This document shows positions 1 through 64,000 of a stretch of DNA of 64,000 bases, one piece after another; within the stretch, counting starts at the first letter, position 1, and the number at the start of each line of letters is the position of its first letter. The notes under the pieces are model-generated. The model was given only the letters and a program-made list of their open reading frames with translations. It made no database searches and was not told where the DNA came from. The stretch is from positions 33,941 to 97,940 of the forward strand of contig CALWTS010000004.1 of the NCBI GenBank assembly GCA_944384535.1, in the 5' to 3' direction. The position numbers were made by a program, and so were the translations under genes. This stretch comes from an uncultured Clostridia bacterium. Lineage in GTDB: Bacteria > Bacillota > Clostridia > Christensenellales > UBA1242.

Positions 1-104
1 ATAATCTTTTCTTTTTTAAATAAATGCTTCCAAAACTCTTTTCCCTTATATTTCTTTTTTAATTTAAAATCTTTGCTTAAATTTTTTACTTCTATAACTT
101 TCAT
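1..104 (-). CDS. ABC transporter ATP-binding protein, N-terminal fragment running off the window start
   Basis: Reverse complement of 1-104 reads MKVIEVKNLSKDFKLKKKYKGKEFWKHLFKKEKI (ATG = complement of 102-104). The opening resembles ABC ATPase N-termini. Only 34 aa are visible and no Walker A is reached. Confidence 0.4.
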   Translation of the reverse strand, partial: MKVIEVKNLSKDFKLKKKYKGKEFWKHLFKKEKI

Positions 105-195
105 TTTTTTACCGCCATATTACGATTGAATATAACAAAAAAAAGCAAACTTGTCAATAATATTAAATTATAAAAAAAAAGATAAAAAATATCTT

Positions 196-678
196 TTACT
201 TATATTTTTTATCTTTAATATTATCTAAAGCAATTACTAGTGCAACCAAAAACTCCATATCCTCATCTTTTGCATCTAATTCAAAACTATCTCTAATAAA
301 ATTAATTTCTCTTCGAATAGTACCAATGACCTCACCATTTTTTAAAATTTGACATGTAAGAGAAAAGAACTTACCACCAATTTTAATTTCATCTTTATAT
401 CCCAATACAAAGTATTCTTGTTTAATATTAAACCATTTATCTTTTACTGTCGCAATCTTGTTATTATCTTTATCATAAATAAATGCTTTATGAATAAACC
501 AATTAAACCATTTATTTCTAACCTTATATAATACATTGCCTTCTAAATCACAAATGTATTTCTTTCTTGTTATACTAAAAATTTTCCCTTTTACATTTAA
601 TACTGGATTTTTGTTTTCATCTACAACAAATGATGATCCACCTAGAGAAAAAAGCTTGTTTTTAACATAAACTTTCAT
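196..678 (-). CDS. LURP-one-related / YxjI-like (DUF567, tubby C-terminal-like fold) protein
   Basis: 160-aa ORF. The pattern of short beta-strand repeats (KLFSLGGSSFVVDENKNPV...KGKIFSI...YICDLEGNVLYKV) resembles the bacterial YxjI/LOR family. Recognised by eye only. Confidence 0.5.
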   Translation of the reverse strand: MKVYVKNKLFSLGGSSFVVDENKNPVLNVKGKIFSITRKKYICDLEGNVLYKVRNKWFNWFIHKAFIYDKDNNKIATVKDKWFNIKQEYFVLGYKDEIKIGGKFFSLTCQILKNGEVIGTIRREINFIRDSFELDAKDEDMEFLVALVIALDNIKDKKYK

Positions 679-690
679 ACTATACCTCTT

Positions 691-1197
691 TTAAATTAAT
701 TTTGATATTAAAATGATAACTAAAACTAGAATTAGCACCCAACAAACAATTTTAAATGCTAACAGTATTGCCCATCTTTTCTTTAAATCTTTGTCTACAT
801 AATAACTATTTTTTAGTTCTTGCATTTCTAAATTAGTTTCTACTTCTACACATTTACCTTCAGATTTTAATGTTTGAAACCTTATTTTTATGTCACTTTG
901 TTCCTGTAATTTGAATGTATATTTGCAATCAATAACTATGCATTTTTTATCATAAGGTGGCTCAAAAATACCAAAAATACTAACAATAAATGAAATTAAT
1001 GCATAAAGCCACCATAATTTACCTTTTAACTCTAGGTAGCGATAGATTTCAACTTCAATCTCTTCTTTTTCTGTTTGGTAGTTTAAATCATACCCCTCAA
1101 ACTCATTTTTTTTATAATTTACTCGCTGTCCATCTATCATGACAATAGGTTTAACTTTATTACTAACACCTATAAGTTTTATTTTCACATCATTCAT
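691..1197 (-). CDS. hypothetical membrane protein (2 predicted TM segments)
   Basis: 168-aa ORF with hydrophobic stretches WWLYALISFIVSIFGIF and WAILLAFKIVCWVLILVLVIILI. Its start overlaps the upstream gene's stop by 4 nt (1194-1197). Confidence 0.6.
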   Translation of the reverse strand: MNDVKIKLIGVSNKVKPIVMIDGQRVNYKKNEFEGYDLNYQTEKEEIEVEIYRYLELKGKLWWLYALISFIVSIFGIFEPPYDKKCIVIDCKYTFKLQEQSDIKIRFQTLKSEGKCVEVETNLEMQELKNSYYVDKDLKKRWAILLAFKIVCWVLILVLVIILISKLI

Positions 1198-1640
1198 TTT
1201 ATTACCCCCGCCGCTATTACAATAATAGCTATCAAAGCAATACCTATTACAATTGAGGATACTACTATTCTAGCAACATGTTTTTCCTTTTTATCAGTAG
1301 CAAGTAGTATTAATGATATAACAGATAAAACAATTGTAATTGACATAAAAATAAATATATATTGCATGAAAAAGCTTGCAATTTGTGCAGAAATACCAGC
1401 ACTTTTTGCAAAAATATCCCAAAAATTAGGGACCATAATAAAAATAGTACCTATAGAAAGTATAATAATCGAAAATCCTATCAATATAATTGTCGCAGTT
1501 GCAACAAAAGACAAAATACCAGATAAACTTAGGACAATAAAAACTATTGATAAATTAGAAAATATTTTACCTAAACGAGTTTTAAAAAAACTTAAATCTT
1601 CTTTAACACTATTTACAGGGGTTGTATTTTCTGCCTGCAT
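1194..1640 (-). CDS. hypothetical polytopic membrane protein
   Basis: 148-aa ORF that is almost entirely hydrophobic (about 4 TM segments). It is translationally coupled to the downstream ORF. Confidence 0.6.
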   Translation of the reverse strand: MQAENTTPVNSVKEDLSFFKTRLGKIFSNLSIVFIVLSLSGILSFVATATIILIGFSIIILSIGTIFIMVPNFWDIFAKSAGISAQIASFFMQYIFIFMSITIVLSVISLILLATDKKEKHVARIVVSSIVIGIALIAIIVIAAGVIK

Positions 1641-1771
1641 AAATAACTCCTTTTTAGTATTATACGTTTCATTTAATTAAATTATAAGAGAATCTTTATA
1701 TAAAGTCAATTATAATTAACAATAATATAACATTTAAGATATTTTTTTCATAAACTGAAACAGGAGAAATT

Positions 1772-2788
1772 ATGCTAAAAAATATAAATTGTTCTTCTAA
1801 TTGTAAATTTAATCATTACCCATCTCCTATTTTTGATAAATATTATTTTCATATAGAAAATTTTTATAATTCTTCTAATCAACATTTAATCAAATCTATT
1901 ACTGGTCCCACTGGTCCTACTGGTCCTACTGGTCCTACCGGCTCTACTGGATTAAATGGTTTAGATGGAAAAACTGGTCCCACTGGTCCTATAGGTGCAA
2001 CAGGGCCTATCGGTCCTACTGGTCCCACTGGTAATACTGGGGCTACTGGCGCTACTGGGGCTACTGGCGCTACTGGAACTTTAGGAGTTAATCCCTACCT
2101 TTTATATGTAAAATCTGGTAATATTGGTGGAATCGGCACTCAGAATGACCCTTTTCCTACTATCACAGAAGCATTAAATAATATTCAAGAAAATGGTAAA
2201 ATTATAGTGCAAAGCGGAAATTATGATATTGCAAACACAATCAACATAAATAAAAACAATATAAAATTAATTGGATTTCCTGGTACAACACTTACTTTAA
2301 CATCTGCTAATATTCCAATCTTAATTACTGGAAACGGAAACTTAATAAAAGGTTTTACAATTACTAGCAACTCCCCTTATCCTATTGAAATGATACAAAT
2401 AGGTGGAAATAATAATATCATAACTAACAATATAATTTATGGTCCCGAACAACAGGGATCTTCGGATACATGGGTGGTTAATAGAGGTATAGTCACACAA
2501 GGAAACACCAATAATAATATAATTAAATCTAACATAATTTATTCTTTGCGGCAATGTGGATATCTAAATCCAAACTCAAATGGTTTTATAATTCAAAATG
2601 TTTGTTTTAATACTAGAGGTTGGGTTGTAGATAATGCAATTTTTGAATTTTCTGGAAACTCTTGGGGAAATCCATCAAATGCAGTTGATATTGCACTTTT
2701 AAGTGGAACAAAACAAGGTGCCCCATATGATCCTATCTCATTATTACAATCAAACAATTCTGATGCCCAAATTAGTGATCAAAGATAA
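1772..2788 (+). CDS. collagen-like triple-helix repeat protein with C-terminal parallel beta-helix-like domain
   Basis: 20 uninterrupted G-X-Y triplets (GPT x4, [36 protein letters not shown] x4, GTL). These are followed by about 235 aa with repeated NNIIxNNIIYG / [11 protein letters not shown] turns typical of right-handed beta-helix (pectate-lyase-like) folds. RBS aggag lies upstream. No signal peptide. Confidence 0.8.
1904..2086 (+). repeat. tandem 9-bp (GGT CCn ACT) and 18-bp (GGG GCT ACT GGC GCT ACT) repeats encoding the G-X-Y region
   Basis: Direct reading: actggtcccactggtcctactggtcctactggtcctacc... and ggggctactggcgctactggggctactggcgctactgg. Confidence 0.85.
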
Positions 2789-2813
2789 AAACAAGGTTTT
2801 TCATACCTTGTTT

Positions 2814-3647
2814 TTATCTTTCAAAATATACAACACCATAACATCCTGCACCAACATGAGTTCCAACTACGTAACTAATCTCCTGAACCTTTACTTCTTG
2901 TTTATCATTAAATTTTAATTTATTTTTTTCATACAATTCTTTCGCTTTTTCTTCTAAATCACTATGTATTAAATATAATGGTCTGTTCTCATCTAAATTT
3001 TTAATGGAATTCAAAATAAAACTTTCTGCTTTAGGTGTCCCCATACATTTTGCTATATTCATAACTTTCCCATCAACCAAACTAACAATAGGTTTTATAT
3101 TAAGCATACCTCCTATAGCTGCAGAAGCTCCTGATAATCTACCTGATGCTTTTAAGTATTTTAAATCATTAATTATTGCGAATAATTTTACTTTATCACG
3201 CAATCTATAAAATTCTTTCTTTATTTTTTCAACATCATTTTCTTTTTGACAAAATTTTGCTAACTCAACAATCAACGCACCTTGTGCAACAGTTGCTGCT
3301 TGACTTTCTTCTATAAAAACATTTTTCATTCCTAATTCTTCTGCAGCATTTTGCGCTTGAATTTTTGTGGTAGAAAGCTCCATAGAAATAAGAATAGTTA
3401 TAACAAAAACATCTTCTTTGTTTACAAAATCTTTGTAAAATGACTGAAACTTATAAGCATTTGGCATTGCTGTTTTAGGCATAATTGGAGTATTTTTTAA
3501 TTTTTCATAATATTGTTTATATGGTAACCCTTCTGGATAAATCTCATCTCCAAAATTTAACTCTATAGGTATAATATTAATATTATATTTTTCCTTATCT
3601 TCTTCAGATACATCACAAGCTGCATCTGCAACAAAAACAAACTTCAT
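2814..3647 (-). CDS. DegV family fatty-acid-binding protein
   Basis: 277 aa. MKFVFVADAACD opening, ...GRLSGASAAIGGMLNIKPIVSLVDGKV... and the overall length are typical of DegV. Confidence 0.85.
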   Translation of the reverse strand: MKFVFVADAACDVSEEDKEKYNINIIPIELNFGDEIYPEGLPYKQYYEKLKNTPIMPKTAMPNAYKFQSFYKDFVNKEDVFVITILISMELSTTKIQAQNAAEELGMKNVFIEESQAATVAQGALIVELAKFCQKENDVEKIKKEFYRLRDKVKLFAIINDLKYLKASGRLSGASAAIGGMLNIKPIVSLVDGKVMNIAKCMGTPKAESFILNSIKNLDENRPLYLIHSDLEEKAKELYEKNKLKFNDKQEVKVQEISYVVGTHVGAGCYGVVYFER

Positions 3648-3737
3648 AAATCCTCCCGACTATACTAAACATTTTAACATACTTTAAATTATTTTCAAAC
3701 TATTTTAACTATATTATTAAAAAGGAAGAGAATATCT

Positions 3738-5225
3738 TTACTCTATAACAACATTCCCTTCCAACCAACTATTAAATATTTCTTCCATATCAAATCCTGT
3801 TGATTTATTAAAAATTGAAATCATGTCAGCAGGACAACAATTTTTGTATTTATATTTTTCATAATAATTATTAAGAGCTTTATCAAATTTTTTTTGTCCC
3901 ACTAATTCTTCGATAGAATTAAAAAACAAAATTCCTTTAGTATAAACGCATTGAACATACTCCGGTTCTGTATTAAATTCATTTAAAGATCTATCCATTC
4001 GACCATCTACATTACCAGTAATTTTTGTATAAACTTTTTCAAAAAGTTTATAACTATCTTTTGCTCCGTTTAATAATTGTTTATAGTCTAACCCATAACT
4101 TTTATTTTGTCGAAAGAACATCAATGTACTATACTCTGCTAAACTTTCATCCATCCATGCGTGATTATACTGATCATTTCCAACTATTCCGTACCACCAC
4201 TGATGTGCAATTTCATGAACAATTACATAATTCAAGTCAATTTGTTGAGTATATTTATCACTGATAAGCACCATGTTTGGAAATTCCATACCACCATGAA
4301 CAAAATTAGATTTTACAATGCTTAATTGTTTATAAGAGTATATGCCAAATAAATTATTAAAAGTTTCTACAGCATTAACAGCAATCTTTAAACAACTTTT
4401 TAAGTTTTCATCATTTTTATAGCCATAATAATAAATTGTTGTATTATTTATACAATCAGAGACAATGCTAAATTTTTCACTTAAAACAAAACTAAAATCT
4501 CTTATTTTAAATCCCTCTATATTACTTTGTTTATTTTCATCTTTTAACTCTGTTGAAATTAAATCCCCTGAACTTGCTATCTCATATTTTGCAGGATAAG
4601 TTATTTTTACGTTGTAATTTGCACATTCACTATAAAATGGATCTCCCTTCGAATTATACAAATCCTTATAAAAACCTTTTCCATCTTCATAGACACAGAC
4701 AATTGGATAAAAATTTCCAAAATTAATAGTATTATTTCCATAACCCAATCTGTGATTTATGTTTGCAAGTTTAACAGCAAATTCAATAGATAAACATATT
4801 TTCTCATCGGGATACATCTGAAATGGAAGTTCTACCTCAAGAATATTTTGATCATCACCAGTAATTTGATAATTTAATACATTATTCTTATTATAAACCC
4901 CATAAATTTCTATATTTCCGTAACTTGTTCCATTCTCATAAGCTTCATTTTGACAAGATATCGAAACTACACTTTCTTTAGCTCCTTCTCTAAATGCATT
5001 TGGATATAAATGAAAATATAGATATTCAAACATATTTTCAGAATTATTAGTATAAAGAATTTCTATGTTTCCATATAATATTTTTTCATTATCTTCATAC
5101 TGTAAATTCATTGTGTAATTAGTAAGTTTTTCTTCTTTATTATTGAATGAACATCCACCTAAAAAAATTGGAATAATCATAATTAACAGGATAAAAGGAA
5201 TAAAAAACTTGTTTTTTGTCTTCAT
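3738..5225 (-). CDS. M1-family zinc metallopeptidase (aminopeptidase N-like), probable lipoprotein
   Basis: HEIAH-X18-E gluzincin motif (HEIAHQWWYGIVGNDQYNHAWMDESLAEY). N-terminal signal with FLGGCS lipobox. The ORF track starts at a TTG (5255); the ATG at 5225 (MKTKNKFF...) is preferred. Confidence 0.85.
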   Translation of the reverse strand: MKTKNKFFIPFILLIMIIPIFLGGCSFNNKEEKLTNYTMNLQYEDNEKILYGNIEILYTNNSENMFEYLYFHLYPNAFREGAKESVVSISCQNEAYENGTSYGNIEIYGVYNKNNVLNYQITGDDQNILEVELPFQMYPDEKICLSIEFAVKLANINHRLGYGNNTINFGNFYPIVCVYEDGKGFYKDLYNSKGDPFYSECANYNVKITYPAKYEIASSGDLISTELKDENKQSNIEGFKIRDFSFVLSEKFSIVSDCINNTTIYYYGYKNDENLKSCLKIAVNAVETFNNLFGIYSYKQLSIVKSNFVHGGMEFPNMVLISDKYTQQIDLNYVIVHEIAHQWWYGIVGNDQYNHAWMDESLAEYSTLMFFRQNKSYGLDYKQLLNGAKDSYKLFEKVYTKITGNVDGRMDRSLNEFNTEPEYVQCVYTKGILFFNSIEELVGQKKFDKALNNYYEKYKYKNCCPADMISIFNKSTGFDMEEIFNSWLEGNVVIE

Positions 5226-5341
5226 AATAATATCTATATTACAAAGATTGTCCAACTATGACTTAAAAGTTAAGTTGTATTAATATTATTAATTGTTGTA
5301 AAAACTATTAAAATGTGTTAAAATGTGTGTTGGAGATAAAT

Positions 5342-6790
5342 ATGGCCTTTTGTAAATATTCAACTGAATTAATCGCTAATTCAAAAACAGAAATTGATAA
5401 TATATTTCTAAATGATTACCTTCCTTTTGCACAACCACAATTTGTTGTTGTGTATATTTATGGACTATATCTTTGTAATAGCACATCATTTGATAATAGT
5501 TTAGAAAATTTTGCAAAAACTTTGAACATGAGTGAAGAAGATGTTATAGGTGCTTTTGAATATTGGGAAGAACAAGGTTTGGTTCAAGTTCTAAAAACAA
5601 AACCTATTCAAATTACCTATATTCCTTTAAACAATGTTTTAACATCAAATAAATTATTTAAACCAGACAAATATACAACTTTTAATCAACAAGCAAACGA
5701 TATTTTTTTAGGAAAAAGAAGCATATCAAAGCATGAGTATAGTGAATATTATGATTTTCTTGAACGATATCACGTTGAACAAGAAGCTTTACTTATGATT
5801 ATGAAATATTGCGTAGAAACCAAAAAATCAGCTGTTGGATATAATTACATATTAACAGTAGCAAAAAATTGGGCAAATGAAGGAATTACTACTACCGCTG
5901 CTGTCGAAGAACGTCTAAAAAGTTTCGAAGATAAAAATCCTGACTTGGCAGAAATCTTTAACGCAATAGGTATAAAACGCTCACCTTATGTAGAAGAAAG
6001 ATCTCTATTAAATAAATGGCAAAATGAATTAGGTTTCAATATGGATGTTATTTTATATGTTTGTAAAAACTACAAAAAGAAATCTAGATTCTCTTTTGAA
6101 AAAATTGACGAAATCTTGTCAAAATATTATGAAATGAAATTGTTTTCAATTTTAGAAATCGAAAACTTCGAAAAAGAGAAAAAGAGTCTTTTTAATCTTG
6201 CAAAAGAAATAAATAAGTCAATTGGTGTTTATTATGAAAATCTAGAAACTATAGTCGAAAACTATATTCTTAAATGGATTAATATGGGATTTGATAAGCA
6301 ACTTTTACTTCAAATAGCAGAATTTTGTTTTAAAACATCGATAAGAACGTTAGAGGGAATGAATGAAACTATTTCGAAATTTTATAAACTAGGAATTTTA
6401 AGTACTTCAGCTTTTAATGATTATATGAATAATATATTAAAGCAAGACAGTCAAATTAGTTCAATTCTAGAAAAACTAAATATTAATCGTAATGTTAATT
6501 ATTTAGATAGAACAAACTTCAAAACTTGGCAAAACGATTGGCAAATGTCTAAAGATTTGATAGATTATGCTGTTACAATATCTCAAAATAAAGACAACCC
6601 ACTAAAATATTTATCAAGAGTTCTTGCTGATTGGCATGAAAAGGGAATAAAAACAGTTGATGAGGCAAAACAAACAACACCTATAAATAATATTTATGAA
6701 AATAAAAATGAAAAAAATTTTAAAGGAAGAAGTTATTCTAGCCAAGAATGGAATGCACTTTATCAATCAATAGATGAAATAGAAATATAG
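5342..6790 (+). CDS. dnaB: replication initiation/membrane attachment protein, DnaB(Bacillus-type)/DnaD-domain
   Basis: Repeated DnaD C-terminal-like modules (YNYILTVAKNWANEGITTTAAVEE; LKYLSRVLADWHEKGIKTVDEAKQ). It lies immediately upstream of dnaI, as in Bacillus. The ATG at 5342 is preceded by GGAG; the track start at 5315 has no RBS. Confidence 0.75.
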   Translation: MAFCKYSTELIANSKTEIDNIFLNDYLPFAQPQFVVVYIYGLYLCNSTSFDNSLENFAKTLNMSEEDVIGAFEYWEEQGLVQVLKTKPIQITYIPLNNVLTSNKLFKPDKYTTFNQQANDIFLGKRSISKHEYSEYYDFLERYHVEQEALLMIMKYCVETKKSAVGYNYILTVAKNWANEGITTTAAVEERLKSFEDKNPDLAEIFNAIGIKRSPYVEERSLLNKWQNELGFNMDVILYVCKNYKKKSRFSFEKIDEILSKYYEMKLFSILEIENFEKEKKSLFNLAKEINKSIGVYYENLETIVENYILKWINMGFDKQLLLQIAEFCFKTSIRTLEGMNETISKFYKLGILSTSAFNDYMNNILKQDSQISSILEKLNINRNVNYLDRTNFKTWQNDWQMSKDLIDYAVTISQNKDNPLKYLSRVLADWHEKGIKTVDEAKQTTPINNIYENKNEKNFKGRSYSSQEWNALYQSIDEIEI

Positions 6791-6800
6791 GAGTGTTAGT

Positions 6801-7700
6801 ATGAATAAAAAATTTTTAGAAAAAACTCAACAAATAATTGATTCCAGAAAATTTGATGCAGAAAATAAAGCACTTGACAACAAAACAAAAGCATTAAAAA
6901 ATGAAAAGTTTAATAACCTTTTTAATCAATACATTAACCTCATGCTTAGCGAAACAAAAAAAGGAATTTCAAACTCTAACGAACTTAAAAATCTAAAAAG
7001 CAAAGTTGATAAAAGTTTAAAAGTTTTAGAACTTTTTCCAATCGAACCAGATTACTTTTGCAAAAAATGTAATGATAGTGGAAAAATTAATGGAAAATAC
7101 TGTGACTGTTTTAAATCAGAATTAAACAAACTTTTAATTAAAGAAAGTGGTTTTTCAAAATTAGAAGATTTTGATAATGTTAAATATGATATTTATCAAA
7201 ATCAAAAAGAAATGTTTTGTTTGTTTAGCAAAATGAAAGAGTGGTGCCATTCTAAATTTGACAAAAATATTGTTGTGTTAGGTGGCGAAACAGGAGTAGG
7301 TAAAACATTTCTTATGAAGTGTATGGCAAATGAACTTATTAAACTCAATAAAGTTGTTTTATTAACTTCTTCATTCAACATGAATCAAGATTTTTTAAAG
7401 AGTTACTCATCTCGTGAAATGGAAGAAAAAAGCAATTTATTAGATAAATATTTAGACAGCGAAATTCTCTTTATAGATGATTTGGGAACTGAATTAAGAC
7501 AACCTAATATAACAGTAAAATATTTATATTTAATTTTAAATGAAAGATCAATAAATAAGAAACCTACTATTATAACAACAAACTTAACCCTTGAAGAAAT
7601 AAATGATTACTATGATGAAAGAATTTCAAGCAGACTTGCAAATCAACAAACTTCAATTTGTGTATTTATACATGGAAAAGATTTAAGATTAAAAAGATAG
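6801..7700 (+). CDS. dnaI: primosomal helicase loader DnaI
   Basis: N-terminal Cys cluster (CKKCNDSGKINGKYCDC), Walker A GGETGVGKTF, Walker B LFIDDLG. Operon with the dnaB-like gene. Confidence 0.85.
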   Translation: MNKKFLEKTQQIIDSRKFDAENKALDNKTKALKNEKFNNLFNQYINLMLSETKKGISNSNELKNLKSKVDKSLKVLELFPIEPDYFCKKCNDSGKINGKYCDCFKSELNKLLIKESGFSKLEDFDNVKYDIYQNQKEMFCLFSKMKEWCHSKFDKNIVVLGGETGVGKTFLMKCMANELIKLNKVVLLTSSFNMNQDFLKSYSSREMEEKSNLLDKYLDSEILFIDDLGTELRQPNITVKYLYLILNERSINKKPTIITTNLTLEEINDYYDERISSRLANQQTSICVFIHGKDLRLKR

Positions 7701-7729
7701 AAAAAACTGGTATCCAACCAGTTTTTTTT

Positions 7730-8341
7730 CTATCTCTTTAAAAATTTTTTGAAAACTTGTATATTTTTCATTTGTTCCTGATAAGAACTATCTCTATCAT
7801 GTCCACTTTTAACTAGATTAAATTCTAACCTTTCTAATTTACACAAAGAATTAAACATTGAATTTTTATCTGAAAATTTTAAATCTGTTCTTCCTATGCT
7901 TCTATTGAAAAGAACATCACCAGCAAACAATATTCCATCAACTAAATAACATTCACAACATAAACTATGTCCAGGACAGTGATAATAGTTGATAGTAAAG
8001 TTTTTTAAATTTATGATTCCATCTCCATCTAGCAAAAATAATTTATCTTTATTTAAAATTTTAATAGTTTTATTACCATAATTTGCATCCCCATCTTCTA
8101 AAGTCTTTGTTATTTCATTGTTTGCGTAAATCGGACATTTAAAATATTCTTGATAATCATTAACAAACAAACTATGATCATAATGGCCATGAGTTAAAAA
8201 AATTCCTTCTACTTTATTTTTCCCAACAATGTTTTTTATTTTTTCTAAAGAAGCTCCACAATCTATTATTATACAACTATCTTCTTTCTCATAAATAAAA
8301 ACATTTGATTCTAGATGATCACCTATAATTGTTTTTATCAT
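7730..8341 (-). CDS. MBL-fold metallo-hydrolase
   Basis: THGHYDHS (HxHxDH) motif plus downstream His/Asp ligands. 203 aa. Confidence 0.8.
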   Translation of the reverse strand: MIKTIIGDHLESNVFIYEKEDSCIIIDCGASLEKIKNIVGKNKVEGIFLTHGHYDHSLFVNDYQEYFKCPIYANNEITKTLEDGDANYGNKTIKILNKDKLFLLDGDGIINLKNFTINYYHCPGHSLCCECYLVDGILFAGDVLFNRSIGRTDLKFSDKNSMFNSLCKLERLEFNLVKSGHDRDSSYQEQMKNIQVFKKFLKR

Positions 8342-8391
8342 TTTAACCTCTCTAAAAAAGTTTAGTATAAATTTTTAACATTTAATTACTT

Positions 8392-8991
8392 TTACTTTTT
8401 AACTTTTAGATTTTTTATTACACTATAAATTTCATTCCAGTTATCACATCTTATCATATTTGCATTTGAATATGTTATATTATATGGTTCGTTCATACAA
8501 ATAACTGGAATTCTTGTTGAAACTTCTTCTAAATTTTTTACTGAATCATCTATAAAAATATCTACATCATTTTTAATTACATAAAATAACTTACTTTCTG
8601 TTCTTGGTGAAAAACATAGTTCATCATAAACAATTTGATGTTTGTTTAACCATCTCAACAAATGGAGTCTGCTAATTTCACCTAATTCATTGTCTTTATC
8701 ACAATTATATCTGGCTGTAATAATACAAATTTTATTTCCCTCATCTCTTAATTTTTTTAAAATTATGTTCGCATCTTTTTTCATTTCAACTTCATCAGTA
8801 TATTTTAAAAATTCTTCATTCCAAAAAACTTCATCATCTTCATCTGACCAACCATATATTTCTTTTGTATTATAACCATTAATATTTTTTTTTATGTCTA
8901 AATTCCTTCTTTTTGCAAACTCCTCACCTTCTTTATGAATAAATTTAAATAGTTCTGTTAAAACCCCATCAACATCAACACCTATTACCAA
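8392..8991 (-). CDS. HAD-superfamily 5'(3')-deoxyribonucleotidase-like protein
   Basis: HAD motif I GVDVDGVLT at the N-terminus and IFIDD motif. A TTG start at 8991 lies 6 nt after AAGGAGG; the track start at 9012 would read through the RBS. Paralogue of 26276-26860. Confidence 0.7.
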   Translation of the reverse strand: MVIGVDVDGVLTELFKFIHKEGEEFAKRRNLDIKKNINGYNTKEIYGWSDEDDEVFWNEEFLKYTDEVEMKKDANIILKKLRDEGNKICIITARYNCDKDNELGEISRLHLLRWLNKHQIVYDELCFSPRTESKLFYVIKNDVDIFIDDSVKNLEEVSTRIPVICMNEPYNITYSNANMIRCDNWNEIYSVIKNLKVKK

Positions 8992-9078
8992 AATAATCCT
9001 CCTTAATAACAAAACAATTATAACATATTTTAAAAATATTCACAATAATAAATTCTGCAAATTACTCTAATAAAATAA

Positions 9079-9107
9079 TTGACTTATATTTTTTTTTATA
9101 GTAAAAT
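9079..9107 (+). promoter_or_regulatory. sigma-A-type promoter for tRNA-Trp
   Basis: TTGACT (9079-9084), 17-nt spacer, TAAAAT (9102-9107), about 18 nt upstream of the tRNA 5' end. Confidence 0.6.
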
Positions 9108-9124
9108 ACTTGTGTTTTATTTAT

Positions 9125-9199
9125 AGGGGTGTAGTTCATCGGTAGAATGAGAGTCTCCAAAACTCCAGAGGAGGGTTCGATTCCTTCCACCCCTGCCAA
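9125..9199 (+). tRNA. trnW: tRNA-Trp (anticodon CCA)
   Basis: AGGGGTG...CACCCCT acceptor stem, D-loop TCGGTAGA, anticodon loop CTCCAAA, T-arm GGTTCGATTCC, encoded GCCA 3' end. Confidence 0.9.
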
Positions 9200-9200
9200 G

Positions 9201-9228
9201 AAAAAGCCTTTAATGGCTTTTTTTTTTA
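9201..9228 (+). terminator. rho-independent terminator after tRNA-Trp
   Basis: AAAGCC-tttaat-GGCTTT hairpin followed by a T run. Confidence 0.75.
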
Positions 9229-9281
9229 TTTTCACAATCAATCAATATTTTTAATATTATGTAGTAGATAAAAATCTTTAA

Positions 9282-9326
9282 TTTTACATAACATTTTTGA
9301 ATCTAATAAAGAAATGTTATGTAAAA
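9282..9326 (+). promoter_or_regulatory. perfect 15-nt inverted repeat just upstream of the RBS of the DUF11 operon
   Basis: TTTTACATAACATTT (9282-9296), 15-nt spacer, AAATGTTATGTAAAA (9312-9326). The RBS aaggagg is at 9331-9337. No T run follows, so it is not a terminator. Confidence 0.5.
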
Positions 9327-9341
9327 ATATAAGGAGGATAA

Positions 9342-11045
9342 ATGTCTTTAATTTTAAGATATTCAGACACAAAAAATGGAGGAATATCTTTTATTGGAAA
9401 TACACTTGGACTAAGTAAAAGACAAGACCAAAACCTTTCTGGCACACTTGGTTCAATTGGTGCTTTTACAAGTTTAAATAATACTTTACAAGTAAATACT
9501 TTTCCCTTAGGTACGACAAGCAATTATCAACAAAATGGCTCGTTTGCAGTCCTCTCTATACCTTCAGATAGTAAAATTCTTTATGCTGAATTAATTTGGG
9601 GAGGTTTATATAAATCTAGGACAGATGATATTTCATCACTTTTAAACAATACAATAAATTTCACGACCCCTTTAAGCACATCGACAATTTCGTCAGACAT
9701 CTCGACACGTCAAAACTTATTAATTACCATAGATAATAATACACTTGGTTTTTATGTTAGAACAGCAAATGTAACAAATTTAGTGGCAAACTCTTTAAAT
9801 GGTAATTACTCTGTTAGTGGAGTACCAGCTCTTATTAATCCATTAGAATCACAAACTAACTCTACCAATCATGCGGGTTGGACTTTGGCTGTTGTCTACG
9901 AAAATCAATCACTCCCCTTAAGAAATTTAACTCTATGGAGTGGTGGTGTTGTTGTTTCACCAGCAACAGGTTCAACCGATATTTCAATAAGTGGTTTCAT
10001 AACTCCACCAGCTCTTCCAATTACAGGAAAAATCTTTGTGAGTAGTGCTGAGGGAGATGCTGTAATTAGCGGTGACCAAATGTTGTTTGGTTCTACAATT
10101 AACACGTTATCAAATTTATTTGGTCCAAACAATCCAGTATCAAACTTTTTTGCAAGTCAAATTAATGATGATAATGGAATTTTAAAAACTAGCGGAACAT
10201 TTGGCACAAGAAACGCCAATGCAATATCTGGAACAAATACAACTGCTTGTAGACAAGGATGGGATATAACATCGGTAGATGTATCAAATAAATTAGTAGC
10301 AAATCAAAAAACAGCTGCAATAAGATTTATAACCGATCAAGATTTATACGTTCCAAACGCTTTAGCTCTTCAGGTAGACAGTTTAGGTGCTAATTTAACA
10401 TTGACAAAAATAGTAGATAAAAATAATGCAAAAGTTGGAGAGGAAATTGAATTTACAATAATAATAAAAAATATAGGGAGTTTACCAACAACAACTTCTT
10501 CACTAAACGATATTTTTCCTAGTAACTTTTCGCTAGTTGAAAATTCGATAACAATAAATGGTATTACCCAACCAAACACTATACCTATAAATATAGGAAT
10601 TATCAATCCCAATGAAACAAAAAGTGTTGTATTTAAAATGATAGCCAACTCTTTACCAAATATAAATCCTTATTTTAATATTGCCACTGTAAATTATACT
10701 TTTACACCCTTTGAAGGATTAACAGTATCCTCTTTTTCAAATTCTAATTACACTTCAACATTTTTTTATCAAATAAAACTAAATGTTAACAAATCTGTAG
10801 ATAAAATTTATGCTATAAAAAATGATACATTAACATATTCTTCAGAAATAACAAATGAAAGCAACCTACCATTAATAAATTTGTTTTTTCAAGACAGTAT
10901 TCCTCAAGGAACAACGTTTATACCTAATACGGTAAAAATTGATAATATATCCTATCTTTCATATAGTCCTGAAACAGGTTTTTTTATACCTAATCTAATT
11001 CCGCAGCAATCTACTAAAATAGAATTCAAAGTTATAGTAAACTAA
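9342..11045 (+). CDS. DUF11 (conserved repeat domain) protein with large unassigned N-terminal domain, no signal peptide
   Basis: Two C-terminal DUF11/TIGR01451-like repeats (LTKIVDKNNAKVGEEIEFTIIIKNIGSLP...; KSVDKIYAIKNDTLTYSSEITNESNLPLINLFFQDSIPQGTTFIPNTVKIDN). The N-terminal ~345 aa are beta-rich and Ser/Thr/Asn-rich. Strong RBS. Confidence 0.75.
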   Translation: MSLILRYSDTKNGGISFIGNTLGLSKRQDQNLSGTLGSIGAFTSLNNTLQVNTFPLGTTSNYQQNGSFAVLSIPSDSKILYAELIWGGLYKSRTDDISSLLNNTINFTTPLSTSTISSDISTRQNLLITIDNNTLGFYVRTANVTNLVANSLNGNYSVSGVPALINPLESQTNSTNHAGWTLAVVYENQSLPLRNLTLWSGGVVVSPATGSTDISISGFITPPALPITGKIFVSSAEGDAVISGDQMLFGSTINTLSNLFGPNNPVSNFFASQINDDNGILKTSGTFGTRNANAISGTNTTACRQGWDITSVDVSNKLVANQKTAAIRFITDQDLYVPNALALQVDSLGANLTLTKIVDKNNAKVGEEIEFTIIIKNIGSLPTTTSSLNDIFPSNFSLVENSITINGITQPNTIPINIGIINPNETKSVVFKMIANSLPNINPYFNIATVNYTFTPFEGLTVSSFSNSNYTSTFFYQIKLNVNKSVDKIYAIKNDTLTYSSEITNESNLPLINLFFQDSIPQGTTFIPNTVKIDNISYLSYSPETGFFIPNLIPQQSTKIEFKVIVN

Positions 11046-11055
11046 AGGAGAAAAA

Positions 11056-11814
11056 ATGATAATAAATAATCAATCAAATGTACAATTCACTTTTGAACTT
11101 CCAGATGGAAGTACCCAAACAGAAAATCAAAATAGCAACATCGTCACAACAGAAGTTTTAACTGATAATTTTACTAAAATAAAGTCAAGTAATAAAACCT
11201 TTTTAGTAGAAGGAGAAACCGCAGAGCAAACAGTAACTCTTTCAAACTTAACTTCAAAACTTTTAACTAATCTCTTTTTCAAAGATATCATGACTTCTGG
11301 AGCAACACATGTCGCCGGTAGTGTTACAATTAATGGAACAAGTTATCCTAATTATGATTTAGTCAATGGTTTTAATTTACCTAATATGTCTCCTAATGAT
11401 GTATTAACTATAAAGTACAATATTATTTCAAACAATCCTTTAACCGAAAATACAACTAAAAATTATGGTAATTTGCAATACTCTGCAGGAGAATATAGTT
11501 TTAATGAAAACAGTAATGAAATAACCTTAATCAATGTATCTTCCAAATTAGGTGTAATCAAAGAAGTAGATAAAACTGTTGCTATCAAAGGAGATATTTT
11601 GCATTATAAAAATACAATCTTAAATACTGGAACTACAGAAAAAACAAATCTATTTTTTACTGATTCAATCCCTGCTGGAACATTTTTTGTAAATGGTAGT
11701 GTCAAAATAAACTCAATAAGTTACCCTTCTTATAATCCAGAAGCAGGATTTTCATTACCAAATCTTTCTGTTGGAAATAATGTAATAGTCGAATTCGATG
11801 TAGAGGTTATGTAA
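11056..11814 (+). CDS. DUF11 (conserved repeat domain) protein, two repeats, no signal peptide
   Basis: KEVDKTVAIKGDILHYKNTILNTGTTEKTNLFFTDSIPAGTFFVNGSVKINS plus an earlier degenerate repeat. RBS aaaggag lies 10 nt after the upstream stop. Confidence 0.75.
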   Translation: MIINNQSNVQFTFELPDGSTQTENQNSNIVTTEVLTDNFTKIKSSNKTFLVEGETAEQTVTLSNLTSKLLTNLFFKDIMTSGATHVAGSVTINGTSYPNYDLVNGFNLPNMSPNDVLTIKYNIISNNPLTENTTKNYGNLQYSAGEYSFNENSNEITLINVSSKLGVIKEVDKTVAIKGDILHYKNTILNTGTTEKTNLFFTDSIPAGTFFVNGSVKINSISYPSYNPEAGFSLPNLSVGNNVIVEFDVEVM

Positions 11815-11816
11815 AT

Positions 11817-12038
11817 ATGATAATAACAAATCAATCTTATATCATCGATAATAGCACTCAGACACCAACTCGAATTTATAGCAATATTGTTCAAACAAGA
11901 ATAATAAAAAGAAATATTCCTTGTCATTGCAGTTCACTACCTTTAACAAACAACTGTTTTAATTCTTGTTGTAGATGTTGTTGTAAATTTTGTATCTTTA
12001 AATGTTTAAAAAAAATACTTTGCAATAGAGGAATTTAA
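11817..12038 (+). CDS. small Cys-rich protein (73 aa) with DUF11-operon-type N-terminus
   Basis: It starts 2 nt after the upstream stop. The N-terminus MIITNQSYIIDNSTQTPTRIYSNIVQT parallels MIINNQSNVQFTF..STQTENQNSNIVTT of the preceding gene. The C-terminal 40 aa contain 11 Cys (CHCSSLPLTNNCFNSCCRCCCKFCIFKCLKKILC). A terminator follows. Confidence 0.6.
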   Translation: MIITNQSYIIDNSTQTPTRIYSNIVQTRIIKRNIPCHCSSLPLTNNCFNSCCRCCCKFCIFKCLKKILCNRGI

Positions 12039-12066
12039 AAAAAGGATTTTTATAATCCTTTTTTTT
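12036..12066. terminator. bidirectional rho-independent terminator between the DUF11 operon and mazF
   Basis: A-run, AAGGATT-tttat-AATCCTT, T-run. Confidence 0.75.
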
Positions 12067-12412
12067 AAAATCCTAAAGAAATCAATAAAGCTTTATTTAC
12101 CTCTCTCATTTTTTCTGCTGATAGGACAGTTATCTTTTCCTGCAGACGTCGCTTATCTAAAGTTCTAATCTGTTCCAATAAAGCAACTGAGTTTTTGGGT
12201 AAATTATATTGTTCCGCTGGTAATTCAATATGAGTAGGAAGCTTTGCTTTACCTAATTGACTTGTTATAGCAGAAACTATTACAGTAGGAGAATATTTGT
12301 TTCCAATGTCATTTTGAAGAATAAGTACAGGACGAACGCCACCCTGTTCACTTCCTACAACAGGGCTAAGGTCAGCATAATAAATTTCTCCTCTTTTTAT
12401 TTGATTGTCCAT
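12065..12412 (-). CDS. mazF: MazF/EndoA (PemK family) mRNA interferase toxin
   Basis: Near-collinear with Bacillus EndoA: [57 protein letters not shown]...[13 protein letters not shown]. Confidence 0.95.
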
Positions 12413-12629
12413 TTGATTCCTTATTCCAAAAATCTATTAAGTCGGCTTTTTCAAGGTCTGATAATTGATCATAAATTTTACTTAAATCAACATCTTCCCT
12501 CATTAGCATAATATGCTCATCATTTGAAAAATTTTCATTCAAAACGTAAGAAATATAATCTCCATAAAATTTTTCTACATTTTTCACTTTAGTCCACAAT
12601 TCTTTTGCATATTTGTTTTTTCTAATCAC
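12372..12629 (-). CDS. putative MazF-associated antitoxin (not recognisably RHH/MazE-like)
   Basis: 85-aa ORF directly upstream of mazF and overlapping it by 41 nt. GTG start lies 7 nt after AAAGGAG. The acidic C-terminal half ([15 protein letters not shown]) is followed by a basic tail. Called by position only. Confidence 0.5.
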
Positions 12630-12688
12630 AATTATTCTCCTTTAACTATTGTTTTAAACATAGTTTGTTAAATACTAAAATTATTATT

Positions 12689-12713
12689 CTAAAAAAGGAG
12701 GACAACCCTCCTT
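12689..12713 (-). terminator. rho-independent terminator after acpS
   Basis: Minus strand reads AAGGAGG-gttgt-CCTCCTT followed by T's, immediately after the acpS stop. Confidence 0.65.
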
Positions 12714-13076
12714 TTAACATAAAATTGCAATCGCAATAGCCATAATTGGTGTATGAGATATTGAAACTTCTATTTTCTTATCTTTAAAACATTGATTATA
12801 TTTTTCTAATGCTTTTCCATGTAAAATAACAAAAGGTTTTCCATTATCTTCATGCGATAGTTCGATATCTTTAAATACAACACCGCTTCCTTTTCCCATT
12901 TCTAAAGCCTTCATAACTGCTTCTTTCAAACAAAATAAAGCACCTACTCTCTGATTTCTCAAACTGTCACAAAAAGATTTCATAATATATTTTTTTTCTT
13001 CTTCAGTTGCTATCTTATCAATAAATTCTTCACTTTTATCAACTCTTTCAATGTCAATTATATCAATTCCTATCAT
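12714..13076 (-). CDS. acpS: holo-[acyl-carrier-protein] synthase
   Basis: MIGIDIIDIERV opening, ...CLKEAVMKAL..., 120 aa. The acpS-mazEF neighbourhood matches Bacillus. Confidence 0.9.
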   Translation of the reverse strand: MIGIDIIDIERVDKSEEFIDKIATEEEKKYIMKSFCDSLRNQRVGALFCLKEAVMKALEMGKGSGVVFKDIELSHEDNGKPFVILHGKALEKYNQCFKDKKIEVSISHTPIMAIAIAILC

Positions 13077-13683
13077 TTGCTATACCCTCCCATGCTTTGG
13101 TAATGATTGAATAATCAAATCCTTTACTAATTAAATGATTAAAAAATTTTTGCTTTGTTTTAATATCAAAACTTTTATTTTTCATATATTTTTTTGCTAA
13201 GTTGTAACAATTTTCCAACTCATCATCATCATTTATTATCTCTTCTAATTTTTTATTAATTAATTCTTCATTTACTCCCTTGTTTATTAAATCGTATTTA
13301 AGTTTCCTTTTACTTTTTAACTTACAATAAGAATTTATATAACTTTCACAAAATTGTTCATCGTTTATATAACCATATTCTTTTACTTTTTTTATTGCAC
13401 GAATAATACATTCTTCTGGATATCTTTTTTCTTTGAGATAGTCAAACAACATTTTTTCGGTTTTCATTGTTTTTTCAAGTAAGGATAACGCACGATTAAA
13501 ACAAGCATAATCACCATTTTCAATTTTGATTTTTTCTAAAAACTCATCATCATAAAAACAATTTGTTTTTAAATAATTTTTCGCCAAAATTTCCGCTTCA
13601 AATGTGCCAAAAAATTCATTATCAACAAATAAATGGTATCTATCACCTTTTCCAACTTTTTTTATTTCTGTTATTTGCCTCAT
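13063..13683 (-). CDS. recX: recombination regulator RecX
   Basis: Three helical RecX repeats (...RALSLLEKTMKTEKMLFDYLKEKRYPEECIIRAIKKVKEYGYINDEQFCESY...). The ATG at 13683 follows GGGAG; the track start at 13719 lacks an RBS. Confidence 0.8.
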   Translation of the reverse strand: MRQITEIKKVGKGDRYHLFVDNEFFGTFEAEILAKNYLKTNCFYDDEFLEKIKIENGDYACFNRALSLLEKTMKTEKMLFDYLKEKRYPEECIIRAIKKVKEYGYINDEQFCESYINSYCKLKSKRKLKYDLINKGVNEELINKKLEEIINDDDELENCYNLAKKYMKNKSFDIKTKQKFFNHLISKGFDYSIITKAWEGIANDRN

Positions 13684-13702
13684 TATAACTCCCAAAATAT
13701 AA

Positions 13703-14056
13703 TTACTTAAATAGTTCACTTGTAGTTTTCGTATATGCCTTCACAAGTCCATTTGCTCCAAGTTTTATACCACCGAAATATCTTACAATAAAGACACAAA
13801 CATTGTTTCTATTTCGTTTTTGTAATACAGATAAAATAGGTCTACCTGCAGTACCACTTGGTTCACCATCATCAACCGCCTTTTCAAGATAAGGATTTTG
13901 GATTCTGTATGCATAACAAATATGTGTTGCCTTTTTATGTTGAAATTTTAAATATTCCAATATCTCTTTTACTTCAGTTTCACTATGACATTCGTAAAAA
14001 TACCCTAAAAATTTCGATTTTTTTTCGATAATTTCATTTGAATTTAAAAGTTTCAT
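13703..14056 (-). CDS. YigZ/IMPACT-family N-terminal domain protein (UPF0029), short form
   Basis: KSKFLGYF..., ATHICYAYR, DDGEPSGTAGRPIL motif. Only 117 aa, so the usual C-terminal domain is absent. Confidence 0.75.
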   Translation of the reverse strand: MKLLNSNEIIEKKSKFLGYFYECHSETEVKEILEYLKFQHKKATHICYAYRIQNPYLEKAVDDGEPSGTAGRPILSVLQKRNRNNVCVFIVRYFGGIKLGANGLVKAYTKTTSELFK

Positions 14057-15297
14057 TTAATTACAACCTTGATAAAATTCTTTTTCCCTTTTTTAAGCAA
14101 AACTGATCCTTTTTCAAAATCATCTTTATTTATTTGTTTAGTAAAAGTTGTGATTTTCTCATTTTTTAAAGTTATAGCACCACCTTCAATTAATCTTCTA
14201 GCTTCACTTTTTGATGAACTAAGTTTTGTTAAAGTCAACAACTCACAAATGTTTATACCATTTGCAATTTTCTCTTCAGAAATTTCAAATTCTGGAGCAT
14301 TATCTCCCCCTTGACTAAATAAATTTTCACTCATATCTCTTGCTTTAATAGCATCTTCTTCGCCTCTAACAAATTTGGTTATCTCAAAGCACATCTCTTT
14401 TTTTGCTTTAATTATATCTTCTTTAATCAACTTTCTAACATGATCCATTGGTAAATCTGTAAATAAAGCAAACATCATCTCTACACAAGCATCGGGAGTT
14501 TGATATACCCCTTGATAAAAATCATATGCAGAGATTCTATCCTTATCTATCCAAATTGCACCCCTCTCAGTTTTTCCCATTTTTTTGCCTTCAGGAGTCA
14601 ATAATAAAGGATTTGTAGCACCAATCATCTCTCTATTTTTATTATCAATTAAATTTAATTTTCTTCCCAAATCAGCACCAGCAACAATGTTTCCCCATTG
14701 ATCAGCACCACCCCATTCAAGAACACATTTGTATTTTTCATTTAAATAAACAAAATCATAAGCTTGCATAAGCATATAACCCATTTCAAAAAATGTTAAA
14801 CCACCTTCTTTTAACCTATTATCATAAATTTCACTAGCAAGCATTTTGTTTACATTAAAATGAACACCAACTTCTCTCATAAAATCAATATAATCATAAC
14901 CTTTAAACCAATCTGCATTATTTACAATTTCAGCCGCATTATCCCCTTCAAAATTCAAAAAAATTGAAAGACTTTTTTTAATTTTCGCAATATTTTCATC
15001 AACAGTTTTTTTACTCAATATACTTCTTATTTCGTTTTTACCTGAAGGATCGCCTATACACGCCGTTGCACCTCCCATAAGTAAATAAACTTTATGTCCC
15101 GCTTTTTGAAACCTTCTCAAAATACAATATGGAACACAATGACCAATGTGTAAGCTATCCATAGTTGGATCTGTACCTTCATACAAAGCGATTGGTTTAC
15201 CGCTTTCTAATAATTCTTTTAATTTATCTTCATCAGTACATTGATATAACAATCCTCTATCCTTTAAATCTTTAAACAAATTCTTATCTACAATCAT
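14053..15297 (-). CDS. tyrS: tyrosine--tRNA ligase
   Basis: HIGH-type motif (SLHIGH), KMGKT (KMSKS-type), C-terminal S4-like domain. The ATG at 15297 lies 7 nt after GGAGG. The 31 extra codons in the track ORF lie over the T-box terminator. Confidence 0.95.
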   Translation of the reverse strand: MIVDKNLFKDLKDRGLLYQCTDEDKLKELLESGKPIALYEGTDPTMDSLHIGHCVPYCILRRFQKAGHKVYLLMGGATACIGDPSGKNEIRSILSKKTVDENIAKIKKSLSIFLNFEGDNAAEIVNNADWFKGYDYIDFMREVGVHFNVNKMLASEIYDNRLKEGGLTFFEMGYMLMQAYDFVYLNEKYKCVLEWGGADQWGNIVAGADLGRKLNLIDNKNREMIGATNPLLLTPEGKKMGKTERGAIWIDKDRISAYDFYQGVYQTPDACVEMMFALFTDLPMDHVRKLIKEDIIKAKKEMCFEITKFVRGEEDAIKARDMSENLFSQGGDNAPEFEISEEKIANGINICELLTLTKLSSSKSEARRLIEGGAITLKNEKITTFTKQINKDDFEKGSVLLKKGKKNFIKVVIK

Positions 15298-15303
15298 TAT
15301 AAA

Positions 15304-15568
15304 CCTCCTAACTAAAAATATTAAATTAAAAAACAGCACGTTAATCCAAATAGGACGAAACGTGCTGTTCGTGGTACCACCTAAATTCAAATATTATAAA
15401 ATATTCCTTATTTAACTATTCGCCAGTTTAGCGCAAAACTTGAAACAAATGTAATTCATTATATAAATTTGTTAAGGTTTTCACCAACCACCCTATCTCT
15501 AAACAAATACTATACAACTACTGGTTTTGTCCCACCATTTTGATTATTTGATAAAAAAAATTTTATCC
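15304..15568 (-). promoter_or_regulatory. T-box leader (Tyr specifier UAC) controlling tyrS
   Basis: The minus strand shows a Stem I AGAGA...GGTGAAAA element and a specifier GAA-UAC-A (15451-15453). The T-box core is AATTTAGGTGGTACCACGAAC (about 15362-15382). The terminator AACAGCACG...CGTGCTGTT plus T-run is at 15327-15369. Confidence 0.9.
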
Positions 15569-15574
15569 TCACAC

Positions 15575-15603
15575 ATTATAATTTATCAATTTTTTTTTGT
15601 CAA
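15575..15603 (-). promoter_or_regulatory. consensus sigma-A promoter for the tyrS T-box leader
   Basis: Minus strand: TTGACA (15598-15603), 17-nt spacer, TATAAT (15575-15580). Confidence 0.65.
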
Positions 15604-15720
15604 TCATAATTTGAATTTTTTACTAAATACTGTTTGATAAATAAAAATTTATAAAAACTTTATTTTTATTTTGTTTTTTTTTGTTTTTATTCTAAAATTC
15701 TAATTGGAGGAATTTTATTT

Positions 15721-16389
15721 ATGAGTTGTCCAATGAATATAAAAGGTTTCGGCCCATCTCCTATTCCTGAAGAGGCAAAATGGGTACAATTAAAAGATAT
15801 AACACAAGTATCTGGTTTTTCACATGGATGTGGTAAATGTGCACCACAACAAGGGACATGTAAACTTACTTTAAATGTTAAAAATGGTATAATTAAAGAA
15901 GCTCTTGTTGAAACAATAGGTTGCTCAGGTATGACACATTCTGCAGCAATGGCAGCAGAAATTTTACCTGGAAAAACTTTATTAGAAGCATTAAATACCG
16001 ATCTTGTATGTGATGCAATAAACGATGCAATGAAAAACATCTTCTTGCAACTTGTGTATGGAAGAAGTCAATCTGCTTTTTCAGAAGGCGGTCTTGCCGT
16101 TGGTTCTGCACTCGAAGATCTTGGAAAAACTTTAACAAGCAATGTTGGAACTGTTTATTCTCAGGATGGTAATGGAACAAGGTATTTAAATTTAGCTGAA
16201 GGATATATTACTAAAGAAGGACTAGATGAAAATGGTGAAATTATTGGATATGAATACGTCGCTATTGGAGCTCTAATGAAATCTTTAAGAGAAGGCATGG
16301 ATAGTAAAGAAGCTATACAAAAAGCTACTAAAACATATGGAAGATTTAAAGAAGCTACTACAATAATTGATCCAAGGAGGGCTGAATAA
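15721..16389 (+). CDS. NifU/IscU-like iron-sulfur scaffold-type protein (long form)
   Basis: Cys-containing motifs at the three IscU ligand positions (HGCGKCAP; IGCSGMTHSAAMAAE; LVCDAINDAM). RBS ggagg upstream. Its stop overlaps the start of the next gene (TAATG). Confidence 0.7.
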   Translation: MSCPMNIKGFGPSPIPEEAKWVQLKDITQVSGFSHGCGKCAPQQGTCKLTLNVKNGIIKEALVETIGCSGMTHSAAMAAEILPGKTLLEALNTDLVCDAINDAMKNIFLQLVYGRSQSAFSEGGLAVGSALEDLGKTLTSNVGTVYSQDGNGTRYLNLAEGYITKEGLDENGEIIGYEYVAIGALMKSLREGMDSKEAIQKATKTYGRFKEATTIIDPRRAE

Positions 16390-17372
16390 TGGATTTAACT
16401 GTTAAACAAACATCAATTGATGAAACTTTAGCAAAATATAATATAAAAGATGTTGAACAAGCTAAACAAATTTGTTTAGAAGCTAATATTAACGTTGAGG
16501 AAATCGTTAAAGGTATTCAACCTATTTGTTTTGATAATGCTGTTAAAGCTTATGAATTAGGTGTCGCAATAGCTATTAAAACTAATACCAAAAAAGCAAC
16601 AGAAGTTGCTTTAAAACTAGGAGAAGGATTACAAGCTTATTGTGTAAAAGGTTCTGTTGCTGATGAAAGGCAAATTGGTTTAGGTCATGGAAGACTCGCA
16701 AGTATGCTTCTTGATGAAAAAACAAAAAGTTTTTGCTTTCTTGCTGGACATGAAAGTTTTGCTGCAGCTGAAGGTGCAATAGGAATTGTTACATCTGCAA
16801 ACAAAGTTAGAAAAACACCTTTAAATGTCATTTTGAATGGACTTGGAAAAGATGCAGCATATATAATTTCAAGAATTAATGGATTTACTTTTGTAAATAC
16901 TTCATATGACCATAAGACTGGAAAATTAACAATCTTAAATGAAAAATCATTCTCAAATTCAGAAAGAAGTAAAGTTAAAGTTTATGGCTCTTATGATGTA
17001 CCGGAAGGTGTTGCAATAATGAAACACGAAAAAGTTGATGTTTCTATTACTGGTAACTCGACAAATCCTACACGTTTTCAACACCCTGTTGCTGGAATTT
17101 ATAAAAAGTGGTGTTTTGAAAATGGACATAACTATTTTTCAGTTGCTTCTGGCGGAGGTACTGGAAGAACACTTCATCCTGATAATATGGGTTGCGGACC
17201 TGCAAGTTATGGACTTACAGATACTATGGGAAGAATGCATTGCGATGCACAATTTGCTGGTTCATCATCAGTTCCTGCACATGTTGAAATGATGGGCTTT
17301 ATTGGAATGGGAAATAATCCTATAGTTGGAGCTACTGTTGCATTAGCTGTTGCAGTCGAAACAAGAAAATAA
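16389..17372 (+). CDS. GGGtGRT family protein (function unknown)
   Basis: Contains the family signature ASGGGTGRTLHPD. 327 aa, matching the family length. Translationally coupled to the NifU-like gene. Confidence 0.8.
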   Translation: MDLTVKQTSIDETLAKYNIKDVEQAKQICLEANINVEEIVKGIQPICFDNAVKAYELGVAIAIKTNTKKATEVALKLGEGLQAYCVKGSVADERQIGLGHGRLASMLLDEKTKSFCFLAGHESFAAAEGAIGIVTSANKVRKTPLNVILNGLGKDAAYIISRINGFTFVNTSYDHKTGKLTILNEKSFSNSERSKVKVYGSYDVPEGVAIMKHEKVDVSITGNSTNPTRFQHPVAGIYKKWCFENGHNYFSVASGGGTGRTLHPDNMGCGPASYGLTDTMGRMHCDAQFAGSSSVPAHVEMMGFIGMGNNPIVGATVALAVAVETRK

Positions 17373-17398
17373 AAAGAAGATTATTTCTTCTTTTTTTA
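17371..17398 (+). terminator. rho-independent terminator after the GGGtGRT gene
   Basis: AAAGAAGA-ttatt-TCTTCTTT followed by a T run. Confidence 0.75.
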
Positions 17399-17434
17399 TT
17401 GACCTAAAATACTAAAAAATATTATAATTATTAC

Positions 17435-18094
17435 ATGATTAAAATAAGAAAAAGTTGGTTTGAAATTTTAAATGATGAATTTAATAAGGAATATTTTAAA
17501 AAATTACAAAGTTTTCTCAAAAATGAATATAAAAGTTATGAAATTTATCCATCAGAAGACAAAATATTTAATTCATTAAACCATGTTCCTTTGGATAAAA
17601 TTAAAGTAGTAATAATAGGTCAAGATCCTTACCATGAACCTGGGCAAGCTCAAGGATTATCATTTTCTGTTCCAGAAAATGTTGATATTCCCCCATCTCT
17701 TGTTAATATCATGCAAGAAATAGAAAACGATTTAAATATTAAATGTGAAAAAAATGGAAATCTAGAAAGATGGGCTAATCAAGGAGTATTATTATTAAAC
17801 ACAGTTCTAACCGTTCGAAAAGGTCAAGCAAACTCTCATAAAGAAAAAGGATGGGAAATATTAACAAAAAAAATTATAGAAATAATTGGAAAAAGAGAAA
17901 AACCTGTCGTATTCATGTTATGGGGTTCTTATGCACAAAAATATAGTGATTTGATTGCTCCTCAACACCTTATACTTAAAGCACCGCATCCTAGTCCATT
18001 ATCTGCTTATAGAGGATTTTTTGGATGCAAACATTTTTCAAAATGTAATGACTTTTTGATAAAAAATGGAGAAACTCCTATAGATTGGAAATAA
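17435..18094 (+). CDS. ung: uracil-DNA glycosylase
   Basis: GQDPYH water-activating loop, HPSPLS motif, 219 aa. Confidence 0.95.
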   Translation: MIKIRKSWFEILNDEFNKEYFKKLQSFLKNEYKSYEIYPSEDKIFNSLNHVPLDKIKVVIIGQDPYHEPGQAQGLSFSVPENVDIPPSLVNIMQEIENDLNIKCEKNGNLERWANQGVLLLNTVLTVRKGQANSHKEKGWEILTKKIIEIIGKREKPVVFMLWGSYAQKYSDLIAPQHLILKAPHPSPLSAYRGFFGCKHFSKCNDFLIKNGETPIDWK

Positions 18095-18121
18095 AAAAAA
18101 GACATTTTGTCTTTTTTTTTA
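18093..18121. terminator. bidirectional terminator between ung and PHFHF cassette 1
   Basis: A-run, AAAGAC-atttt-GTCTTT, T-run. Confidence 0.75.
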
Positions 18122-18502
18122 TTTGTTTTCAGTTTCAGCAAAAACTTTATCTGCATATATCTCAACTTTTATAAAATCTTGAATTTGCTTTAATAAATCC
18201 ATTCCTGAATCTATTTCTAGTTCTAATTTATCAAAAAATTCTACATTATATTTTGTAGCGAACTTTTCTATTAATTTAATAGGATTAAGGTTTTTAACTT
18301 CATCATCTCCAACCCAATTTTCAAACAAAAAGTAATCATCTGTCATAAAAACTTTATCTTCTTCTTGATAGAAAATAACAAAAATCAAAGCATTTAATGA
18401 TTGATACTTTATTAATGTTGTAAGTTTGAAATAATCCCCATTATCTTCTACAACTCCTATTTTAAAACTTTCAACCTTTTTTCTTAATAAATCTATATTC
18501 AT
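18119..18502 (-). CDS. small acidic protein, member B of cassette 1 (family shared with 18499-18852 and 35455-35853)
   Basis: 127 aa; 26 D/E versus 16 K/R by hand count. ATGA start/stop overlap with the upstream gene. Shared landmarks: ...EEDKVFMTDD..., LIEKFATKYNVEFFD, DFIKVEIYAD. Confidence 0.7.
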   Translation of the reverse strand: MNIDLLRKKVESFKIGVVEDNGDYFKLTTLIKYQSLNALIFVIFYQEEDKVFMTDDYFLFENWVGDDEVKNLNPIKLIEKFATKYNVEFFDKLELEIDSGMDLLKQIQDFIKVEIYADKVFAETENK

Positions 18503-18852
18503 TTTTTCTCTCCATTTTGCATTAAGTCCGCATATATCATTATTGAAACAAAATTTTGTACATCATAATAAATTTTGTTAAGAGAAGCTTTTGTATAACA
18601 ATAATTTTCTTCGTTAATAAAAATGTTGTTATCTTTCAAAAATTTTATTAAATCAGCACTAAAAAAACCACATCCTTTTTTTATGGATTTTAAATCTGAC
18701 AAAAATATTTCATCCTCTATTATTTCTAAACAAACTTTTAACTGCTCCTTATCATTAATTAAATAAGGCCATTTAATAATAATTTTATTGTCTTGTTGTG
18801 TAAAATCAATATTAAAATTAGTTAAAATGTTTATAAGTTCTTTAAAGTTCAT
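18499..18852 (-). CDS. small protein, member A of cassette 1 (same family)
   Basis: 117 aa. Starts 20 nt after the stop of the large gene and ends in TGA inside an ATGA overlap. Landmarks: IIEDEIFLSD, LIKFLKDNNIFINEE, NFVSIMIYAD. Confidence 0.7.
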   Translation of the reverse strand: MNFKELINILTNFNIDFTQQDNKIIIKWPYLINDKEQLKVCLEIIEDEIFLSDLKSIKKGCGFFSADLIKFLKDNNIFINEENYCYTKASLNKIYYDVQNFVSIMIYADLMQNGEKK

Positions 18853-18872
18853 TAAATCACTCCTTTTTAACT

Positions 18873-20000
18873 CTAATCACTTTCGTTTTCATCTGAGTTT
18901 TTATCTAGTTTGCTCTCTTCAGAAATATTTTCAATATCATCTCTATCAATAATAATTAAAGCTATTTCATATAATTTTTCAGAAAAATTCTTTTGTTCCC
19001 AATCTTTTCTATCAATTTGAATATTATTTAACTTTAAACAATTCTTATCATCTTTTTTAAAAATTTTTTCAATTTTATTTATCTTTTCTCTAGCCGATAA
19101 TAATATAACTTTAATTAAATATGTAAATATGCCATTTTTAATTTGTGCTCCGCTATCTAACAAAATATGTAATTTATTAAAATCATTATCATCTTTTATA
19201 TTTTTTAAAATATCTTTTATTTTTAATTTTAAACTTTTGTTTAAATCATCTTTAGACATAGAATCGATATTTTTAGAAAGCTTATAGTCAAGAAATGGTA
19301 ATCCAATTGAATATTGATTTAAAATATTTCCTTTTTCCGCTGTAATTAAATCTTTTAAATACATTATCAAATTATCAACATTTATTGCTAAACAATCTTG
19401 ATAATCAGGATTATTAAAATGAAAATGAGGAGGTGTAACAATGATACCATAATATTTTTTAAATAATGCAAGTTCATCATCACTTTTATTTAAACAATCT
19501 AAACTATTTTGGTGCATATATTGAGAGTTTACATCAAATCTTTCTAATTGTATAAGTTTTTGAGGATCAGAAGTTGGCATAACAACTGTAAAATAACTCA
19601 TATTTTTTTCTATTACGGGTCTTCTACTTTCATCTTTATCAGTAAAATGAGCAGTAATTAATAAAACGTTCCCATCTACTCTATAAAAACTAACTATGCT
19701 ATCTTTTAATATATTTACAATTACTTTTTTTCTTTTTCCTTTTTCTCTGACTTTTTTTCTTAATAAAATACTACCATGTTGAGTATCAAAACAAGTTTCT
19801 CTCTCTCCTAAAAGATAATCTGAAATTTGCTCTCCATCAGATAACCTTAACGAATTTATATCATTCCAACGTGTTCTATTTATATAAGGTTTATTAGTTG
19901 TATCATTTTTATTATAATCCAAAAAAGCTACAACTTTCTCATCGGTCGAACTACCATCTTTATTTATTATATCTGTTGCTTGAGTAATCTTATCTTTCAT
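18873..20000 (-). CDS. unassigned PHFHF-motif protein (cassette 1 large subunit)
   Basis: The ATG at 20000 follows GAGAGGTG. The 22 extra codons in the track ORF run through the promoter and terminator. No TM, signal peptide or Walker motif. Shares a conserved core with 35819-37258 (DPxK, R[FY]D, HxN, PHFHFxN, G[LM]PFL[DE]YK). Confidence 0.75.
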   Translation of the reverse strand: MKDKITQATDIINKDGSSTDEKVVAFLDYNKNDTTNKPYINRTRWNDINSLRLSDGEQISDYLLGERETCFDTQHGSILLRKKVREKGKRKKVIVNILKDSIVSFYRVDGNVLLITAHFTDKDESRRPVIEKNMSYFTVVMPTSDPQKLIQLERFDVNSQYMHQNSLDCLNKSDDELALFKKYYGIIVTPPHFHFNNPDYQDCLAINVDNLIMYLKDLITAEKGNILNQYSIGLPFLDYKLSKNIDSMSKDDLNKSLKLKIKDILKNIKDDNDFNKLHILLDSGAQIKNGIFTYLIKVILLSAREKINKIEKIFKKDDKNCLKLNNIQIDRKDWEQKNFSEKLYEIALIIIDRDDIENISEESKLDKNSDENESD

Positions 20001-20016
20001 AACACCTCTCACATAG

Positions 20017-20045
20017 ATTATACACAAAAAATAATTAAAAATCAA
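20017..20045 (-). promoter_or_regulatory. sigma-A-type promoter of cassette 1
   Basis: Minus strand: TTGATT (20040-20045), 17-nt spacer, TATAAT (20017-20022), 16 nt before the ATG. Confidence 0.5.
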
Positions 20046-20052
20046 TAACTCT

Positions 20053-20081
20053 AAAAAAAAGATCACAACAAAGTTGTGATC
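20053..20081 (-). terminator. rho-independent terminator after the Glu-rich protein gene
   Basis: Minus strand: GATCACAAC-ttt-GTTGTGATC followed by TTTTTTTT. Confidence 0.8.
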
Positions 20082-20150
20082 TCCCGTATATTTAATAGTG
20101 AAAATTTTATTTAGTCCCTAAACACCTTGAATTAATTTAAGTAAAATTAA

Positions 20151-21266
20151 TTATTCTGCATTAGTACTATCTGTTGCACTATCATCTGAAGTTGATTTTA
20201 ATTCTTCAATAGCTTCTTGAAGTTTTTTAATGTTATTTTTGATTTCAGCATTTCTTGATGATAACAAGTTAAATATTTGTTCTAATAATGGATATCTTTG
20301 TTCATTTTTGCTCATTACTTCTTCGCAATGTTGAACAGAAAGTTTTAAACCATCTAATAAATCTAAATCTTCAGCAAGCTTCTTTGCTTTTTCTTCATCA
20401 ATATCGGCATAGTTATTAACACCATAAAGAACAACTTTTTGTTTTGCAACTAAAGCTTCTTTTCTACGAAGTTTCTTTTCATCATTTTCAAGAGTTCTCT
20501 TAACTCTTCTTAAAGGTAAGAACTCTTTTTTGCATTGACGAAGTTCTTTTTCATTAACTTTAAGCTTAGCCTGTTCATCAGCAAGTTTTGCTTCAATTTC
20601 TTCTAAAGTCATTGTTGCTGCTAATCCCTGTTCCCCTTCACCAGCAGCAATAGCATTTTCGAATTTAGCTTCTGTAATATCAGGAACAACAGGTTGTTCA
20701 GGTTCTTCCTTAACTTCCTCTTCCTCTTCCTCTTTTTCCTCTTTTTCCTCTTTTTCCTCTTCTTCTTGAGAAACATCTACAGCATTATTTTCTTCTTTTT
20801 CTTCTTCCTCTTCTTGTTGCATTCTCGCAAGTCTTTCCATCAATTCTTGTCTACGTTGTCTAATATATTCGGAAGCTTCATCTTGATCATCTTCCTCTTC
20901 TTCTTCCTCTTCTTCTTGTTCTTGTACAGGTTCTTCCTTAACTTCTTCTTTAACTTCTTCTTTTTCTTCTTCTTGTTCTTCATTTACTTCTTCAACTTTC
21001 TTTTCTTCATCAGGATTATAGTTTTCTACTACAGCACCATTATAAAGAATAGTTGTAGAATTCTCTTTGCCTTGACTATTTTCAAGAGCTTTAACTCTTG
21101 ATTCTAACTCTTTTTGTTTCTTTAGTTGTGCATTTTTGATAGCTTCGTCATCTTTAGCTTTGTTAGAGATGCTCATTAATAAATCACCAACAAAATATAG
21201 AAGAAATCCTCCTGCAACGATGATACCAAGAACAACAACAATTGTAACAATTACTGAACTTGACAT
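20151..21266 (-). CDS. membrane-anchored Glu/Lys-rich coiled-coil protein (low complexity)
   Basis: N-terminal TM segment (VIVTIVVVLGIIVAGGFLLYFVG). Long poly-E/EK tracts (EQEEEEEEEEDDQDE; EEEEKEEKEEKEEEEEEVKEE). C-terminal heptad-like helical region. RBS AAGGAGTG. Confidence 0.7.
   Translation of the reverse strand: MSSSVIVTIVVVLGIIVAGGFLLYFVGDLLMSISNKAKDDEAIKNAQLKKQKELESRVKALENSQGKENSTTILYNGAVVENYNPDEEKKVEEVNEEQEEEKEEVKEEVKEEPVQEQEEEEEEEEDDQDEASEYIRQRRQELMERLARMQQEEEEEKEENNAVDVSQEEEEKEEKEEKEEEEEEVKEEPEQPVVPDITEAKFENAIAAGEGEQGLAATMTLEEIEAKLADEQAKLKVNEKELRQCKKEFLPLRRVKRTLENDEKKLRRKEALVAKQKVVLYGVNNYADIDEEKAKKLAEDLDLLDGLKLSVQHCEEVMSKNEQRYPLLEQIFNLLSSRNAEIKNNIKKLQEAIEELKSTSDDSATDSTNAE
20715..20767 (-). 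repeat. imperfect tandem 6-9-bp GAA/GAG-rich repeats encoding the poly-Glu tract
   Basis: Plus strand reads ttcctcttcctcttcctctttttcctctttttcctctttttcctcttcttc. Confidence 0.7.
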
Positions 21267-21315
21267 AAATTTTCACTCCTTTATAAATATTTTTTGGCCT
21301 AATGTGTGTAATTTT

Positions 21316-21710
21316 TGGTGGAGACGGTGGGAATTGAACCCACTTCCGAAAAACTTGTGCAAAACTTTTCTACATGTTTAGTTTATGTTTTAATCTTACT
21401 ATTAAACGAATCATAAACAATTTTTTAATAGCCAGTCTTTCAAATTATGCAATCACTATAAAGACTAATTTGTGAATGTAGAGCGCTTATTCTGAACCCT
21501 AAGAGTAATCTAGCGAAATTACAATGGGTTTGGTTAAAACTTTTAACCGATTTTTTTTGTTTACTAAGCAGCGTAAGCTAAGCTTGCATTGCCCATAGAA
21601 ACAACTTTGTTTTCGTTTGCGTTTATTTGCAAATGTCCTTGTTTAGGTGTAGACTCACCACATGCTTTATGTTTTGATCAATGTTCCCCGTCGAAACCAT
21701 TAACGCCCCC
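21316..21710 (-). ncRNA. ssrA: tmRNA (ssrA)
   Basis: Minus strand 5' GGGGGCGTTAATGGTTTCGACGGGGAAC... and 3' ...GTGGGTTCAATTCCCACCGTCTCCACCA. Acceptor pairing includes G3:U. Internal tag frame: GCA AAC GAA AAC AAA GTT GTT TCT ATG GGC AAT GCA AGC TTA GCT TAC GCT GCT TAG TAA. Lies directly downstream of smpB. Confidence 0.9.
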
Positions 21711-21720
21711 TTAAAGTGGG

Positions 21721-22167
21721 CTAATAACTTTTCAACACACGATCAATATCCCTTTGAATAGCCTTTTCCTTAAGGGATTGTCTCTTATCATAAAGTTTTT
21801 TACCTTTAGCTAACCCGATTTCTACTTTTACTTTATTGTTATTAAAGTAGACTTTTGTAGGAATAATAGAAAAACCCTTTTCCATTATTTTACGCTCAAG
21901 TTTTAAAATTTGTTCCTTATGTAAGAGTAATTTTCTTGAACGCTTAGTATCAAAACTTGTCTGAGAAGAAGCATCACTATGCGGAGCAATATAACAATTT
22001 TTTAGGATAGCTTCACCATTTTTTATAACAACAAAACTATCACTTAAATTTATTTTTCCGCAATTTACAGATTTTATTTCACCGCCTTTAAGTTCAATAC
22101 CAGCTTCAAGTAAATCAAAAATGAAGAAATTATGATAAGCTTTCTTATTATTAGTTATTATCCTCAT
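21721..22167 (-). CDS. smpB: SsrA-binding protein SmpB
   Basis: NKKAYHNFFI...EAGIELKGGEIKS... and the basic C-terminal tail are typical SmpB. 148 aa. Confidence 0.95.
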   Translation of the reverse strand: MRIITNNKKAYHNFFIFDLLEAGIELKGGEIKSVNCGKINLSDSFVVIKNGEAILKNCYIAPHSDASSQTSFDTKRSRKLLLHKEQILKLERKIMEKGFSIIPTKVYFNNNKVKVEIGLAKGKKLYDKRQSLKEKAIQRDIDRVLKSY

Positions 22168-22334
22168 CTCGCCTCCTATTATAACACTGTTTTATATAAT
22201 TTTCAATACCCTATACAAATTTTTTTAATAAAAAAAGTAAAATATCTTAATTTTTAATAAAAAATACGAAAAAACAAGAAATTTTTACATGTTTTAAACA
22301 AAAAAGCAAAAATTAACTTATAATAGTAAAGAAA

Positions 22335-24437
22335 TTAATTTACAAACCTTTCAAAAGAAAAATCAATCTTTCTAGTATAAATATTTGATGATACTAATTT
22401 TACTATGATTTTATCTCCAACAGAGAATGATATCTTTTGTCCTTTTAATTTAAGTTGTTTTTCAAACAATAAAAATCCATTATCAGGTAAATCTTCAATT
22501 TTTATCAATCCTTCAACAGTATTTTCTAATTCAACAAATATTCCGAAGTTTGTGACTGAAGATACAACACCTTCAAATTCCTCACCCAACTTATCTCGCA
22601 TCAAGTAAGCTTTCCACAAATCATCAACTTCTCTTTCTGTTTTATCCGCATTTCTTTCAGTTAAACTTGATTGCTCACCCGCTTCAAAAGTAAAATCTTC
22701 CAATTCATCTATTCTATGTCCTGATAATTTTCTCTTTTTTAATACCTCTTTTATTATTCTATGAATTGTTAAATCTGGATATCTTCTTATTGGAGAAGTA
22801 AAATGACAATAATATTTTAACGCAAGACCAAAATGACCTAAACATTGATTAGTATATCTTGCTTTTTGCATTGACCTTAAAATAACTTTGTTAACTGTTT
22901 CGGCAAAATCTTTATTTTCAGTCAAAGAAATTAACTCTTGATAATATTGTGGTGTTATAATTTCGGGAATAGATGGAACTTTTACTCCTAACCCTGAAAG
23001 ATATTCTTTGACTGAAATAACTTTTTCTTTTCTAGGACTTTCATGCACTCTATAAACAAAAGGAATTTTTCTATCAAAAAAATCTTTAGCAATTGTTTGA
23101 TTTGCAAGAACCATAAAATCCTCTATTAGTTTATGTGCATCGTTTCTTTCTCTCTTTTTAAAGTCAACTGCCATACCATTACTATCAAAAACAAACTGCA
23201 CTTCTGGTATTTCAAAATCCAACGAACCATTTTTTTTATTTTTTTCTTGAATTTTTAAAGATAATTCATGCATCAATTTTAGTTCATTTTTAACCTTTTC
23301 ATGTTTTTCATCTGCTTTTTTATCACATAAAACTTTATAAACATTGGTATAATTTAACCTCGCAACACTTCTTATAACACTCTCATAAATTTTATGTTCT
23401 TTTACATTTCCATCTCTATCAACCTTCATTTCACAAGTTAATGTTAATCGATCTTCACCTTCATTAAGAGAGCAAATTCCATTTGAAAGTTCTTTTGGTA
23501 ACATAGGTAAAACAGAAGTAGGAAAATATACACTAGTGCCCCTATTATAAGCTTCATCATCAATGGCACTATCATATTTAACATATTCTCCAACATCTGC
23601 AATATGAACGCCTAAAATGTAAAAACCATCTTCTGTTTTTTTGATAGAAACAGCGTCATCTAAATCTTTAGCATCCTCTCCATCAATTGTAAAAATGACC
23701 TCGTTTCTTAAATCAACTCTATTTTTATACTGCGAAGATAAAACTTTTGTTGGAATCTTCTTTACCTCTTCTAAAACATCATCAGAAAAAGTTTCGTATA
23801 ACTGATGATCTCTTATTATAGCAAGTTCACAAGCTTTTACACTATCATTTTTCCCTAACACTTCAGTAACAGAACCTGTAATTAATGATATATTGGAACG
23901 ATTTAATTTAATAACAACTCTATCATTTGGATTGTATTTAACATTACTTCCCGCAATTTTTATTTTAAAAGGTATATGATTGTTATCTGGTTCTAGAAAG
24001 TTTATCTTTTTTACACGTTCAACAACACCTGCAACATATTGAATTGGCTTATAAATAGCTACAACACTTCCTTCGCTTCCTTGTTCACCATCATTATTTA
24101 TTTTTACTATAACTCTATCTCCATCTATAGCACCTAAAGAAGAACTTGCTGGAATAAAAATATCTTCTCTTTCTGAATTATCTACCTGGCAAAAACCATA
24201 CCCCTTAACATTTCCTATAAATAATCCTCTAACATAACCATTTGATGGTATAGTAATATATTTTCCTTTTTTTATTTCAAAAATTCTTCCTTCATTTTTT
24301 AATTTGAAAAAATCTTTTTTTACTTCTTCTAAATTAATAGAATACGTATTTGCAATAAAATAAAAAAGATTGTCTAGCCCAGAAAAAGCTAAACTATCTT
24401 TCGTTAACAAATCTAAAATTTTTTGTCTTGCTTGCAT
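22335..24437 (-). CDS. rnr: ribonuclease R
   Basis: RNB catalytic motif IDGEDAKDLDDAVS, cold-shock-like N-terminal domains, C-terminal S1 domain (GVVSSVTNFGIFVEL). Confidence 0.95.
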   Translation of the reverse strand: MQARQKILDLLTKDSLAFSGLDNLFYFIANTYSINLEEVKKDFFKLKNEGRIFEIKKGKYITIPSNGYVRGLFIGNVKGYGFCQVDNSEREDIFIPASSSLGAIDGDRVIVKINNDGEQGSEGSVVAIYKPIQYVAGVVERVKKINFLEPDNNHIPFKIKIAGSNVKYNPNDRVVIKLNRSNISLITGSVTEVLGKNDSVKACELAIIRDHQLYETFSDDVLEEVKKIPTKVLSSQYKNRVDLRNEVIFTIDGEDAKDLDDAVSIKKTEDGFYILGVHIADVGEYVKYDSAIDDEAYNRGTSVYFPTSVLPMLPKELSNGICSLNEGEDRLTLTCEMKVDRDGNVKEHKIYESVIRSVARLNYTNVYKVLCDKKADEKHEKVKNELKLMHELSLKIQEKNKKNGSLDFEIPEVQFVFDSNGMAVDFKKRERNDAHKLIEDFMVLANQTIAKDFFDRKIPFVYRVHESPRKEKVISVKEYLSGLGVKVPSIPEIITPQYYQELISLTENKDFAETVNKVILRSMQKARYTNQCLGHFGLALKYYCHFTSPIRRYPDLTIHRIIKEVLKKRKLSGHRIDELEDFTFEAGEQSSLTERNADKTEREVDDLWKAYLMRDKLGEEFEGVVSSVTNFGIFVELENTVEGLIKIEDLPDNGFLLFEKQLKLKGQKISFSVGDKIIVKLVSSNIYTRKIDFSFERFVN

Positions 24438-24448
24438 TTAAAACTCCC

Positions 24449-24775
24449 TTACTTTCCTATAAAGATTTCAGTAACAAAGAAAATTATAATACATACAAAC
24501 ATTATAACCGCCATAGAAATTGTTATTCTTTTCAAAATAGCATCTCTTGATGCACCTTTATTTTGAGAATAATAACTCTCTTGCGAATTACCAGTAAAAG
24601 CATCAAGACCATTATTTGAATCATTTGATTGCATCAATGTTGAAATTATCATAATAACAGCACAAACAACTATAATACCAAAAAGAATGTATCTTAAAAT
24701 TGGAAGAAACGTTGTCCAAAAATCATTTGTAATTACATTAGTATTATCTAATAGAGTTGAAATAAAGTTAATCAT
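24449..24775 (-). CDS. secG: preprotein translocase subunit SecG
   Basis: Two TM segments with a Gly/Asn/Ser-rich loop (MQSNDSNNGLDAFTGNS). Conserved secG-rnr-smpB order. The ATG at 24775 follows AAAGGAGAAGGT. Confidence 0.75.
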   Translation of the reverse strand: MINFISTLLDNTNVITNDFWTTFLPILRYILFGIIVVCAVIMIISTLMQSNDSNNGLDAFTGNSQESYYSQNKGASRDAILKRITISMAVIMFVCIIIFFVTEIFIGK

Positions 24776-24790
24776 ACCTTCTCCTTTCAA

Positions 24791-25024
24791 TTAAATAAGT
24801 GTACAGAACCAAATTATGAATAAAACAAAAATAATTAAAAAGAAAATTTGTCCCCATTTAACTACTAGTTTTGTTTTATTAATAGATGCTCTAACAATGT
24901 TTTGTAAAAGAAATAAAGCTATAAAAGTAAATACAACAATCAAAGTAATCAATCCGCTTTGTCCTAAACCATCTCTTATTGCAAAACCCCAGTCATCAAA
25001 CCAATTTAACAATAAACTTTTCAT
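24791..25024 (-). CDS. small hypothetical membrane protein (2 TM)
   Basis: 77-aa ORF with two clear hydrophobic segments, abutting secG. Confidence 0.5.
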   Translation of the reverse strand: MKSLLLNWFDDWGFAIRDGLGQSGLITLIVVFTFIALFLLQNIVRASINKTKLVVKWGQIFFLIIFVLFIIWFCTLI

Positions 25025-25207
25025 GAAAACCTCTCTATAAGTAAAATTATAACATAAAAAAATTATAATTACAATAATTAACTTTTATTAAAAGAAAATT
25101 TTTCACAATTATCTATTATAATTATTTTTATATAATAGTCAAATATTTAAACACCTTTTTTAATTAAAAGAAAACAAAAATAAAAAAAGCGCCAAAATGC
25201 GCTTTTT

Positions 25208-25432
25208 TTAAACATTTAACAAACGAAGTATTCTTCCAGAAACAATCATTAAGATTAAATCAACAATCCAAATAATGTTCCATCCTAAAATTAAACGCAA
25301 AATCGCTGCAACGATTTTCCCTTCTTTAATTCTTGTTACCATTCCAAAAATTAAAGCTGTAATTGGAATTATTGCTAAAATAATACTTACAACTCTTCCA
25401 AACCCTAAGTAATCTTTTCCTTTTTTTGCCAT
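25208..25432 (-). CDS. small hypothetical membrane protein (2 TM)
   Basis: 74-aa ORF. MAKKGKDYLGFGR, then two hydrophobic helices. Terminator-like hairpin (aaaagcgccaaaatgcgctttt) just downstream. Confidence 0.55.
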   Translation of the reverse strand: MAKKGKDYLGFGRVVSIILAIIPITALIFGMVTRIKEGKIVAAILRLILGWNIIWIVDLILMIVSGRILRLLNV

Positions 25433-25591
25433 TTTTTACCCTCCTCTTTATATTATATTAAATAATAAAAATTATCACAAACTATTTTATCGAAAAATAT
25501 ATGATTTTGTATAATTTTTAATATTTCTTTAAATAATCTTTTGAAAAATACTATTATCATTATATAATATTTTTAGTTAAAGGAGTTGTTT

Positions 25592-26038
25592 ATGGATAAA
25601 TGGAATAAAAGATTTATGGATATAACAGAGCATATAGCTACATGGTCAAGTTGTATCAGAAGACATGTAGGAGCTGTAATTGTTAAAGACAAAAGAATAA
25701 TGACTACTGGATATAATGGCGCTCCAGCTGGAGTTGAAACTTGCAAAGACAGAGGAGAATGCTTAAGAAATAAATTGAATATTCAAAGCGGTACTCATGC
25801 CGAGCTTTGCTATGCCGCACATGCTGAACAAAATGCAATTATACAGGCAGCAAAAGAAGGTATTAGTCTAAAAGATTGTGTTTTATATTGTACTCACCAA
25901 CCTTGTGTTGTTTGTGCTAAAATGATAATTAATTCAGGAATTAAAGAAGTCATTTATAAGGAAGGCTACCCAGATGATTTTTCAAAAAAACTATGTGAAG
26001 AAGCAGGGGTAAAACTTATTAAATACGAAGATTTGTAA
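25592..26038 (+). CDS. comEB: dCMP deaminase (ComEB family)
   Basis: Zinc motifs HAEQNAI and PCVVCAKMI. The ATG at 25592 lies 6 nt after AAAGGAG. Confidence 0.9.
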   Translation: MDKWNKRFMDITEHIATWSSCIRRHVGAVIVKDKRIMTTGYNGAPAGVETCKDRGECLRNKLNIQSGTHAELCYAAHAEQNAIIQAAKEGISLKDCVLYCTHQPCVVCAKMIINSGIKEVIYKEGYPDDFSKKLCEEAGVKLIKYEDL

Positions 26039-26275
26039 GTGGTAATATATGAAATATAAAATTAATCATAAAAGCAACATAAAATTATAAATATTTTAGA
26101 ATTTTTTATATTGTTTGTTATAAAATAAGAAATCTACCTTTTAATAGATTTTACATGAATTTACAAATATAATAAGAATGTTTAAGTTTGACAAAAAATA
26201 TTCTCTTTCATAAAATTTTTATAACATTAACATATTGAATACTACCAACAATATTTAACTTATGGAGAACATACT

Positions 26276-26860
26276 ATGAAAATTGGAATAGATTTAGATG
26301 GTGTAGTTATTGATAGTGAAAATAATTTTAGAACTTATGAAGAAATTTTTGCAATAGAAGATCTTAACGAAAGAAGAATCATAAATTATCAAGAACCAAA
26401 ATATCAGGGTAGATATCTTTGGACTGAAGAAGAACAAAAAATGTTCAATGAAAAATATTTACTTAAAGCAGCATCTGAAAGTAATTTAATGCCGGGATTT
26501 TTGATTATATATGAAAAACTAAAGAAGATGGGATTTGAAATGATTGTAATAACCGCCAGAGGTGGATTAATTAAAGAAATGAAAAATGATGCAATACAAT
26601 TACTAGAAAAAAATAAAATCTTTTTTGATAAATACTACTGGAATATTACTAATAAACTAGAAATTTGTCAAAAAGAAAAAATTGACATAATGATAGATGA
26701 TGACTATAAAATAGTAAAACAAATTTCAAATTCTAAAATTAAAACAATATATTTTAGAGCAGGAAGATTAAAAAAATTAAAGACAAACAAATTTATTTAT
26801 GAAGTGAATAATTGGGGCGATATATATCGATATTTCGTGAATTTAAAAAAAGATGGTTAA
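26276..26860 (+). CDS. HAD-superfamily 5'(3')-deoxyribonucleotidase-like protein (paralogue of 8392-8991)
   Basis: MKIGIDLDGVVID (HAD motif I), VITAR, IMIDDD. Confidence 0.7.
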   Translation: MKIGIDLDGVVIDSENNFRTYEEIFAIEDLNERRIINYQEPKYQGRYLWTEEEQKMFNEKYLLKAASESNLMPGFLIIYEKLKKMGFEMIVITARGGLIKEMKNDAIQLLEKNKIFFDKYYWNITNKLEICQKEKIDIMIDDDYKIVKQISNSKIKTIYFRAGRLKKLKTNKFIYEVNNWGDIYRYFVNLKKDG

Positions 26861-26878
26861 ACCCATCTTCTTTTTTTT
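26846..26878 (+). terminator. rho-independent terminator overlapping the HAD gene stop
   Basis: AAGATGG-ttaaac-CCATCTT followed by a T run. Confidence 0.7.
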
Positions 26879-27009
26879 AATAGAAGCCAATAGAAGCAAT
26901 AAACTTTATTTTTCGTGAAAGTTTTTAAATTAAATGAATTATAGAACAAAAATTACTATATCTTATAAATTTTTTATTTAATTAATTAAAATTTGTAAAT
27001 GGAGGTGTT

Positions 27010-27753
27010 ATGAATAAAGAAATTATATTAAATAAAGTTGATAAACTTATTGTAATGTTTAAAAATGGAGAACTCGGTGGAAAAATTATGCCAGAAGAAG
27101 CCAAGCCTCATTTAAAAAGCTCAAGTTTAGAAAATTATTTATATTTTACTTTGCAAATGGCACTAAACTATCAAAGAAATTCCTATATACTTTGGAAAAA
27201 CGCATTAAAAACTTACATCGATCAAGAAACCATGTTTGTATTTGAACCTAAAAAGTGTTTGGAAAAATCTTTTGAACAAGTAAAATGCTTTAACGAAATA
27301 TAAAGTTGCACTACAAAAACAAAAGCAAACTGAAATATGGATATCTCTTTGTAACACATTTATGGAATTATTTAATGGCGATATAAGGGAATTATTTGAT
27401 ACATTAGATAATGATGTAGACAAAATTAAAAACTTTATACAAAAGGAAAACAAAAAAAGTTCCCCTATTTATCTGGAACAAAAATATGCAATTATTGGAT
27501 GTATGTAATTTCTCAATATACTGATAGAAAATACAAAAATATACAAAATTTAACTGTAGCTCCTGATACATATGTATGCAAAGCAACTTATAAATTAGGA
27601 TTGATTACAAACGATGAATTTGATCCTTACAACGTTCAAAAAATTGTTATAGAAAGGTGGTAAGAATTACTTAAAAATACAAAATATAATCCAATAGATA
27701 TTCATACACCACTTTGGTTATGGAGCAGAAATGGCTTTAAGGAGATTAGATAA
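27010..27753 (+). pseudogene. disrupted gene for a helix-hairpin-helix DNA-glycosylase-like protein (family call tentative)
   Basis: The reading frame can only be followed across three lesions: a stop/frameshift near 27301, a frameshift in the A8 run at about 27463-27470, and an in-frame TAA after ...IVIERW at about 27661. The restored sequence reads ...QKQTEIWISLCNTFMELFNGDIRELF...KKFPYLSGTKICNYWMYVISQY...NLTVAPDTYVCKATYKLGLI...DIHTPLWLWSRNGF. Confidence 0.65.
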
Positions 27754-27896
27754 TATATAAAACAAAGTAGAAAAACCAGTCAACTAAATTATTGAAAAGA
27801 TAATTCTTGACATGAAATCAAATATAAAATATAACTTTTAAGTTATCTCTAAAATTTACTAAAAATAAAAATTTTAATAAAATTTCATTTTTTAAA

Positions 27897-27970
27897 TGGA
27901 GCAGGTAACGGGAATCGGACCCGCGAATTATGCTTGGGAAGCACACATTTTACCACTAAATTATACCTGC
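27897..27970 (-). tRNA. trnG: tRNA-Gly (anticodon CCC)
   Basis: Minus strand: GCAGGTATAATTTAGTGGTAAAATGTGTGCTTCCCAAGCATAATTCGCGGGTCCGATTCCCGTTACCTGCTCCA. Anticodon loop TTCCCAA. Confidence 0.9.
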
Positions 27971-28035
27971 ATACTCTTCACTATATTAACACAAAACAGG
28001 TATAATATCAACTTTTTTTTAGCTTAACATAATTT

Positions 28036-29796
28036 TTATTCAACAGTAACACTTTTTGCTAAATTTCTCGGCATGTCTGGATTAAGTCCCATTTTTACTG
28101 CGGTAAAATAAGCTAATTTTTGTAAGATAATAATACTTTGGATAGGTAAAAATTTTTCATCACAACGTCTTATCTTTATTATAAAATCAAAGTTATCTTT
28201 AATCTCTTTATTAATAGCAATTGAAGTAATCAAAATCAATTTTCCTCCCCTCGCTTTGACTTCATAAGCATTATTTAAAACCTTGGCGAAAGTTTTTTTG
28301 TCAGTTGCAACCACAATAACTGGAATTTCTTTTTCTATCAAAGCTAATGTTCCATGCTTTAATTCTCCACTACATTCTGCAAAAGCATAAATATAAGTTA
28401 TTTCTTTCAATTTTAAAGCTGCTTCCAATGAAGTTATATAATCTATACCTCTACCTATGAAAAATACTTTATCCTTATAAGACAAATAACTAGCTAATCT
28501 TTTGATTAAAGAGTTATTTCCTAAACTTAATTTACCTTTAAAAGTTATTAAATTACTAATAAAATCTTCATTTTTAAAACTTTTTGCCAATATATAAAAT
28601 ATTATGCATTGTGCTAAATATGCTTTTGTTGATGCAACCGCCTTTTCTAAACCTGCACAAATAGGGAAAAAGTCATCTGCTATTCTTGTTATTGTACTAT
28701 ATTCAGCATTAACAATTGCAATAGTTTTTGCACCTCTATTTTTAGCAAATTTTAAAGCGGTAATAGTATCAGCAGTTTCTCCACTTTGACTGATAAAAAA
28801 ACATAAAGATTTGTTGTCTAAGATATTTTTTTCAAATATAAATTCACTAGCTTTACAAACAAAAATATCTTTTTCTAACATTTCTTTAAAATACATCTGC
28901 CCCACAAGACCAGCATGATAAGCAGTTCCGCAACCAACCAAATAAATTCTATTAAAATTCTTTATATTCAATGACTTTAATCTAAATATCAACTGTGATT
29001 GTTTATATCTCTCTATAATATTGTCTATTATAGATTTACTTTCATTTATCTCTTTTAACATGTAATATTTAAATTTATTTTTATCATCTGCAAGTTCTTT
29101 GGTTTTAATTTTACTTACTTTTTTTTCAACCATTTGGGAATCTTGATTATAAACTTCAATGCCATTTAATGAAATTTTCCCATACTCACCATCATCAATA
29201 GTTAAATATTTGTTAAATTTCCCAAAAAAGCAACTTGGATCACTCGCAACCATCATGCTCTTTTCTTTAAAAGCAATATAAAGAGGACTTTTATATTTAG
29301 CAAAAAACAACTCTTTTTTGTTTTTTGATATAGAAACAATTGAAAAAGAACCTTCAAGAAGAGAAAAGAGTTTTTTTATTTTTTTTAAAGATAGATTTTC
29401 ACCAAGAATTTTTGCCACAACTTCACTATCTGTTTCTCCATAAAACTTAATACCTTTTTTTACTAACTTTTCTTTTAATTTTTCAAAATTCTCAATAATG
29501 CCATTATGAACCAAACAAATTTCATTTTTAAAAGAAAAATGAGGATGACAATTTTCTAAAGAAATTTTTCCATGAGTTGCCCAACGTGTATGAGCAATCC
29601 CTACACCATCAAATTCTATGTCTTTTACATTTTCTTTTAAATTATCAACGGAGCCAACTGTCTTTCTTACAATAAAATTATTATTATACTGAATAACCAT
29701 TCCTGCAGAATCATACCCTCTATATTCTAATCTCTCCAATCCTTCTATTAAATTTTTCTTTACATTTTTGCCAATGTATCCTATTATACCACACAT
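28036..29796 (-). CDS. glmS: glutamine--fructose-6-phosphate aminotransferase
   Basis: MCGIIGYIG N-terminal Cys nucleophile, two SIS domains, C-terminal ...RNLAKSVTVE. Confidence 0.95.
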   Translation of the reverse strand: MCGIIGYIGKNVKKNLIEGLERLEYRGYDSAGMVIQYNNNFIVRKTVGSVDNLKENVKDIEFDGVGIAHTRWATHGKISLENCHPHFSFKNEICLVHNGIIENFEKLKEKLVKKGIKFYGETDSEVVAKILGENLSLKKIKKLFSLLEGSFSIVSISKNKKELFFAKYKSPLYIAFKEKSMMVASDPSCFFGKFNKYLTIDDGEYGKISLNGIEVYNQDSQMVEKKVSKIKTKELADDKNKFKYYMLKEINESKSIIDNIIERYKQSQLIFRLKSLNIKNFNRIYLVGCGTAYHAGLVGQMYFKEMLEKDIFVCKASEFIFEKNILDNKSLCFFISQSGETADTITALKFAKNRGAKTIAIVNAEYSTITRIADDFFPICAGLEKAVASTKAYLAQCIIFYILAKSFKNEDFISNLITFKGKLSLGNNSLIKRLASYLSYKDKVFFIGRGIDYITSLEAALKLKEITYIYAFAECSGELKHGTLALIEKEIPVIVVATDKKTFAKVLNNAYEVKARGGKLILITSIAINKEIKDNFDFIIKIRRCDEKFLPIQSIIILQKLAYFTAVKMGLNPDMPRNLAKSVTVE

Positions 29797-29897
29797 AAAA
29801 ATCTCCTTAATTATTTTTTATGCAAAAAAAATTAATGAAGAAACAATAACAATATTTTTTCATATATATTTCCTATGAAGTACAAATATAATTTGAG

Positions 29898-30515
29898 GTG
29901 AAAATGACAAAATTTATAAATAAAAAGAGCTGTTTTATTGGAAAAAATGTAAAATTTGGAAAAAATGTTACAATTTATGAAAACAATCACATAGATGGTA
30001 ATTCATACATAGGAGATAATTGTATCATTTATCCTAATAATTTTATAAATAACTGTTATGTCGACAACAATTGTAAAATTTACATATCTTTCCTTGAAGA
30101 TAGTTTTATAAAAAGAGACTGTATCATTGGACCTTTTGCAAGGCTTAGACCTAATAGTAATATTTCTGAAAATTGCAAAATCGGAAATTTTGTAGAAGTC
30201 AAAAATTCCAAAATTGGAAATGGAACCAAAGCAAGTCACCTTTCATATATAGGAGACAGTGAATTGGGTGAAAATTGTAATATTGGTTGTGGTGTTATAT
30301 TCGTAAACTATAATGGCAAAGAAAAACAACATATCAAAATAGGAAATCATGTTTTTGTTGGATCAAATTGCAATTTAATTGCACCAATAGAAATCGCTGA
30401 TGATAGTTTCATTTGTGCCGGAACAACAGTAACTGAAAATACTCAAAAAGGTGATTTTGTAATTGGAAGAGTTCGACAGGAAATTAAACACGAAAAAGCT
30501 AAAAAATATTGGTAA
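29898..30515 (+). CDS. stand-alone GlmU-type left-handed beta-helix acetyltransferase domain (no uridyltransferase domain)
   Basis: 205 aa matching only the C-terminal half of GlmU (RLRPNSNISENCKIGNFVEVKNSKIGNGTKASHLSYIGDSELGENCNIGCGVIFVNYNG...). An ATG at 29904 is an alternative start. Confidence 0.75.
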   Translation: MKMTKFINKKSCFIGKNVKFGKNVTIYENNHIDGNSYIGDNCIIYPNNFINNCYVDNNCKIYISFLEDSFIKRDCIIGPFARLRPNSNISENCKIGNFVEVKNSKIGNGTKASHLSYIGDSELGENCNIGCGVIFVNYNGKEKQHIKIGNHVFVGSNCNLIAPIEIADDSFICAGTTVTENTQKGDFVIGRVRQEIKHEKAKKYW

Positions 30516-30542
30516 TAATCATAACAAATTAAAAGGAGAAAA

Positions 30543-31835
30543 ATGGGTACTTATTTTGGAACTGATGGTATAAGAGGAGTTTTTGGAGAAGAACTCTCCC
30601 CTGATTTAGCAATGAAATGCGGAAATAGTTTGTCAAGACTTTGTATAAGAAAAAAAGTTATCATTGGAAGAGATACAAGAATTACAGGAGATTTACTTGC
30701 TTTATCCTTTTCAAGTGGACTTATAAGTGGTGGTATAAATGTTATAGATGTTGGAGTTGCTACAACACCTTGTATCGCGTTTTTAACAAAGAAATTAAAT
30801 TGTGATTTTGGTGTTGTAATTAGTGCAAGTCATAATCCAAGTGAATTTAATGGTATAAAGATTTTTAACTCAAATGGCTATAAAATTGATGAGGATTTAG
30901 AGAGTCAAATTGAAAGAAAATTTTTTCAACCTGTATATAAAAATTATGAAAATATTGGACATTATTATTACAGTCCAAAATTACTAAAACTTTATTATAA
31001 ATCCATATCAAATATAATTACACCTCTAAACAAAATAAAAATCGTAGTCGACTGTGCAAATGGTGCATCTTATAAAATAGCAAGAATACTTTTTAAAAAA
31101 CTAAATACAAAAATATATTTTATAAACAATAAAAACGATGGATTAAACATAAATAATAATTGTGGTGCACTCTTTCCTCAAACACTATCAAAAGTAGTTT
31201 TAGAAAAAAAAGCGGATATTGGTTTTGCATTTGATGGAGATGCAGACAGAATTATTTGCTGTGATGAGAAAGGTAACATTATTGATGGAGACGATATACT
31301 TTATATTTTACGCCAATTTTCAAATAATAAGATTGTGGGAACTTCAATTTCTAACAAAGGTTTAGAAAATACTTTAAAACAACAAAATATTGAGTTTTAT
31401 AGAGCAGATGTTGGAGATAAATATGTCATTGAAACGATGAATAAAAACCAAATTTTATTAGGAGGAGAACCTTCCGGACATATAATTGTATATCCTTTTT
31501 CTACAACTGGAGATGGCATACTTACCGCATTGTTGATTTGTCAAGTTCTAAATGAAAAGCATAAAAAGCTTTCAGAACTTGTTGACTACAAGAAGTTTCC
31601 ACAAATTAATATAAATATAAGTGTTAAAGATAAATTTCGAGTTTTAAATTCAGATTTACTTTCTTCTCAAATATTAAAAATTCAACAAATGTTTGGAGAA
31701 AATGGAAGAATTCTTGTAAGAGCAAGTGGAACAGAACCTAAACTAAGAATAATGTGTGAACATATAAACTTAAAAATCGCACAAAAATATTCTACTATTT
31801 TAAAAAAAATAGTTTTGAGCTTAAACAAAAAATAA
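30543..31835 (+). CDS. glmM: phosphoglucosamine mutase
   Basis: SASHNP phosphoserine loop, DGDADR metal loop, GGEPSGH sugar loop. Confidence 0.95.
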   Translation: MGTYFGTDGIRGVFGEELSPDLAMKCGNSLSRLCIRKKVIIGRDTRITGDLLALSFSSGLISGGINVIDVGVATTPCIAFLTKKLNCDFGVVISASHNPSEFNGIKIFNSNGYKIDEDLESQIERKFFQPVYKNYENIGHYYYSPKLLKLYYKSISNIITPLNKIKIVVDCANGASYKIARILFKKLNTKIYFINNKNDGLNINNNCGALFPQTLSKVVLEKKADIGFAFDGDADRIICCDEKGNIIDGDDILYILRQFSNNKIVGTSISNKGLENTLKQQNIEFYRADVGDKYVIETMNKNQILLGGEPSGHIIVYPFSTTGDGILTALLICQVLNEKHKKLSELVDYKKFPQININISVKDKFRVLNSDLLSSQILKIQQMFGENGRILVRASGTEPKLRIMCEHINLKIAQKYSTILKKIVLSLNKK

Positions 31836-31857
31836 AAGAGAGTACTCTCTTTTATTT
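31834..31857. terminator. bidirectional hairpin between glmM and the ABC permease
   Basis: Palindrome AAAGAGAGT/ACTCTCTTT flanked by A and T runs. Confidence 0.6.
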
Positions 31858-33468
31858 TTATAGTGGTAAGTCTTTTTTATCAAATCTAAAAACACCTATT
31901 ATAAATGTTACAACACCTATTGCAAATAAAACACCAAATTTCCATAAATAATTTATAGAACCATTTAATATTGAAGTTGTATCAAATAATGTAATTACAG
32001 ACAAATAATTAAAGAAGTTCATTTGAGATATTCTCATTGCAGAAGGTACAACTTCTGAACCAAACAAACCTAAGATAGTACAAACCAATGAGAAAATTGT
32101 TAAACCTCCACCTATTGACATTGAATATTTAGAACGATTAAATATCGCAGAACACATAAAGCAATATCCAGCAATAGCAAACATTGATAAAAATGCTCCT
32201 AAATTTAGCAACAATATTTCACTAAAATTAATCGCAAAAGCATCACCACCAACAATCCAAACAGCTATTACACTCACAACTGTTAATAGAGAGAACATTG
32301 CTAGTAAAGCCACCAATAAATAAGTCATTTGAGTAGCGGTGACAGTTCTTCTTTTTGTTGGAGTAGATAAAACATAAGCCATAGAACCAGAATCCACTTG
32401 CCCTGCAATAAGACCATTAGCAGTCATTATTACAAAAACCATTGGCAACAAAAGTCCTGCGATTTTATAGAAGATTGAACCAATAATCAATCCGTAAATA
32501 TCCATATTTCCTAATTCACTCAAAGCAACAGCTACTTTTTCTGGAATTTGATCAGATATACTTTTGGTTGCCTCTGCCCGTGCCTCTTCTTGAGTTTTTC
32601 CCTCTCCTAACCATAACTGATAAGTACTCAAAGCTGTATTAGAAATTACTTTAACGGAAACTGCATATTGTTTTGCAACTTCTTCATCTTCTCCACTTGC
32701 AATTTGAGTTTGATATACATTTTCATACATAAAAGTATTTACGTAATTTGTAGCAACTGAGTAATAGTTTTCGATATTAAATTGAAAAGACGTGCCTGCA
32801 GTTTCTTTGTCTTGTTTATATTGAGAAATTGCATCTACAGCAATCTCCTGAGACTTATCAGCTTTTGTAGTTGCTGTAATTGAAGCTTCTTCTTCTGTTG
32901 CACCATTTTCAATTTCTCTATTATATACTTCTAAATAAGATTGTTGATAAATTTGAGTTAAAAAATATTTATCAAATAAGTCTGTACCTTTCACAGAAGT
33001 ATCTTCAATATAAACATTTAAAACACTTGATACGAGCATAACCATTTCATCTTCAGTCATTCCTACAATAGATGAAAAAGGTTTCATTTCATTTGCTACT
33101 TCTAGAATAATTTGACTTTTTTCTTCCCCATTTGGTTCCCTTTCATTATCCTGTTCAAATTGTTGAACTTTACCATCATATTTAGTTGTAATTATGCTGA
33201 TATATGAACTAAATTGTACATTTTGGTTATAATTTAATAAAGTTGCTAAATATAAATCATAACTATCAACAACATCTTCCTTCACAGAAGATTCTTGATC
33301 CGCTTGCACAAAAACCTGCTTTAAAGAATCTCGAATATCATTAATACCAAGATTCCCTAGCACAATAATAACAATAGCAAGCATTATACAAGTTGATGCC
33401 GTGACAGCAACCCATTTTATCCAATTAGCTTTAACCGACTGTTTAAAAAGTGCTTTACTAAAATACAT
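31858..33468 (-). CDS. ABC-2-type transporter permease with large extracytoplasmic loop
   Basis: N-terminal TM, a hydrophilic loop of about 300 aa, then 5 C-terminal TM segments. The ATG at 33468 follows AGGAGG and sits 1 nt after the ATPase stop. Confidence 0.75.
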   Translation of the reverse strand: MYFSKALFKQSVKANWIKWVAVTASTCIMLAIVIIVLGNLGINDIRDSLKQVFVQADQESSVKEDVVDSYDLYLATLLNYNQNVQFSSYISIITTKYDGKVQQFEQDNEREPNGEEKSQIILEVANEMKPFSSIVGMTEDEMVMLVSSVLNVYIEDTSVKGTDLFDKYFLTQIYQQSYLEVYNREIENGATEEEASITATTKADKSQEIAVDAISQYKQDKETAGTSFQFNIENYYSVATNYVNTFMYENVYQTQIASGEDEEVAKQYAVSVKVISNTALSTYQLWLGEGKTQEEARAEATKSISDQIPEKVAVALSELGNMDIYGLIIGSIFYKIAGLLLPMVFVIMTANGLIAGQVDSGSMAYVLSTPTKRRTVTATQMTYLLVALLAMFSLLTVVSVIAVWIVGGDAFAINFSEILLLNLGAFLSMFAIAGYCFMCSAIFNRSKYSMSIGGGLTIFSLVCTILGLFGSEVVPSAMRISQMNFFNYLSVITLFDTTSILNGSINYLWKFGVLFAIGVVTFIIGVFRFDKKDLPL

Positions 33469-33469
33469 T

Positions 33470-34375
33470 TTAACCTCCTTTTTTATTGGCTTCTTGTAAA
33501 ATTTCTTTGAAATGCTTTTCAAGATTATGTTTTACTTCAGAAATAAATTTTAAATCATAATTTCTCAAAATATTAAATAATCTATTCATCTCTTTATCAA
33601 AAATTTTTATCGTAACTTGATTATATTTTTCCTGGTCTCTAACTATCTCAAACTTTAATGTCTTAAACTTTAAATAATCATCTCTAGTTTTAAACTCAAT
33701 CTTATAATTTTTATAAGGTAAATTTTTTAACTCATTAACATCTGCAATATCAACAATTCTTCCATTGTAAATAAGAGCAACCCTATCGCATGTTATCTCA
33801 AGTTCATCAAAGACCTGACTACTCATAAGAATTGTTTTTCCCTTTTTCTTTTCTTCTAAAATCAATTCTAAAAAAGTTTCTCTCATTAATGGATCAAGTC
33901 CTGTAGTAGGTTCATCTAAAATCAAAATATCCTTATCCGCCATAAGAGCAGCAACAATGGCTGTTTTTTGCTTCATACCTTTACTCATTCGCTTTAAATT
34001 AGCAGATGGATCTAATTGTAACCTTTCAATTAAATAATTTGCATAACTCATATCTTTAATTTTTAATAACTCTGCTTGTGCTTTTAAAAACGTTGTTCCA
34101 TATTGTAAATCTGGAAAAGCAATTTCTCCTGGTACATAACCAACAAAATTTTTGATTTCACATGAATCCTTCCATGCATCTTTACCAAGGACAAAGACTT
34201 CTCCTTTTTGAGGTTTTAAAAACCCCATAATGTGACGGATTGTCGTAGTTTTTCCACTACCATTTGTTCCTACAAAACCAAATGTCTCTCCTTTATTAAC
34301 AGAAAAACTTATATCAAATATACCTCTTCCATTTCCATAATCTTTTGTGAGGTCTTTTACCGTAATTACTTCCAT
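33470..34375 (-). CDS. ABC transporter ATP-binding protein
   Basis: Walker A GTNGSGKTT, signature MSKGMKQK, Walker B ILILDEPTTGLD. Confidence 0.9.
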   Translation of the reverse strand: MEVITVKDLTKDYGNGRGIFDISFSVNKGETFGFVGTNGSGKTTTIRHIMGFLKPQKGEVFVLGKDAWKDSCEIKNFVGYVPGEIAFPDLQYGTTFLKAQAELLKIKDMSYANYLIERLQLDPSANLKRMSKGMKQKTAIVAALMADKDILILDEPTTGLDPLMRETFLELILEEKKKGKTILMSSQVFDELEITCDRVALIYNGRIVDIADVNELKNLPYKNYKIEFKTRDDYLKFKTLKFEIVRDQEKYNQVTIKIFDKEMNRLFNILRNYDLKFISEVKHNLEKHFKEILQEANKKGG

Positions 34376-35322
34376 TTAAACATACCTCCAAAATTTTTAT
34401 CTTCTTTATAAAATTGCATGAAATAATCTTCTAAAGTAAATTTAATTTGTATAAACGAATTTATCTTATATAGAGAAATTAAATTCATAAACTCATTAAC
34501 ATCTTTATCATTTACAGCAACTAAAACAGTCAATTCTTTTTCATTAACTTCTTTTATGCCTATACGTTTAATATTTGTTATATCTTTCCTTGTTTTTGGA
34601 AGTTTTGAAACAAAATCCTTTAACTCATTTAATTTTGCAAATTTTACCTTGAAATTTTTGTTTTCGTTATGCTTAATATCGTTCGCATCAAACATAGAAA
34701 CTATTTTCCCATCTTTAATAATTGCAATTCTATCACAAGTAGCTTCTACTTCATTAAACATATGAGAAGATAACAAAATCGTTTTTCCTCTTTTCTTTTC
34801 CTCTTTAATCAAATCAATAAAAACCTGTTGCATTACAGGATCTAATCCGCTTGTCGGCTCATCTAATATTAAAACATCAGGATCATGCATAAAAGCGACT
34901 ACAATAGCTAACTTTCTTTTATCTCCAAGTGACATTTTCTTTGTTTCAGCATTTGGATTGAATTTAAAAATTTGTAATAGATAATCCAATCTTTCTTTAT
35001 TTGTCACTTTTCGAAGATTATTCATCATTTCTATAAATTCAACACCTGTTAATCCTTCAGGTAATGCGATTTCTCCAGGCAAATAACCAACTTTATCTAA
35101 AAATTTGTTATAATTGTGAAAAGTCTCTAAATCAAAAATTCTTGTCTCACCTTTTTGTGGCTTTGAAAATCCCATTAAATGTCTTATCGTTGTAGACTTA
35201 CCAGCTCCGTTTGGCCCCAAAAATCCAAAGACTTCTCCTTGTTTTACAGAAAAAGTGACATCAAAAACCCCTCTTCCATGTCCGTAATCTTGAGTTAGAT
35301 TTTTTACTTCAATTATATCCAT
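34366..35322 (-). CDS. ABC transporter ATP-binding protein
   Basis: Walker A GPNGAGKST, signature LSLGDKRK, Walker B VLILDEPTSGLD. Overlaps the next ATPase gene by 10 nt. Confidence 0.9.
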   Translation of the reverse strand: MDIIEVKNLTQDYGHGRGVFDVTFSVKQGEVFGFLGPNGAGKSTTIRHLMGFSKPQKGETRIFDLETFHNYNKFLDKVGYLPGEIALPEGLTGVEFIEMMNNLRKVTNKERLDYLLQIFKFNPNAETKKMSLGDKRKLAIVVAFMHDPDVLILDEPTSGLDPVMQQVFIDLIKEEKKRGKTILLSSHMFNEVEATCDRIAIIKDGKIVSMFDANDIKHNENKNFKVKFAKLNELKDFVSKLPKTRKDITNIKRIGIKEVNEKELTVLVAVNDKDVNEFMNLISLYKINSFIQIKFTLEDYFMQFYKEDKNFGGMFKWK

Positions 35323-35430
35323 AGAGCCTCCTTACAAGCAAATATATATTTTTTAATTCGCAGAAATGTCACTTAAATTTGTTATATACATAGTATAACA
35401 CTTAAAACAAAAAAAAAGCAATTAAATTAA

Positions 35431-35459
35431 AAAAATAAAATAGAGAAAGCATCTCTATT
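35431..35459 (-). terminator. rho-independent terminator of PHFHF cassette 2
   Basis: Minus strand: AATAGAGA-tgctt-TCTCTATT followed by TTATTTTT. Overlaps the stop of the small gene. Confidence 0.65.
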
Positions 35460-35853
35460 CTACATTTCCATTAATCATCTCAAACAATAACAACGCTCTA
35501 ATAAATTTATTATAATCTATTATTATTTCATCAGGATTTATTTTTATTAAAAATCTATTGTCCTCAAACTCAATATTATTTTCTTTAATAAACCTATTAA
35601 AGAATTTATTTTCAAATTCTCCAAAATGTTCGTTAATTACAGAGTTGAAAACATCACCATAATCACAAAAATAAAATTCTTCATTAACTGAAATTAAATA
35701 AATTTTTAAAACATCAAAATTATTTAGCAACATTAGATTTGTGTTAATTATGTATTTTTCTTCATTTACTTTCTTTATATTTATAGAACCTATATAATCA
35801 CTTAATTTTATAACAAGTTCATTTATTTTCATTTTCATCTCCAAACTTTTCAT
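35455..35853 (-). CDS. small protein of cassette 2 (same family as 18119-18502 and 18499-18852)
   Basis: Landmarks: LISVNEEFYFCDYGD, FIKENNIEFEDNRF, KFIRALLLFEMI. The likely true start is the ATG at 35832, 6 nt after GGAG. That gives a 14-nt overlap with the large gene instead of 35 nt. Confidence 0.7.
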   Translation of the reverse strand: MKSLEMKMKINELVIKLSDYIGSINIKKVNEEKYIINTNLMLLNNFDVLKIYLISVNEEFYFCDYGDVFNSVINEHFGEFENKFFNRFIKENNIEFEDNRFLIKINPDEIIIDYNKFIRALLLFEMINGNVE

Positions 35854-37258
35854 TATTCTTTGTTAAACGATGAGAGTCTATCTCAAATGTTGTTTTTTTC
35901 AACTTTTGATTTTCATTTGATGTGTTTTTACAAATACCATCAACTAGATTATTTGCCAATAAAACTTCTAAATTAGATAAAATCTCTTTATAATCCAAAT
36001 CTTGGCTGTTATTTGAATTATATATTTCATCATGAATAAATTGTAAAAAATCTAAAATTTTAATAAATTGAGCAAAAAAAGTATACTTTTTTGATGAATT
36101 TGGAACATTTTGTTTTAATGAATTAAAACGATTAATTAATTTATCAAACATTTCAAGATTTTCTTTATTTAAACCATTTCTATACTTTTCAAGTATATCA
36201 TTAAAGTTTAATGTCATTGATTTGTTAAATACTTTATATTCCAAAAACGGCATACCATAGTCCAATCCATTATCAAAATCTCTTTTTAATTCTTCATAAC
36301 TTTTATTATCTAGGTTTATTAAATATCTTTTTAAATGAGGAATATCAATTGCGTTGCATCTTCCCGTCTTATATTTAGTTCTTCTATCTTTACCTATAAA
36401 TTTCTTTACACATAGCAAATTATCATCTTCATTTTGAAAATGAAAATGAGGATTTTGTGCTATGGCACCAAAAACATCTTGTCTTTTATCATTCCCAATA
36501 TATAAATTATTATGGTCATGTGTTGCACTATCATATCTAAAGTACGGCATTGCTTTATTAGGATCCCCATCTAATATGCAATACATACAAATAGACAAAC
36601 TTCTTTGGTACGCAACATTATCAAGATAAATTTTATCATCGTTTGTTAAAACTTTTTTTCTCGCTTTAACTATTTTCATACTAGCTGGCTGATATCTCAA
36701 ATCAACGACTTTTGAATATATATTTCTTTGAGATTTTGATAAATAAAATTTTGTATCATTGAATATTATATCTTTGCTTTCTTTTGCCTTTAATTCATCA
36801 ACATATGTATTTTTAAAAAGATAAAGAGGAGAATTATAATCGTAATATTTTTGTAATATTGGAAATTTAGAATCAGAAAGTAATGTTAAAAAATCATGTT
36901 TTTTTAATATAAAAGGAACATATCTCCAACGTTTTTCTAAAAATTCATCAACAGAAAAATCTTTTAAAACTTTTTCTGCGATATCTTTGATATAAATATT
37001 ATTTTTATCAGCATTTTGGAAATGTCTTAAAACATCTAAATATATATATTGTTTTATTATTTGTTTTGCTTCTTCCTCGCTTTTTCCTTTTTCCATAAGT
37101 TGTAATATCAATTTAACTGTGGCTTCTTTACCACTTGTAAATAAAAATGTTTGCACATATTCAAAAACATCTTCATCAATTTTATTTAAAGAAAAATTAT
37201 AAGATTTTGCTTTTTTCTTTGTTAAAGAATTTCTATTTTTAAAATCTTTTGTGTACAT
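35819..37258 (-). CDS. unassigned PHFHF-motif protein (cassette 2 large subunit)
   Basis: The ATG at 37258 follows GGGAG. 479 aa. The core ...DGDPNKAMPYFRYDSATHDHNN...GAIAQNPHFHFQNEDD...NAIDIPHLKRYLINL...YGMPFLEYKV is homologous to 18873-20000. It has an extra N-terminal region of about 200 aa. Confidence 0.75.
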   Translation of the reverse strand: MYTKDFKNRNSLTKKKAKSYNFSLNKIDEDVFEYVQTFLFTSGKEATVKLILQLMEKGKSEEEAKQIIKQYIYLDVLRHFQNADKNNIYIKDIAEKVLKDFSVDEFLEKRWRYVPFILKKHDFLTLLSDSKFPILQKYYDYNSPLYLFKNTYVDELKAKESKDIIFNDTKFYLSKSQRNIYSKVVDLRYQPASMKIVKARKKVLTNDDKIYLDNVAYQRSLSICMYCILDGDPNKAMPYFRYDSATHDHNNLYIGNDKRQDVFGAIAQNPHFHFQNEDDNLLCVKKFIGKDRRTKYKTGRCNAIDIPHLKRYLINLDNKSYEELKRDFDNGLDYGMPFLEYKVFNKSMTLNFNDILEKYRNGLNKENLEMFDKLINRFNSLKQNVPNSSKKYTFFAQFIKILDFLQFIHDEIYNSNNSQDLDYKEILSNLEVLLANNLVDGICKNTSNENQKLKKTTFEIDSHRLTKNNEKFGDENENK

Positions 37259-37291
37259 TTTTACTCCCAATTATCAAATTTTCCCAAATCT

Positions 37292-37319
37292 ATTTTAACA
37301 TATATTAATAAAATTTCAA
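37292..37319 (-). promoter_or_regulatory. sigma-A-type promoter of cassette 2 (extended -10)
   Basis: Minus strand: TTGAAA (37314-37319), 16-nt spacer ending in TGT, TAAAAT (37292-37297). Confidence 0.45.
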
Positions 37320-37347
37320 TAGAAATAAAAATATTTAAGCAATATTT

Positions 37348-39123
37348 TTACTTTTGTATTTTTTCCCAATCTTTTAGTAATTTATTTAAATAATTAAAAC
37401 ATTCAATAAAAGTATTCTCATTTTCTAAATCACAACCAGCTTTTTTTAAAATGTTGATAGGTGTATCACTTGAACCAGCAGTTAAAAAACTGTAATATTG
37501 TTTAAGTGAATTTTCTTTATTTAGCAAAATTTTGTTCACAAATGTAATTGCACATATCATACCAGTTGCATATTTATATACATAAAATGCATTAAAAAAG
37601 TGAGGAATTCTTGCCCATTCGTACTTTATTTCCCTAATTAATTTAGTTTTACCAAAATATTTTTTATTCAATTCATAATATACTTCATTTATTCTATCTT
37701 TAGAAAGAGCTTCACCTTTTTCATATATATTATGAACTTTCTCCTCAAACTCAGCAAACATCGTTTGTCTAAAAATAGTTCCTTTCACTTCATCAAAAAG
37801 TTTATTATATAGATAAATTTTTTCTTTAGTATTTTGAGTTGTATTTAACAAATAATTAATTAATAAAATTTCATTTGTAGTGCTAGCTATCTCTGCTAAA
37901 AATATAGTATAATCAGCTTTTTGACGTGGTTGATTTATGTCAGAAAAATAAGAATGCATAGCATGACCTAATTCATGAGCAAGGGTAAAAACTGAATCTA
38001 AATCCCCCTCAAAATTAGTTAATACATAAGGATGAAAACCATAAATACATGTTTCATAAGCACCAGAACGTTTATCAATATTAGGATAAACATCTATCCA
38101 ACGTTCATCTTTAGCACGTTTTATTAAGTCTACATATTCTTCTCCTAATGGCTTTACTGCTTCCATTATTAAAGCTATTGCTTCATCATAAGTATATTTC
38201 CTCTTGTTTTTACATTCTATAATAGCCATATTATCATAGATATAAAAATCCTTCAACTTTAAAGCATTTTTTTTCAACTTAAAATATTTAAATAAAACTG
38301 TTAAATTTTTATTAACTTGTTCTATTAATGTATCATAAACTATTTTAGAAACTTCTTCATTAAAGAGTGCTTCATCAAGTGCCGATTGATATTTTCTTAT
38401 TTTTGCAAAGTAACAATTCTGTTTGATTTCAGAAATATAGTTATTTGCCAAGAAATTAATATATTTTCCAAATGCACCATTTAAAGCAATCATAGTATTT
38501 TTTCTTAACTCTCTATCCTTACTTCTCATTAATAAAGAATAATTAGATTGATTTAATTTGTGAAAATTACCCTTACTATCTTTTACATCTTGAAAAACTA
38601 AATCTACATCAGCAAATTTTCCCATATTTGATGAAAAACCATTTAAAAAATTCATACCAGAAAGTAATTTTTCTTCTTTTTTTGAAAGCATATGAATTTT
38701 ACTCTTTTTTATATTTTCAAACATTCTATCATAATTCTTAAATTTTTTATCACTAATTATGTCATCAATAATTTCATCTGATAGTTCGTGTAATTCTGAT
38801 GATGCAAAAGATGTTTCAATAGAAAATTCATTTAATAACAAACTTACCTTTTCTGCCATTTCATTTCTATTTCTATCTGACAGAAGCTCATCTTTTTTCA
38901 AATGTACATATAAACATAGAGGTTCAATTTCTTTTTCACATTTTTCATCTAATTTTAAAAATTTTAAAATTGTTTCTTTATTATTTAATTTGTTTTCAAA
39001 TTTTTTGAAATCTTTAATATATTCTTTTATTTTTATCAATCCTTGATTAAAATAATCTTCATTTGGACATAGAGATGTTAAATCCCATTTATACTTTTCA
39101 TTTATTTTATCTCTTTTTTTCAT
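37348..39123 (-). CDS. pepF: oligoendopeptidase F (M3B family)
   Basis: HELGHAMH zinc motif with downstream E (LAEIAST). 591 aa. Confidence 0.9.
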   Translation of the reverse strand: MKKRDKINEKYKWDLTSLCPNEDYFNQGLIKIKEYIKDFKKFENKLNNKETILKFLKLDEKCEKEIEPLCLYVHLKKDELLSDRNRNEMAEKVSLLLNEFSIETSFASSELHELSDEIIDDIISDKKFKNYDRMFENIKKSKIHMLSKKEEKLLSGMNFLNGFSSNMGKFADVDLVFQDVKDSKGNFHKLNQSNYSLLMRSKDRELRKNTMIALNGAFGKYINFLANNYISEIKQNCYFAKIRKYQSALDEALFNEEVSKIVYDTLIEQVNKNLTVLFKYFKLKKNALKLKDFYIYDNMAIIECKNKRKYTYDEAIALIMEAVKPLGEEYVDLIKRAKDERWIDVYPNIDKRSGAYETCIYGFHPYVLTNFEGDLDSVFTLAHELGHAMHSYFSDINQPRQKADYTIFLAEIASTTNEILLINYLLNTTQNTKEKIYLYNKLFDEVKGTIFRQTMFAEFEEKVHNIYEKGEALSKDRINEVYYELNKKYFGKTKLIREIKYEWARIPHFFNAFYVYKYATGMICAITFVNKILLNKENSLKQYYSFLTAGSSDTPINILKKAGCDLENENTFIECFNYLNKLLKDWEKIQK

Positions 39124-39211
39124 TTTAACTCCTTGTTATATTATAGTAATTTTTAAATCTTAATAAAAATAAAAAGTCATTACATCTGACTTTTCATTTG
39201 TAAAAGCAATA

Positions 39212-39910
39212 CTAATATAAAAAATATTTATTTAGATAAAACTTTTTCCAAGGTTCTTTATCTAAATCTGGAGGACAAGCAAAAGTCATCTGTTGTTTAG
39301 TAATTGGATGATAAAATTCTAATCTACCTGCCCAAAGTCCTAAATTACTTGAAATTTTATTTTTAATTTTCCCATATTTATTATCACCAAATAAAGGACA
39401 GTTAATTCCAGCAAGTTGAACCCTTATTTGATGTCCACGTCCCGTAATTAATTTAACTTCTAATAAAGCATAATCACCATCAGTTTGTAAAACCTTATAA
39501 AAAAGCTCTGCTTTTTTTGCACCATTTTCGGATTGTGGAACTATTTTAACAATATTTTCTTTTTCATTTTTCTTTAAAAAATTTATCAAAGTATCTTGTT
39601 TTAATTGTGGTGTTTTAATCGTAACAGCATAATAAATTTTTTTCATTTGATTATCTTTGATTTGTTGTGAAAGTCTAGCTGCAGCTTTAGACGTTTTTGC
39701 AAAAACCATAATTCCACCAGTTGGTCTATCTAGTCTATGCACTAATCCCACAAAAGCATCACCAGCTTTATTATATTTTTCTTTTAAGTATTTTTTCGCT
39801 TTAGAAAGCATATCCTCATCACCAGAAAAATCTTCTTGCGTTGGAACATTCTGAGGTTTTACAACAACAATTAAATGATTGTCTTCATATAAAACTATTA
39901 ATTCTTCCAT
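39212..39910 (-). CDS. RluA-family pseudouridine synthase
   Basis: Catalytic motif HRLDRPTGG and GRGHQIRVQL. Confidence 0.9.
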   Translation of the reverse strand: MEELIVLYEDNHLIVVVKPQNVPTQEDFSGDEDMLSKAKKYLKEKYNKAGDAFVGLVHRLDRPTGGIMVFAKTSKAAARLSQQIKDNQMKKIYYAVTIKTPQLKQDTLINFLKKNEKENIVKIVPQSENGAKKAELFYKVLQTDGDYALLEVKLITGRGHQIRVQLAGINCPLFGDNKYGKIKNKISSNLGLWAGRLEFYHPITKQQMTFACPPDLDKEPWKKFYLNKYFLY

Positions 39911-40749
39911 ATTTTTATCCCCCTAGCACCACAAGGTAAAACGATTCCTTCATCAGTAGGTAACCCAATTTCATCTGAATCAATGTTTCCATTGCCAAAA
40001 ATAAGTGTTAAAATATTTGACAAAACACTAGCTTGCAATCCAGTGGTATACGATGAAATCAACACAAAAAGAGGATTATTTGATAAAACTTTTTTTGATA
40101 GTTGCACAAAATCAAATAAATTATTTTCTAATTTCCACATTTCACCATTTGTTCCTCTTCCATAACTTGGAGGATCCATAATGATTGCATCATAAAAATT
40201 ACCTCTTCTTATCTCTCTTTCGATAAATTTTTTACAATCATCAACGATAAATCTTATATTTGTAATATTATTTAATTTTGCATTTTCTTTAGCTCTTTCA
40301 ACCATACCTTTACTGGAATCAATATGGGTAACATTTGCTCCAGCACTCGCACAAACAACACTAGCAGCTCCTGTATAAGCAAATAGGTTTAAGACTTTAA
40401 TAGGTCGATTACTTTGTTTTATAAGTTTAGTCATATCATTCCAGTTTACAGCCTGTTCTGGGAATATACCTGTATGTTTAAATCCCATTGGTTTAACAAC
40501 AAAACTAAGATTTTTCCATTTAATAATCCACTCTTCTGGAACTTTTGAAAAATATTTCCATGCACCTCCACCTGATGTTGATCTTATATAATGTGCATCA
40601 ATATTAAAATCTTTCAAAAAATTTTTGTTTGAATGCCAAATAACTTGAGGATCTGGTCGTAATAAAGTATAATTACCCCATTTTTCAAGTTTTTCACCAT
40701 CTCCTGTTGCTAGTACCTTATAATCTAACCAATCTATAGCTAATTTCAT
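39898..40749 (-). CDS. class I SAM-dependent RNA methyltransferase (RlmI/RlmK-like)
   Basis: SAM motif I LNLFAYTGAAS, motif IV IMDPPSYG. Overlaps the rluA-family gene by 13 nt. Confidence 0.75.
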   Translation of the reverse strand: MKLAIDWLDYKVLATGDGEKLEKWGNYTLLRPDPQVIWHSNKNFLKDFNIDAHYIRSTSGGGAWKYFSKVPEEWIIKWKNLSFVVKPMGFKHTGIFPEQAVNWNDMTKLIKQSNRPIKVLNLFAYTGAASVVCASAGANVTHIDSSKGMVERAKENAKLNNITNIRFIVDDCKKFIEREIRRGNFYDAIIMDPPSYGRGTNGEMWKLENNLFDFVQLSKKVLSNNPLFVLISSYTTGLQASVLSNILTLIFGNGNIDSDEIGLPTDEGIVLPCGARGIKIWKN

Positions 40750-40847
40750 AAATATTCCTCTATTTTTTTTTAACTAATATAGTAAATTAATAAAAAAAAG
40801 TCAAATATTCTTTAATTATAAAATATAAAAGCAGCTTGAATCTGCTT

Positions 40848-43800
40848 TTATATTTTTGATATCTTAATTTCTACCTTCTTGTTATCCATTTCAAAAACAA
40901 ATGAATTTGTTCCTAAATTACCACTTTCAACAACATCTGCTAACGTTCCATTTTGAATTTGCTTTTTATATTTTAAAAGAAGGTCGACTAATGATTTTTC
41001 ACCAGTTATATCAACTCTTATATGATTAACAACTTCGAAACCACTTTCCTTTCTTAAATTTTGAATTTTACTTATTATTTCTTTTATAATGCCTTTTTCA
41101 ATAAGTTCTTGAGTTAAATTTGTATCCAAGACAACCGTAATTTCTCCATTACTTTCACTTGAATAACCTTCCTTATTTTTTAAATTTATAATTAAATCTT
41201 CTTGAGATAAAGAAACTTCTGTTCCATTAGCAACAAAATTTAATGTCTCTCCTTTTCTAATTTTGTTAACCGCCTCCACTGAATTTAAGCTTGATAGATA
41301 TTCTTTTATACCAGAAAGAGCTTTTCCATATTTTGGTCCTACAGTTCTTAACTGTGGTTTTAGTTCGTAAGAAACATATTCATCAGCGTTATGCAAAATC
41401 TCAATATTTTCTACATTAAGTTCATCTTTAATTAAATCTTGTAATTCATTATCTAAGACAATTTCTTTATTGGTACAAATTATTACCTTAGATAATGGTT
41501 GACGATTTTTTACATTGCTAGCACTTCGACAAGATCTGCCGAGAATAACAATTTCTAAAACTTTATCCATACCATCATTTAATGTATTATCTATTCTTTT
41601 TTCATCAGCTTCAGGATAACTACAAAAATGTACGCTTTCTGGTGCATCTTTGTCTAAATTTACAACTAAATTTTGATATATTTCTTCAGAAATAAATGGA
41701 ACAAATGGGGCAATTAATTTAGATAGACTTACTAAAACTTCATATAAAGTTTTATATGCGGCTATCTTGTCACTACTTTCCTCGCTTCCCCAAAATCTTT
41801 CTCTCGATCTTCTAATATACCAATTAGATAACTTATCAACAAATTCGGTTATTGCTCTAGAAGATGAAAGCATATCATGATTATCTAATGCTTGGTTTAC
41901 CAATTTAATAAGAGCATTATATTCTGATAATAACCATTTATCAAGAAAAGACAATTTGCAATCTTCTAATTTATATTTAATAGGGTTAATTTTATCTATT
42001 TCTGCATACAAAACATAGAAGGCATAAACATTCCATAGTGTACCTAAAAATTTTCTTTGCAATTCAATCAAATTATCTTCATTGAAAGCAATCCCCTGAC
42101 CAGGAACGCAATTGTTATAGAAATACCATCTTAACGCATCAGCTCCTTCCCTGTTTAAAATATCCCAAGGATCAACACCATTTCCTAAGTGTTTAGACAT
42201 TTTTAAACCATGTTTATCTAAAACAAGACCCAAAACGTTACAAGATTTATAAGGAGATTTTCCAAACACTGCTGTATTTACAGCTTGTAATGTATAGAAC
42301 CATCCTCTCGTTTGATCAATAGCTTCACAAATATAATCAGCAGGGAAAGATTTTTCAAATAATTCCTTGTTTTCAAAAGGATAATGGTATTGTGCAAAAG
42401 GCATTGAACCAGAGTCGAACCAACAATCCATAACTTCAGGTGTCCTATGCATAGTTTTTCCACATTTATCACATTTCATGGTTAATTTGTCAAGAGTTGG
42501 TTTATGCAAATCAATATCACCCTTAATTCCAGTTAACTCTTTAAGTTCTTTTACAGAACCAATTACATGTACATTTCCACATTCACAAACCCAAAAAGGT
42601 AAAGGAGTTCCCCAATAACGATTTCTCGAAATTCCCCAATCAATATTATTTTCAAGGAAATTACCCATTCTTCCCTTTTTAATATGATCAGGTACCCACA
42701 TTACACTATCATTATTTTCAACCATCTTGTCTTTAATTGCAGTAGTTTTTATAAACCAAGTATTACTTGCATAATAAAGTAAAGGACTTCCACATCTCCA
42801 ACAATGAGGATAAGAATGTTCAAAAGGAAGCACTTTAAACATTTTATCTTCTTTCTTTAACTTTTCAATAATCAATTTATCTGCATCTTTTACGAAAATA
42901 CCAGCATATTCTGTCTTGTTGCTCATCTTGCCATTTTCATCAACTAATTGAATAAATGTTAGATTATATTTTTTTGCAGCTACATAATCCTCTTCTCCAA
43001 ATGCAGGGGCTATGTGAACAATGCCTGTTCCATCTTCTGTTGTTACATAATCATCAACAATTACAAAATATCCATTTTTAACTTCATCTTTCACATAATC
43101 AAAAAGCGGTTGATATCTATGATATTCAAACTCTTTACCTTTTTTTGTGTAAACCTTTGTATAACTACCTTCTTCAAATAATGTTGATATTAAAGCATCT
43201 AACATAATATAATATTGACCATTAAACTCAATTTTGGAGTATAATTCATTAGGATTCATACAAATTGCGATATTGGAAGGTAATGTCCAAGGAGTAGTAG
43301 TCCAAACCAAAAAGCAAGTATTAGGTTCTTCTTCACTTTTAAACTTAATATAAACTGAATTTTCTTTTAAAATCTTATAATTATCACCGTTTTCAACTTC
43401 CATTTTGGATAAAGATGTTCCACAACGTGGACAATATGGAACAATTTTATGTCCTCTATAAACAAGACCTTTTTTATCCATTTCTTTCAATGCCCAAAAG
43501 ATACTTTCAATATAATTGTTGTCATAGGTTATATAAGGATTTTCCATATCTACCCAGTAACCAACTTTATCTGTCATATCTTCCCACATGGTTTTATATT
43601 TCCAAACAGATTCACGACAAAGTGAAATAAATTTTTCTACTCCATACTTTTCAATATCCTGTTTTCCATTTAAACCTAAAGTTTTTTCTATTTCTACTTC
43701 AACAGGAAGACCATGAGTATCCCAGCCAGCTTTTCTATAAATATAATAACCTTTCATTGACATATATCGAGGAAGGATATCTTTCATTACACGTGTTAAA

Positions 43801-43979
43801 GGGTGTCCAATATGAGGTTTTCCATTGGCAGTTGGAGGACCATCATATAAAGTATAGCTTTTATCACTTCCTTTATTAAGATTTAATCCTTTTTTGATGA
43901 TATCATTATCTTTCCAAAATTTAAGAATTTTTTGTTCATTTTTAACAAAATCTAATTTAGTATCAACCTTATTATACAT
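40848..43979 (-). CDS. ileS: isoleucine--tRNA ligase (type 2, long form)
   Basis: PTANGKPHIGH (HIGH), KMSKHLGN (KMSKS), CP1 editing domain, Cys4 cluster (CPRCGT...CWRCGS). 1043 aa. Confidence 0.95.
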   Translation of the reverse strand: MYNKVDTKLDFVKNEQKILKFWKDNDIIKKGLNLNKGSDKSYTLYDGPPTANGKPHIGHPLTRVMKDILPRYMSMKGYYIYRKAGWDTHGLPVEVEIEKTLGLNGKQDIEKYGVEKFISLCRESVWKYKTMWEDMTDKVGYWVDMENPYITYDNNYIESIFWALKEMDKKGLVYRGHKIVPYCPRCGTSLSKMEVENGDNYKILKENSVYIKFKSEEEPNTCFLVWTTTPWTLPSNIAICMNPNELYSKIEFNGQYYIMLDALISTLFEEGSYTKVYTKKGKEFEYHRYQPLFDYVKDEVKNGYFVIVDDYVTTEDGTGIVHIAPAFGEEDYVAAKKYNLTFIQLVDENGKMSNKTEYAGIFVKDADKLIIEKLKKEDKMFKVLPFEHSYPHCWRCGSPLLYYASNTWFIKTTAIKDKMVENNDSVMWVPDHIKKGRMGNFLENNIDWGISRNRYWGTPLPFWVCECGNVHVIGSVKELKELTGIKGDIDLHKPTLDKLTMKCDKCGKTMHRTPEVMDCWFDSGSMPFAQYHYPFENKELFEKSFPADYICEAIDQTRGWFYTLQAVNTAVFGKSPYKSCNVLGLVLDKHGLKMSKHLGNGVDPWDILNREGADALRWYFYNNCVPGQGIAFNEDNLIELQRKFLGTLWNVYAFYVLYAEIDKINPIKYKLEDCKLSFLDKWLLSEYNALIKLVNQALDNHDMLSSSRAITEFVDKLSNWYIRRSRERFWGSEESSDKIAAYKTLYEVLVSLSKLIAPFVPFISEEIYQNLVVNLDKDAPESVHFCSYPEADEKRIDNTLNDGMDKVLEIVILGRSCRSASNVKNRQPLSKVIICTNKEIVLDNELQDLIKDELNVENIEILHNADEYVSYELKPQLRTVGPKYGKALSGIKEYLSSLNSVEAVNKIRKGETLNFVANGTEVSLSQEDLIINLKNKEGYSSESNGEITVVLDTNLTQELIEKGIIKEIISKIQNLRKESGFEVVNHIRVDITGEKSLVDLLLKYKKQIQNGTLADVVESGNLGTNSFVFEMDNKKVEIKISKI

Positions 43980-43984
43980 ATTTC

Positions 43985-44238
43985 ACTCCTTTTTTAATAT
44001 AAAAAAACCACATAAGTCACAAGAACCAATGCGGTTTTATACCACTTGTAAACTTAAATTGTAACAAGCAAACACTTGTCTCTTCTATAACGGGAAGTCC
44101 CGGAAATCCTTACTAAAGTTCACGATTTCAACTCCAAAAGTGATAATTAATAAGCAAATATATTGTTTTTCACCAACCAACAACTCTCTTTAATATTCTA
44201 TCTTATTAATCTTGTCTTTTATCATCGTTTTTCAATAC
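43985..44238 (-). promoter_or_regulatory. T-box leader (Ile specifier AUC) controlling ileS
   Basis: The minus strand shows Stem I AGAGAG...GGTGAAAA and a specifier GAA-AUC-G (44124-44126). The T-box core is divergent: ACAAGTGGTATAAAACCGC. The terminator AACCGCAT...ATGTGGTT is followed by TTTTTTT. Confidence 0.8.
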
Positions 44239-44244
44239 AAAAGT

Positions 44245-44273
44245 ATTTTAACTAAATAACATAAATTTGTCAA
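44245..44273 (-). promoter_or_regulatory. sigma-A-type promoter for the ileS leader
   Basis: Minus strand: TTGACA (44268-44273), 17-nt spacer, TAAAAT (44245-44250). Confidence 0.6.
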
Positions 44274-44298
44274 CTATAAAATTAAAAGAAAAATAAAA

Positions 44299-45030
44299 TT
44301 AATAATCTTCTAAAATTTTTTGAGCTTCAACTACGTTAGCACCTGTCATAATTCCAACAGGCATTTCATTACTTAATCCTTTTTTTGTAAATAAAATAGC
44401 GAGTAACTTATGGTTATTATCAAACTCTTGTAATGCTTCTTCAATTGTGCAGTCAATCTTTTTTACACAATAATAATTACTATTTTCTATAGTTGACAAC
44501 ATATCTTCTATTTGAATGTTATCCAAAAAAACGTCGCTTTTACCCCCAGATATTAGATATTGCCCTAGTGAAGTTAAAATTTTTTGAGCATTTGCAATTC
44601 CTATAAGTTCTTTTCCTTTATATACTGGTAAATTACTATAATTAGATTTAGCCATGGTTGTAATGACATCTCTCATGCTAGAACCAGCATATACTATCAA
44701 CACATTTTTACGTGCAACTGTATCAATAACTCTTGGTGGAGTTGTTAATAATTTTTCAATATGCTCTATGTTCTCTACTACAGAATCGTGTGGCTCGGCA
44801 ATAACAAAATCTTCATTATTGTTATGAATTATAGCATTTCTGAGTCTTCCATAATCAATTAAATCATCTTCGTATTTTCTTACAACATAGTTCATGCTAA
44901 CAACCTTTCTAATTAGTTCAGAAAAACCAGTAGCTCTATTAAAATTATATCTAGTTTTTAAAGCGTAGTCTATATTGTTATAAGCATCTATAAACCTTTT
45001 AGAATTTTGAAATATTTCTCTATTTTGCAT
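44299..45030 (-). CDS. HEPN-like N-terminal domain fused to a CBS-domain pair
   Basis: The N-terminal ~100 aa are helical and carry GRLRNAIIH (an R-x4-H HEPN-type motif with Asn after Arg). The C-terminal ~130 aa have two CBS repeats (MRDVITTMAKSNYSNLPVYKGKELIGI...; IEEALQEFDNNHKLLAILFTKKG...PVGIMTGANV). Confidence 0.6.
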   Translation of the reverse strand: MQNREIFQNSKRFIDAYNNIDYALKTRYNFNRATGFSELIRKVVSMNYVVRKYEDDLIDYGRLRNAIIHNNNEDFVIAEPHDSVVENIEHIEKLLTTPPRVIDTVARKNVLIVYAGSSMRDVITTMAKSNYSNLPVYKGKELIGIANAQKILTSLGQYLISGGKSDVFLDNIQIEDMLSTIENSNYYCVKKIDCTIEEALQEFDNNHKLLAILFTKKGLSNEMPVGIMTGANVVEAQKILEDY

Positions 45031-45157
45031 TTATCACCACCTTTCAGTATTATACCATATTTATTAGAATATAAAAAATAAATAAAAATTTTTTTACAAA
45101 AATCTATAAAATATATCATAAATTTTATAATTTTTGTTGATTAAAATTAAAAAATAA

Positions 45158-45186
45158 TTGCAAATTTATTAATATTATGCTAAAAT
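45158..45186 (+). promoter_or_regulatory. sigma-A-type promoter (extended -10) for SRP RNA
   Basis: TTGCAA (45158-45163), 17-nt spacer ending in TGC, TAAAAT (45181-45186). Confidence 0.6.
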
Positions 45187-45189
45187 CAT

Positions 45190-45462
45190 TGTGCTGAGCT
45201 AGACGGAGAGTTAGCGGTGCTCTGTAGCCCACAATCCGCTATAGTGGGGTTGAATGCTTATAGCGATTTAAATTTTGTAAATATGTGTATGTAAATTTGG
45301 TGATGAAATCAAGGTCTTATGCAATCAAAATCTTTGAATCATGTCAGGGCCTGACGGCAGCATCATTAAGAGGACACTTTGGTGTGCCATGAGGAAGCTT
45401 TGGTGGAGCTAGATTTGTGTAAGGCAGTTATGGAATTTTTATCAATATAAGATGCTCAGCAT
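45190..45462 (+). ncRNA. ffs: signal recognition particle RNA, long Bacillus-type (Alu + S domains)
   Basis: The terminal helix pairs GTGCTGAGC (45191-45199) with GCTCAGCAT (45453-45461). The S-domain helix-8 motif GTCAGGGCCTGACGGCAGCATC matches the conserved GUCAGGUCCGGAAGGAAGCAGC pattern. About 270 nt, followed by a terminator. Confidence 0.85.
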
Positions 45463-45472
45463 TGAAATCATT

Positions 45473-45499
45473 AAGCAGGTTTAAAATCTGCTTTTTTTG
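45473..45499 (+). terminator. rho-independent terminator after SRP RNA
   Basis: AAGCAG-gtttaaaat-CTGCTT followed by TTTTTT. Confidence 0.75.
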
Positions 45500-45560
45500 T
45501 TACTTAAATATATTGAATAAAAATTATTGTTTTGTAAATAATATTTACAAGGAGGAAAAG

Positions 45561-45815
45561 ATGAAAGATTTAACAACTCTTATTGGTTTTGGGGCAGGAA
45601 TGATTACAGGAATGTTATTATATAAACATTCTCAAAATGTGAAAAAAAATTTTAACAAAGGTGAAAAAGCAATCCTAGATAATATTGAAAAAAATGAAAA
45701 TAAAATTAAACAAAACATGAAAAAGATATCAAAAAAAGCAAAAAAAGCTATGGATAAAGCTGAAGAAAAAATCAATAATGGTATAACGTCTTTAAAAGAA
45801 AAAACAAAAAATTAA
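45561..45815 (+). CDS. YtxH-like small membrane-anchored protein
   Basis: The ATG at 45561 follows AAGGAGG. N-terminal Gly-rich TM (LIGFGAGMITGMLLY), then a Lys/Glu-rich helix. The track ORF start at 45462 lies inside the SRP RNA and its terminator. Confidence 0.65.
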   Translation: MKDLTTLIGFGAGMITGMLLYKHSQNVKKNFNKGEKAILDNIEKNENKIKQNMKKISKKAKKAMDKAEEKINNGITSLKEKTKN

Positions 45816-45855
45816 AAATTTTTTAACTTTTTGTCAATTTTTTATAAATTTTAAT

Positions 45856-45889
45856 AAAAAAACGATGAAAATATTTCATCGTTTTTTTT
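45856..45889. terminator. bidirectional terminator between the ytxH-like and IscU-like genes
   Basis: A-run, ACGATGAAA-ata-TTTCATCGT, T-run. Confidence 0.75.
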
Positions 45890-46286
45890 AATTGATTTGA
45901 TTTTTTCTTTCTTCTCTTTCTTTTCTTTTATAAAAGTCCTCAACAGAATTTTTAATTGCCTCTTCTACTAATAAAGAAGTATATTCTTTAGATTCAGGAA
46001 TTTCTCCCATTCTTTCCAAAATATCGATATTATTAATTCTTAAAGCATCTTCTAATGTCTTTCCTATAAGCATGTCACATGCTATATCGCAAGCAACAAT
46101 TGTGCAAACACCTCCATAAGCTTTAAATTTTGCACTTGTAATCAATCCTGTTTCATCAACTAATATGTAAATTTTTATAACATCTCCGTCTTCTTCACTA
46201 CCAGCTTTACCAGTCCCATTTGCTCCACGTAATCCACCAGCAAACCTTGGTCTTTGAAATCTTTCTAAAATATAACTACTATACAT
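45888..46286 (-). CDS. IscU/NifU-N-like protein lacking the canonical cluster-ligand cysteines
   Basis: It aligns by eye with clostridial NifU-N (MYS..ERF..PR..G........G..G....GD.IKIYL.V......I..AKFK..G......L.GKT.E.AL.I.N.DI.......P..K......L.E.AIK....D). Canonical CGD, GCG and HCS are replaced by DGD, GGV and YTS. Confidence 0.7.
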   Translation of the reverse strand: MYSSYILERFQRPRFAGGLRGANGTGKAGSEEDGDVIKIYILVDETGLITSAKFKAYGGVCTIVACDIACDMLIGKTLEDALRINNIDILERMGEIPESKEYTSLLVEEAIKNSVEDFYKRKEREERKNQIN

Positions 46287-46288
46287 GA

Positions 46289-47464
46289 TTACTTCCTCCC
46301 TGCTTTAGTTAATGCTGAAATTGCTCTTAATTTAGAAACTGAATTAACAAGTACTTCAACTACATAATCAATATCACTTCTAGAAACATTTTTATTGAAA
46401 GAAAATCTTATAGATCCATTTGCAACAACATCCTCAACCCCCATCGCCTTTAAAACATGAGATGGTTCAATAGAGTTTGATGTACAAGCGGAACCTGTAG
46501 AAACAGCTATACCTTCCATATCAAGAAGCATAAGTAAAGACTCCTTGTCAACCATTTCAAATGAAAGATTAACTATTCCATTTATTTTTTGTTGAGGATG
46601 TCCATTTAAGTGTACAAACTCAATTTTTTCTTCTACATTTCTTAAGAAATAATCCCTTATACTTCTTAGTTTTTGTTGATTAATAACTAAGTCTCTCGTA
46701 GCAACTTCGACAGCTTTTCCAAACCCAGCAATAGCTGGAACATTCAAAGTTCCTCCTCTCTTAGTCCTTTCTTGACTTCCACCAACAATAAGATTTTCAA
46801 TTCTTGTTCCATTTTTAAGATATAAACAACCGGCACCTTTAGGGCCATAAATTTTATGAGCGGATAATGTCATAGCATCAATTTCCATGTCTTGAACATC
46901 AATATGAACTGCTCCAAGAGCTTGAACTGCATCAGTATGAAAAATAACACCATAATCATGAGCAATTTTTGCAATAGCTTTAATATTTTGAATTGTTCCA
47001 ACCTCATTATTAACAGTCATAATAGAAATCAATGTTGTTTCTTTTTTAATTGAATGAATTAAATCAACAATATTTACTAAACCAAATTTATCAACTGGAA
47101 GATATGTAACCTCATAACCTTCTTCCTCTAATTGTTTACAAGCATCTAATATGGCATGATGTTCAATTTGACTTGTAATAATATGTTTTCCTTTATTAGA
47201 ATAAGCATGTGCAATACCTTTTATTGCCCAATTATCAGCTTCTGTACCACCAGAAGTAAAATAAATTTCATTTGATTTTGCTGCATTAATAGCATGAGCA
47301 ATTCTATCTCTTGCTCTATCAACAATAGCACTGGCTTCACGTCCAAAACTATGAAGAGAATTACTATTGCCATAAATAGCATTAAAGCATGGTAACATTT
47401 CTGCAAGAACTTCACTTGAAACATAAGTTGTCGATGCATTATCAAGATAAACTTTTCTTCCCAT
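46289..47464 (-). CDS. nifS: cysteine desulfurase (NifS/IscS type)
   Basis: PLP lysine region LSAHKIYGPKG and catalytic loop STGSACTS. The ATG at 47464 lies 6 nt after AAGGAG. Confidence 0.9.
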   Translation of the reverse strand: MGRKVYLDNASTTYVSSEVLAEMLPCFNAIYGNSNSLHSFGREASAIVDRARDRIAHAINAAKSNEIYFTSGGTEADNWAIKGIAHAYSNKGKHIITSQIEHHAILDACKQLEEEGYEVTYLPVDKFGLVNIVDLIHSIKKETTLISIMTVNNEVGTIQNIKAIAKIAHDYGVIFHTDAVQALGAVHIDVQDMEIDAMTLSAHKIYGPKGAGCLYLKNGTRIENLIVGGSQERTKRGGTLNVPAIAGFGKAVEVATRDLVINQQKLRSIRDYFLRNVEEKIEFVHLNGHPQQKINGIVNLSFEMVDKESLLMLLDMEGIAVSTGSACTSNSIEPSHVLKAMGVEDVVANGSIRFSFNKNVSRSDIDYVVEVLVNSVSKLRAISALTKAGRK

Positions 47465-47635
47465 TATTAACTCCTTTAACATGATAATTTTACCACTACA
47501 AATAGCTAAAGTCAACAACTGTTTTTTTAAAAAGAAAAACATTTTATTAAAATAATGAAAAATTTTAAAAAAAAATACAAAATTTTTAAATATTTTAATT
47601 CATTTGACTTTTAAATATATTAATATTATAATTCC

Positions 47636-48532
47636 ATGGGGATTCAAAAGATGAAAAAATTTATAGATTTACATAACCATTCGATTTATTCTGATGGCAA
47701 AAAGAATATTAAAGAAATTTTAACTCTTGCAGAAACAAATTGCGTTAAAATTTTATCTATTTCTGACCATGATACTATAGAAGGAGTAAAAGATTTTATT
47801 AATAATGATTATCATTTCAATGGTAAATTTATTCCTGGTTGTGAACTCACTGTTTGTTATAATGGTCTTCCAATAGAAGTTTTAGCTTATGGATTTGATG
47901 TGAAAAAATTTGATGAGCTAACTAAAGAAATTTTCAAAAAAGAAAATGAACTTGCTGATATAACAAGAGCAAATGGATTATATAAAATTTTTAAATCAAT
48001 TGACAAAGACTTTAAATGTCTTAAACCTCATTTTAGTGACAAATTTTATATTCATCATACAGAAACATGGAAGGTTTATTATGCCGGTCTTGAAAACGAA
48101 AAAATTAAGAGGGAAATAACACAATCATTAGGACAAGAAGCAATAGAAAAAAGAGGTGTCTTTTTTAGAAAAGGATTAAACACCCCTTCTTCAAAATTTT
48201 ATGTTGATGTCTCAAAAGTTTTTCCAAGTGTTGATAAAGCTGTAAAAATTATACATGAAAGCAATGGTATCGCAGTAATCGCACACCCAACTCTTTATGA
48301 AGGAAATATGAACTTAATAAATGAAACTTTCTATATGTTTGATGGTATTGAATGTTTACATACTTGTTCTGGTAAAAATATGAAAAATTTAATCAAACTT
48401 GCAAAATCACATAAAAAATTAATCACTGGAGGTTCAGACTACCATGCAAGAACTTTGGATGAATTTAATTGTTTAAAAATTCCATATAAATATTGGAAAA
48501 AGTTATCACAAAGCATAAAAAATGTTTATTAA
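47636..48532 (+). CDS. PHP-domain metal-dependent phosphoesterase
   Basis: IDLHNHSIYSDG opening motif, SISDHD, AHP, GGSDYH. Alternative start at 47651. Confidence 0.8.
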   Translation: MGIQKMKKFIDLHNHSIYSDGKKNIKEILTLAETNCVKILSISDHDTIEGVKDFINNDYHFNGKFIPGCELTVCYNGLPIEVLAYGFDVKKFDELTKEIFKKENELADITRANGLYKIFKSIDKDFKCLKPHFSDKFYIHHTETWKVYYAGLENEKIKREITQSLGQEAIEKRGVFFRKGLNTPSSKFYVDVSKVFPSVDKAVKIIHESNGIAVIAHPTLYEGNMNLINETFYMFDGIECLHTCSGKNMKNLIKLAKSHKKLITGGSDYHARTLDEFNCLKIPYKYWKKLSQSIKNVY

Positions 48533-48665
48533 AAAAACTTTTCTCAAAGTTAAACCATTATGAAACCAGCAAAAAAAAGAAAAGGAATATAAAAATAATA
48601 AAGATTATAAATTTAAAAAATTAATAAAAAAAGATAATGTAATTAAGCATTATCTTTTATATAAT

Positions 48666-49427
48666 CTATTTTTCAAAGTCTTGTTGTTTTCTCAAAATAT
48701 CAAGACTGAATTTTAAACATTTTTCATTTTTTGAAATTTGATAATAATTTCCATTTGAAAAAACATAAGCTTCTCCAAAAATCATTTGTTCTTTTCCATT
48801 ATCAACAATATAACTACCGTCAGTTATTGCTATAAAAGGTTTTTTCTTACTATCTTCTAAAAGTATTTTTTCTAAAATATTGGCTTTAGCAAAGTGTGGT
48901 GAGTTTTTAAAATGAGGTTCAATATTTATTTTGCTTAATCCAAGACCAGGAAAATATCTTTTATTATCAATTTCTTCTTCATCTTCAGGAGAACAATAAA
49001 CTTCTTCAGCAAGATTTATTGCACCAGCACTTTGTCCGATAATAATTGGAGAGTATTTTTTTAATAATTTTGCTAAGTTTATCTCTTTAAAAAATTGCAT
49101 TTCTCTCATTGTATCACCACCTGCTAAAAACACAATGCTTGCTTCTTTTACTAGATTTTCAGCCTGGGATTGATTTCTAGAGTCCAATATATGTAAATTA
49201 TTAAAACTAAATCCAGAAAGATTAAAAGAGTTAAAAGTTATCGTTCCATACGAATCATTTATTTCAAAAGTATCAGGATTGCTTGCCACAAACAAAAAGT
49301 TATCACCTTTTGTTAAATATTTTTGCAATTCATCTATAAATTTATTTGTATTATTTAATTTAGAGACAACTCTTACTCCATTTTCTTTTTTTGAGGCTCC
49401 AACATCACTTGTTAAAAATAAAACCAT
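48666..49427 (-). CDS. S51 peptidase E-like / type 1 glutamine amidotransferase-like protein
   Basis: FLAGGDT and the nucleophile elbow IGQSAGAI. Confidence 0.7.
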   Translation of the reverse strand: MVLFLTSDVGASKKENGVRVVSKLNNTNKFIDELQKYLTKGDNFLFVASNPDTFEINDSYGTITFNSFNLSGFSFNNLHILDSRNQSQAENLVKEASIVFLAGGDTMREMQFFKEINLAKLLKKYSPIIIGQSAGAINLAEEVYCSPEDEEEIDNKRYFPGLGLSKINIEPHFKNSPHFAKANILEKILLEDSKKKPFIAITDGSYIVDNGKEQMIFGEAYVFSNGNYYQISKNEKCLKFSLDILRKQQDFEK

Positions 49428-49648
49428 ATTTCCTCCAAAAATAAATATTGCAAATATATATTTTCATGTCATCATTAAAAGTATTGTTTTCTCAATAGAA
49501 TATCTAAATTTTTAAATTTGTTAGCTTTAAAAACTAACAATTAATTTACAAATCTAGTTAAAACTAGTGAATTGAAACAATTAAAAAACTATACATTATT
49601 GAAGTTCTTTTTATATAAATTTAAAAAAATTGACTAAGGAAAGTTTTT

Positions 49649-49957
49649 TTAAAGATATTTTTTTACACTATTTACACAATCTTCAAACTGCCAAATACCA
49701 ACATGTTTTTCTTGCAAAACACCATCTTTAAATATTATAAGTGTGGGTATTGACATTATACCAAATTTCCTAGCAATTTCCTCGGATTCATCTACATCAA
49801 CTTTAAAAACCTTGGCTTTATCTTGCAATTCATTTGATATATCTTCTAAAATACTTCCCATAATCCTACAAGGTCCACACCACGTTGCAAAAAAATCAAC
49901 CAATACTACTCCTTTTTTAATCTCATCATCAAATTCATTTTTTTTAACTATTTTCAT
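49649..49957 (-). CDS. trxA: thioredoxin
   Basis: WCGPC active site. 102 aa. Confidence 0.95.
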   Translation of the reverse strand: MKIVKKNEFDDEIKKGVVLVDFFATWCGPCRIMGSILEDISNELQDKAKVFKVDVDESEEIARKFGIMSIPTLIIFKDGVLQEKHVGIWQFEDCVNSVKKYL

Positions 49958-50631
49958 AATTCCTCCCTTAAAATTTTATTAATTACTACTGCACTAATTG
50001 TACACCCACACATTGCTGGATAATAACTTATACTTCCAACAACTTTACCGCAATTTATCGGTTTAGAATTTGTCGTAACCACATCTAGCGATAAAATATT
50101 GTTCTCTCTCAATTTTTTTCTTACAACTTTTGCCAATCCATCATCATGAGTTTTATAAATATCTGTTAGATAAAAATTCGGTACATCGAATCTATTACCC
50201 GCTCCCATTGCGGAAATTATGTTTAGATTGTTTTTTTTGCAATAAATTATTAAAGCAACTTTATCTACTACGCAATCAATTGCATCTATGACTACATCTG
50301 TATTACTGATGTATTTACTTACATTGTTTTCGCTTAACTTATCATTTATTACAGCAACTTCCGCTTCATCGTTTATAGACAATATTATTTCCTTCATTAT
50401 ATCAACTTTATTTAATCCTATACTACTTGTAGTTGCAACAACCTGTCTATTTATATTGGAAGAAGAAATTTTGTCATAATCTATTAACTTAAATCTTTTA
50501 ACTCCCGCACGTGCCAACATTAAAGCAACATATCCACCGACTCCACCAACTCCTACAATTGTCACATGTTTACTTTCAATTTTTTTTAAATTTTCACTTC
50601 CAATTAATAATTCTGTTCTAGATTTATCCAT
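49954..50631 (-). CDS. tcdA: tRNA threonylcarbamoyladenosine dehydratase (ThiF/TcdA family)
   Basis: Rossmann motif VTIVGVGGVGG and ThiF-like core. 225 aa with no MoeB-type C-terminal Cys domain. Confidence 0.75.
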   Translation of the reverse strand: MDKSRTELLIGSENLKKIESKHVTIVGVGGVGGYVALMLARAGVKRFKLIDYDKISSSNINRQVVATTSSIGLNKVDIMKEIILSINDEAEVAVINDKLSENNVSKYISNTDVVIDAIDCVVDKVALIIYCKKNNLNIISAMGAGNRFDVPNFYLTDIYKTHDDGLAKVVRKKLRENNILSLDVVTTNSKPINCGKVVGSISYYPAMCGCTISAVVINKILREEL

Positions 50632-50646
50632 AAAAATCCTTAGTTA

Positions 50647-51942
50647 CTATAAAATATATTTCTTTAAATCAAACTTCTTTTTAGATTCTTTAAAAGCATT
50701 TTGAACATATGCTCTATCAACTTTAACTTCTAACATTGGGTGATCTCCAGATGCATTAAAGGAAATGTCTTCTAAAAGACTTTCCATAATGGTATGCAAT
50801 CTTCTTGCACCAATATTTTCACTTGTTTCGTTTTCTGTAGCAGCCATTTCTGCAATTTCATCAAGAGCATCTTCTGTAAATTTCAGATTAATGTTGTCTA
50901 CTTTTAAAATACTTGAATATTGCAAAGTAACAGAATTTTTAGGTTCTGATAAAATACGTTTAAAATCCTCTTTAGTTAAATTATCTAAATCAACTCTTAT
51001 AGGAAAACGACCTTGCAACTCTGGAATCATATCTTCTATATTTGAAACATGAAAAGCACCTGAGGCAATGAATAAAATAAAATCAGTTTTAACATTTCCA
51101 TACTTTGTCGCAACAGTACTTCCTTCTACAATAGGAAGAATATCTCTCTGTACTCCCTCCCTAGAAACATCTTGGTTATTAGATCCTCCAGCTTTTCCAA
51201 TTATTTTATCAATTTCATCAATAAAAATTATACCTTCTTCTTCTGTTCTTCTTATTGCTTCAGCATAAACATTATCTTTATCAATAACTTTATCACATTC
51301 TTCACTTAAAATAATTTCTCTTGCTCTTGCAACTGACATTCTTCTTTTTTTATGTTTTTGTGGAAGCATTCCATCAAAAATTGAACCAATATTAATCTCT
51401 GGTCCGCCAACAGCAAGCATAGGTTTTGGTGTATCAATTACCACAATATCAATTTGTTCATTTTCTAGTTTGCCGTTTTTAAGTTCATCTGCAACAATAG
51501 TTTTATCAACAGGTATATCTGAAGCTCTTCTAGTATCGCAAATAGCATCAATTAATCTATTATCAACAACAGGTTTAACTTTTGCTTCAATTTCATGAGT
51601 TTTTTCATCCTTAACCATTCTAACAGCAACTTCAACTAAATCCCTAATCATGCTTTCAACATCTCGTCCCACATAACCAACTTCTGTGTATTTTGTAGCT
51701 TCAATTTTTATGAAAGGAGCTTTTACAAGTTTTGCAAGTCTTCTTGCTATTTCAGTTTTACCAACACCTGTAGGTCCTTTCATAATAATGTTTTTAGGTG
51801 TTATTTCTTCCCTTAAATCTTTTGGTAATTGACTTCTACGATATCTGTTTCTTAAAGCAATCGCAACAGCTCTCTTTGCTTTTGCTTGACCTATAATATA
51901 TTTATCCAATTCTTCAACTATTTGTCTAGGTGTTAAATTCAT
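50647..51942 (-). CDS. hslU: ATP-dependent protease ATPase subunit HslU
   Basis: LTPRQIVEELDKYIIGQ..AKRAVAIALRNR, Walker A GPTGVGKTEIARRLA, Walker B IIFIDEIDKI. Confidence 0.95.
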   Translation of the reverse strand: MNLTPRQIVEELDKYIIGQAKAKRAVAIALRNRYRRSQLPKDLREEITPKNIIMKGPTGVGKTEIARRLAKLVKAPFIKIEATKYTEVGYVGRDVESMIRDLVEVAVRMVKDEKTHEIEAKVKPVVDNRLIDAICDTRRASDIPVDKTIVADELKNGKLENEQIDIVVIDTPKPMLAVGGPEINIGSIFDGMLPQKHKKRRMSVARAREIILSEECDKVIDKDNVYAEAIRRTEEEGIIFIDEIDKIIGKAGGSNNQDVSREGVQRDILPIVEGSTVATKYGNVKTDFILFIASGAFHVSNIEDMIPELQGRFPIRVDLDNLTKEDFKRILSEPKNSVTLQYSSILKVDNINLKFTEDALDEIAEMAATENETSENIGARRLHTIMESLLEDISFNASGDHPMLEVKVDRAYVQNAFKESKKKFDLKKYIL

Positions 51943-51945
51943 ATT

Positions 51946-52482
51946 TTATACCTCCTCAACAGTAATATGATCATTTGTGAATACGCAAATTTGGCCAGCA
52001 ATTTGCAAAGCTTTTTGCGCTATAACTTTAGCTGATAATTTTGTGTTTTGCTTTAATGCTTTAGCAGCAGCAAGAGCATAATTACCACCCGAACCAATTG
52101 CACATACATCATCATCTGGTTCTATAACTTCTCCCGTTCCGCTGACAATCAATAACTGATCTTTATCAGCAACAATCATCATAGCATTTAATTGTCTAGA
52201 TGCTTTATCTTCTCTCCATGTCCCAGCCAACTCAACTGCACTTCTCATTAAATTTCCTGAAAATTTGTTAAGCATGTTCTCAAATCTTTCACAAAGCGAA
52301 AAAGCATCTGCAACAGAGCCTGCAAAACCTATGACAACTTTATCATTATAAATTCTTCTCACTTTATGTGCGTTTGATTTAAAAACAACACTTTCTGACA
52401 TTGTAACTTGTCCATCACCTGCTATCGCAATTTTTCCATTTCTTTTTACACCACAAATCGTGGTACCTCTAAACATGCTTTC
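51946..52482 (-). CDS. hslV: ATP-dependent protease subunit HslV
   Basis: The TTI N-terminal nucleophile region (FRGTTICGV) and [11 protein letters not shown]. The ATG at 52482 lies 9 nt after AAGGAGG. Confidence 0.9.
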
Positions 52483-53719
52483 CATAAATATAATCCTCCT
52501 TAAACTTAGCAAGTTTTTCTATCGATATATTAAAAAACTTTTCAATTAATTCTTTATCATCACCTTCAAGATTATTAATAACATCAAAATCATTAATAAA
52601 GGGATGTGCTTTTGTAGATGTAGATGATATAATCTTTTCAATAAATTGTCCAAAGCAAGTATCTTTAGGTAAAGAAACCATTAATTGATCTTTAAAAAAT
52701 TTATTAACACTCATACCCACATATAACCCACTTGCAATACAATCTATATATCCTGAAATTCCTAAAATAGAACCAGCAAAAAATAGATTTTCGTTAAATA
52801 AACTTTGACAAAATTTATTAACAACATATTTTCCATTTAAAAAACATGCTTTTCTAATCTCTGCCTTCCTAACCATTATAGCACTTTTAATTTCTTTTAA
52901 TGAATGAAAGATTTCTAATTGATCAATTAAACGGAGATTAGAGCAAACACCTTCTAACATTAATCCAGCATCAACTTTTTTAAATTTTATTACTGCATAA
53001 GGTTTCCATTGTAAATTATCCAAAAGTACAGGTCTCATGGCATAGTTTTTTAAACAATCTTTTCCTTTTTTTGCCAAATCTTCTAAGGTATTATCTATAA
53101 ATTCTATTTTACTGTAATAACCTTGTTGATTAATTAATTTATTTATCTTATCAACAAAATTATTATAATCTTCAAAGGTTAACGGTAAATACAAATAATC
53201 TTGTTCACTACCTAAATATAACAAATTCTCATTAATATTCTGAAAAACTGGATAAATAGGCATGTTTGTAAAACATCTCATAGATCCTAAATTGTTCATA
53301 AGATAATTTACCATACTTTCATCAGTATTTAAACCTGTTGCAATAATAGTAATTTCATTAGGATTTATCTCGTGAATATTAGCTTTAAAATATGAAATAT
53401 TTTCATTATTTTTAACCATATATTTACCAATTTTTAATAGTAATTGACATATTTGATCTTTATTATAACCTTTATTCAAAATAATTTCTTGAGATTTAAT
53501 TAAAGGACTTCCTAAAAATTTTAACTCGTTTTTTAAAATTTCTTCATTCAATTTTCTTTTTCTTTGACATTCACAATAATCAGTTAATATATCCTGATTT
53601 TTGTTATTATCTGAATCAAAAATATGGACTTTTATTCCATGTCCCGCCAAAAACAAAGCACATTCAATGCCTGCAAAACCGCAACCAATTACATTAACAA
53701 TTGATCTGTTAAACCCCAT
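52469..53719 (-). CDS. TrmFO-like FAD-dependent protein, highly divergent
   Basis: FAD motif [44 protein letters not shown], and the topA-trmFO-hslVU gene order. The TrmFO CSNS, GC(M)P and HRNT regions are not recognisable. Confidence 0.6.
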
Positions 53720-53903
53720 TAATCCCCTACAACTAATCTTTTGAATTTATATTGTTTGTCTCAAAACAACAAGCAACCATTTTAATTATAATATATTTTA
53801 AATATAAATCAAAACAAACTTAACGTAAATAAACAAAATAAAAGAATTTATTGTCATATTAAGCATAAAAAAAAGAGAATACCAAAAAATATCCTCCTTT
53901 TTA

Positions 53904-55973
53904 TTATTGATTACTTTCTTTTTTATAATCACATTCATTATTACTACATTTAATAGTTTTATTTTTTATAATTAAAGGATTTTTACACTCTGGACATTTT
54001 TCACCTGTTGTAATATCCCAACTCATAAATTTACAATCTGGGAATTTTGAACACGAATAAAATATTTTCCCTTTTTTACTTTTTCGTTCAACCATATCAC
54101 TTCCACACTCTGGACACTTTCCAACGTGTTTAATACTGCCATCTAAAGGTTTTGTATTCTTACATTTAGGAAAATTAGAACATGCCAAAAATTCTCCAAA
54201 GCGTCCTTGACGGATAACCATCTTTCCACCGCACTTATCACACTTAATATCGGTTTCTTTTGGAGGTTCTTTCATTGTTAAAGAACTCGCATCAGCTCTT
54301 TCAATCAAGTGTTCAAATCCATTCCAAAAATTAGAAACAACGACATGCCAGTCTTCATCTTTATTTGCAATATCATCTAGCCTGCCTTCCATATAAGCAG
54401 TAAACTTAACATTAATTACACTACTAAAAAACTGTTCTAAATATTCATTTATCTTTCTACCTAATTCAGTGGGTACTAGATATTTTCCTTCCTTTATAGC
54501 ATATCTTCTAGAAGTAAGAACTGTTATTGTTGCAGCATATGTAGCAGGTCTTCCAATTCCTTTTTCTTCCATTGCTTTTACCAAGCTTGCTTCAGTATAT
54601 CTTGCAGGTGGTTTAGTAAATTTTTGCTCAGTTAATATTTTTTCACATAAAACAATCTCTCCTTTTTCAAGTTTAGGAAGTTTTCCTGCAAGACCATCTT
54701 TGTTTTCTTCTTCAACATATTCTTTATAGACTGAAGTATAACCTGGAAATTCCATTGTTCTTCCATTCACTTTAAACCCATAATCTTCACAATCGAATGT
54801 AACAGAAACACTAGAATATTCAGCTTCTGTCATCTGACTTGCAAGAAATCTCTCATAAATAAGTTTATACAATTTGTAATTATCAGAAGATAAAGTTTCT
54901 TTAACCATATCAGGTGTTATATCCATTGTGATAGGTCTAATAGCTTCATGTGCATCTTGTGCATTTTCTTTTGTATGATAAACATTAGGTTTTTCTGGAA
55001 CAAAATCAGCTCCATATTTGTTTTTTATAAATTCCAAACAAGCGTTTTGTGCATCAGTAGAAACTCTTACAGAATCTGTTCTAATGTATGTAATTAAAGC
55101 AATTTTTCCCTCACCTTTAACTTCAACTCCTTCATATAATTGTTGAGCAGATGATGTAGTCCTTGCCAAACTCATACCAAGCTTATTTAAAGCATCTTGT
55201 TGCATAGTACTTGTTGTAAATGGTGCTGGAGCATGAGATTTTGTTTTGCTTTTTTTAATTTCTGAAACAACAAAATCTTTATTCTTTATTCTTTCTAAAA
55301 GTGTATCTACCTCTTCTTTATTTTTAGGAACAAATTTTTTCTTTTTATATGTAACTAAGCCTGCTTTAATTTCATATTTATCTTTTTTTAATAAAGCATT
55401 TACACTCCAATATTCTTCAGGAATAAAATTTTCAATTTCTTTTTCTCTATCAACTACCAATTTCAAAGCAACAGACTGAACACGCCCAGCAGATAATTTT
55501 GGAGCAATTTTTTTACAAAGTATAGGTGAAAGTTTGTATCCTACAATTCTATCTAACACCCTTCGTGCCTGTTGTGCATTAACAAGTTTTAAATCTATTT
55601 TTCTTGGATTTTCAAGTGCTTTTGAAACAGCCTTTTTAGAAATTTCATTAAATTCAATACGACATGGTTTTTCAGGATTATATCCTAAAATATTTGCAAC
55701 ATGCCAACTTATAGCCTCTCCTTCTCTATCAGGGTCTGTTGCAATAAAAACATCTTCCGCTTCTGATGCCTTTTTTCTTAAATCGTTTATTAAATCTTTT
55801 TTATCAGGTACATTTTCATACTTAGGTTCAAAATTATTTTTCAAATCAATTCCAAATGTTTTTTGTGGCAAATCTCTAATGTGTCCTTTAGTCGCAAAAA
55901 CCTCAAACCCACTACCTAGATATTTTTTAAGTGCCTCCCTTTTAAAAGGAGATTCAATAATGACTAATTTCAT
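53904..55973 (-). CDS. topA: DNA topoisomerase I
   Basis: Toprim N-terminus MKLVIIESP, DPDREGE, catalytic Tyr region ITYIRTDS, three C-terminal CxxC zinc ribbons. Confidence 0.95.
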   Translation of the reverse strand: MKLVIIESPFKREALKKYLGSGFEVFATKGHIRDLPQKTFGIDLKNNFEPKYENVPDKKDLINDLRKKASEAEDVFIATDPDREGEAISWHVANILGYNPEKPCRIEFNEISKKAVSKALENPRKIDLKLVNAQQARRVLDRIVGYKLSPILCKKIAPKLSAGRVQSVALKLVVDREKEIENFIPEEYWSVNALLKKDKYEIKAGLVTYKKKKFVPKNKEEVDTLLERIKNKDFVVSEIKKSKTKSHAPAPFTTSTMQQDALNKLGMSLARTTSSAQQLYEGVEVKGEGKIALITYIRTDSVRVSTDAQNACLEFIKNKYGADFVPEKPNVYHTKENAQDAHEAIRPITMDITPDMVKETLSSDNYKLYKLIYERFLASQMTEAEYSSVSVTFDCEDYGFKVNGRTMEFPGYTSVYKEYVEEENKDGLAGKLPKLEKGEIVLCEKILTEQKFTKPPARYTEASLVKAMEEKGIGRPATYAATITVLTSRRYAIKEGKYLVPTELGRKINEYLEQFFSSVINVKFTAYMEGRLDDIANKDEDWHVVVSNFWNGFEHLIERADASSLTMKEPPKETDIKCDKCGGKMVIRQGRFGEFLACSNFPKCKNTKPLDGSIKHVGKCPECGSDMVERKSKKGKIFYSCSKFPDCKFMSWDITTGEKCPECKNPLIIKNKTIKCSNNECDYKKESNQ

Positions 55974-55983
55974 CTATCCTCCA

Positions 55984-57063
55984 TTAATTATTTAAAACAA
56001 TATAACCACCTGGCAACTTACATATTATTCCACGAATTTCTAAAGTTGTCAAACAACTATTGAATATATTTATATTTAAATCACAATTTTTTGTTAAAAA
56101 ATCAAGATCTTTCATTCCATCTTCTAATAAATTTACAATTTTCTGTTCATCTAAAGAGAGTTGAAAAAATATTTGATTTTTAACCTTTTCTTCTTCAATG
56201 TTATAGTCTCTCAATATATCTTCTGCACAAGTTATACAACTAGCTTGACCAGATTTTATAATATCATTAGTAAGAAAAGAAGTTTCGTTATAAATATTGC
56301 CTGGAACAGAATAAATATTTTTACCATATTCTAAAGCAAAATCTTTTGTGTGAATTGTTCCACTTTTGAAATTAGCCTCGGTAATTAGCACTCCATCTCC
56401 CAAACCTGCAATAATTCTATTTCTTTGCGGAAAAGTGTATCTGGTTGCTAATTTATTAGGAATATATTCACTTATAATCAATCCTTTATTTTCAATTTCT
56501 TTTGCTAAAGACATATGTTCATTAGGATATATCTCGTTCAGCCCAGAACCTAAAACCGCAATAGTTTTTCCTCCATTTTCTAAACAAGTTTTATGTGCAA
56601 TACTATCAATGCCATACGCCAAGCCACTAATAATAGTAATATTTTTTTTTGAAACAGCTTCGACTAATTTTTTGGTTACTATTCTTCCATAATTTGATGG
56701 TTTTCTAGTACCAACAACAGACAAAGATTGAGAATTAAATAAATCTAAATTTCCTTTACAAAATAGAAAAAATGGATTATTAGGTAAATTTTTTAGTTTT
56801 TTTGGGTACAAATCATCATCTTGTGTAACAAGTTTAATCTCTTGATTTTCCAAATTAAGTAAATAATTTTTAATATTTATGTCACTTGATTTACTTTTCA
56901 TAAATTCAAATATGTCAGATGAAATAATACCTTCATCAAATTTGGTTTTACAAAATCTCTTAATTGAAACATCTCCGTTTAAATTCTCAATAATTTGATT
57001 TATTTTATTATAAGTTAAATCAAATTGAGAAACAAAAATCAAAAATTTTTGAAATTCTGTCAT
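55984..57063 (-). CDS. dprA: DNA-processing protein DprA
   Basis: Rossmann-like core VVGTRKPS.YG...ISGLAYGIDSIAH...GSGL. C-terminal winged-helix-like extension. Confidence 0.9.
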   Translation of the reverse strand: MTEFQKFLIFVSQFDLTYNKINQIIENLNGDVSIKRFCKTKFDEGIISSDIFEFMKSKSSDINIKNYLLNLENQEIKLVTQDDDLYPKKLKNLPNNPFFLFCKGNLDLFNSQSLSVVGTRKPSNYGRIVTKKLVEAVSKKNITIISGLAYGIDSIAHKTCLENGGKTIAVLGSGLNEIYPNEHMSLAKEIENKGLIISEYIPNKLATRYTFPQRNRIIAGLGDGVLITEANFKSGTIHTKDFALEYGKNIYSVPGNIYNETSFLTNDIIKSGQASCITCAEDILRDYNIEEEKVKNQIFFQLSLDEQKIVNLLEDGMKDLDFLTKNCDLNINIFNSCLTTLEIRGIICKLPGGYIVLNN

Positions 57064-57144
57064 CTATAATCCTTTTAAATTAAATCTAATTATTGATTTT
57101 AAATTATTTTTTCATATTTTCAAAACAAAATTGTATAAATATTA

Positions 57145-58680
57145 TTAATTCCAATATTTTCTATCTAAATTTCTATATGAAATAGCTTCTGCCAAATGAA
57201 CAGGAGAAATATTTTCACTGCCATCTAAATCAGCAATTGTTCTTGCGACTCTTAAAATTCGATCATGTGCTCTTGCACTTAATTTTAATTTTTCAAAAGC
57301 ATTTTTTAACAAATCATCTCCTTGTTGGTCGAGTTGACAATATTTTTTTATTTGTTCAACATTCATTTTAGCATTACAAAAATTAATATCTTTACTAAAC
57401 CTTATATTTTGAATATTTCTAGCTTTATTAACTCTCTCTTTTATACTTTTTGAACTTTCCTCTTTATCATCACTCTTAAGTTGTTCATATGTAACATTAT
57501 CAACCTCTATATGAATATCAATTCTATCCATAATAGGTCCTGATAATTTAGAAAGATATTTAGATATTTGACCAGCTGTACATCTACATTCTCTATCCTT
57601 TGAACCATAATTACCACAAGGACAAGGATTCATACTTGCAATTAACGTAAAATTTGCAGGATATGTTATTGTAGAATTAGCCCTAGCTATAGTTATTTGT
57701 CCATCTTCAAGAGGTTGACGTAATGTTTCTATCGTATGTCTATCATATTCAGGAAATTCATCTAAAAATAAAACACCATTATCCGCTAAAGATATTTCTC
57801 CTGGTTTCGAATACAACCCGCCACCTGTTAAAGAAATAGTACTTGCTGTATGATGCGGACTACGAAAAGGTCTTTTGTAAATAATTCCATCTTTTAAATC
57901 CAACTCTCCTGCAATAGAATGAATTTTAGTAACTTCTAATGCTTCCTCAAACGTTAAATCAGGTAAAATTGTAGGAAAACATTTTGCCAGCATACTTTTC
58001 CCACTTCCAGGAGGTCCTATCATAATAAGATTATGTCCTCCAGCCGCAGCAATTTCTAATGCTCTTTTTGCAACAGATTGACCCTTAACATTCGCAAAAT
58101 CCAATCCATCAATTTTGTTTTCTTTTACAACTTCAGTAAAAATACAATGAGTGATTGGGTTAATTAAAATTTCACCACTTAAAAATTTTATCGTTTCTAT
58201 TAAATTTTTTACAGGATAAACGTTTATGTCACTTATAAATCTAGCTTCGCTTTGATTGTCGTAAGGAATTATAAAATTACGATATCCCAGTTGTCTTGCA
58301 GAAATTAATAAAGGTAAAACTCCTTTAACTTTTCTAACACTACCATCAAAAGATAATTCTCCTAAAAATATAAAGTTTTTTTCATTCTTTATTTTAGATT
58401 CTTTATTACAAGAAAGAATTGATACTGCCATTGCCAAATCATATAACGCTCCCTCTTTTTTCACATCTGCGGGTGCTAAATTGATCGTAATTCTTTTAGT
58501 GGGATATTCTAAGGCACTATTTTTAATAGCGGATCTCACCCTTTCTTTAGCTTCTTTAATTGCTGTATCAGCAAGCCCAACAACTTCAAAATGTGGTAAG
58601 CCATTACTTACATCAGTTTCAACATCAACCTTATATCCATCAATTCCTTTCAACCCTAAACTTAATACTTTTGACAACAT
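57145..58680 (-). CDS. comM: YifB/ComM family Mg-chelatase-like AAA+ ATPase
   Basis: Lon-like N-domain, Walker A GPPGSGKS, Walker B VLFLDEF, Cys cluster CPCGNYGSKDRECRC. Confidence 0.9.
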   Translation of the reverse strand: MLSKVLSLGLKGIDGYKVDVETDVSNGLPHFEVVGLADTAIKEAKERVRSAIKNSALEYPTKRITINLAPADVKKEGALYDLAMAVSILSCNKESKIKNEKNFIFLGELSFDGSVRKVKGVLPLLISARQLGYRNFIIPYDNQSEARFISDINVYPVKNLIETIKFLSGEILINPITHCIFTEVVKENKIDGLDFANVKGQSVAKRALEIAAAGGHNLIMIGPPGSGKSMLAKCFPTILPDLTFEEALEVTKIHSIAGELDLKDGIIYKRPFRSPHHTASTISLTGGGLYSKPGEISLADNGVLFLDEFPEYDRHTIETLRQPLEDGQITIARANSTITYPANFTLIASMNPCPCGNYGSKDRECRCTAGQISKYLSKLSGPIMDRIDIHIEVDNVTYEQLKSDDKEESSKSIKERVNKARNIQNIRFSKDINFCNAKMNVEQIKKYCQLDQQGDDLLKNAFEKLKLSARAHDRILRVARTIADLDGSENISPVHLAEAISYRNLDRKYWN

Positions 58681-58685
58681 ACAAA

Positions 58686-59366
58686 CTACTTTCCTTTTAC
58701 AAAATTTAATTTATATTCTATTAACATTTCTTTTTGTTTTTGTGAAATTCTAAATGATTGTAACAATTTTTGTAAAGTCATTTTCAAAATAAACTTATCT
58801 TTAATAAAATTTAAAAAATTATACATATAATCAAAATCATATAAAAAAGCTTCTGCATAGCACCAACTTATTGCCATTCTAACATAGTAAAAATCGGTTT
58901 TAATATTGTTAAGTGTATTAACCACATCTTTGAAATTAGACTTTAAATCATTTTTCATAAGCCAAACAATTCCAACCCTTTGATAAAAATCATTATCACT
59001 ATTCAATAGACTTTTAAAATAATCCTTCTTATCATCTAAATTTTTTAGTCGAACAACAATTATATCACAGCTGGCCCAATTATCTATAAAATTTAACAAA
59101 TACTCCAAATCTTTTATTTTTTTATCTAAATTATCTTTATCAAAAGCTAAAATCATACCTGCCAACAAAATACTTTCATGATACTCTATAGGTATATCCT
59201 GTACCTTTATTTGATTTTTAATTAAAAATCTTGCAAACTTTTCAATTTCAGAAATTTTTATTCCTAAAATAGGAAATCTTGTTGAAATTAGTTTTTTATC
59301 AAACTCTGCTCTTTTAGTATTTTTGTGATTATCTAGCCACATTGAAACCATATTTGTTTTATCCAT
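58686..59366 (-). CDS. DNA alkylation repair (AlkD-like HEAT-repeat) protein
   Basis: 226 aa, helical-repeat composition. The NWASCD and VGIVWL motifs resemble the AlkD/AlkC-like family. Called by eye. Confidence 0.6.
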   Translation of the reverse strand: MDKTNMVSMWLDNHKNTKRAEFDKKLISTRFPILGIKISEIEKFARFLIKNQIKVQDIPIEYHESILLAGMILAFDKDNLDKKIKDLEYLLNFIDNWASCDIIVVRLKNLDDKKDYFKSLLNSDNDFYQRVGIVWLMKNDLKSNFKDVVNTLNNIKTDFYYVRMAISWCYAEAFLYDFDYMYNFLNFIKDKFILKMTLQKLLQSFRISQKQKEMLIEYKLNFVKGK

Positions 59367-59431
59367 AATTCTTACCTTTTATTTTTTAATAATATTAAAA
59401 AATTCTAATATGTGTCAAATGTTTTAAATAA

Positions 59432-59461
59432 TAAAAAATAAAACATCAAAGTTGATGTTTT
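59432..59461 (-). terminator. rho-independent terminator after rplS
   Basis: Minus strand: AAAACATCAA-ct-TTGATGTTTT followed by ATTTTTT. Confidence 0.75.
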
Positions 59462-59810
59462 ATTTATTTTCAGCAGATTTAATTTTTGCAGCCTTTCCAG
59501 TAAGATTTCTTACATAGTATAATTTTGCTCTTCTAGGTTTAGCTTTTCTTACAACTTCTACACTTACAACAAGTGGTGAATGAATAGGAAAAGTTCTTTC
59601 AACACCAACACCATTAGAAATTTTTCTTACAGTGAAAGTTTCTCTAATACCTCCGTTTTTACGAGCAATAACTACACCTTCAAAGACCTGAATTCTAGAC
59701 TTGTCACCTTCCTTAATTTTAACGCCAACCTTAACAGTATCGCCAATATTAAATTCAGGAAGAGTTTCTTTCATGTTTTCTTTCTCAATTTGGTCTATAA
59801 TGTTAGCCAT
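59460..59810 (-). CDS. rplS: 50S ribosomal protein L19
   Basis: [57 protein letters not shown] is typical L19. Confidence 0.95.
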
Positions 59811-59865
59811 TGTAATTCTCCTTTTAATATATTTGTAGTGCTATGCAGCACAAGTGTAGAGATGA

Positions 59866-60060
59866 TTAACCTCTTTTTCTTGCTCTTTTACGAGCAGCTT
59901 CTCTTTTCTTTTTTTTAGCAACACTAGGTTTATCATAAGCTTCTTTTTTTCTAATATCGCCAATGATACCGTCTTTTTGGCATTTTCTCTTAAATCTTTT
60001 AAGAGCGCTTTCAAGAGTTTCGTTTTCGCCTACTTTAACAGTTGTCAATCTTCTCACCAC
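59866..60060 (-). CDS. rpsU: 30S ribosomal protein S21
   Basis: [25 protein letters not shown]...[12 protein letters not shown]. Start ambiguous: GTG at 60060 or TTG at 60048 after GGTGGTGAG. Confidence 0.9.
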
Positions 60061-60135
60061 CTTCTAATTTTTAAAGTCTTTAATAATATATCATAACTTT
60101 GATAATATTGTCAAGTAAATCAAAAAACTTTAAAA

Positions 60136-61407
60136 TTAAATATTAACTTTTGCTAAAGCACCATCTTTGAATGGCTCTATAATTGAAACATTTACAACTG
60201 TCCCAATAAGATTATCATCACCTTTTATATAACATTTTATATAATTTTTTGTATATCCAACTAAAAAATCTTGATTTTTTTCTTCAATTAAAACGCAACC
60301 TTCTTTGTTTTTTAAAATAAATTCTTTTTTTAATTTTTTATTTAAATCATCTAAAACTAAAAACCTTCTTTGTTTTACTACTGGATCTAAATCTTTATAA
60401 ATCTTTGATGCAATGGTTCCTTCTCTAGATGAATATTGAAAAATATGAAGTTGACTAAACTTAACATTTTCTACAAAATGAAGAGTTTGTAAAAATTCCT
60501 CATCACTTTCCTCCGGAAATCCAACAATCACATCTGTTGTTATTCCTGCCAATGGAAAATATTTCCTAATTAAATTAATAGAATTACTAAATTGCTCTGA
60601 ATTGTAATGACGATTCATTCTTTTTAAAACACTCGAACTTCCACTTTGTAATGACAAATGAAAATGAGGACAAAAATTTTTAAGTGTTGATAATTTTTTA
60701 ATAAATGATTCTTCAACTATGCTTTCTTCCATTGAACTTAATCTAATTCTTTTATTAAATTTATCTAACTTTTCAAGAAGAGTCTCAAGTCCCGGTTTGT
60801 TGTCAATTTTATAGTCTGTAACATTAATACCTGTAATTACTATTTCTTGTATTCCTTTATCAAGTTTTTCAACTTCGTTAATTATTTCATTTAAAACTCT
60901 TGATCTGCTTCTTCCCCTTAAATATGGAATAATACAATATGAACAAAAATTATTACATCCATCTTGAATTTTTATATAAGCTCTTATTCTTGTTTGTTTG
61001 GCAATCATATTATTTTCATAAACATCAGGTAGATTGAAAATTTTTTCATTTTCTGCACATAAAGTTATAGAATTTTTAAGTTCATCTATTACATCAATAA
61101 TTTTCATCTTATAAGCAACACCTGTAATATAATCAACGTTTTTTTCTCTAAATTGTTGTTGATTCTTTTGTGATGCACATCCACAAATAATTATTTTAGA
61201 ATTTTTGTTATATTTTCGGCATCGAGCAATCATTTGTCTTGATTTTTTTTCAGCTTCTCCAGTAACAGCACAAGTATTAATAACATAAATATCTGCTACC
61301 TCTAAAACATCGGTAACTTCATATCCCTTTAATAATAACTCGTAAACTAATGAATCGCTTTCATATTTATTGACTTTACACCCCAAAGTCATAACACATA
61401 TTTTCAT
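60136..61407 (-). CDS. mtaB: tRNA methylthiotransferase, MtaB-like (radical SAM MTTase)
   Basis: N-terminal MTTase Cys triad (GCKVNKYES...NTCAVT...GC), radical-SAM CNNFCSYC, C-terminal TRAM-like end. The neighbourhood with rpsU matches Bacillus yqeV. Confidence 0.8.
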   Translation of the reverse strand: MKICVMTLGCKVNKYESDSLVYELLLKGYEVTDVLEVADIYVINTCAVTGEAEKKSRQMIARCRKYNKNSKIIICGCASQKNQQQFREKNVDYITGVAYKMKIIDVIDELKNSITLCAENEKIFNLPDVYENNMIAKQTRIRAYIKIQDGCNNFCSYCIIPYLRGRSRSRVLNEIINEVEKLDKGIQEIVITGINVTDYKIDNKPGLETLLEKLDKFNKRIRLSSMEESIVEESFIKKLSTLKNFCPHFHLSLQSGSSSVLKRMNRHYNSEQFSNSINLIRKYFPLAGITTDVIVGFPEESDEEFLQTLHFVENVKFSQLHIFQYSSREGTIASKIYKDLDPVVKQRRFLVLDDLNKKLKKEFILKNKEGCVLIEEKNQDFLVGYTKNYIKCYIKGDDNLIGTVVNVSIIEPFKDGALAKVNI

Positions 61408-61555
61408 GAAATAATATTAACAAAAATTTTACAAAAAAGCAATTGTAACTTTAAATTTATTAATTATTATATAACTATATAATTAAAACAATTATTGACA
61501 ATTTACATTAAACATAGTATTATAGTTGTGTTGAAAAAATAAAAGGAAATAAGTC

Positions 61556-62722
61556 ATGTCAAAAAATAGTAGCGGTAGAAATTTAATAAAAAGAAAACCA
61601 ATAGCAAAAATGCATCCTTTTTGCAATGATTTTATTTCAAAAGAAAAATTTAAATTTGTTTCGACAAAAAAAGATACTCAAAAACAGGATAAAAATAAAA
61701 GCAAGTACAAGAAATCATCAACTTTTAAAAATAGAATGCAACAATCGCTTCTAAAATCAAATAAAAAATTCAAATTAACAAAACCCAAGATTGCTCTCAT
61801 TGTTATAGGAACTATTGTATTAGCAATTGCATTATCTTTCTTAATTAATAATCTATTGGCATACTACAAAAACAAAAATCAGGGAAAACAAGAAAATTTT
61901 TCTACTGAAAACATAATAGAAAATAATAATAACGATCTTATTATAGATGATGCCGGACAGATTATTGTCGATCCAATTACTGATGAAGAAATTTTACATT
62001 TAATTGAAAATTTAAATATTAAAATATTACAAGATGCAAATAAAAGAGTTCCTGTTAAAATTGAAGATATTAAAAATATACATTTAATATCGCAACTTCC
62101 TTCAAATGATTGTATAGGTCTTGATGAAAATAATCCAGAAAATTTATATGATAAATATATGATCACACTTCTTTTCTCTGATAATAAAAATACTTATCAA
62201 TTATCATATTTTACAGGAAAAGAATTTGATTTCGATGAAAATTCAATAGACAAAAACACATTAAGTGATTTTATAGTTTATCTTTGTAAGGAATGTGCTT
62301 TAGATTCTTGTCAAATATTATCTTCAAATGAAAGTCAATTACCAGTTGAATCCCAAGAACAAAATATACAAACCAAAATTTTAAATGCTTTAGGTGTAAA
62401 TGGTGCGATTGGCGAATATTATTATTCATATAATCAAATTGGAGAATTACAATATAATATACCAATATACGTTAAATCATCAGATGAAATTGAAGTTTTA
62501 TTGTATAGTTGTTTAGCAAAATATATAGATAATTATGAATTAGATCCATTGCAAACTTTTTATGATCAATTAGTAAATAATCCTCTCCCTGAATTACCAG
62601 CAGGTCAAGAATCTTATTTCGAAATGGTAAATATTGTAAAAAATTCTAACCTAGAAACTCTATTGTCAATATATGACGAATTTACCGAAAAAAAAGAAGA
62701 TATAGAAACTGGAAAAGAATAA
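61556..62722 (+). CDS. hypothetical single-pass membrane protein (basic N-terminus, TM, acidic ectodomain)
   Basis: 388-aa ORF. Lys-rich first 75 aa, a TM segment (IALIVIGTIVLAIALSFLINNLL), then an Asp/Glu/Asn-rich domain. Confidence 0.6.
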   Translation: MSKNSSGRNLIKRKPIAKMHPFCNDFISKEKFKFVSTKKDTQKQDKNKSKYKKSSTFKNRMQQSLLKSNKKFKLTKPKIALIVIGTIVLAIALSFLINNLLAYYKNKNQGKQENFSTENIIENNNNDLIIDDAGQIIVDPITDEEILHLIENLNIKILQDANKRVPVKIEDIKNIHLISQLPSNDCIGLDENNPENLYDKYMITLLFSDNKNTYQLSYFTGKEFDFDENSIDKNTLSDFIVYLCKECALDSCQILSSNESQLPVESQEQNIQTKILNALGVNGAIGEYYYSYNQIGELQYNIPIYVKSSDEIEVLLYSCLAKYIDNYELDPLQTFYDQLVNNPLPELPAGQESYFEMVNIVKNSNLETLLSIYDEFTEKKEDIETGKE

Positions 62723-62734
62723 AAAAATCCACGA

Positions 62735-64000
62735 TCAGTGGATTTTTTTATTCTTTTTGTTTTTTATAATTAATCTTGCGATAGCAAATGCTAATAATAT
62801 AATTAGCATACTGATACTTATAAACATACCTATATCAATCCAGTCTTCATTATCAGTAACTATAACAAATTCTCCTAACTTATCTGTAACAATAATTAAT
62901 TTACCATCTTCTTTATAACTAGATACCAATTTATAATCACCTTTATTATCCTGCTGATAAACATAAATATTGTTATAACTATACATATCTTCATCTAAAT
63001 TAATTGAAATAGTTATTGTTGTATCCAAAGAAATGTCTTGACTATCTTTGACTAAATGAACATCATAAACTATTAAAGACTTATGAGATTTTATTTTTAA
63101 ATCGCCGTTATCAATTTCCTTACTATCAAAATTTAATTCATAACCATCATAAAGAACAGCCTGTTCAGGACTAGATAATGTAACTTCACTTTTTGATAAT
63201 TCCCTCTTTGCAATATTAGCATATAATTCTTTAGGTAAAATTAATTCATAATTTTTTGCTTTATCACCAGATAAAGAAATGTCATATATATATACCTTAA
63301 TATTATTACCAACTTGAGATGTTTCAAATCTAGCACTGTTTTCTCTATCGTATTCAATAGAAATATTATTATCTATTATACCTGTCACATAAGGATTTTT
63401 GATATATGCAATGTTTGTTCCATCATATGTTTTATCATATATACTTGTTGTGAGATAAACTTGTTTTGGAGTTATTGTTAAATAAGAATCAACAAGTTTT
63501 ATATTATAATTAACATTTCTTAATGTTGATGTTAATTTATATAATCCCACATCTTCTCCTTGTTCTCTTGTAACATTGCCGTTTAAAGAATCATTGTTAA
63601 TTAACTGTCCCTCAATAATCTCATATGTAAATTTAGGATCAATTTGACCATAAACTTTTTCATAGTTATTACAATTAATAACCAAATCTAATGGTTTTAT
63701 TGTAAAAACACCTCTTATAAAATTAATATTATAATTTTTACCCAAATTTAGACTACTTTGAATTAAATATTCTCCAGCATTATTTCCTGGATTTCTATAA
63801 ATTTCACCATTAAGTTTGTCTTTATCCTCTTTAAGAATATCTCCCTCTATAGTATAAGTAAGTTCAGGTTCAATTTCATCTCCATAATTCATAACTTTAT
63901 CATCAGCAATTATAGTTATTTGTCTTGGTAAAATTTCAAAATAGTATTCGCCAAAAATTACATTATAATTTTCGTGATATAATGAACAATAAATTTTATA
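62735..64000 (-). CDS. MBG/YDG-repeat surface protein, C-terminal part with TM anchor (5' end beyond window)
   Basis: Repeated units ...YGDEIEPELTYTIEGD...GEY.I......NYNI.F..G.FTI.P and KVYGQIDPKFTYEIIEGQL...NYNIKLVDSYLTITP are typical of MBG-type adhesin repeats. The frame stays open upstream of the track Met through to 64000. C-terminal TM (MFISISMLIILLAFAIARLII) plus a KNKKNKK tail; no LPXTG. Confidence 0.7.
   Translation of the reverse strand, partial: YKIYCSLYHENYNVIFGEYYFEILPRQITIIADDKVMNYGDEIEPELTYTIEGDILKEDKDKLNGEIYRNPGNNAGEYLIQSSLNLGKNYNINFIRGVFTIKPLDLVINCNNYEKVYGQIDPKFTYEIIEGQLINNDSLNGNVTREQGEDVGLYKLTSTLRNVNYNIKLVDSYLTITPKQVYLTTSIYDKTYDGTNIAYIKNPYVTGIIDNNISIEYDRENSARFETSQVGNNIKVYIYDISLSGDKAKNYELILPKELYANIAKRELSKSEVTLSSPEQAVLYDGYELNFDSKEIDNGDLKIKSHKSLIVYDVHLVKDSQDISLDTTITISINLDEDMYSYNNIYVYQQDNKGDYKLVSSYKEDGKLIIVTDKLGEFVIVTDNEDWIDIGMFISISMLIILLAFAIARLIIKNKKNKKIH

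Follow-up and report, generated by a model that had tools for sequence, protein, structure and literature searches.

A lineage-restricted protein superfamily of gut Clostridia, with small DUF1828-like partners, that may serve genetic conflict

Within a 64,000-nucleotide stretch of DNA from an uncultured Clostridia bacterium (contig CALWTS010000004.1, here called the window), we describe a compact three-gene cassette, an accessory operon of a lineage-restricted family, that we tentatively read, with somewhat less than even confidence, as a conflict- or defense-type module built on a metal-dependent enzyme. Its large 375-aa protein and a 479-aa protein encoded elsewhere in the window fall into a single unannotated superfamily that comprises ~80 clusters at 50% identity (an exhaustive HMMER search recovered 81 representative clusters), and all members that could be located come from low-GC uncultured gut Clostridia. 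The closest known entity appears to be the candidate phage-defense system PDC-M24, for which the sequence matches of component B are solid and those of component A and DUF6978 are sub-threshold.

Results

Architecture of the cassette

All three genes lie on the minus strand and are packed as an earlier, sequence-only reading of the window had described. The large-protein gene (18873..20000; ATG at 20000, stop at 18873-18875) is followed, after a 20-nt gap that contains AAAAGGAG, by the gene for the 117-aa small partner A (18499..18852), which is joined through an ATGA overlap to the gene for the 127-aa small partner B (18119..18502), whose start lies inside the overlap. Both partners are acidic, as had been claimed, with pI values of 4.9 and 4.5, respectively. 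Together with the genes for the 479-aa protein and its own 132-aa partner, these are five of the six lowest-GC ORFs among the 59 in the window.

Ahead of the first gene stands a candidate promoter on the minus strand, TTGATT-N17-TATAAT (20017..20045; 10/12 matches), followed by GAGAGGTG and the ATG. The motif is thus present where the cassette had been assigned a promoter of its own, but it is no commoner in this AT-rich stretch than in shuffled sequence (21 promoter-like matches versus 18.1 in shuffles, no excess). The homologous cassettes at two other loci (L134 and L131) have a comparable TTGATTTT...TATAAT in their upstream sequence, and the comparison of cassettes revealed no common terminal hairpins or repeats beyond it.

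The two hairpins reported to bracket the cassette both fold, each followed by U8. One, at 20053..20081 on the minus strand (dG -14.5 kcal/mol, z -4.5), is the terminator hairpin of an upstream Glu-rich gene and forms the upstream edge of the cassette; the other, an A/T-rich hairpin at 18093..18121, lies where the 127-aa gene and ung converge and is probably a bidirectional terminator, with a dG of -9.7 kcal/mol for the minus strand, where the U8 follows, and of -10.3 kcal/mol for the plus strand. A consensus terminator scan reported neither of them. An 11-nt direct repeat, TAAAAAAAAGA, occurs once at each cassette edge (18092..18102 on the plus strand, and 20052-20062); being A-rich and overlapping the terminator tails, it lends weak support to an insertion scar. 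The cassette had also been placed directly downstream of ssrA; this needs correction, because a conserved gene for a 371-aa Glu-rich membrane protein (20151-21266) lies between ssrA and the cassette.

An unannotated superfamily with a conserved core

The likeness of the 375-aa to the 479-aa protein is confirmed by BLASTP (E 2e-7, 25% identity over 165 aa, in the segments that had been matched before), and a profile search places the 375-aa protein in the superfamily. The conserved core comprises ~110 residues, ~130-240 of the 375-aa protein (coding region 19281..19613, minus strand) and is drawn from alignments of 42 and 106 sequences, the latter a set of diverse homologues with a mean column identity of ~14%. 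Conserved across the superfamily are R-Y-D, H-x-N, P-H-F-H-F, A-I..L..Y-L and G-M-P-F, which in the 375-aa protein correspond to R154, D156, H163, N165, P191-H-F-H-F195, A205-I206, L211, Y214, L218 and G233-x-P235-F236. N165, H194, Y214 and P235 are invariant in both alignments; R154, D156, H163, H192, F193, F195, A205, I206, L211 and L218 are at least 90% conserved among the 106 sequences, as are P191 and F236 in both alignments and G233 in the 42-sequence set. Of the motifs previously called invariant, R-[FY]-D, H-x-N and P-H-F-H-F hold up at 90% or more in the 106 homologues, but D-P-x-K loses its conservation beyond the 479-aa subfamily in these alignments. The invariant Tyr (Y214) had not been flagged.

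That the large protein belongs to no known family also stands. No curated family was found at threshold, and scans of Pfam, NCBIfam, PHROGs and PADLOC returned nothing for either large protein of the window. In a Pfam scan of 51 full-length superfamily members, DUF6978 was absent among the 25 families listed, and PDB sequence searches with the 375-aa protein alone and with three profiles (A1, A2 and A3) gave chance-level matches only. The 375-aa protein is a soluble one and, again as described, has no transmembrane segment (maximum 19-residue Kyte-Doolittle window, 1.16). A link to DUF4160, which PPHFH presumably resembles, was tried and set aside, Pfam scans of isolated cores giving it no support.

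The AlphaFold model of the 479-aa protein has a pLDDT of 88 and a pTM of 0.89, and that of the 375-aa protein a pLDDT of 72, with 84-95 in the core. In the 375-aa model, a beta-rich N-terminal region precedes the conserved core and a helical C-terminal region follows it; HFH lies on a short predicted strand and Y214 on the next helix. Foldseek returned no match at E <= 0.001 in the PDB for either model or in BFVD for the 479-aa model, and neither model had an analogue among nucleases or other enzymes. The idea of a HIT-family relationship was dropped because a rank-28 DcpS match in Foldseek had a probability of 0.03.

Small partners and DUF1828

The second locus includes a gene that the sequence-only reading overlooked. 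The 479-aa paralogue (35819..37258, minus strand) is overlapped at its 3' end, by 35 nt, by a gene for a 132-aa stand-alone DUF1828 protein (35455..35853, minus strand). This protein matches PF08861 with E 2.2e-6 and 28.3 bits, above the gathering cut-off of 22, and 19 of 20 orthologous partners match Pfam DUF1828 at E <= 0.1 (best E 1e-12). Neither the 117-aa nor the 127-aa protein matches PF08861 directly. Against a profile of the 20 DUF1828 partners, the 117-aa protein reaches E 4e-5 over 107 columns in hhalign and E 3e-5 in hmmsearch, ranking second in the window, and the 127-aa protein reaches E 0.008 and E 0.033, respectively, ranking third. The small partners are stand-alone DUF1828-like proteins, an assignment that for the cassette pair, A divergent and B weakly DUF1828-like, comes from weak profile matches. 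The description of the two as related survives only in this common match, and BLASTP detects no similarity between them.

DUF1828 is often fused N-terminally to DUF1829; here, it stands alone at ~115-130 aa, without DUF1829. Scans of Pfam, NCBIfam, PHROGs and PADLOC gave no DNA-binding domain match for the small proteins, and in the literature we found nothing functional for DUF1828 or DUF6978. DUF1829 was recently implicated in defense, in DS-6B/HipAD (PMC13092281).

Relation to the defense candidate PDC-M24

PDC-M24 is a multi-gene phage-defense candidate predicted through 'guilt-by-embedding' by Payne et al., who describe PDC systems as multi-gene cassettes that sit inside BREX, DISARM or type I RM loci (bioRxiv 10.1101/2024.01.29.577857). 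PDC-M24B is matched by 16 of the 20 small partners, with a best E of 1.4e-10, and by the 132-aa protein with E 8e-5 over positions 4-120 of 255; because the match is limited to these positions, the DUF1829 half is absent. The PADLOC PDC-M24B profile gave no direct match for the 117-aa or 127-aa protein. As judged from these profile matches, the small proteins are related to the N-terminal half of the candidate PDC-M24B.

On the side of the large protein, the core of the same-site homologue P0111 matches PDC-M24A at E 0.0015 over RYD..HxN..PHFHF..AI..Y (positions 66-122 of 146) and Pfam DUF6978 (PF22398) at E 0.006 (positions 57-120 of 133), its score of 17.3 bits falling below the gathering cut-off of 29.6. 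P0111 is the one large protein among 106 to match PDC-M24A at this level, neither large protein of the window matches PDC-M24A at E <= 1, and in a DUF6978 scan of ten isolated cores the nine others, both window proteins included, gave no match. These sub-threshold matches hint faintly that the core may be a remote, much enlarged relative of DUF6978/PDC-M24A. The two-component layout is a further likeness, but the differences from PDC-M24 are several: the large proteins here have 350-500 aa against the 146 positions of the A profile and carry the extra beta-rich N-terminal and helical C-terminal regions, the small partners span positions 4-120 of B rather than its full length of 255, the window cassette has two small genes, and neither locus lies within or beside BREX, DISARM or RM.

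A fixed locus and a patchy one

The 479-aa protein has 54 homologous clusters, and in most of ~35 species-level loci its gene occupies a fixed site beside pepF, with an ABC operon or glmM downstream. This copy has stayed in place through vertical inheritance and is not a mobile one. Most 479-type loci carry a DUF1828-like gene that overlaps the large gene or directly adjoins it, orthologues of the 132-aa gene lying 3' of the large gene in most syntenic ones, and at ~14 of the ~35 syntenic loci the small partner is missing while the large gene is intact and motif-complete. Both proteins diverge quickly, with mean p-distances of 0.60 (large) and 0.67 (small) versus 0.24-0.26 for the neighboring ABC ATPases. 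Their distances are correlated (r 0.85), and a partial correlation persists once the adjacent ABC genes are controlled for (r 0.59, permutation p 0.0005).

The proposed linkage of large and small genes is kept in distant branches as well. P0105 is overlapped or adjoined by a 119-aa gene and P0118 by a 116-aa gene, both with E ~1e-10 to the small-protein profile; P0100 keeps its large gene intact, with every conserved residue, and has no small partner. L131-133 have all three genes in the same layout at another genomic site, and both small genes there are orthologous by position: the 117-aa protein is 34% identical (E 1e-15) to the product of the same-position 118-aa gene in the L131 cassette, and the 127-aa protein is 35% identical (E 7e-29) to that of its 130-aa third gene. 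At L134, the cassette occupies the same site as in the window, with a large protein 31% identical, SmpB 81% and the Glu-rich protein 59% (this last protein is 59-80% identical in relatives). At L127, in a related genome, the cassette is missing from the same site, where the Glu-rich gene and ung are 87 nt apart, and the cassette is therefore accessory.

At finer scale, the cassette is intact in three samples, the large-protein gene being 99.7% identical in nucleotide sequence in the two further ones, and the within-species substitutions number 1-3 per gene, too few for an estimate of selection. A metagenome scan with SmpB found no close relatives (best identity, 57%). In tblastn searches of phage, plasmid and viral contigs, neither the large nor the small proteins had homologues, and the core had none even at E <= 10. 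Neither locus has known defense genes, integrases or phage genes at its flanks; the neighbors are ung, the Glu-rich gene, smpB/ssrA, pepF and ABC transporter genes.

Discussion

We envision the large protein as a putative metal-dependent enzyme in which two or three His residues and an Asp would bind the metal. Its substrate, on which Tyr, Arg and Asn would act, would contain phosphate, with nucleic acid or a nucleotide as the most plausible candidates. The DUF1828 proteins would bind the large protein as regulators or sensors rather than as obligate antidotes, and the module would serve genetic conflict, as an anti-phage or abortive-type defense. The 479-aa and 132-aa proteins represent an ancient paralogue pair, vertically inherited at a fixed chromosomal site, and the 375+117+127 cassette, placed between the Glu-rich gene and ung, is a second copy of patchy distribution. 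The suggestion of a toxin-antitoxin or abortive-infection role survives in part: the PDC-M24 matches lend indirect support to a defense or Abi role, but a strict toxin-antitoxin pair sits poorly with the ~14 partnerless loci among ~35.

An appreciable, if less probable, alternative is that the superfamily represents a housekeeping enzyme specific to the lineage (one of nucleic-acid, nucleotide or envelope metabolism, for example) with an optional DUF1828 subunit, the 375-aa cassette being an extra paralogue without a conflict role. That a clade of order or family level has retained the 479-type gene at a single locus is atypical for defense genes and fits a housekeeping role; the gene stands beside pepF in most of the ~35 species-level genomes, its divergence tracks that of neighboring genes (r 0.90), the catalytic-looking residues are invariant even where the partner is missing, and mobile or defense genes nearby, like phage or plasmid homologues, were not found. 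Yet the 479-type gene evolves far faster than its neighbors (p-distance 0.60 versus 0.25), and the 375-type copy is present in some genomes and missing from others, and its site varies. The restriction of located members to uncultured gut Clostridia, the lack of a detectable metabolic-operon link and the match of the small-partner family to PDC-M24 also weigh against a housekeeping enzyme.

A bolder form of the conflict reading, which we consider unlikely, is that the PHFHF core has a fold new among enzymes, in which His-His-Asp would hold the metal and Tyr would be the nucleophile; it would be an analogue of HUH nucleases without structural kinship to them. Together with DUF1828 sensors or regulators, it would form an unrecognized class of conflict systems, of which DUF6978/PDC-M24 would be a minimal version and the 479-aa copy a domesticated one that a whole clade of gut Clostridia has fixed among its core genes.

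HUH enzymes are defined by a His-hydrophobic-His strand and a downstream helix Tyr. Sequence and model place H192-F-H194 on a predicted strand and the invariant Y214 on a helix, a pattern that recalls Rep, relaxases and IS200/IS605 TnpA, with the Tyr 20-39 residues downstream in the superfamily and a conserved upstream Asp/His that could supply a third ligand. It nonetheless seems doubtful that the large protein is an HUH-type endonuclease (Rep, relaxase or Y1-transposase-like) in domesticated or highly diverged form, whose H-F-H strand would bind metal and whose Tyr would act as nucleophile in single-stranded DNA processing. No fold or profile similarity was detected: there is no Rep, relaxase or TnpA structure among the Foldseek matches listed for either model, and no Pfam HUH family match in the 51 members or the ten isolated cores. 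Where HUHuuu is hydrophobic, the strand that follows HFH is short and has polar residues (Q, N or S), and the cassettes lack common terminal hairpins or repeats of the kind that would make element-like ends.

A classical type II toxin-antitoxin system, in which one or both small acidic proteins would neutralize the large protein as toxin, is less credible still. Compact genes that are tightly and translationally coupled, small acidic partners, co-evolution of large and small proteins and a patchily distributed, fast-evolving cassette all recall such systems, but the large gene is often alone and intact, at ~14 of the ~35 syntenic loci and in P0100, which argues against a classical pair. The component sizes are also wrong, the large protein having 350-500 aa; the small proteins match no DNA-binding or HTH domain, and scans of Pfam, NCBIfam, PHROGs and PADLOC gave no match to known toxin or antitoxin families.

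The idea that the cassette is cargo of an integrative element targeting the tmRNA gene is largely refuted and the least probable: although the cassette is an indel near ssrA relative to a related genome, has a GC content below the window average and bears the 11-nt repeat at both edges, the region contains no integrase or recombinase, the 17- and 26-nt ssrA 3' ends are single in the window even with 2-3 mismatches, the conserved Glu-rich gene separates ssrA from the cassette and the repeat is A-rich terminator-tail sequence.

If the module is indeed a defense or conflict system, it would offer a first functional handle on DUF6978, DUF1828 and PDC-M24, add an enzyme whose fold is confidently predicted and has no solved analogue, and provide a case of a defense-type module that has become a fixed, syntenic part of the core genes in a clade of uncultured Clostridia from human and animal guts. 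If it is a housekeeping enzyme, it would be a clade-specific one in gut bacteria with small genomes. In both cases, mutagenesis has clear targets in the invariant His, Asp, Asn, Arg and Tyr residues.

Results

The cassette and its edges

The window (GC content 27%) is DNA of a Firmicute-type organism. The cassette's open reading frames match the minus-strand layout previously described: a 375-aa gene (ATG at 20000, stop at 18873–18875) is followed, after a 20-nt gap containing a Shine-Dalgarno sequence, by a 117-aa gene (18499–18852) and then by a 127-aa gene (18119–18502) whose start lies inside an ATGA overlap. The two hairpins that bracket the cassette fold well and each precedes a U-run, the large protein lacks a hydrophobic segment, in keeping with the proposed absence of TM segments, and both small proteins are acidic. 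The TTGATT-N17-TATAAT promoter is present at 20045–20017 on the minus strand, but such matches are no more frequent in the window than in shuffled sequence. Contrary to the sequence-only reading, the cassette is not directly downstream of ssrA (21316–21710), as a conserved 371-aa Glu-rich membrane-protein gene (20151–21266, minus strand) intervenes. Its product has a TM helix at the N-terminus, a long low-complexity stretch rich in Glu and Lys that varies in length and, at the C-terminus, a domain sharing 80% identity with its counterpart in a related genome; in several relatives, this gene immediately follows ssrA.

No integrase was found, nor any duplicate of the ssrA 3′ end. The sole edge feature is an exact 11-nt direct repeat, TAAAAAAAAGA, at 18092–18102 and 20052–20062 (1960 nt apart), which is A-rich, overlaps both the ung stop codon and the terminator tails, and may reflect either chance or the scar of an insertion. 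Of the 59 ORFs in the window, the six with the lowest GC content include all five genes of the two loci.

The window also contains a conventional toxin–antitoxin locus, in contrast to the cassette: a canonical-looking MazEF/PemK-type pair at about 12079–12690 (minus strand), with coordinates mapped from a relative's contig (L128, 17374–17938) in which an 85-aa gene overlaps a 115-aa PemK_toxin gene. Beside ung, a 222-aa protein gene and a 327-aa GGGtGRT-family gene (PF14057) are kept as a pair with an ATGA-type overlap (15721–17372, plus strand). A bacterial large SRP RNA lies at 45194–45459 (plus strand, 162 bits).

An unannotated superfamily of large proteins

The similarity between the 375-aa protein and the 479-aa protein (35819–37258) is real (E = 2e-7), and neither matches any Pfam, NCBIfam, PHROG or PADLOC model. 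A word-indexed search of 5.8 billion proteins returned only near-identical relatives of the 375-aa protein. The 479-aa protein has 54 homologous clusters, none with a Pfam domain. When the family profile was used in an exhaustive HMMER search, 81 representative clusters were recovered, of which the distant ones align in the central core only. The large proteins thus form an unannotated superfamily, in which the 375-aa protein (31–32% identical to homologues P0103 and P0111 and about 20% to the 479-type) is placed in a distinct subfamily of ancient origin.

In alignments of 42 and 106 sequences, where mean column identity is about 14%, N165, H194, Y214 and P235 (375-aa numbering) are invariant, and conservation reaches at least 90% at R154, D156, H163, P191, H192, F193, F195, A205, I206, L211, L218 and F236. 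Among the motifs noted earlier, R-[FY]-D, H-x-N and P-H-F-H-F hold, but D-P-x-K fails outside the 479-aa subfamily; the invariant Y214 is an addition. AlphaFold models of the 479-aa protein (pLDDT 88, pTM 0.89) and the 375-aa protein (pLDDT 72, pTM 0.73; core residues 130–240 at 84–95) both place HFH on a short beta-strand, followed by a helix that bears the invariant Tyr. Foldseek gave no match at E ≤ 0.001 for either model against the PDB or for the 479-aa model against BFVD, and the fold is therefore without a recognizable solved analogue.

Small partners and the PDC-M24 candidate system

The 479-aa gene has an overlapping 132-aa partner (35455–35853) that had been missed. This protein scores above the Pfam DUF1828 threshold, and 19 of 20 orthologous partners match DUF1828 (best E = 1e-12). 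The next best window ORFs for the orthologous-partner profile are the 117-aa and 127-aa proteins (E = 3e-5 and 0.033), which hhalign aligns to that profile at E = 4e-5 (over 107 columns) and 0.008, respectively. The two had been called related to each other; they show no mutual BLASTP similarity, but both rank high with the partner profile, and the small partners are DUF1828 domains. DUF1829 is often fused to DUF1828. The summed length of the two cassette proteins (244 aa) is near that of the 255-position profile of PADLOC PDC-M24B (DUF1828 plus DUF1829), of which they might be a split version; the 127-aa protein matches a DUF1828-like profile weakly and DUF1829 not at all at E ≤ 1.

PDC-M24B is matched over its N-terminal half by 16 of 20 small partners (best E = 1.4e-10). 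PDC-M24A is matched by 1 of 106 large proteins, P0111, a same-site homologue of the 375-aa protein (E = 0.0015; placed via concatenated sequences). This match, residues 126–198 against profile positions 66–122 of 146, covers exactly the RYD..HxN..PHFHF..AI..Y core, which also matches Pfam DUF6978 below threshold (E = 0.006). Taken alone, the PDC-M24A match would be noise-level. However, about 14 weak families were matched among 5027 models, and we estimate at roughly 0.3% the chance that one of these would be the cognate partner of the family matched by the small genes; remote homology to PDC-M24 is therefore probable. PDC systems are candidates predicted from their embedding in BREX, DISARM or type I RM loci (bioRxiv 10.1101/2024.01.29.577857), DUF1829 has recently been implicated in a validated system (PMC13092281), and, according to a preprint, DUF6978 adopts an alpha/beta fold and has a putative metal site of His residues.

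Linkage and inheritance

Scanning one genome per species, we found 38 479-type loci (about 35 distinct species-level genomes, duplicate contigs left out). All of these are in MAGs of uncultured Clostridia or Firmicutes, and animal guts are the source of several. The 479-type gene mostly lies downstream of pepF, often beyond a variable insert, and in most loci is followed by a small DUF1828 gene, with an ABC-transporter operon and/or glmM further downstream. The insert, found in relatives (L001, L003, L014, L015, L024, L127 and others) and absent from the window, lies on the opposite strand and encodes a GT4 glycosyltransferase, an MBL-fold 234-aa protein matching Pfam Anti-Pycsar_Apyc1 (PF23023) and sometimes a domain-less 750–1000-aa protein. 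In one small subclade (L005, L045 and L046), the pair adjoins tyrS rather than pepF, and its 'fixed' position has therefore changed at least once; this subclade is the most divergent (27–28% identical), and a BLIP-domain gene also adjoins the pair. In about 14 loci the small gene is missing, yet the large protein keeps all of its conserved residues.

Identity to the window proteins is 55–87% for flanking, 27–52% for large and 28–41% for small proteins, and mean p-distances are 0.60 (large), 0.67 (small) and 0.24–0.26 (adjacent ABC ATPases). Vertical descent is indicated by the correlation of large-gene with ABC distances (r = 0.90), and the large–small correlation persists when ABC genes are controlled for (partial r = 0.59, permutation p = 0.0005).

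The 375-type cassette follows another pattern. One relative (L127) has the order rnr, smpB, (ssrA), Glu-rich gene, 87 nt, ung, with the cassette missing. In L134 and L135, the same site holds a 354-aa homologue 31% identical to the 375-aa protein, beside SmpB (81%) and the Glu-rich protein (59%). L131–133 carry, at an unrelated site, a cassette of 386-, 118- and 130-aa genes with ATGA-type overlaps; its 118-aa protein matches the 117-aa (E = 1e-15) and its 130-aa protein the 127-aa (E = 7e-29). The more distant P0105 (383 aa) and P0118 (323 aa) are each followed by an overlapping DUF1828-like gene; P0100 stands alone. Large–small linkage thus recurs in most 479-type loci, L131–133, P0105 and P0118. 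Viral contigs, phage records and plasmids yielded no homologues.

Discussion

The original observation is confirmed and its interpretation partly supported. The large-plus-DUF1828 modules form a conserved family with a fixed constellation of polar residues and without a known fold, represented in the window by an accessory three-gene copy and, 16 kb away, by an ancient, vertically inherited paralogue. We propose that the large protein may be a metal-dependent enzyme, with a phosphate ester as its probable substrate, that DUF1828 proteins may bind to it in a regulatory or sensing role, and that the module would act in genetic conflict.

A serious rival is that the 479-type copy, inherited vertically beside pepF in most genomes, has a housekeeping role. 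That the large protein is HUH-like is suggested by its motif pattern, although fold and profile support are absent. A strict toxin–antitoxin pair is unlikely, given that the large gene is retained on its own. The genes are real and conserved, although their structural placement is lacking and function is inferential; the finding is an enlarged, previously undescribed variant of an uncharacterized candidate family.

Follow-up and report, generated by a model that had tools for sequence, protein, structure and literature searches.

Is the gene pair L2-S2, on the minus strand between pepF and an ABC exporter operon, an acquired toxin or defence cassette, or a resident chromosomal locus with a role in the cell? 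A sequence-only reading of the window (the whole stretch of 64,000 nucleotides analysed here) had favoured the former. The question is taken up below through the layout of the unit, its position and inheritance, the properties of the large protein L2 and its small partner S2, and the relationship of the pair to a paralogous unit in the same window, cassette 1.

An independent two-gene transcription unit

The minus strand from 35428 to 37319 holds an independent transcription unit of two genes, L2 and S2. Its sigma-A-type, extended -10 promoter (37292-37319) consists of: TTGAAA at 37314-37319; a 16-nt spacer with a TGT end; and TAAAAT at 37292-37297. Matches of promoter type occur at chance level in this AT-rich window (22 found against 20 expected). 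The call is nonetheless well supported because the element is kept: TTGnnn-N16-18-TGn-TAnnnT precedes the L2 start in 29 of 31 orthologous loci, in most of them by 45-63 nt, against a background of 3.0% of random 150-nt windows and 0.6% at the 45-63 nt position.

The L2 gene (35819-37258, minus strand) begins with an ATG at 37258, ends with a stop codon at 35819-35821, and encodes 479 aa. The Shine-Dalgarno sequence GGGAG (37264-37268, minus strand) lies 5 nt before the ATG, and purine-rich GGAG/GAGG-like motifs precede the start in most L2 orthologues. The S2 gene (35455-35832, minus strand; 125 aa) overlaps the 3' end of L2. Alternative in-frame starts exist at 35838 and 35853; the best start, 35832, gives an overlap of 14 nt and agrees both with the gene of 125 aa called on public contigs and with the N-termini of orthologues. 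The S2 Shine-Dalgarno sequence, GGAG (35839-35842, minus strand), is placed 6 nt before this ATG and within the 3' end of L2, which suggests translational coupling. In orthologues, the two genes either overlap by 4-14 nt or are separated by a short gap.

Directly after the S2 stop is an intrinsic-terminator-like hairpin (35428-35470, minus strand), with the core stem GAAUAGAGA/UCUCUAUUU and then a T-run. It folds at -15.7 kcal/mol (z = -6.0), a stability reached by none of 200 shuffles; a simple scanner passed over it, as its stem contains fewer than three G-C pairs. The promoter, the 479-aa frame behind GGGAG, the overlapping small gene and this terminator had all been proposed from the letters of the DNA, and each is confirmed here. 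At the other boundary, a weak all-A/U hairpin (37323-37353, minus strand) spans the pepF stop codon and is a possible pepF terminator. Its stability of -8.4 kcal/mol (z = -2.4), equalled in 5 of 200 shuffles, is weak evidence, and the hairpin would possibly separate pepF from L2 transcription.

Position, inheritance and selection

The locus was compared across 39 L2-bearing, species-level GTDB MAGs. These were found through L2 itself, so universal presence of the gene in the lineage cannot be deduced from this sample. In 28 of the 39, pepF lies no more than 8 kb upstream of L2, and the same ABC operon and/or the PGM gene follows downstream in 34 of the 35 for which the downstream sequence is long enough. 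P0077, an L2 orthologue of only 24% identity, occupies the same chromosomal slot. The genes around the locus are housekeeping and envelope-precursor genes: GlmS, PGM/GlmM-like, hexapeptide transferase and GT4. In relatives, L2 also adjoins a variable segment of 0-5 kb.

Pairwise identities of L2 track those of pepF (Pearson 0.85, Spearman 0.69), and none of 2000 Mantel permutations reaches the observed value. The rate of L2 evolution is about double that of pepF (median identity 31% vs 61%). Among pairs unsaturated at synonymous sites, dN/dS is 0.08-0.20 for L2, 0.09-0.18 for S2 and 0.06-0.11 for pepF. The GC content of L2-S2 is only slightly below that of its neighbours, no flanking repeats surround the pair, and no L2 relative is present in IMG/VR, the INPHARED phages or the PLSDB plasmids. 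A pepF-anchored scan of JGI/ENA metagenome contigs for empty sites returned only more distant Firmicutes (pepF 34-53% identical) and no genome of the L2 lineage; none of those contigs has an L2-like ORF within 10 kb of pepF. DNA runs holding the L2 gene come from chicken, bird and other gut metagenomes, and no RNA run holding it was found.

Taken together, these data show that L2-S2 is an orthologous locus passed down vertically within a single uncultured Clostridia lineage of low GC from the animal gut, and not a mobile cassette. The proposal that the pair had been inserted between pepF and the ABC operon is not supported, given the fixed slot, the co-divergence with pepF, the lack of flanking repeats and the absence of relatives from the phage, plasmid and viral collections searched. 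Also raised had been the converse possibility, that related genomes always carry the pair within a conserved pepF operon of known function. The position is indeed conserved, but the pair is a separate transcription unit and has no known function.

L2 belongs to a rare, undescribed superfamily

L2 has a pI of 9.0 and carries the family signature RYD-HxN-PHFHF-GMPFL. Its layout comprises: a disordered, basic N-tail (residues 1-28); an N-terminal helical bundle; a central beta-rich core; and a C-terminal helical domain. The 54 clusters of homologues carry neither names nor Pfam domains, and relatives account for only 80 matches among 1.84 billion cluster representatives. Searches of Pfam, NCBIfam, PADLOC and PHROGs with L2 and L1 (the large protein of cassette 1) found no family; 42 diverse superfamily members gave no recurrent family against Pfam, also at E <= 10, or against PHROGs. 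Profiles of the L2 family and of the superfamily found nothing meaningful in the PDB by sequence.

The AlphaFold2 model of L2 is confident (pLDDT 88.4, pTM 0.89), and Foldseek returned no match with E < 0.1 from the PDB or BFVD. Class II aminoacyl-tRNA synthetase and PolG2 chains recurred among the weaker matches, at E = 0.8-4 and TM ~0.1, and were rejected as noise. L2 is thus a member of a rare, undescribed superfamily, with a predicted alpha/beta architecture for which these searches gave no solved or viral structural match.

The conserved core, at approximately residues 215-345 (36224-36616, minus strand), is common to cassette 1 and to distant relatives (superfamily alignment A4). Around it, the N- and C-terminal regions diverge rapidly. 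Conserved core residues are R241, D243, H249, N251, H271, H273, F274, A303, I304, Y312, G335, P337 and F338. The PHFHF motif (P270-F274; 36437-36451, minus strand) places H271-F-H273 on a predicted beta-strand (271-274), and the invariant Y312 lies on a predicted helix (306-318). H273 is the sole histidine that is invariant superfamily-wide, while C301, N302, D305 and H308 are invariant in the L2 family and not across the superfamily. The cluster of Arg, Asp, His and Asn around PHFHF suggests that L2 is an enzyme, the spatial clustering of these residues being predicted from sequence and secondary structure.

At the level of the motif only, H-F-H-F-Q resembles the GalT-type HxHxQ of HIT (histidine-triad) enzymes. 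A His-hydrophobic-His element on a beta-strand, predicted in the case of L2, is common to L2, HIT proteins and HUH enzymes, with H273 as the middle or second histidine of the element. Membership of the HIT family was considered and rejected at this level of comparison, since hhalign gives a probability of 0.1% against HINT1 and FHIT (both sequences entered by hand); HIT structures are absent from the Foldseek matches of L2, and Pfam likewise gives no match.

S2 is a dispensable DUF1828 protein

S2 is acidic (pI 4.7) and consists of a stand-alone Pfam DUF1828 domain (PF08861; 28.3 bits against a cut-off of 22). Its orthologues score 25.1, 32.7 and 48.5 bits against the same gathering threshold. 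Most members of the S2 family (15 of 19) match the first ~120 positions, the N-terminal half, of the PADLOC candidate profile PDC-M24B (best E = 1.4e-10). S2 differs in standing alone at ~125 aa and in lacking the C-terminal half of this 255-position profile. DUF1828 and DUF1829 are barely mentioned in the literature, and nothing was found there on PDC-M24. DUF1829 alone has newly been implicated in defence, in HipAD/DS-6B (PMC13092281); this domain is absent from S2.

The AlphaFold2 model of S2 has a pLDDT of 80 and derives from a 4-sequence alignment. Its best four PDB matches in Foldseek are class I type III secretion chaperones: InvB (two chains; 2FM8), SicP (1JYO) and Spa15 (2XGA), with TM 0.51-0.56 and a top probability of 0.97 at a best E of only 0.035. 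Like these chaperones, S2 is small and acidic, is predicted to have a helix / four-strand / helices / two-strand / helix layout, and is encoded next to the gene of a larger protein with a disordered N-terminus. It has no sequence similarity to them, and the likeness would be one of possible partner binding rather than of family membership. As a rule, members of the Clostridia would not be expected to carry an injectisome.

Of 37 informative loci, 16 lack S2; it was lost independently at least 3-4 times, and most of the S2-less loci form one clade. At these loci, L2 is full length, its promoter is kept, and essentially all 19 checked residues are retained, one locus having a single Asn-to-Cys change. 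The conserved polar cluster of the superfamily is present in every S2-less orthologue. In an S2-less pair, the dN/dS of L2 is 0.17. Because S2 is missing from so many loci while L2 keeps its conserved residues, an obligate toxin-antitoxin pair is unlikely. The modular, two-component toxin or defence pair of the sequence-only reading, if understood as obligate, is not supported by this result: S2 is dispensable, and without it L2 remains intact and under purifying selection. The median net charge of the L2 N-tail is +6 in S2-bearing orthologues and 0 in the others (Mann-Whitney p = 0.008, a statistic that ignores phylogeny).

An old paralogue in the same window

Cassette 1 (18119-20000, minus strand) consists of the large gene L1 (18873-20000, minus strand; 375 aa) and two DUF1828-like small genes, S1a (18499-18852, minus strand) and S1b (18119-18502, minus strand). 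Both small genes match the S2-family HMM (E = 2.8e-7 and E = 6e-4, respectively), and together with the Pfam assignment this places the small genes of the two cassettes in one DUF1828-like family. L2 and L1 are linked by BLASTP at E = 2e-7. When the 185 ORFs of the window are searched with an L2-family HMM from which L1 had been left out, L1 is the only other match (E = 3.4e-9), and an hhalign comparison of the L2 family with the L1-like group reaches a probability of 99.4% (E = 5.7e-22, 123 columns). The core said to be common to both large proteins is thereby upheld in a profile-profile comparison, and the similarity to cassette 1 is significant.

The two units have in common this homologous core and the order of a large gene followed by DUF1828-like small gene(s). 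They differ in that identity is only ~20-25%, the L1 N-terminus is shorter, L1 lacks the KYKTGRC hairpin, and cassette 1 has two small genes. Of the two origins that had been offered in place of a recent repeat, an old duplication or two independent acquisitions, the BLASTP, HMM and hhalign results support old, strongly diverged paralogues, while synteny and co-divergence speak against independent acquisition. The extra N-terminus of L2 is smaller than the ~200 aa first estimated. Because ~130-150 aa also precede the core in L1, the excess in L2 is roughly 65-110 aa and lies chiefly in the N-terminal helical bundle. The basic segment KKF..KYKTGRC, which is nearly invariant across the L2 family and forms a predicted beta-hairpin, is absent from L1, as noted before, but its status as an insert is doubtful: other distant relatives have a counterpart of the same length. 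The difference may be a deletion in the L1 branch rather than an insertion in L2.

L1 is nearly an orphan in databases, with 2 clusters. One cassette-1-like relative has a large gene accompanied by genes of 118 aa and 130 aa. Word-indexed homologue searches for L1 and S2 reach near-identical sequences only, and the S2 orthologues used above were taken instead from the loci.

Discussion

The whole of the evidence is best explained by a vertically inherited L2-S2 unit in which L2 is an enzyme with a cellular role and S2 is an accessory chaperone or regulator, a reading to which we give a probability of about 0.45. The conserved, near-consensus extended -10 promoter and the tolerance of S2 loss indicate that L2 probably serves the cells of this lineage in some function of their own, and not as a toxin that arrests growth. 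The active site would involve: R241 and D243 on one strand; H249 and N251 in the next loop; and H271 and H273 on the PHFHF strand. Such a site could act as a His-ligated metal site or through a catalytic histidine. The most likely substrate would be a phosphoester, nucleotide or nucleic acid, a guess that the basic N-tail and the pI of 9 fit. S2 is probably a dedicated chaperone or regulator in direct contact with L2, possibly at its basic tail, and would be accessory rather than an essential neutraliser.

Several features of the locus are just as compatible with a conflict system: rapid evolution, a paralogue within the genome, a varying number of small partners, the presence of DUF1828 in PDC-M24B, and a weakly SUKH-like neighbour of one distant relative.

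One alternative is a chromosomally fixed anti-phage system with S2 as sensor or adaptor and L2 as effector. The PDC-M24B match of the S2 family speaks for it, as do L2 termini that diverge rapidly around a constant core, paralogues that differ in partner number, and the variable segment adjoining L2 in relatives. Against this, neither L2 nor L1 matches any PADLOC-DB 2.0 model at E <= 1; PDC-M24 is itself an unvalidated candidate, of which S2 matches the DUF1828 half only; and neither INPHARED nor PLSDB holds a phage or plasmid homologue of L2. The locus is also syntenic and vertically inherited rather than patchy, among loci found via L2 itself, its neighbours are not defence genes, and the proposed sensor is dispensable. 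A defence role is accordingly considered unlikely. The toxin-antitoxin or toxin-immunity pair towards which the sequence-only reading leaned, with L2 as a toxic enzyme and S2 as its small acidic inhibitor, appears more doubtful still. In common with type II toxin-antitoxin systems, L2 and S2 are adjacent, co-oriented, co-transcribed genes with a small overlap, a basic (large) and an acidic (small) product, and their own promoter and terminator. The paralogous cassette with two small genes, its relative with the 118-aa and 130-aa genes, and the faster evolution of L2 relative to its neighbours point the same way, as does a weak SUKH-1 (SMI1_KNR4) match in a neighbour of the distant relative P0087 (20.8 bits vs a cut-off of 25.4). 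The loss of S2 at 16 of 37 loci, with L2 intact, its promoter kept and purifying selection maintained, argues in the other direction. Moreover, L2 occupies a fixed position and diverges in step with its host; searches of Pfam, NCBIfam, PADLOC and PHROGs give neither protein a known toxin or antitoxin domain, nor an antitoxin module that binds DNA; and L2 has no domain for the secretion or trafficking on which a polymorphic toxin would depend.

The remaining alternatives concern the chemistry of L2. Were L2 a lineage-specific protein with a structural or regulatory role and no catalysis, perhaps one associated with the nucleoid or envelope, it would use its His and Asp residues structurally, for instance in a structural Zn site including C301 and H308 in the L2 family. 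Its fixed position among housekeeping and envelope-precursor genes, its constitutive-looking promoter, and the restriction of invariant C301, N302, D305 and H308 to the L2 family are consistent with such a role. The residues kept superfamily-wide (R, D, H, N, H, H) are, in contrast, of the type usually kept for chemistry or ligand binding, and a purely structural L2 seems rather improbable. Least expected is a DNA-nicking enzyme of HUH type, akin to Rep, relaxase or TnpA proteins and since domesticated, in which H271, H273 and H249 would hold the metal and Y312 would be the nucleophile. This would account for the His-hydrophobic-His on a predicted strand, the universally invariant Tyr on a helix 39 residues downstream of the motif, and the basic N-tail; the upstream H-x-N/D also resembles the relaxase arrangement HxD...PHxH. 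However, Rep, relaxase and TnpA structures are absent from the PDB Foldseek matches of L2 despite a confident model, no HUH family in Pfam matches L2, and nothing links the gene to plasmids, phages, transposon ends or repeats. Y312 shares a predicted helix face with L309, L313 and L316, and so may be a simple core residue.

A bolder form of the preferred reading, the enzyme with an accessory partner, can be put forward only tentatively. Here, a new enzyme fold with a His-centred site (RYD / HxN / PHFHF) would have L2 as its founding and best-conserved representative; with chaperone-like, stand-alone DUF1828 partners it would form a two-part system not recognised before, perhaps a conflict module of old origin that was domesticated to serve a core function in a lineage of reduced-genome gut Clostridia.

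L2-S2 looks like a conflict module and evolves like a fixed chromosomal gene, which is a caution for the prospecting of defence and toxin systems; here, analysis of synteny and partner loss overturns the intuitive conflict-module reading. L2 is also one of the cleaner pieces of protein "dark matter", combining a confident fold, purifying selection and a conserved promoter with no sequence or structure match, and its hosts are abundant but uncultured bacteria of the animal gut. Characterisation of L2-S2 would give stand-alone DUF1828, a domain also found in a candidate defence gene, its first functional context, and the chemistry of L2, once solved, would provide a function for the whole superfamily of ~80 clusters at 50% identity.

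Organization of the L2-S2 unit

L2, the 479-aa large protein, is encoded on the minus strand (ATG at 37258, stop at 35819-35821). Its 5' neighbour on the same strand is pepF (37348-39123), and an 89-nt spacer directly 3' of pepF separates the two genes. The small partner gene S2 follows L2 (minus strand, 3' end at 35455), and the ABC exporter operon beyond it begins with an ATPase gene (34366-35322, minus strand). For S2, the ATG at 35832 is the best start: GGAG lies 6 nt upstream, and this start yields 125 aa, creates a 14-nt overlap with L2, and agrees with public-contig gene calls and orthologue N-termini. The sequence-only reading had proposed a GGGAG (37264-37268, minus strand) and a TTGAAA-16 nt-(TGT)TAAAAT promoter (37292-37319, minus strand) before the 479-aa ORF and a hairpin after the pair, and each lies where it was placed. 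The hairpin 3' of S2 (-15.7 kcal/mol, z = -6.0) is followed by a T-run; an all-A/U hairpin over the pepF stop is weaker (z = -2.4).

In this AT-rich window (27% GC), promoter-like hexamer pairs occur at chance frequency (22 found versus 20 expected). Yet 29 of 31 orthologous loci have the element TTGnnn-N16-18-TGn-TAnnnT ahead of the L2 start, mostly 45-63 nt upstream; in random 150-nt windows drawn from these loci it turns up in 3.0%, and at that position in 0.6%. Because the element recurs across species far above background, L2-S2 is a transcription unit of its own, outside any pepF operon.

Inheritance of the locus

By word-indexed search, full-length relatives at 24-52% identity fell into 54 clusters, of which none is named or has a Pfam domain. 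A scan of 185,579 GTDB species genomes gave 39 L2 loci, all in uncultured gut 'Clostridia/Firmicutes' MAGs; as these loci were retrieved via L2, they sample L2 carriers rather than every genome of the lineage. When the window's neighbour proteins were mapped onto them, the usual gene order was MT-rluA-pepF, a variable segment of 0-5 kb, L2, S2 where present, two ABC ATPase genes and a permease gene, and a reversed PGM gene. PepF lies within 8 kb upstream of L2 in 28/39 loci. Downstream sequence is long enough to judge in 35, and 34 of these carry the ABC operon and/or PGM there. The exception, L048, resembles the metagenome locus L008; both belong to the most divergent L2 branch and have a different gene context. 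Downstream genes also differ at metagenome locus L006. A relative only 24% identical to L2 (P0077) still has GT4 on one side, PGM on the other, and pepF upstream.

The variable segment often carries an MBL-fold gene, a GT4 glycosyltransferase gene and a ~765-aa ORF. It spans 2-5 kb in most relatives (e.g. L012:5926-7795, L030:2824-7753), where the MBL-fold gene is Apyc1-like and the ~765-aa ORF has no firm Pfam match; in the window (37259-37347) and a few other species it is absent, and pepF directly adjoins L2. Downstream, the conserved block (28036-35322) starts with a tandem pair of ABC ATPase genes and one ABC-2 permease gene. Envelope-precursor-like genes come next, for a PGM/PMM-family mutase, a hexapeptide-repeat transferase and, by position, GlmS. 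Near-identical window DNA is present in chicken-gut, bird and other gut or faecal metagenome runs (word share up to 1.00); no RNA run is among those listed.

Pairwise identities of L2 track those of pepF (Pearson 0.85; none of 2000 Mantel permutations as high), with L2 evolving at about twice the pepF rate (median identity 31% versus 61%). For pairs unsaturated at synonymous sites, dN/dS is 0.08-0.20 for L2, 0.09-0.18 for S2 and 0.06-0.11 for pepF. No flanking repeats were found around L2-S2, the GC dip is mild (22-24%; pepF has 23-25%, the ABC genes 27-29%), and IMG/VR, the INPHARED phages and the PLSDB plasmids hold no L2 relatives. The fixed slot, the co-divergence with pepF and the lack of repeats and of phage or plasmid relatives all speak against the cassette insertion that had been proposed for this site.

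In more distant Firmicutes reached via pepF (34-53% identity), no L2-like ORF occurs within 10 kb; MT-rluA-pepF is retained in the closest of these, with different genes downstream. Since these pepF-bearing genomes have no L2-like ORF nearby, L2 must have entered its present slot, or arisen there, close to the base of the low-GC lineage, with vertical inheritance thereafter. This evolutionary part of the picture is firm.

Kinship with cassette 1

L2 and L1 (18873-20000), the large protein of cassette 1, align by BLASTP at E = 2e-7 across the PHFHF-to-GMPFL stretch. An HMM built from 54 L2-family sequences, with L1 left out, finds L1 as its sole other match among 185 window ORFs (E = 3.4e-9), and hhalign of the L2 family against the L1-like group gives a probability of 99.4% (E = 5.7e-22, 123 columns). 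At L2-family invariant positions L1 keeps R, D, H, N, H, H, F, C, I, L, Y, L, P and F. The S2-family HMM also matches both cassette-1 small genes, S1a (E = 2.8e-7) and S1b (E = 6e-4). The three concurring tests of the large proteins identify L2-S2 as a second copy of cassette 1, and the proposal of a diverged copy holds.

Two differences from cassette 1 need restating. A helical N-terminal extra does exist in L2, but L1 has some 130-150 N-terminal residues of its own, partly alignable to the L2 profile, and the true surplus is mostly the first ~110 aa, a modelled helical bundle. The 'basic insert' KKF...KYKTGRC, a predicted beta-hairpin, is indeed present in L2, but it is nearly invariant in the family, and distant relatives other than L1 carry a counterpart of the same length; the difference may be a loss in the L1 branch instead of an insertion in L2. 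Directly upstream of cassette 1, a 371-aa ORF (20151-21266, minus strand) combines a hydrophobic segment at its N-terminus with a long low-complexity region rich in Glu and Lys.

The L2 superfamily

The AlphaFold2 model of L2 (54-sequence alignment; pLDDT 88.4, pTM 0.89) begins with a disordered basic tail (residues 1-28), continues through a helical N-domain into a beta-rich core (~131-300) and ends in a helical C-domain. Foldseek gave no match at E below 0.1 in PDB or BFVD, and profile searches found nothing among PDB sequences. When all 1.84 billion cluster representatives were scanned with HMMER, no more than 80 proteins were hit at E up to 1e-3. Distant relatives range from 170 to 560 aa, have only the core in common and match no Pfam or PHROG domain. 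By these searches L2 represents a protein superfamily absent from all family and structure libraries searched, and so apparently a new kind of protein.

The superfamily core residues are R241, D243, H249, N251, H271, H273, F274, A303, I304, Y312, G335, P337 and F338, with H273, Y312 and P337 invariant. Among them, an Arg, an Asp, three His and an Asn on adjacent modelled strands and loops form the sort of set that is usually retained for catalysis or ligand binding. A HIT-like reading of HxHxQ was unsupported when compared with HINT1 and FHIT.

Several distant relatives have one or two neighbours of ~120-130 aa, upstream or downstream, one of which scores just below the DUF1828 cut-off (21.8 bits). 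Two share the cassette-1 layout: P0100 (386 aa; L050:6001-7903) is followed by 118-aa and 130-aa genes, and ahead of P0098 (426 aa; L054:918-3042) lie 126-aa and 127-aa genes. How many partners there are, and in what order, thus differs across the superfamily. The distant relative P0087 is without a DUF1828 neighbour; the 156-aa ORF just upstream (L049:1905-2375) has a sub-threshold match to SMI1_KNR4 (SUKH-1; 20.8 bits, cut-off 25.4), an immunity-protein family.

The partner S2

S2 is assigned by profile to DUF1828, a known domain of unknown function (28.3 bits, cut-off 22); its orthologues reach 48.5 bits. The protein is acidic, with a pI of 4.7 against 9.0 for L2. Its model, from four sequences only (pLDDT 80), runs helix, four strands, helices, two strands, helix. 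In the PDB this model comes closest to type III secretion chaperones, which take all four top places: InvB (two chains), SicP and Spa15 (TM 0.51-0.56, top probability 0.97), with a best E of only 0.035 for this four-sequence model. The N-terminal half of PDC-M24B, an unvalidated PADLOC candidate, is matched by 15/19 S2-family members.

A third, very divergent branch may exist in an outgroup Firmicute whose pepF is 43% identical (L062:3395-4746, metagenome contig OKWJ01000369.1). There, an ORF of 337 aa, whose N-tail is basic and whose motifs read RYD / H / PHSHP, overlaps a bona fide DUF1828 gene (25.3 bits); against the superfamily profile hhalign aligns the motifs at a non-significant E = 0.046. 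It adjoins a uracil-DNA glycosylase gene, as does cassette 1 in a different orientation (window 17435-20066).

By the S2-family HMM, S2 lies directly 3' of L2 in 21/39 loci and is absent from 16 informative ones, two being cut by contig ends. It was lost in one clade along with the ABC operon, and in at least three further lineages with the operon kept (L018, L019/L024, L040). Relatives without the ABC operon are usually also without S2. The S2-less L2 orthologues are all intact and retain the promoter and the 19 conserved residues checked, the sole change being Asn to Cys in L043. S2-bearing orthologues have a Lys/Arg-rich disordered stretch over the first ~28 residues and longer C-tails; S2-less tails are short and neutral. 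The median N-tail net charge is +6 with S2 and 0 without, a comparison confounded by phylogeny (Mann-Whitney p = 0.008), and C-tail length differs at p = 0.0005 by a Mann-Whitney statistic that likewise ignores phylogeny.

Possible functions

The modular toxin or defence cassette of the sequence-only reading is real as an arrangement of genes; its interpretation is borne out only in part. The gene layout fits a toxin-antitoxin or immunity pair, but an essential antitoxin or immunity role for S2 is hard to reconcile with S2-less L2 proteins that stay intact with residues and promoter kept, and with the synteny, which makes such a pair improbable. A fixed defence system would account for the link to PDC-M24B, the paralogy and the rapid evolution; L2, however, fits none of the defence models and its locus is not patchily distributed, so that this reading is unlikely. 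For an HUH-type nickase, the H-F-H motif and invariant Tyr are suggestive, yet fold, family and mobile-element support are all wanting, and we regard it as very unlikely. That L2 is a non-catalytic structural or regulatory protein is also improbable.

We favour a vertically inherited locus encoding a His-centred enzyme with S2 as its partner, with a probability of roughly 0.45 for the picture as a whole. L2 would have metal-binding or catalytic His residues and would probably act on a phosphoester, nucleotide or nucleic acid; this biochemical part, drawn from residue conservation, is doubtful. S2 would be a dedicated chaperone or regulator that binds L2, possibly at the N-tail, which fits the phylogenetically confounded association of basic tails with S2. 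The near-consensus conserved promoter and the tolerated loss of S2 point to a cellular role for L2, away from growth arrest. L2-S2 is a clean, conserved, well-folded unknown of an uncultured gut lineage, and a useful counter-example to defence or toxin guesses made from gene layout alone.
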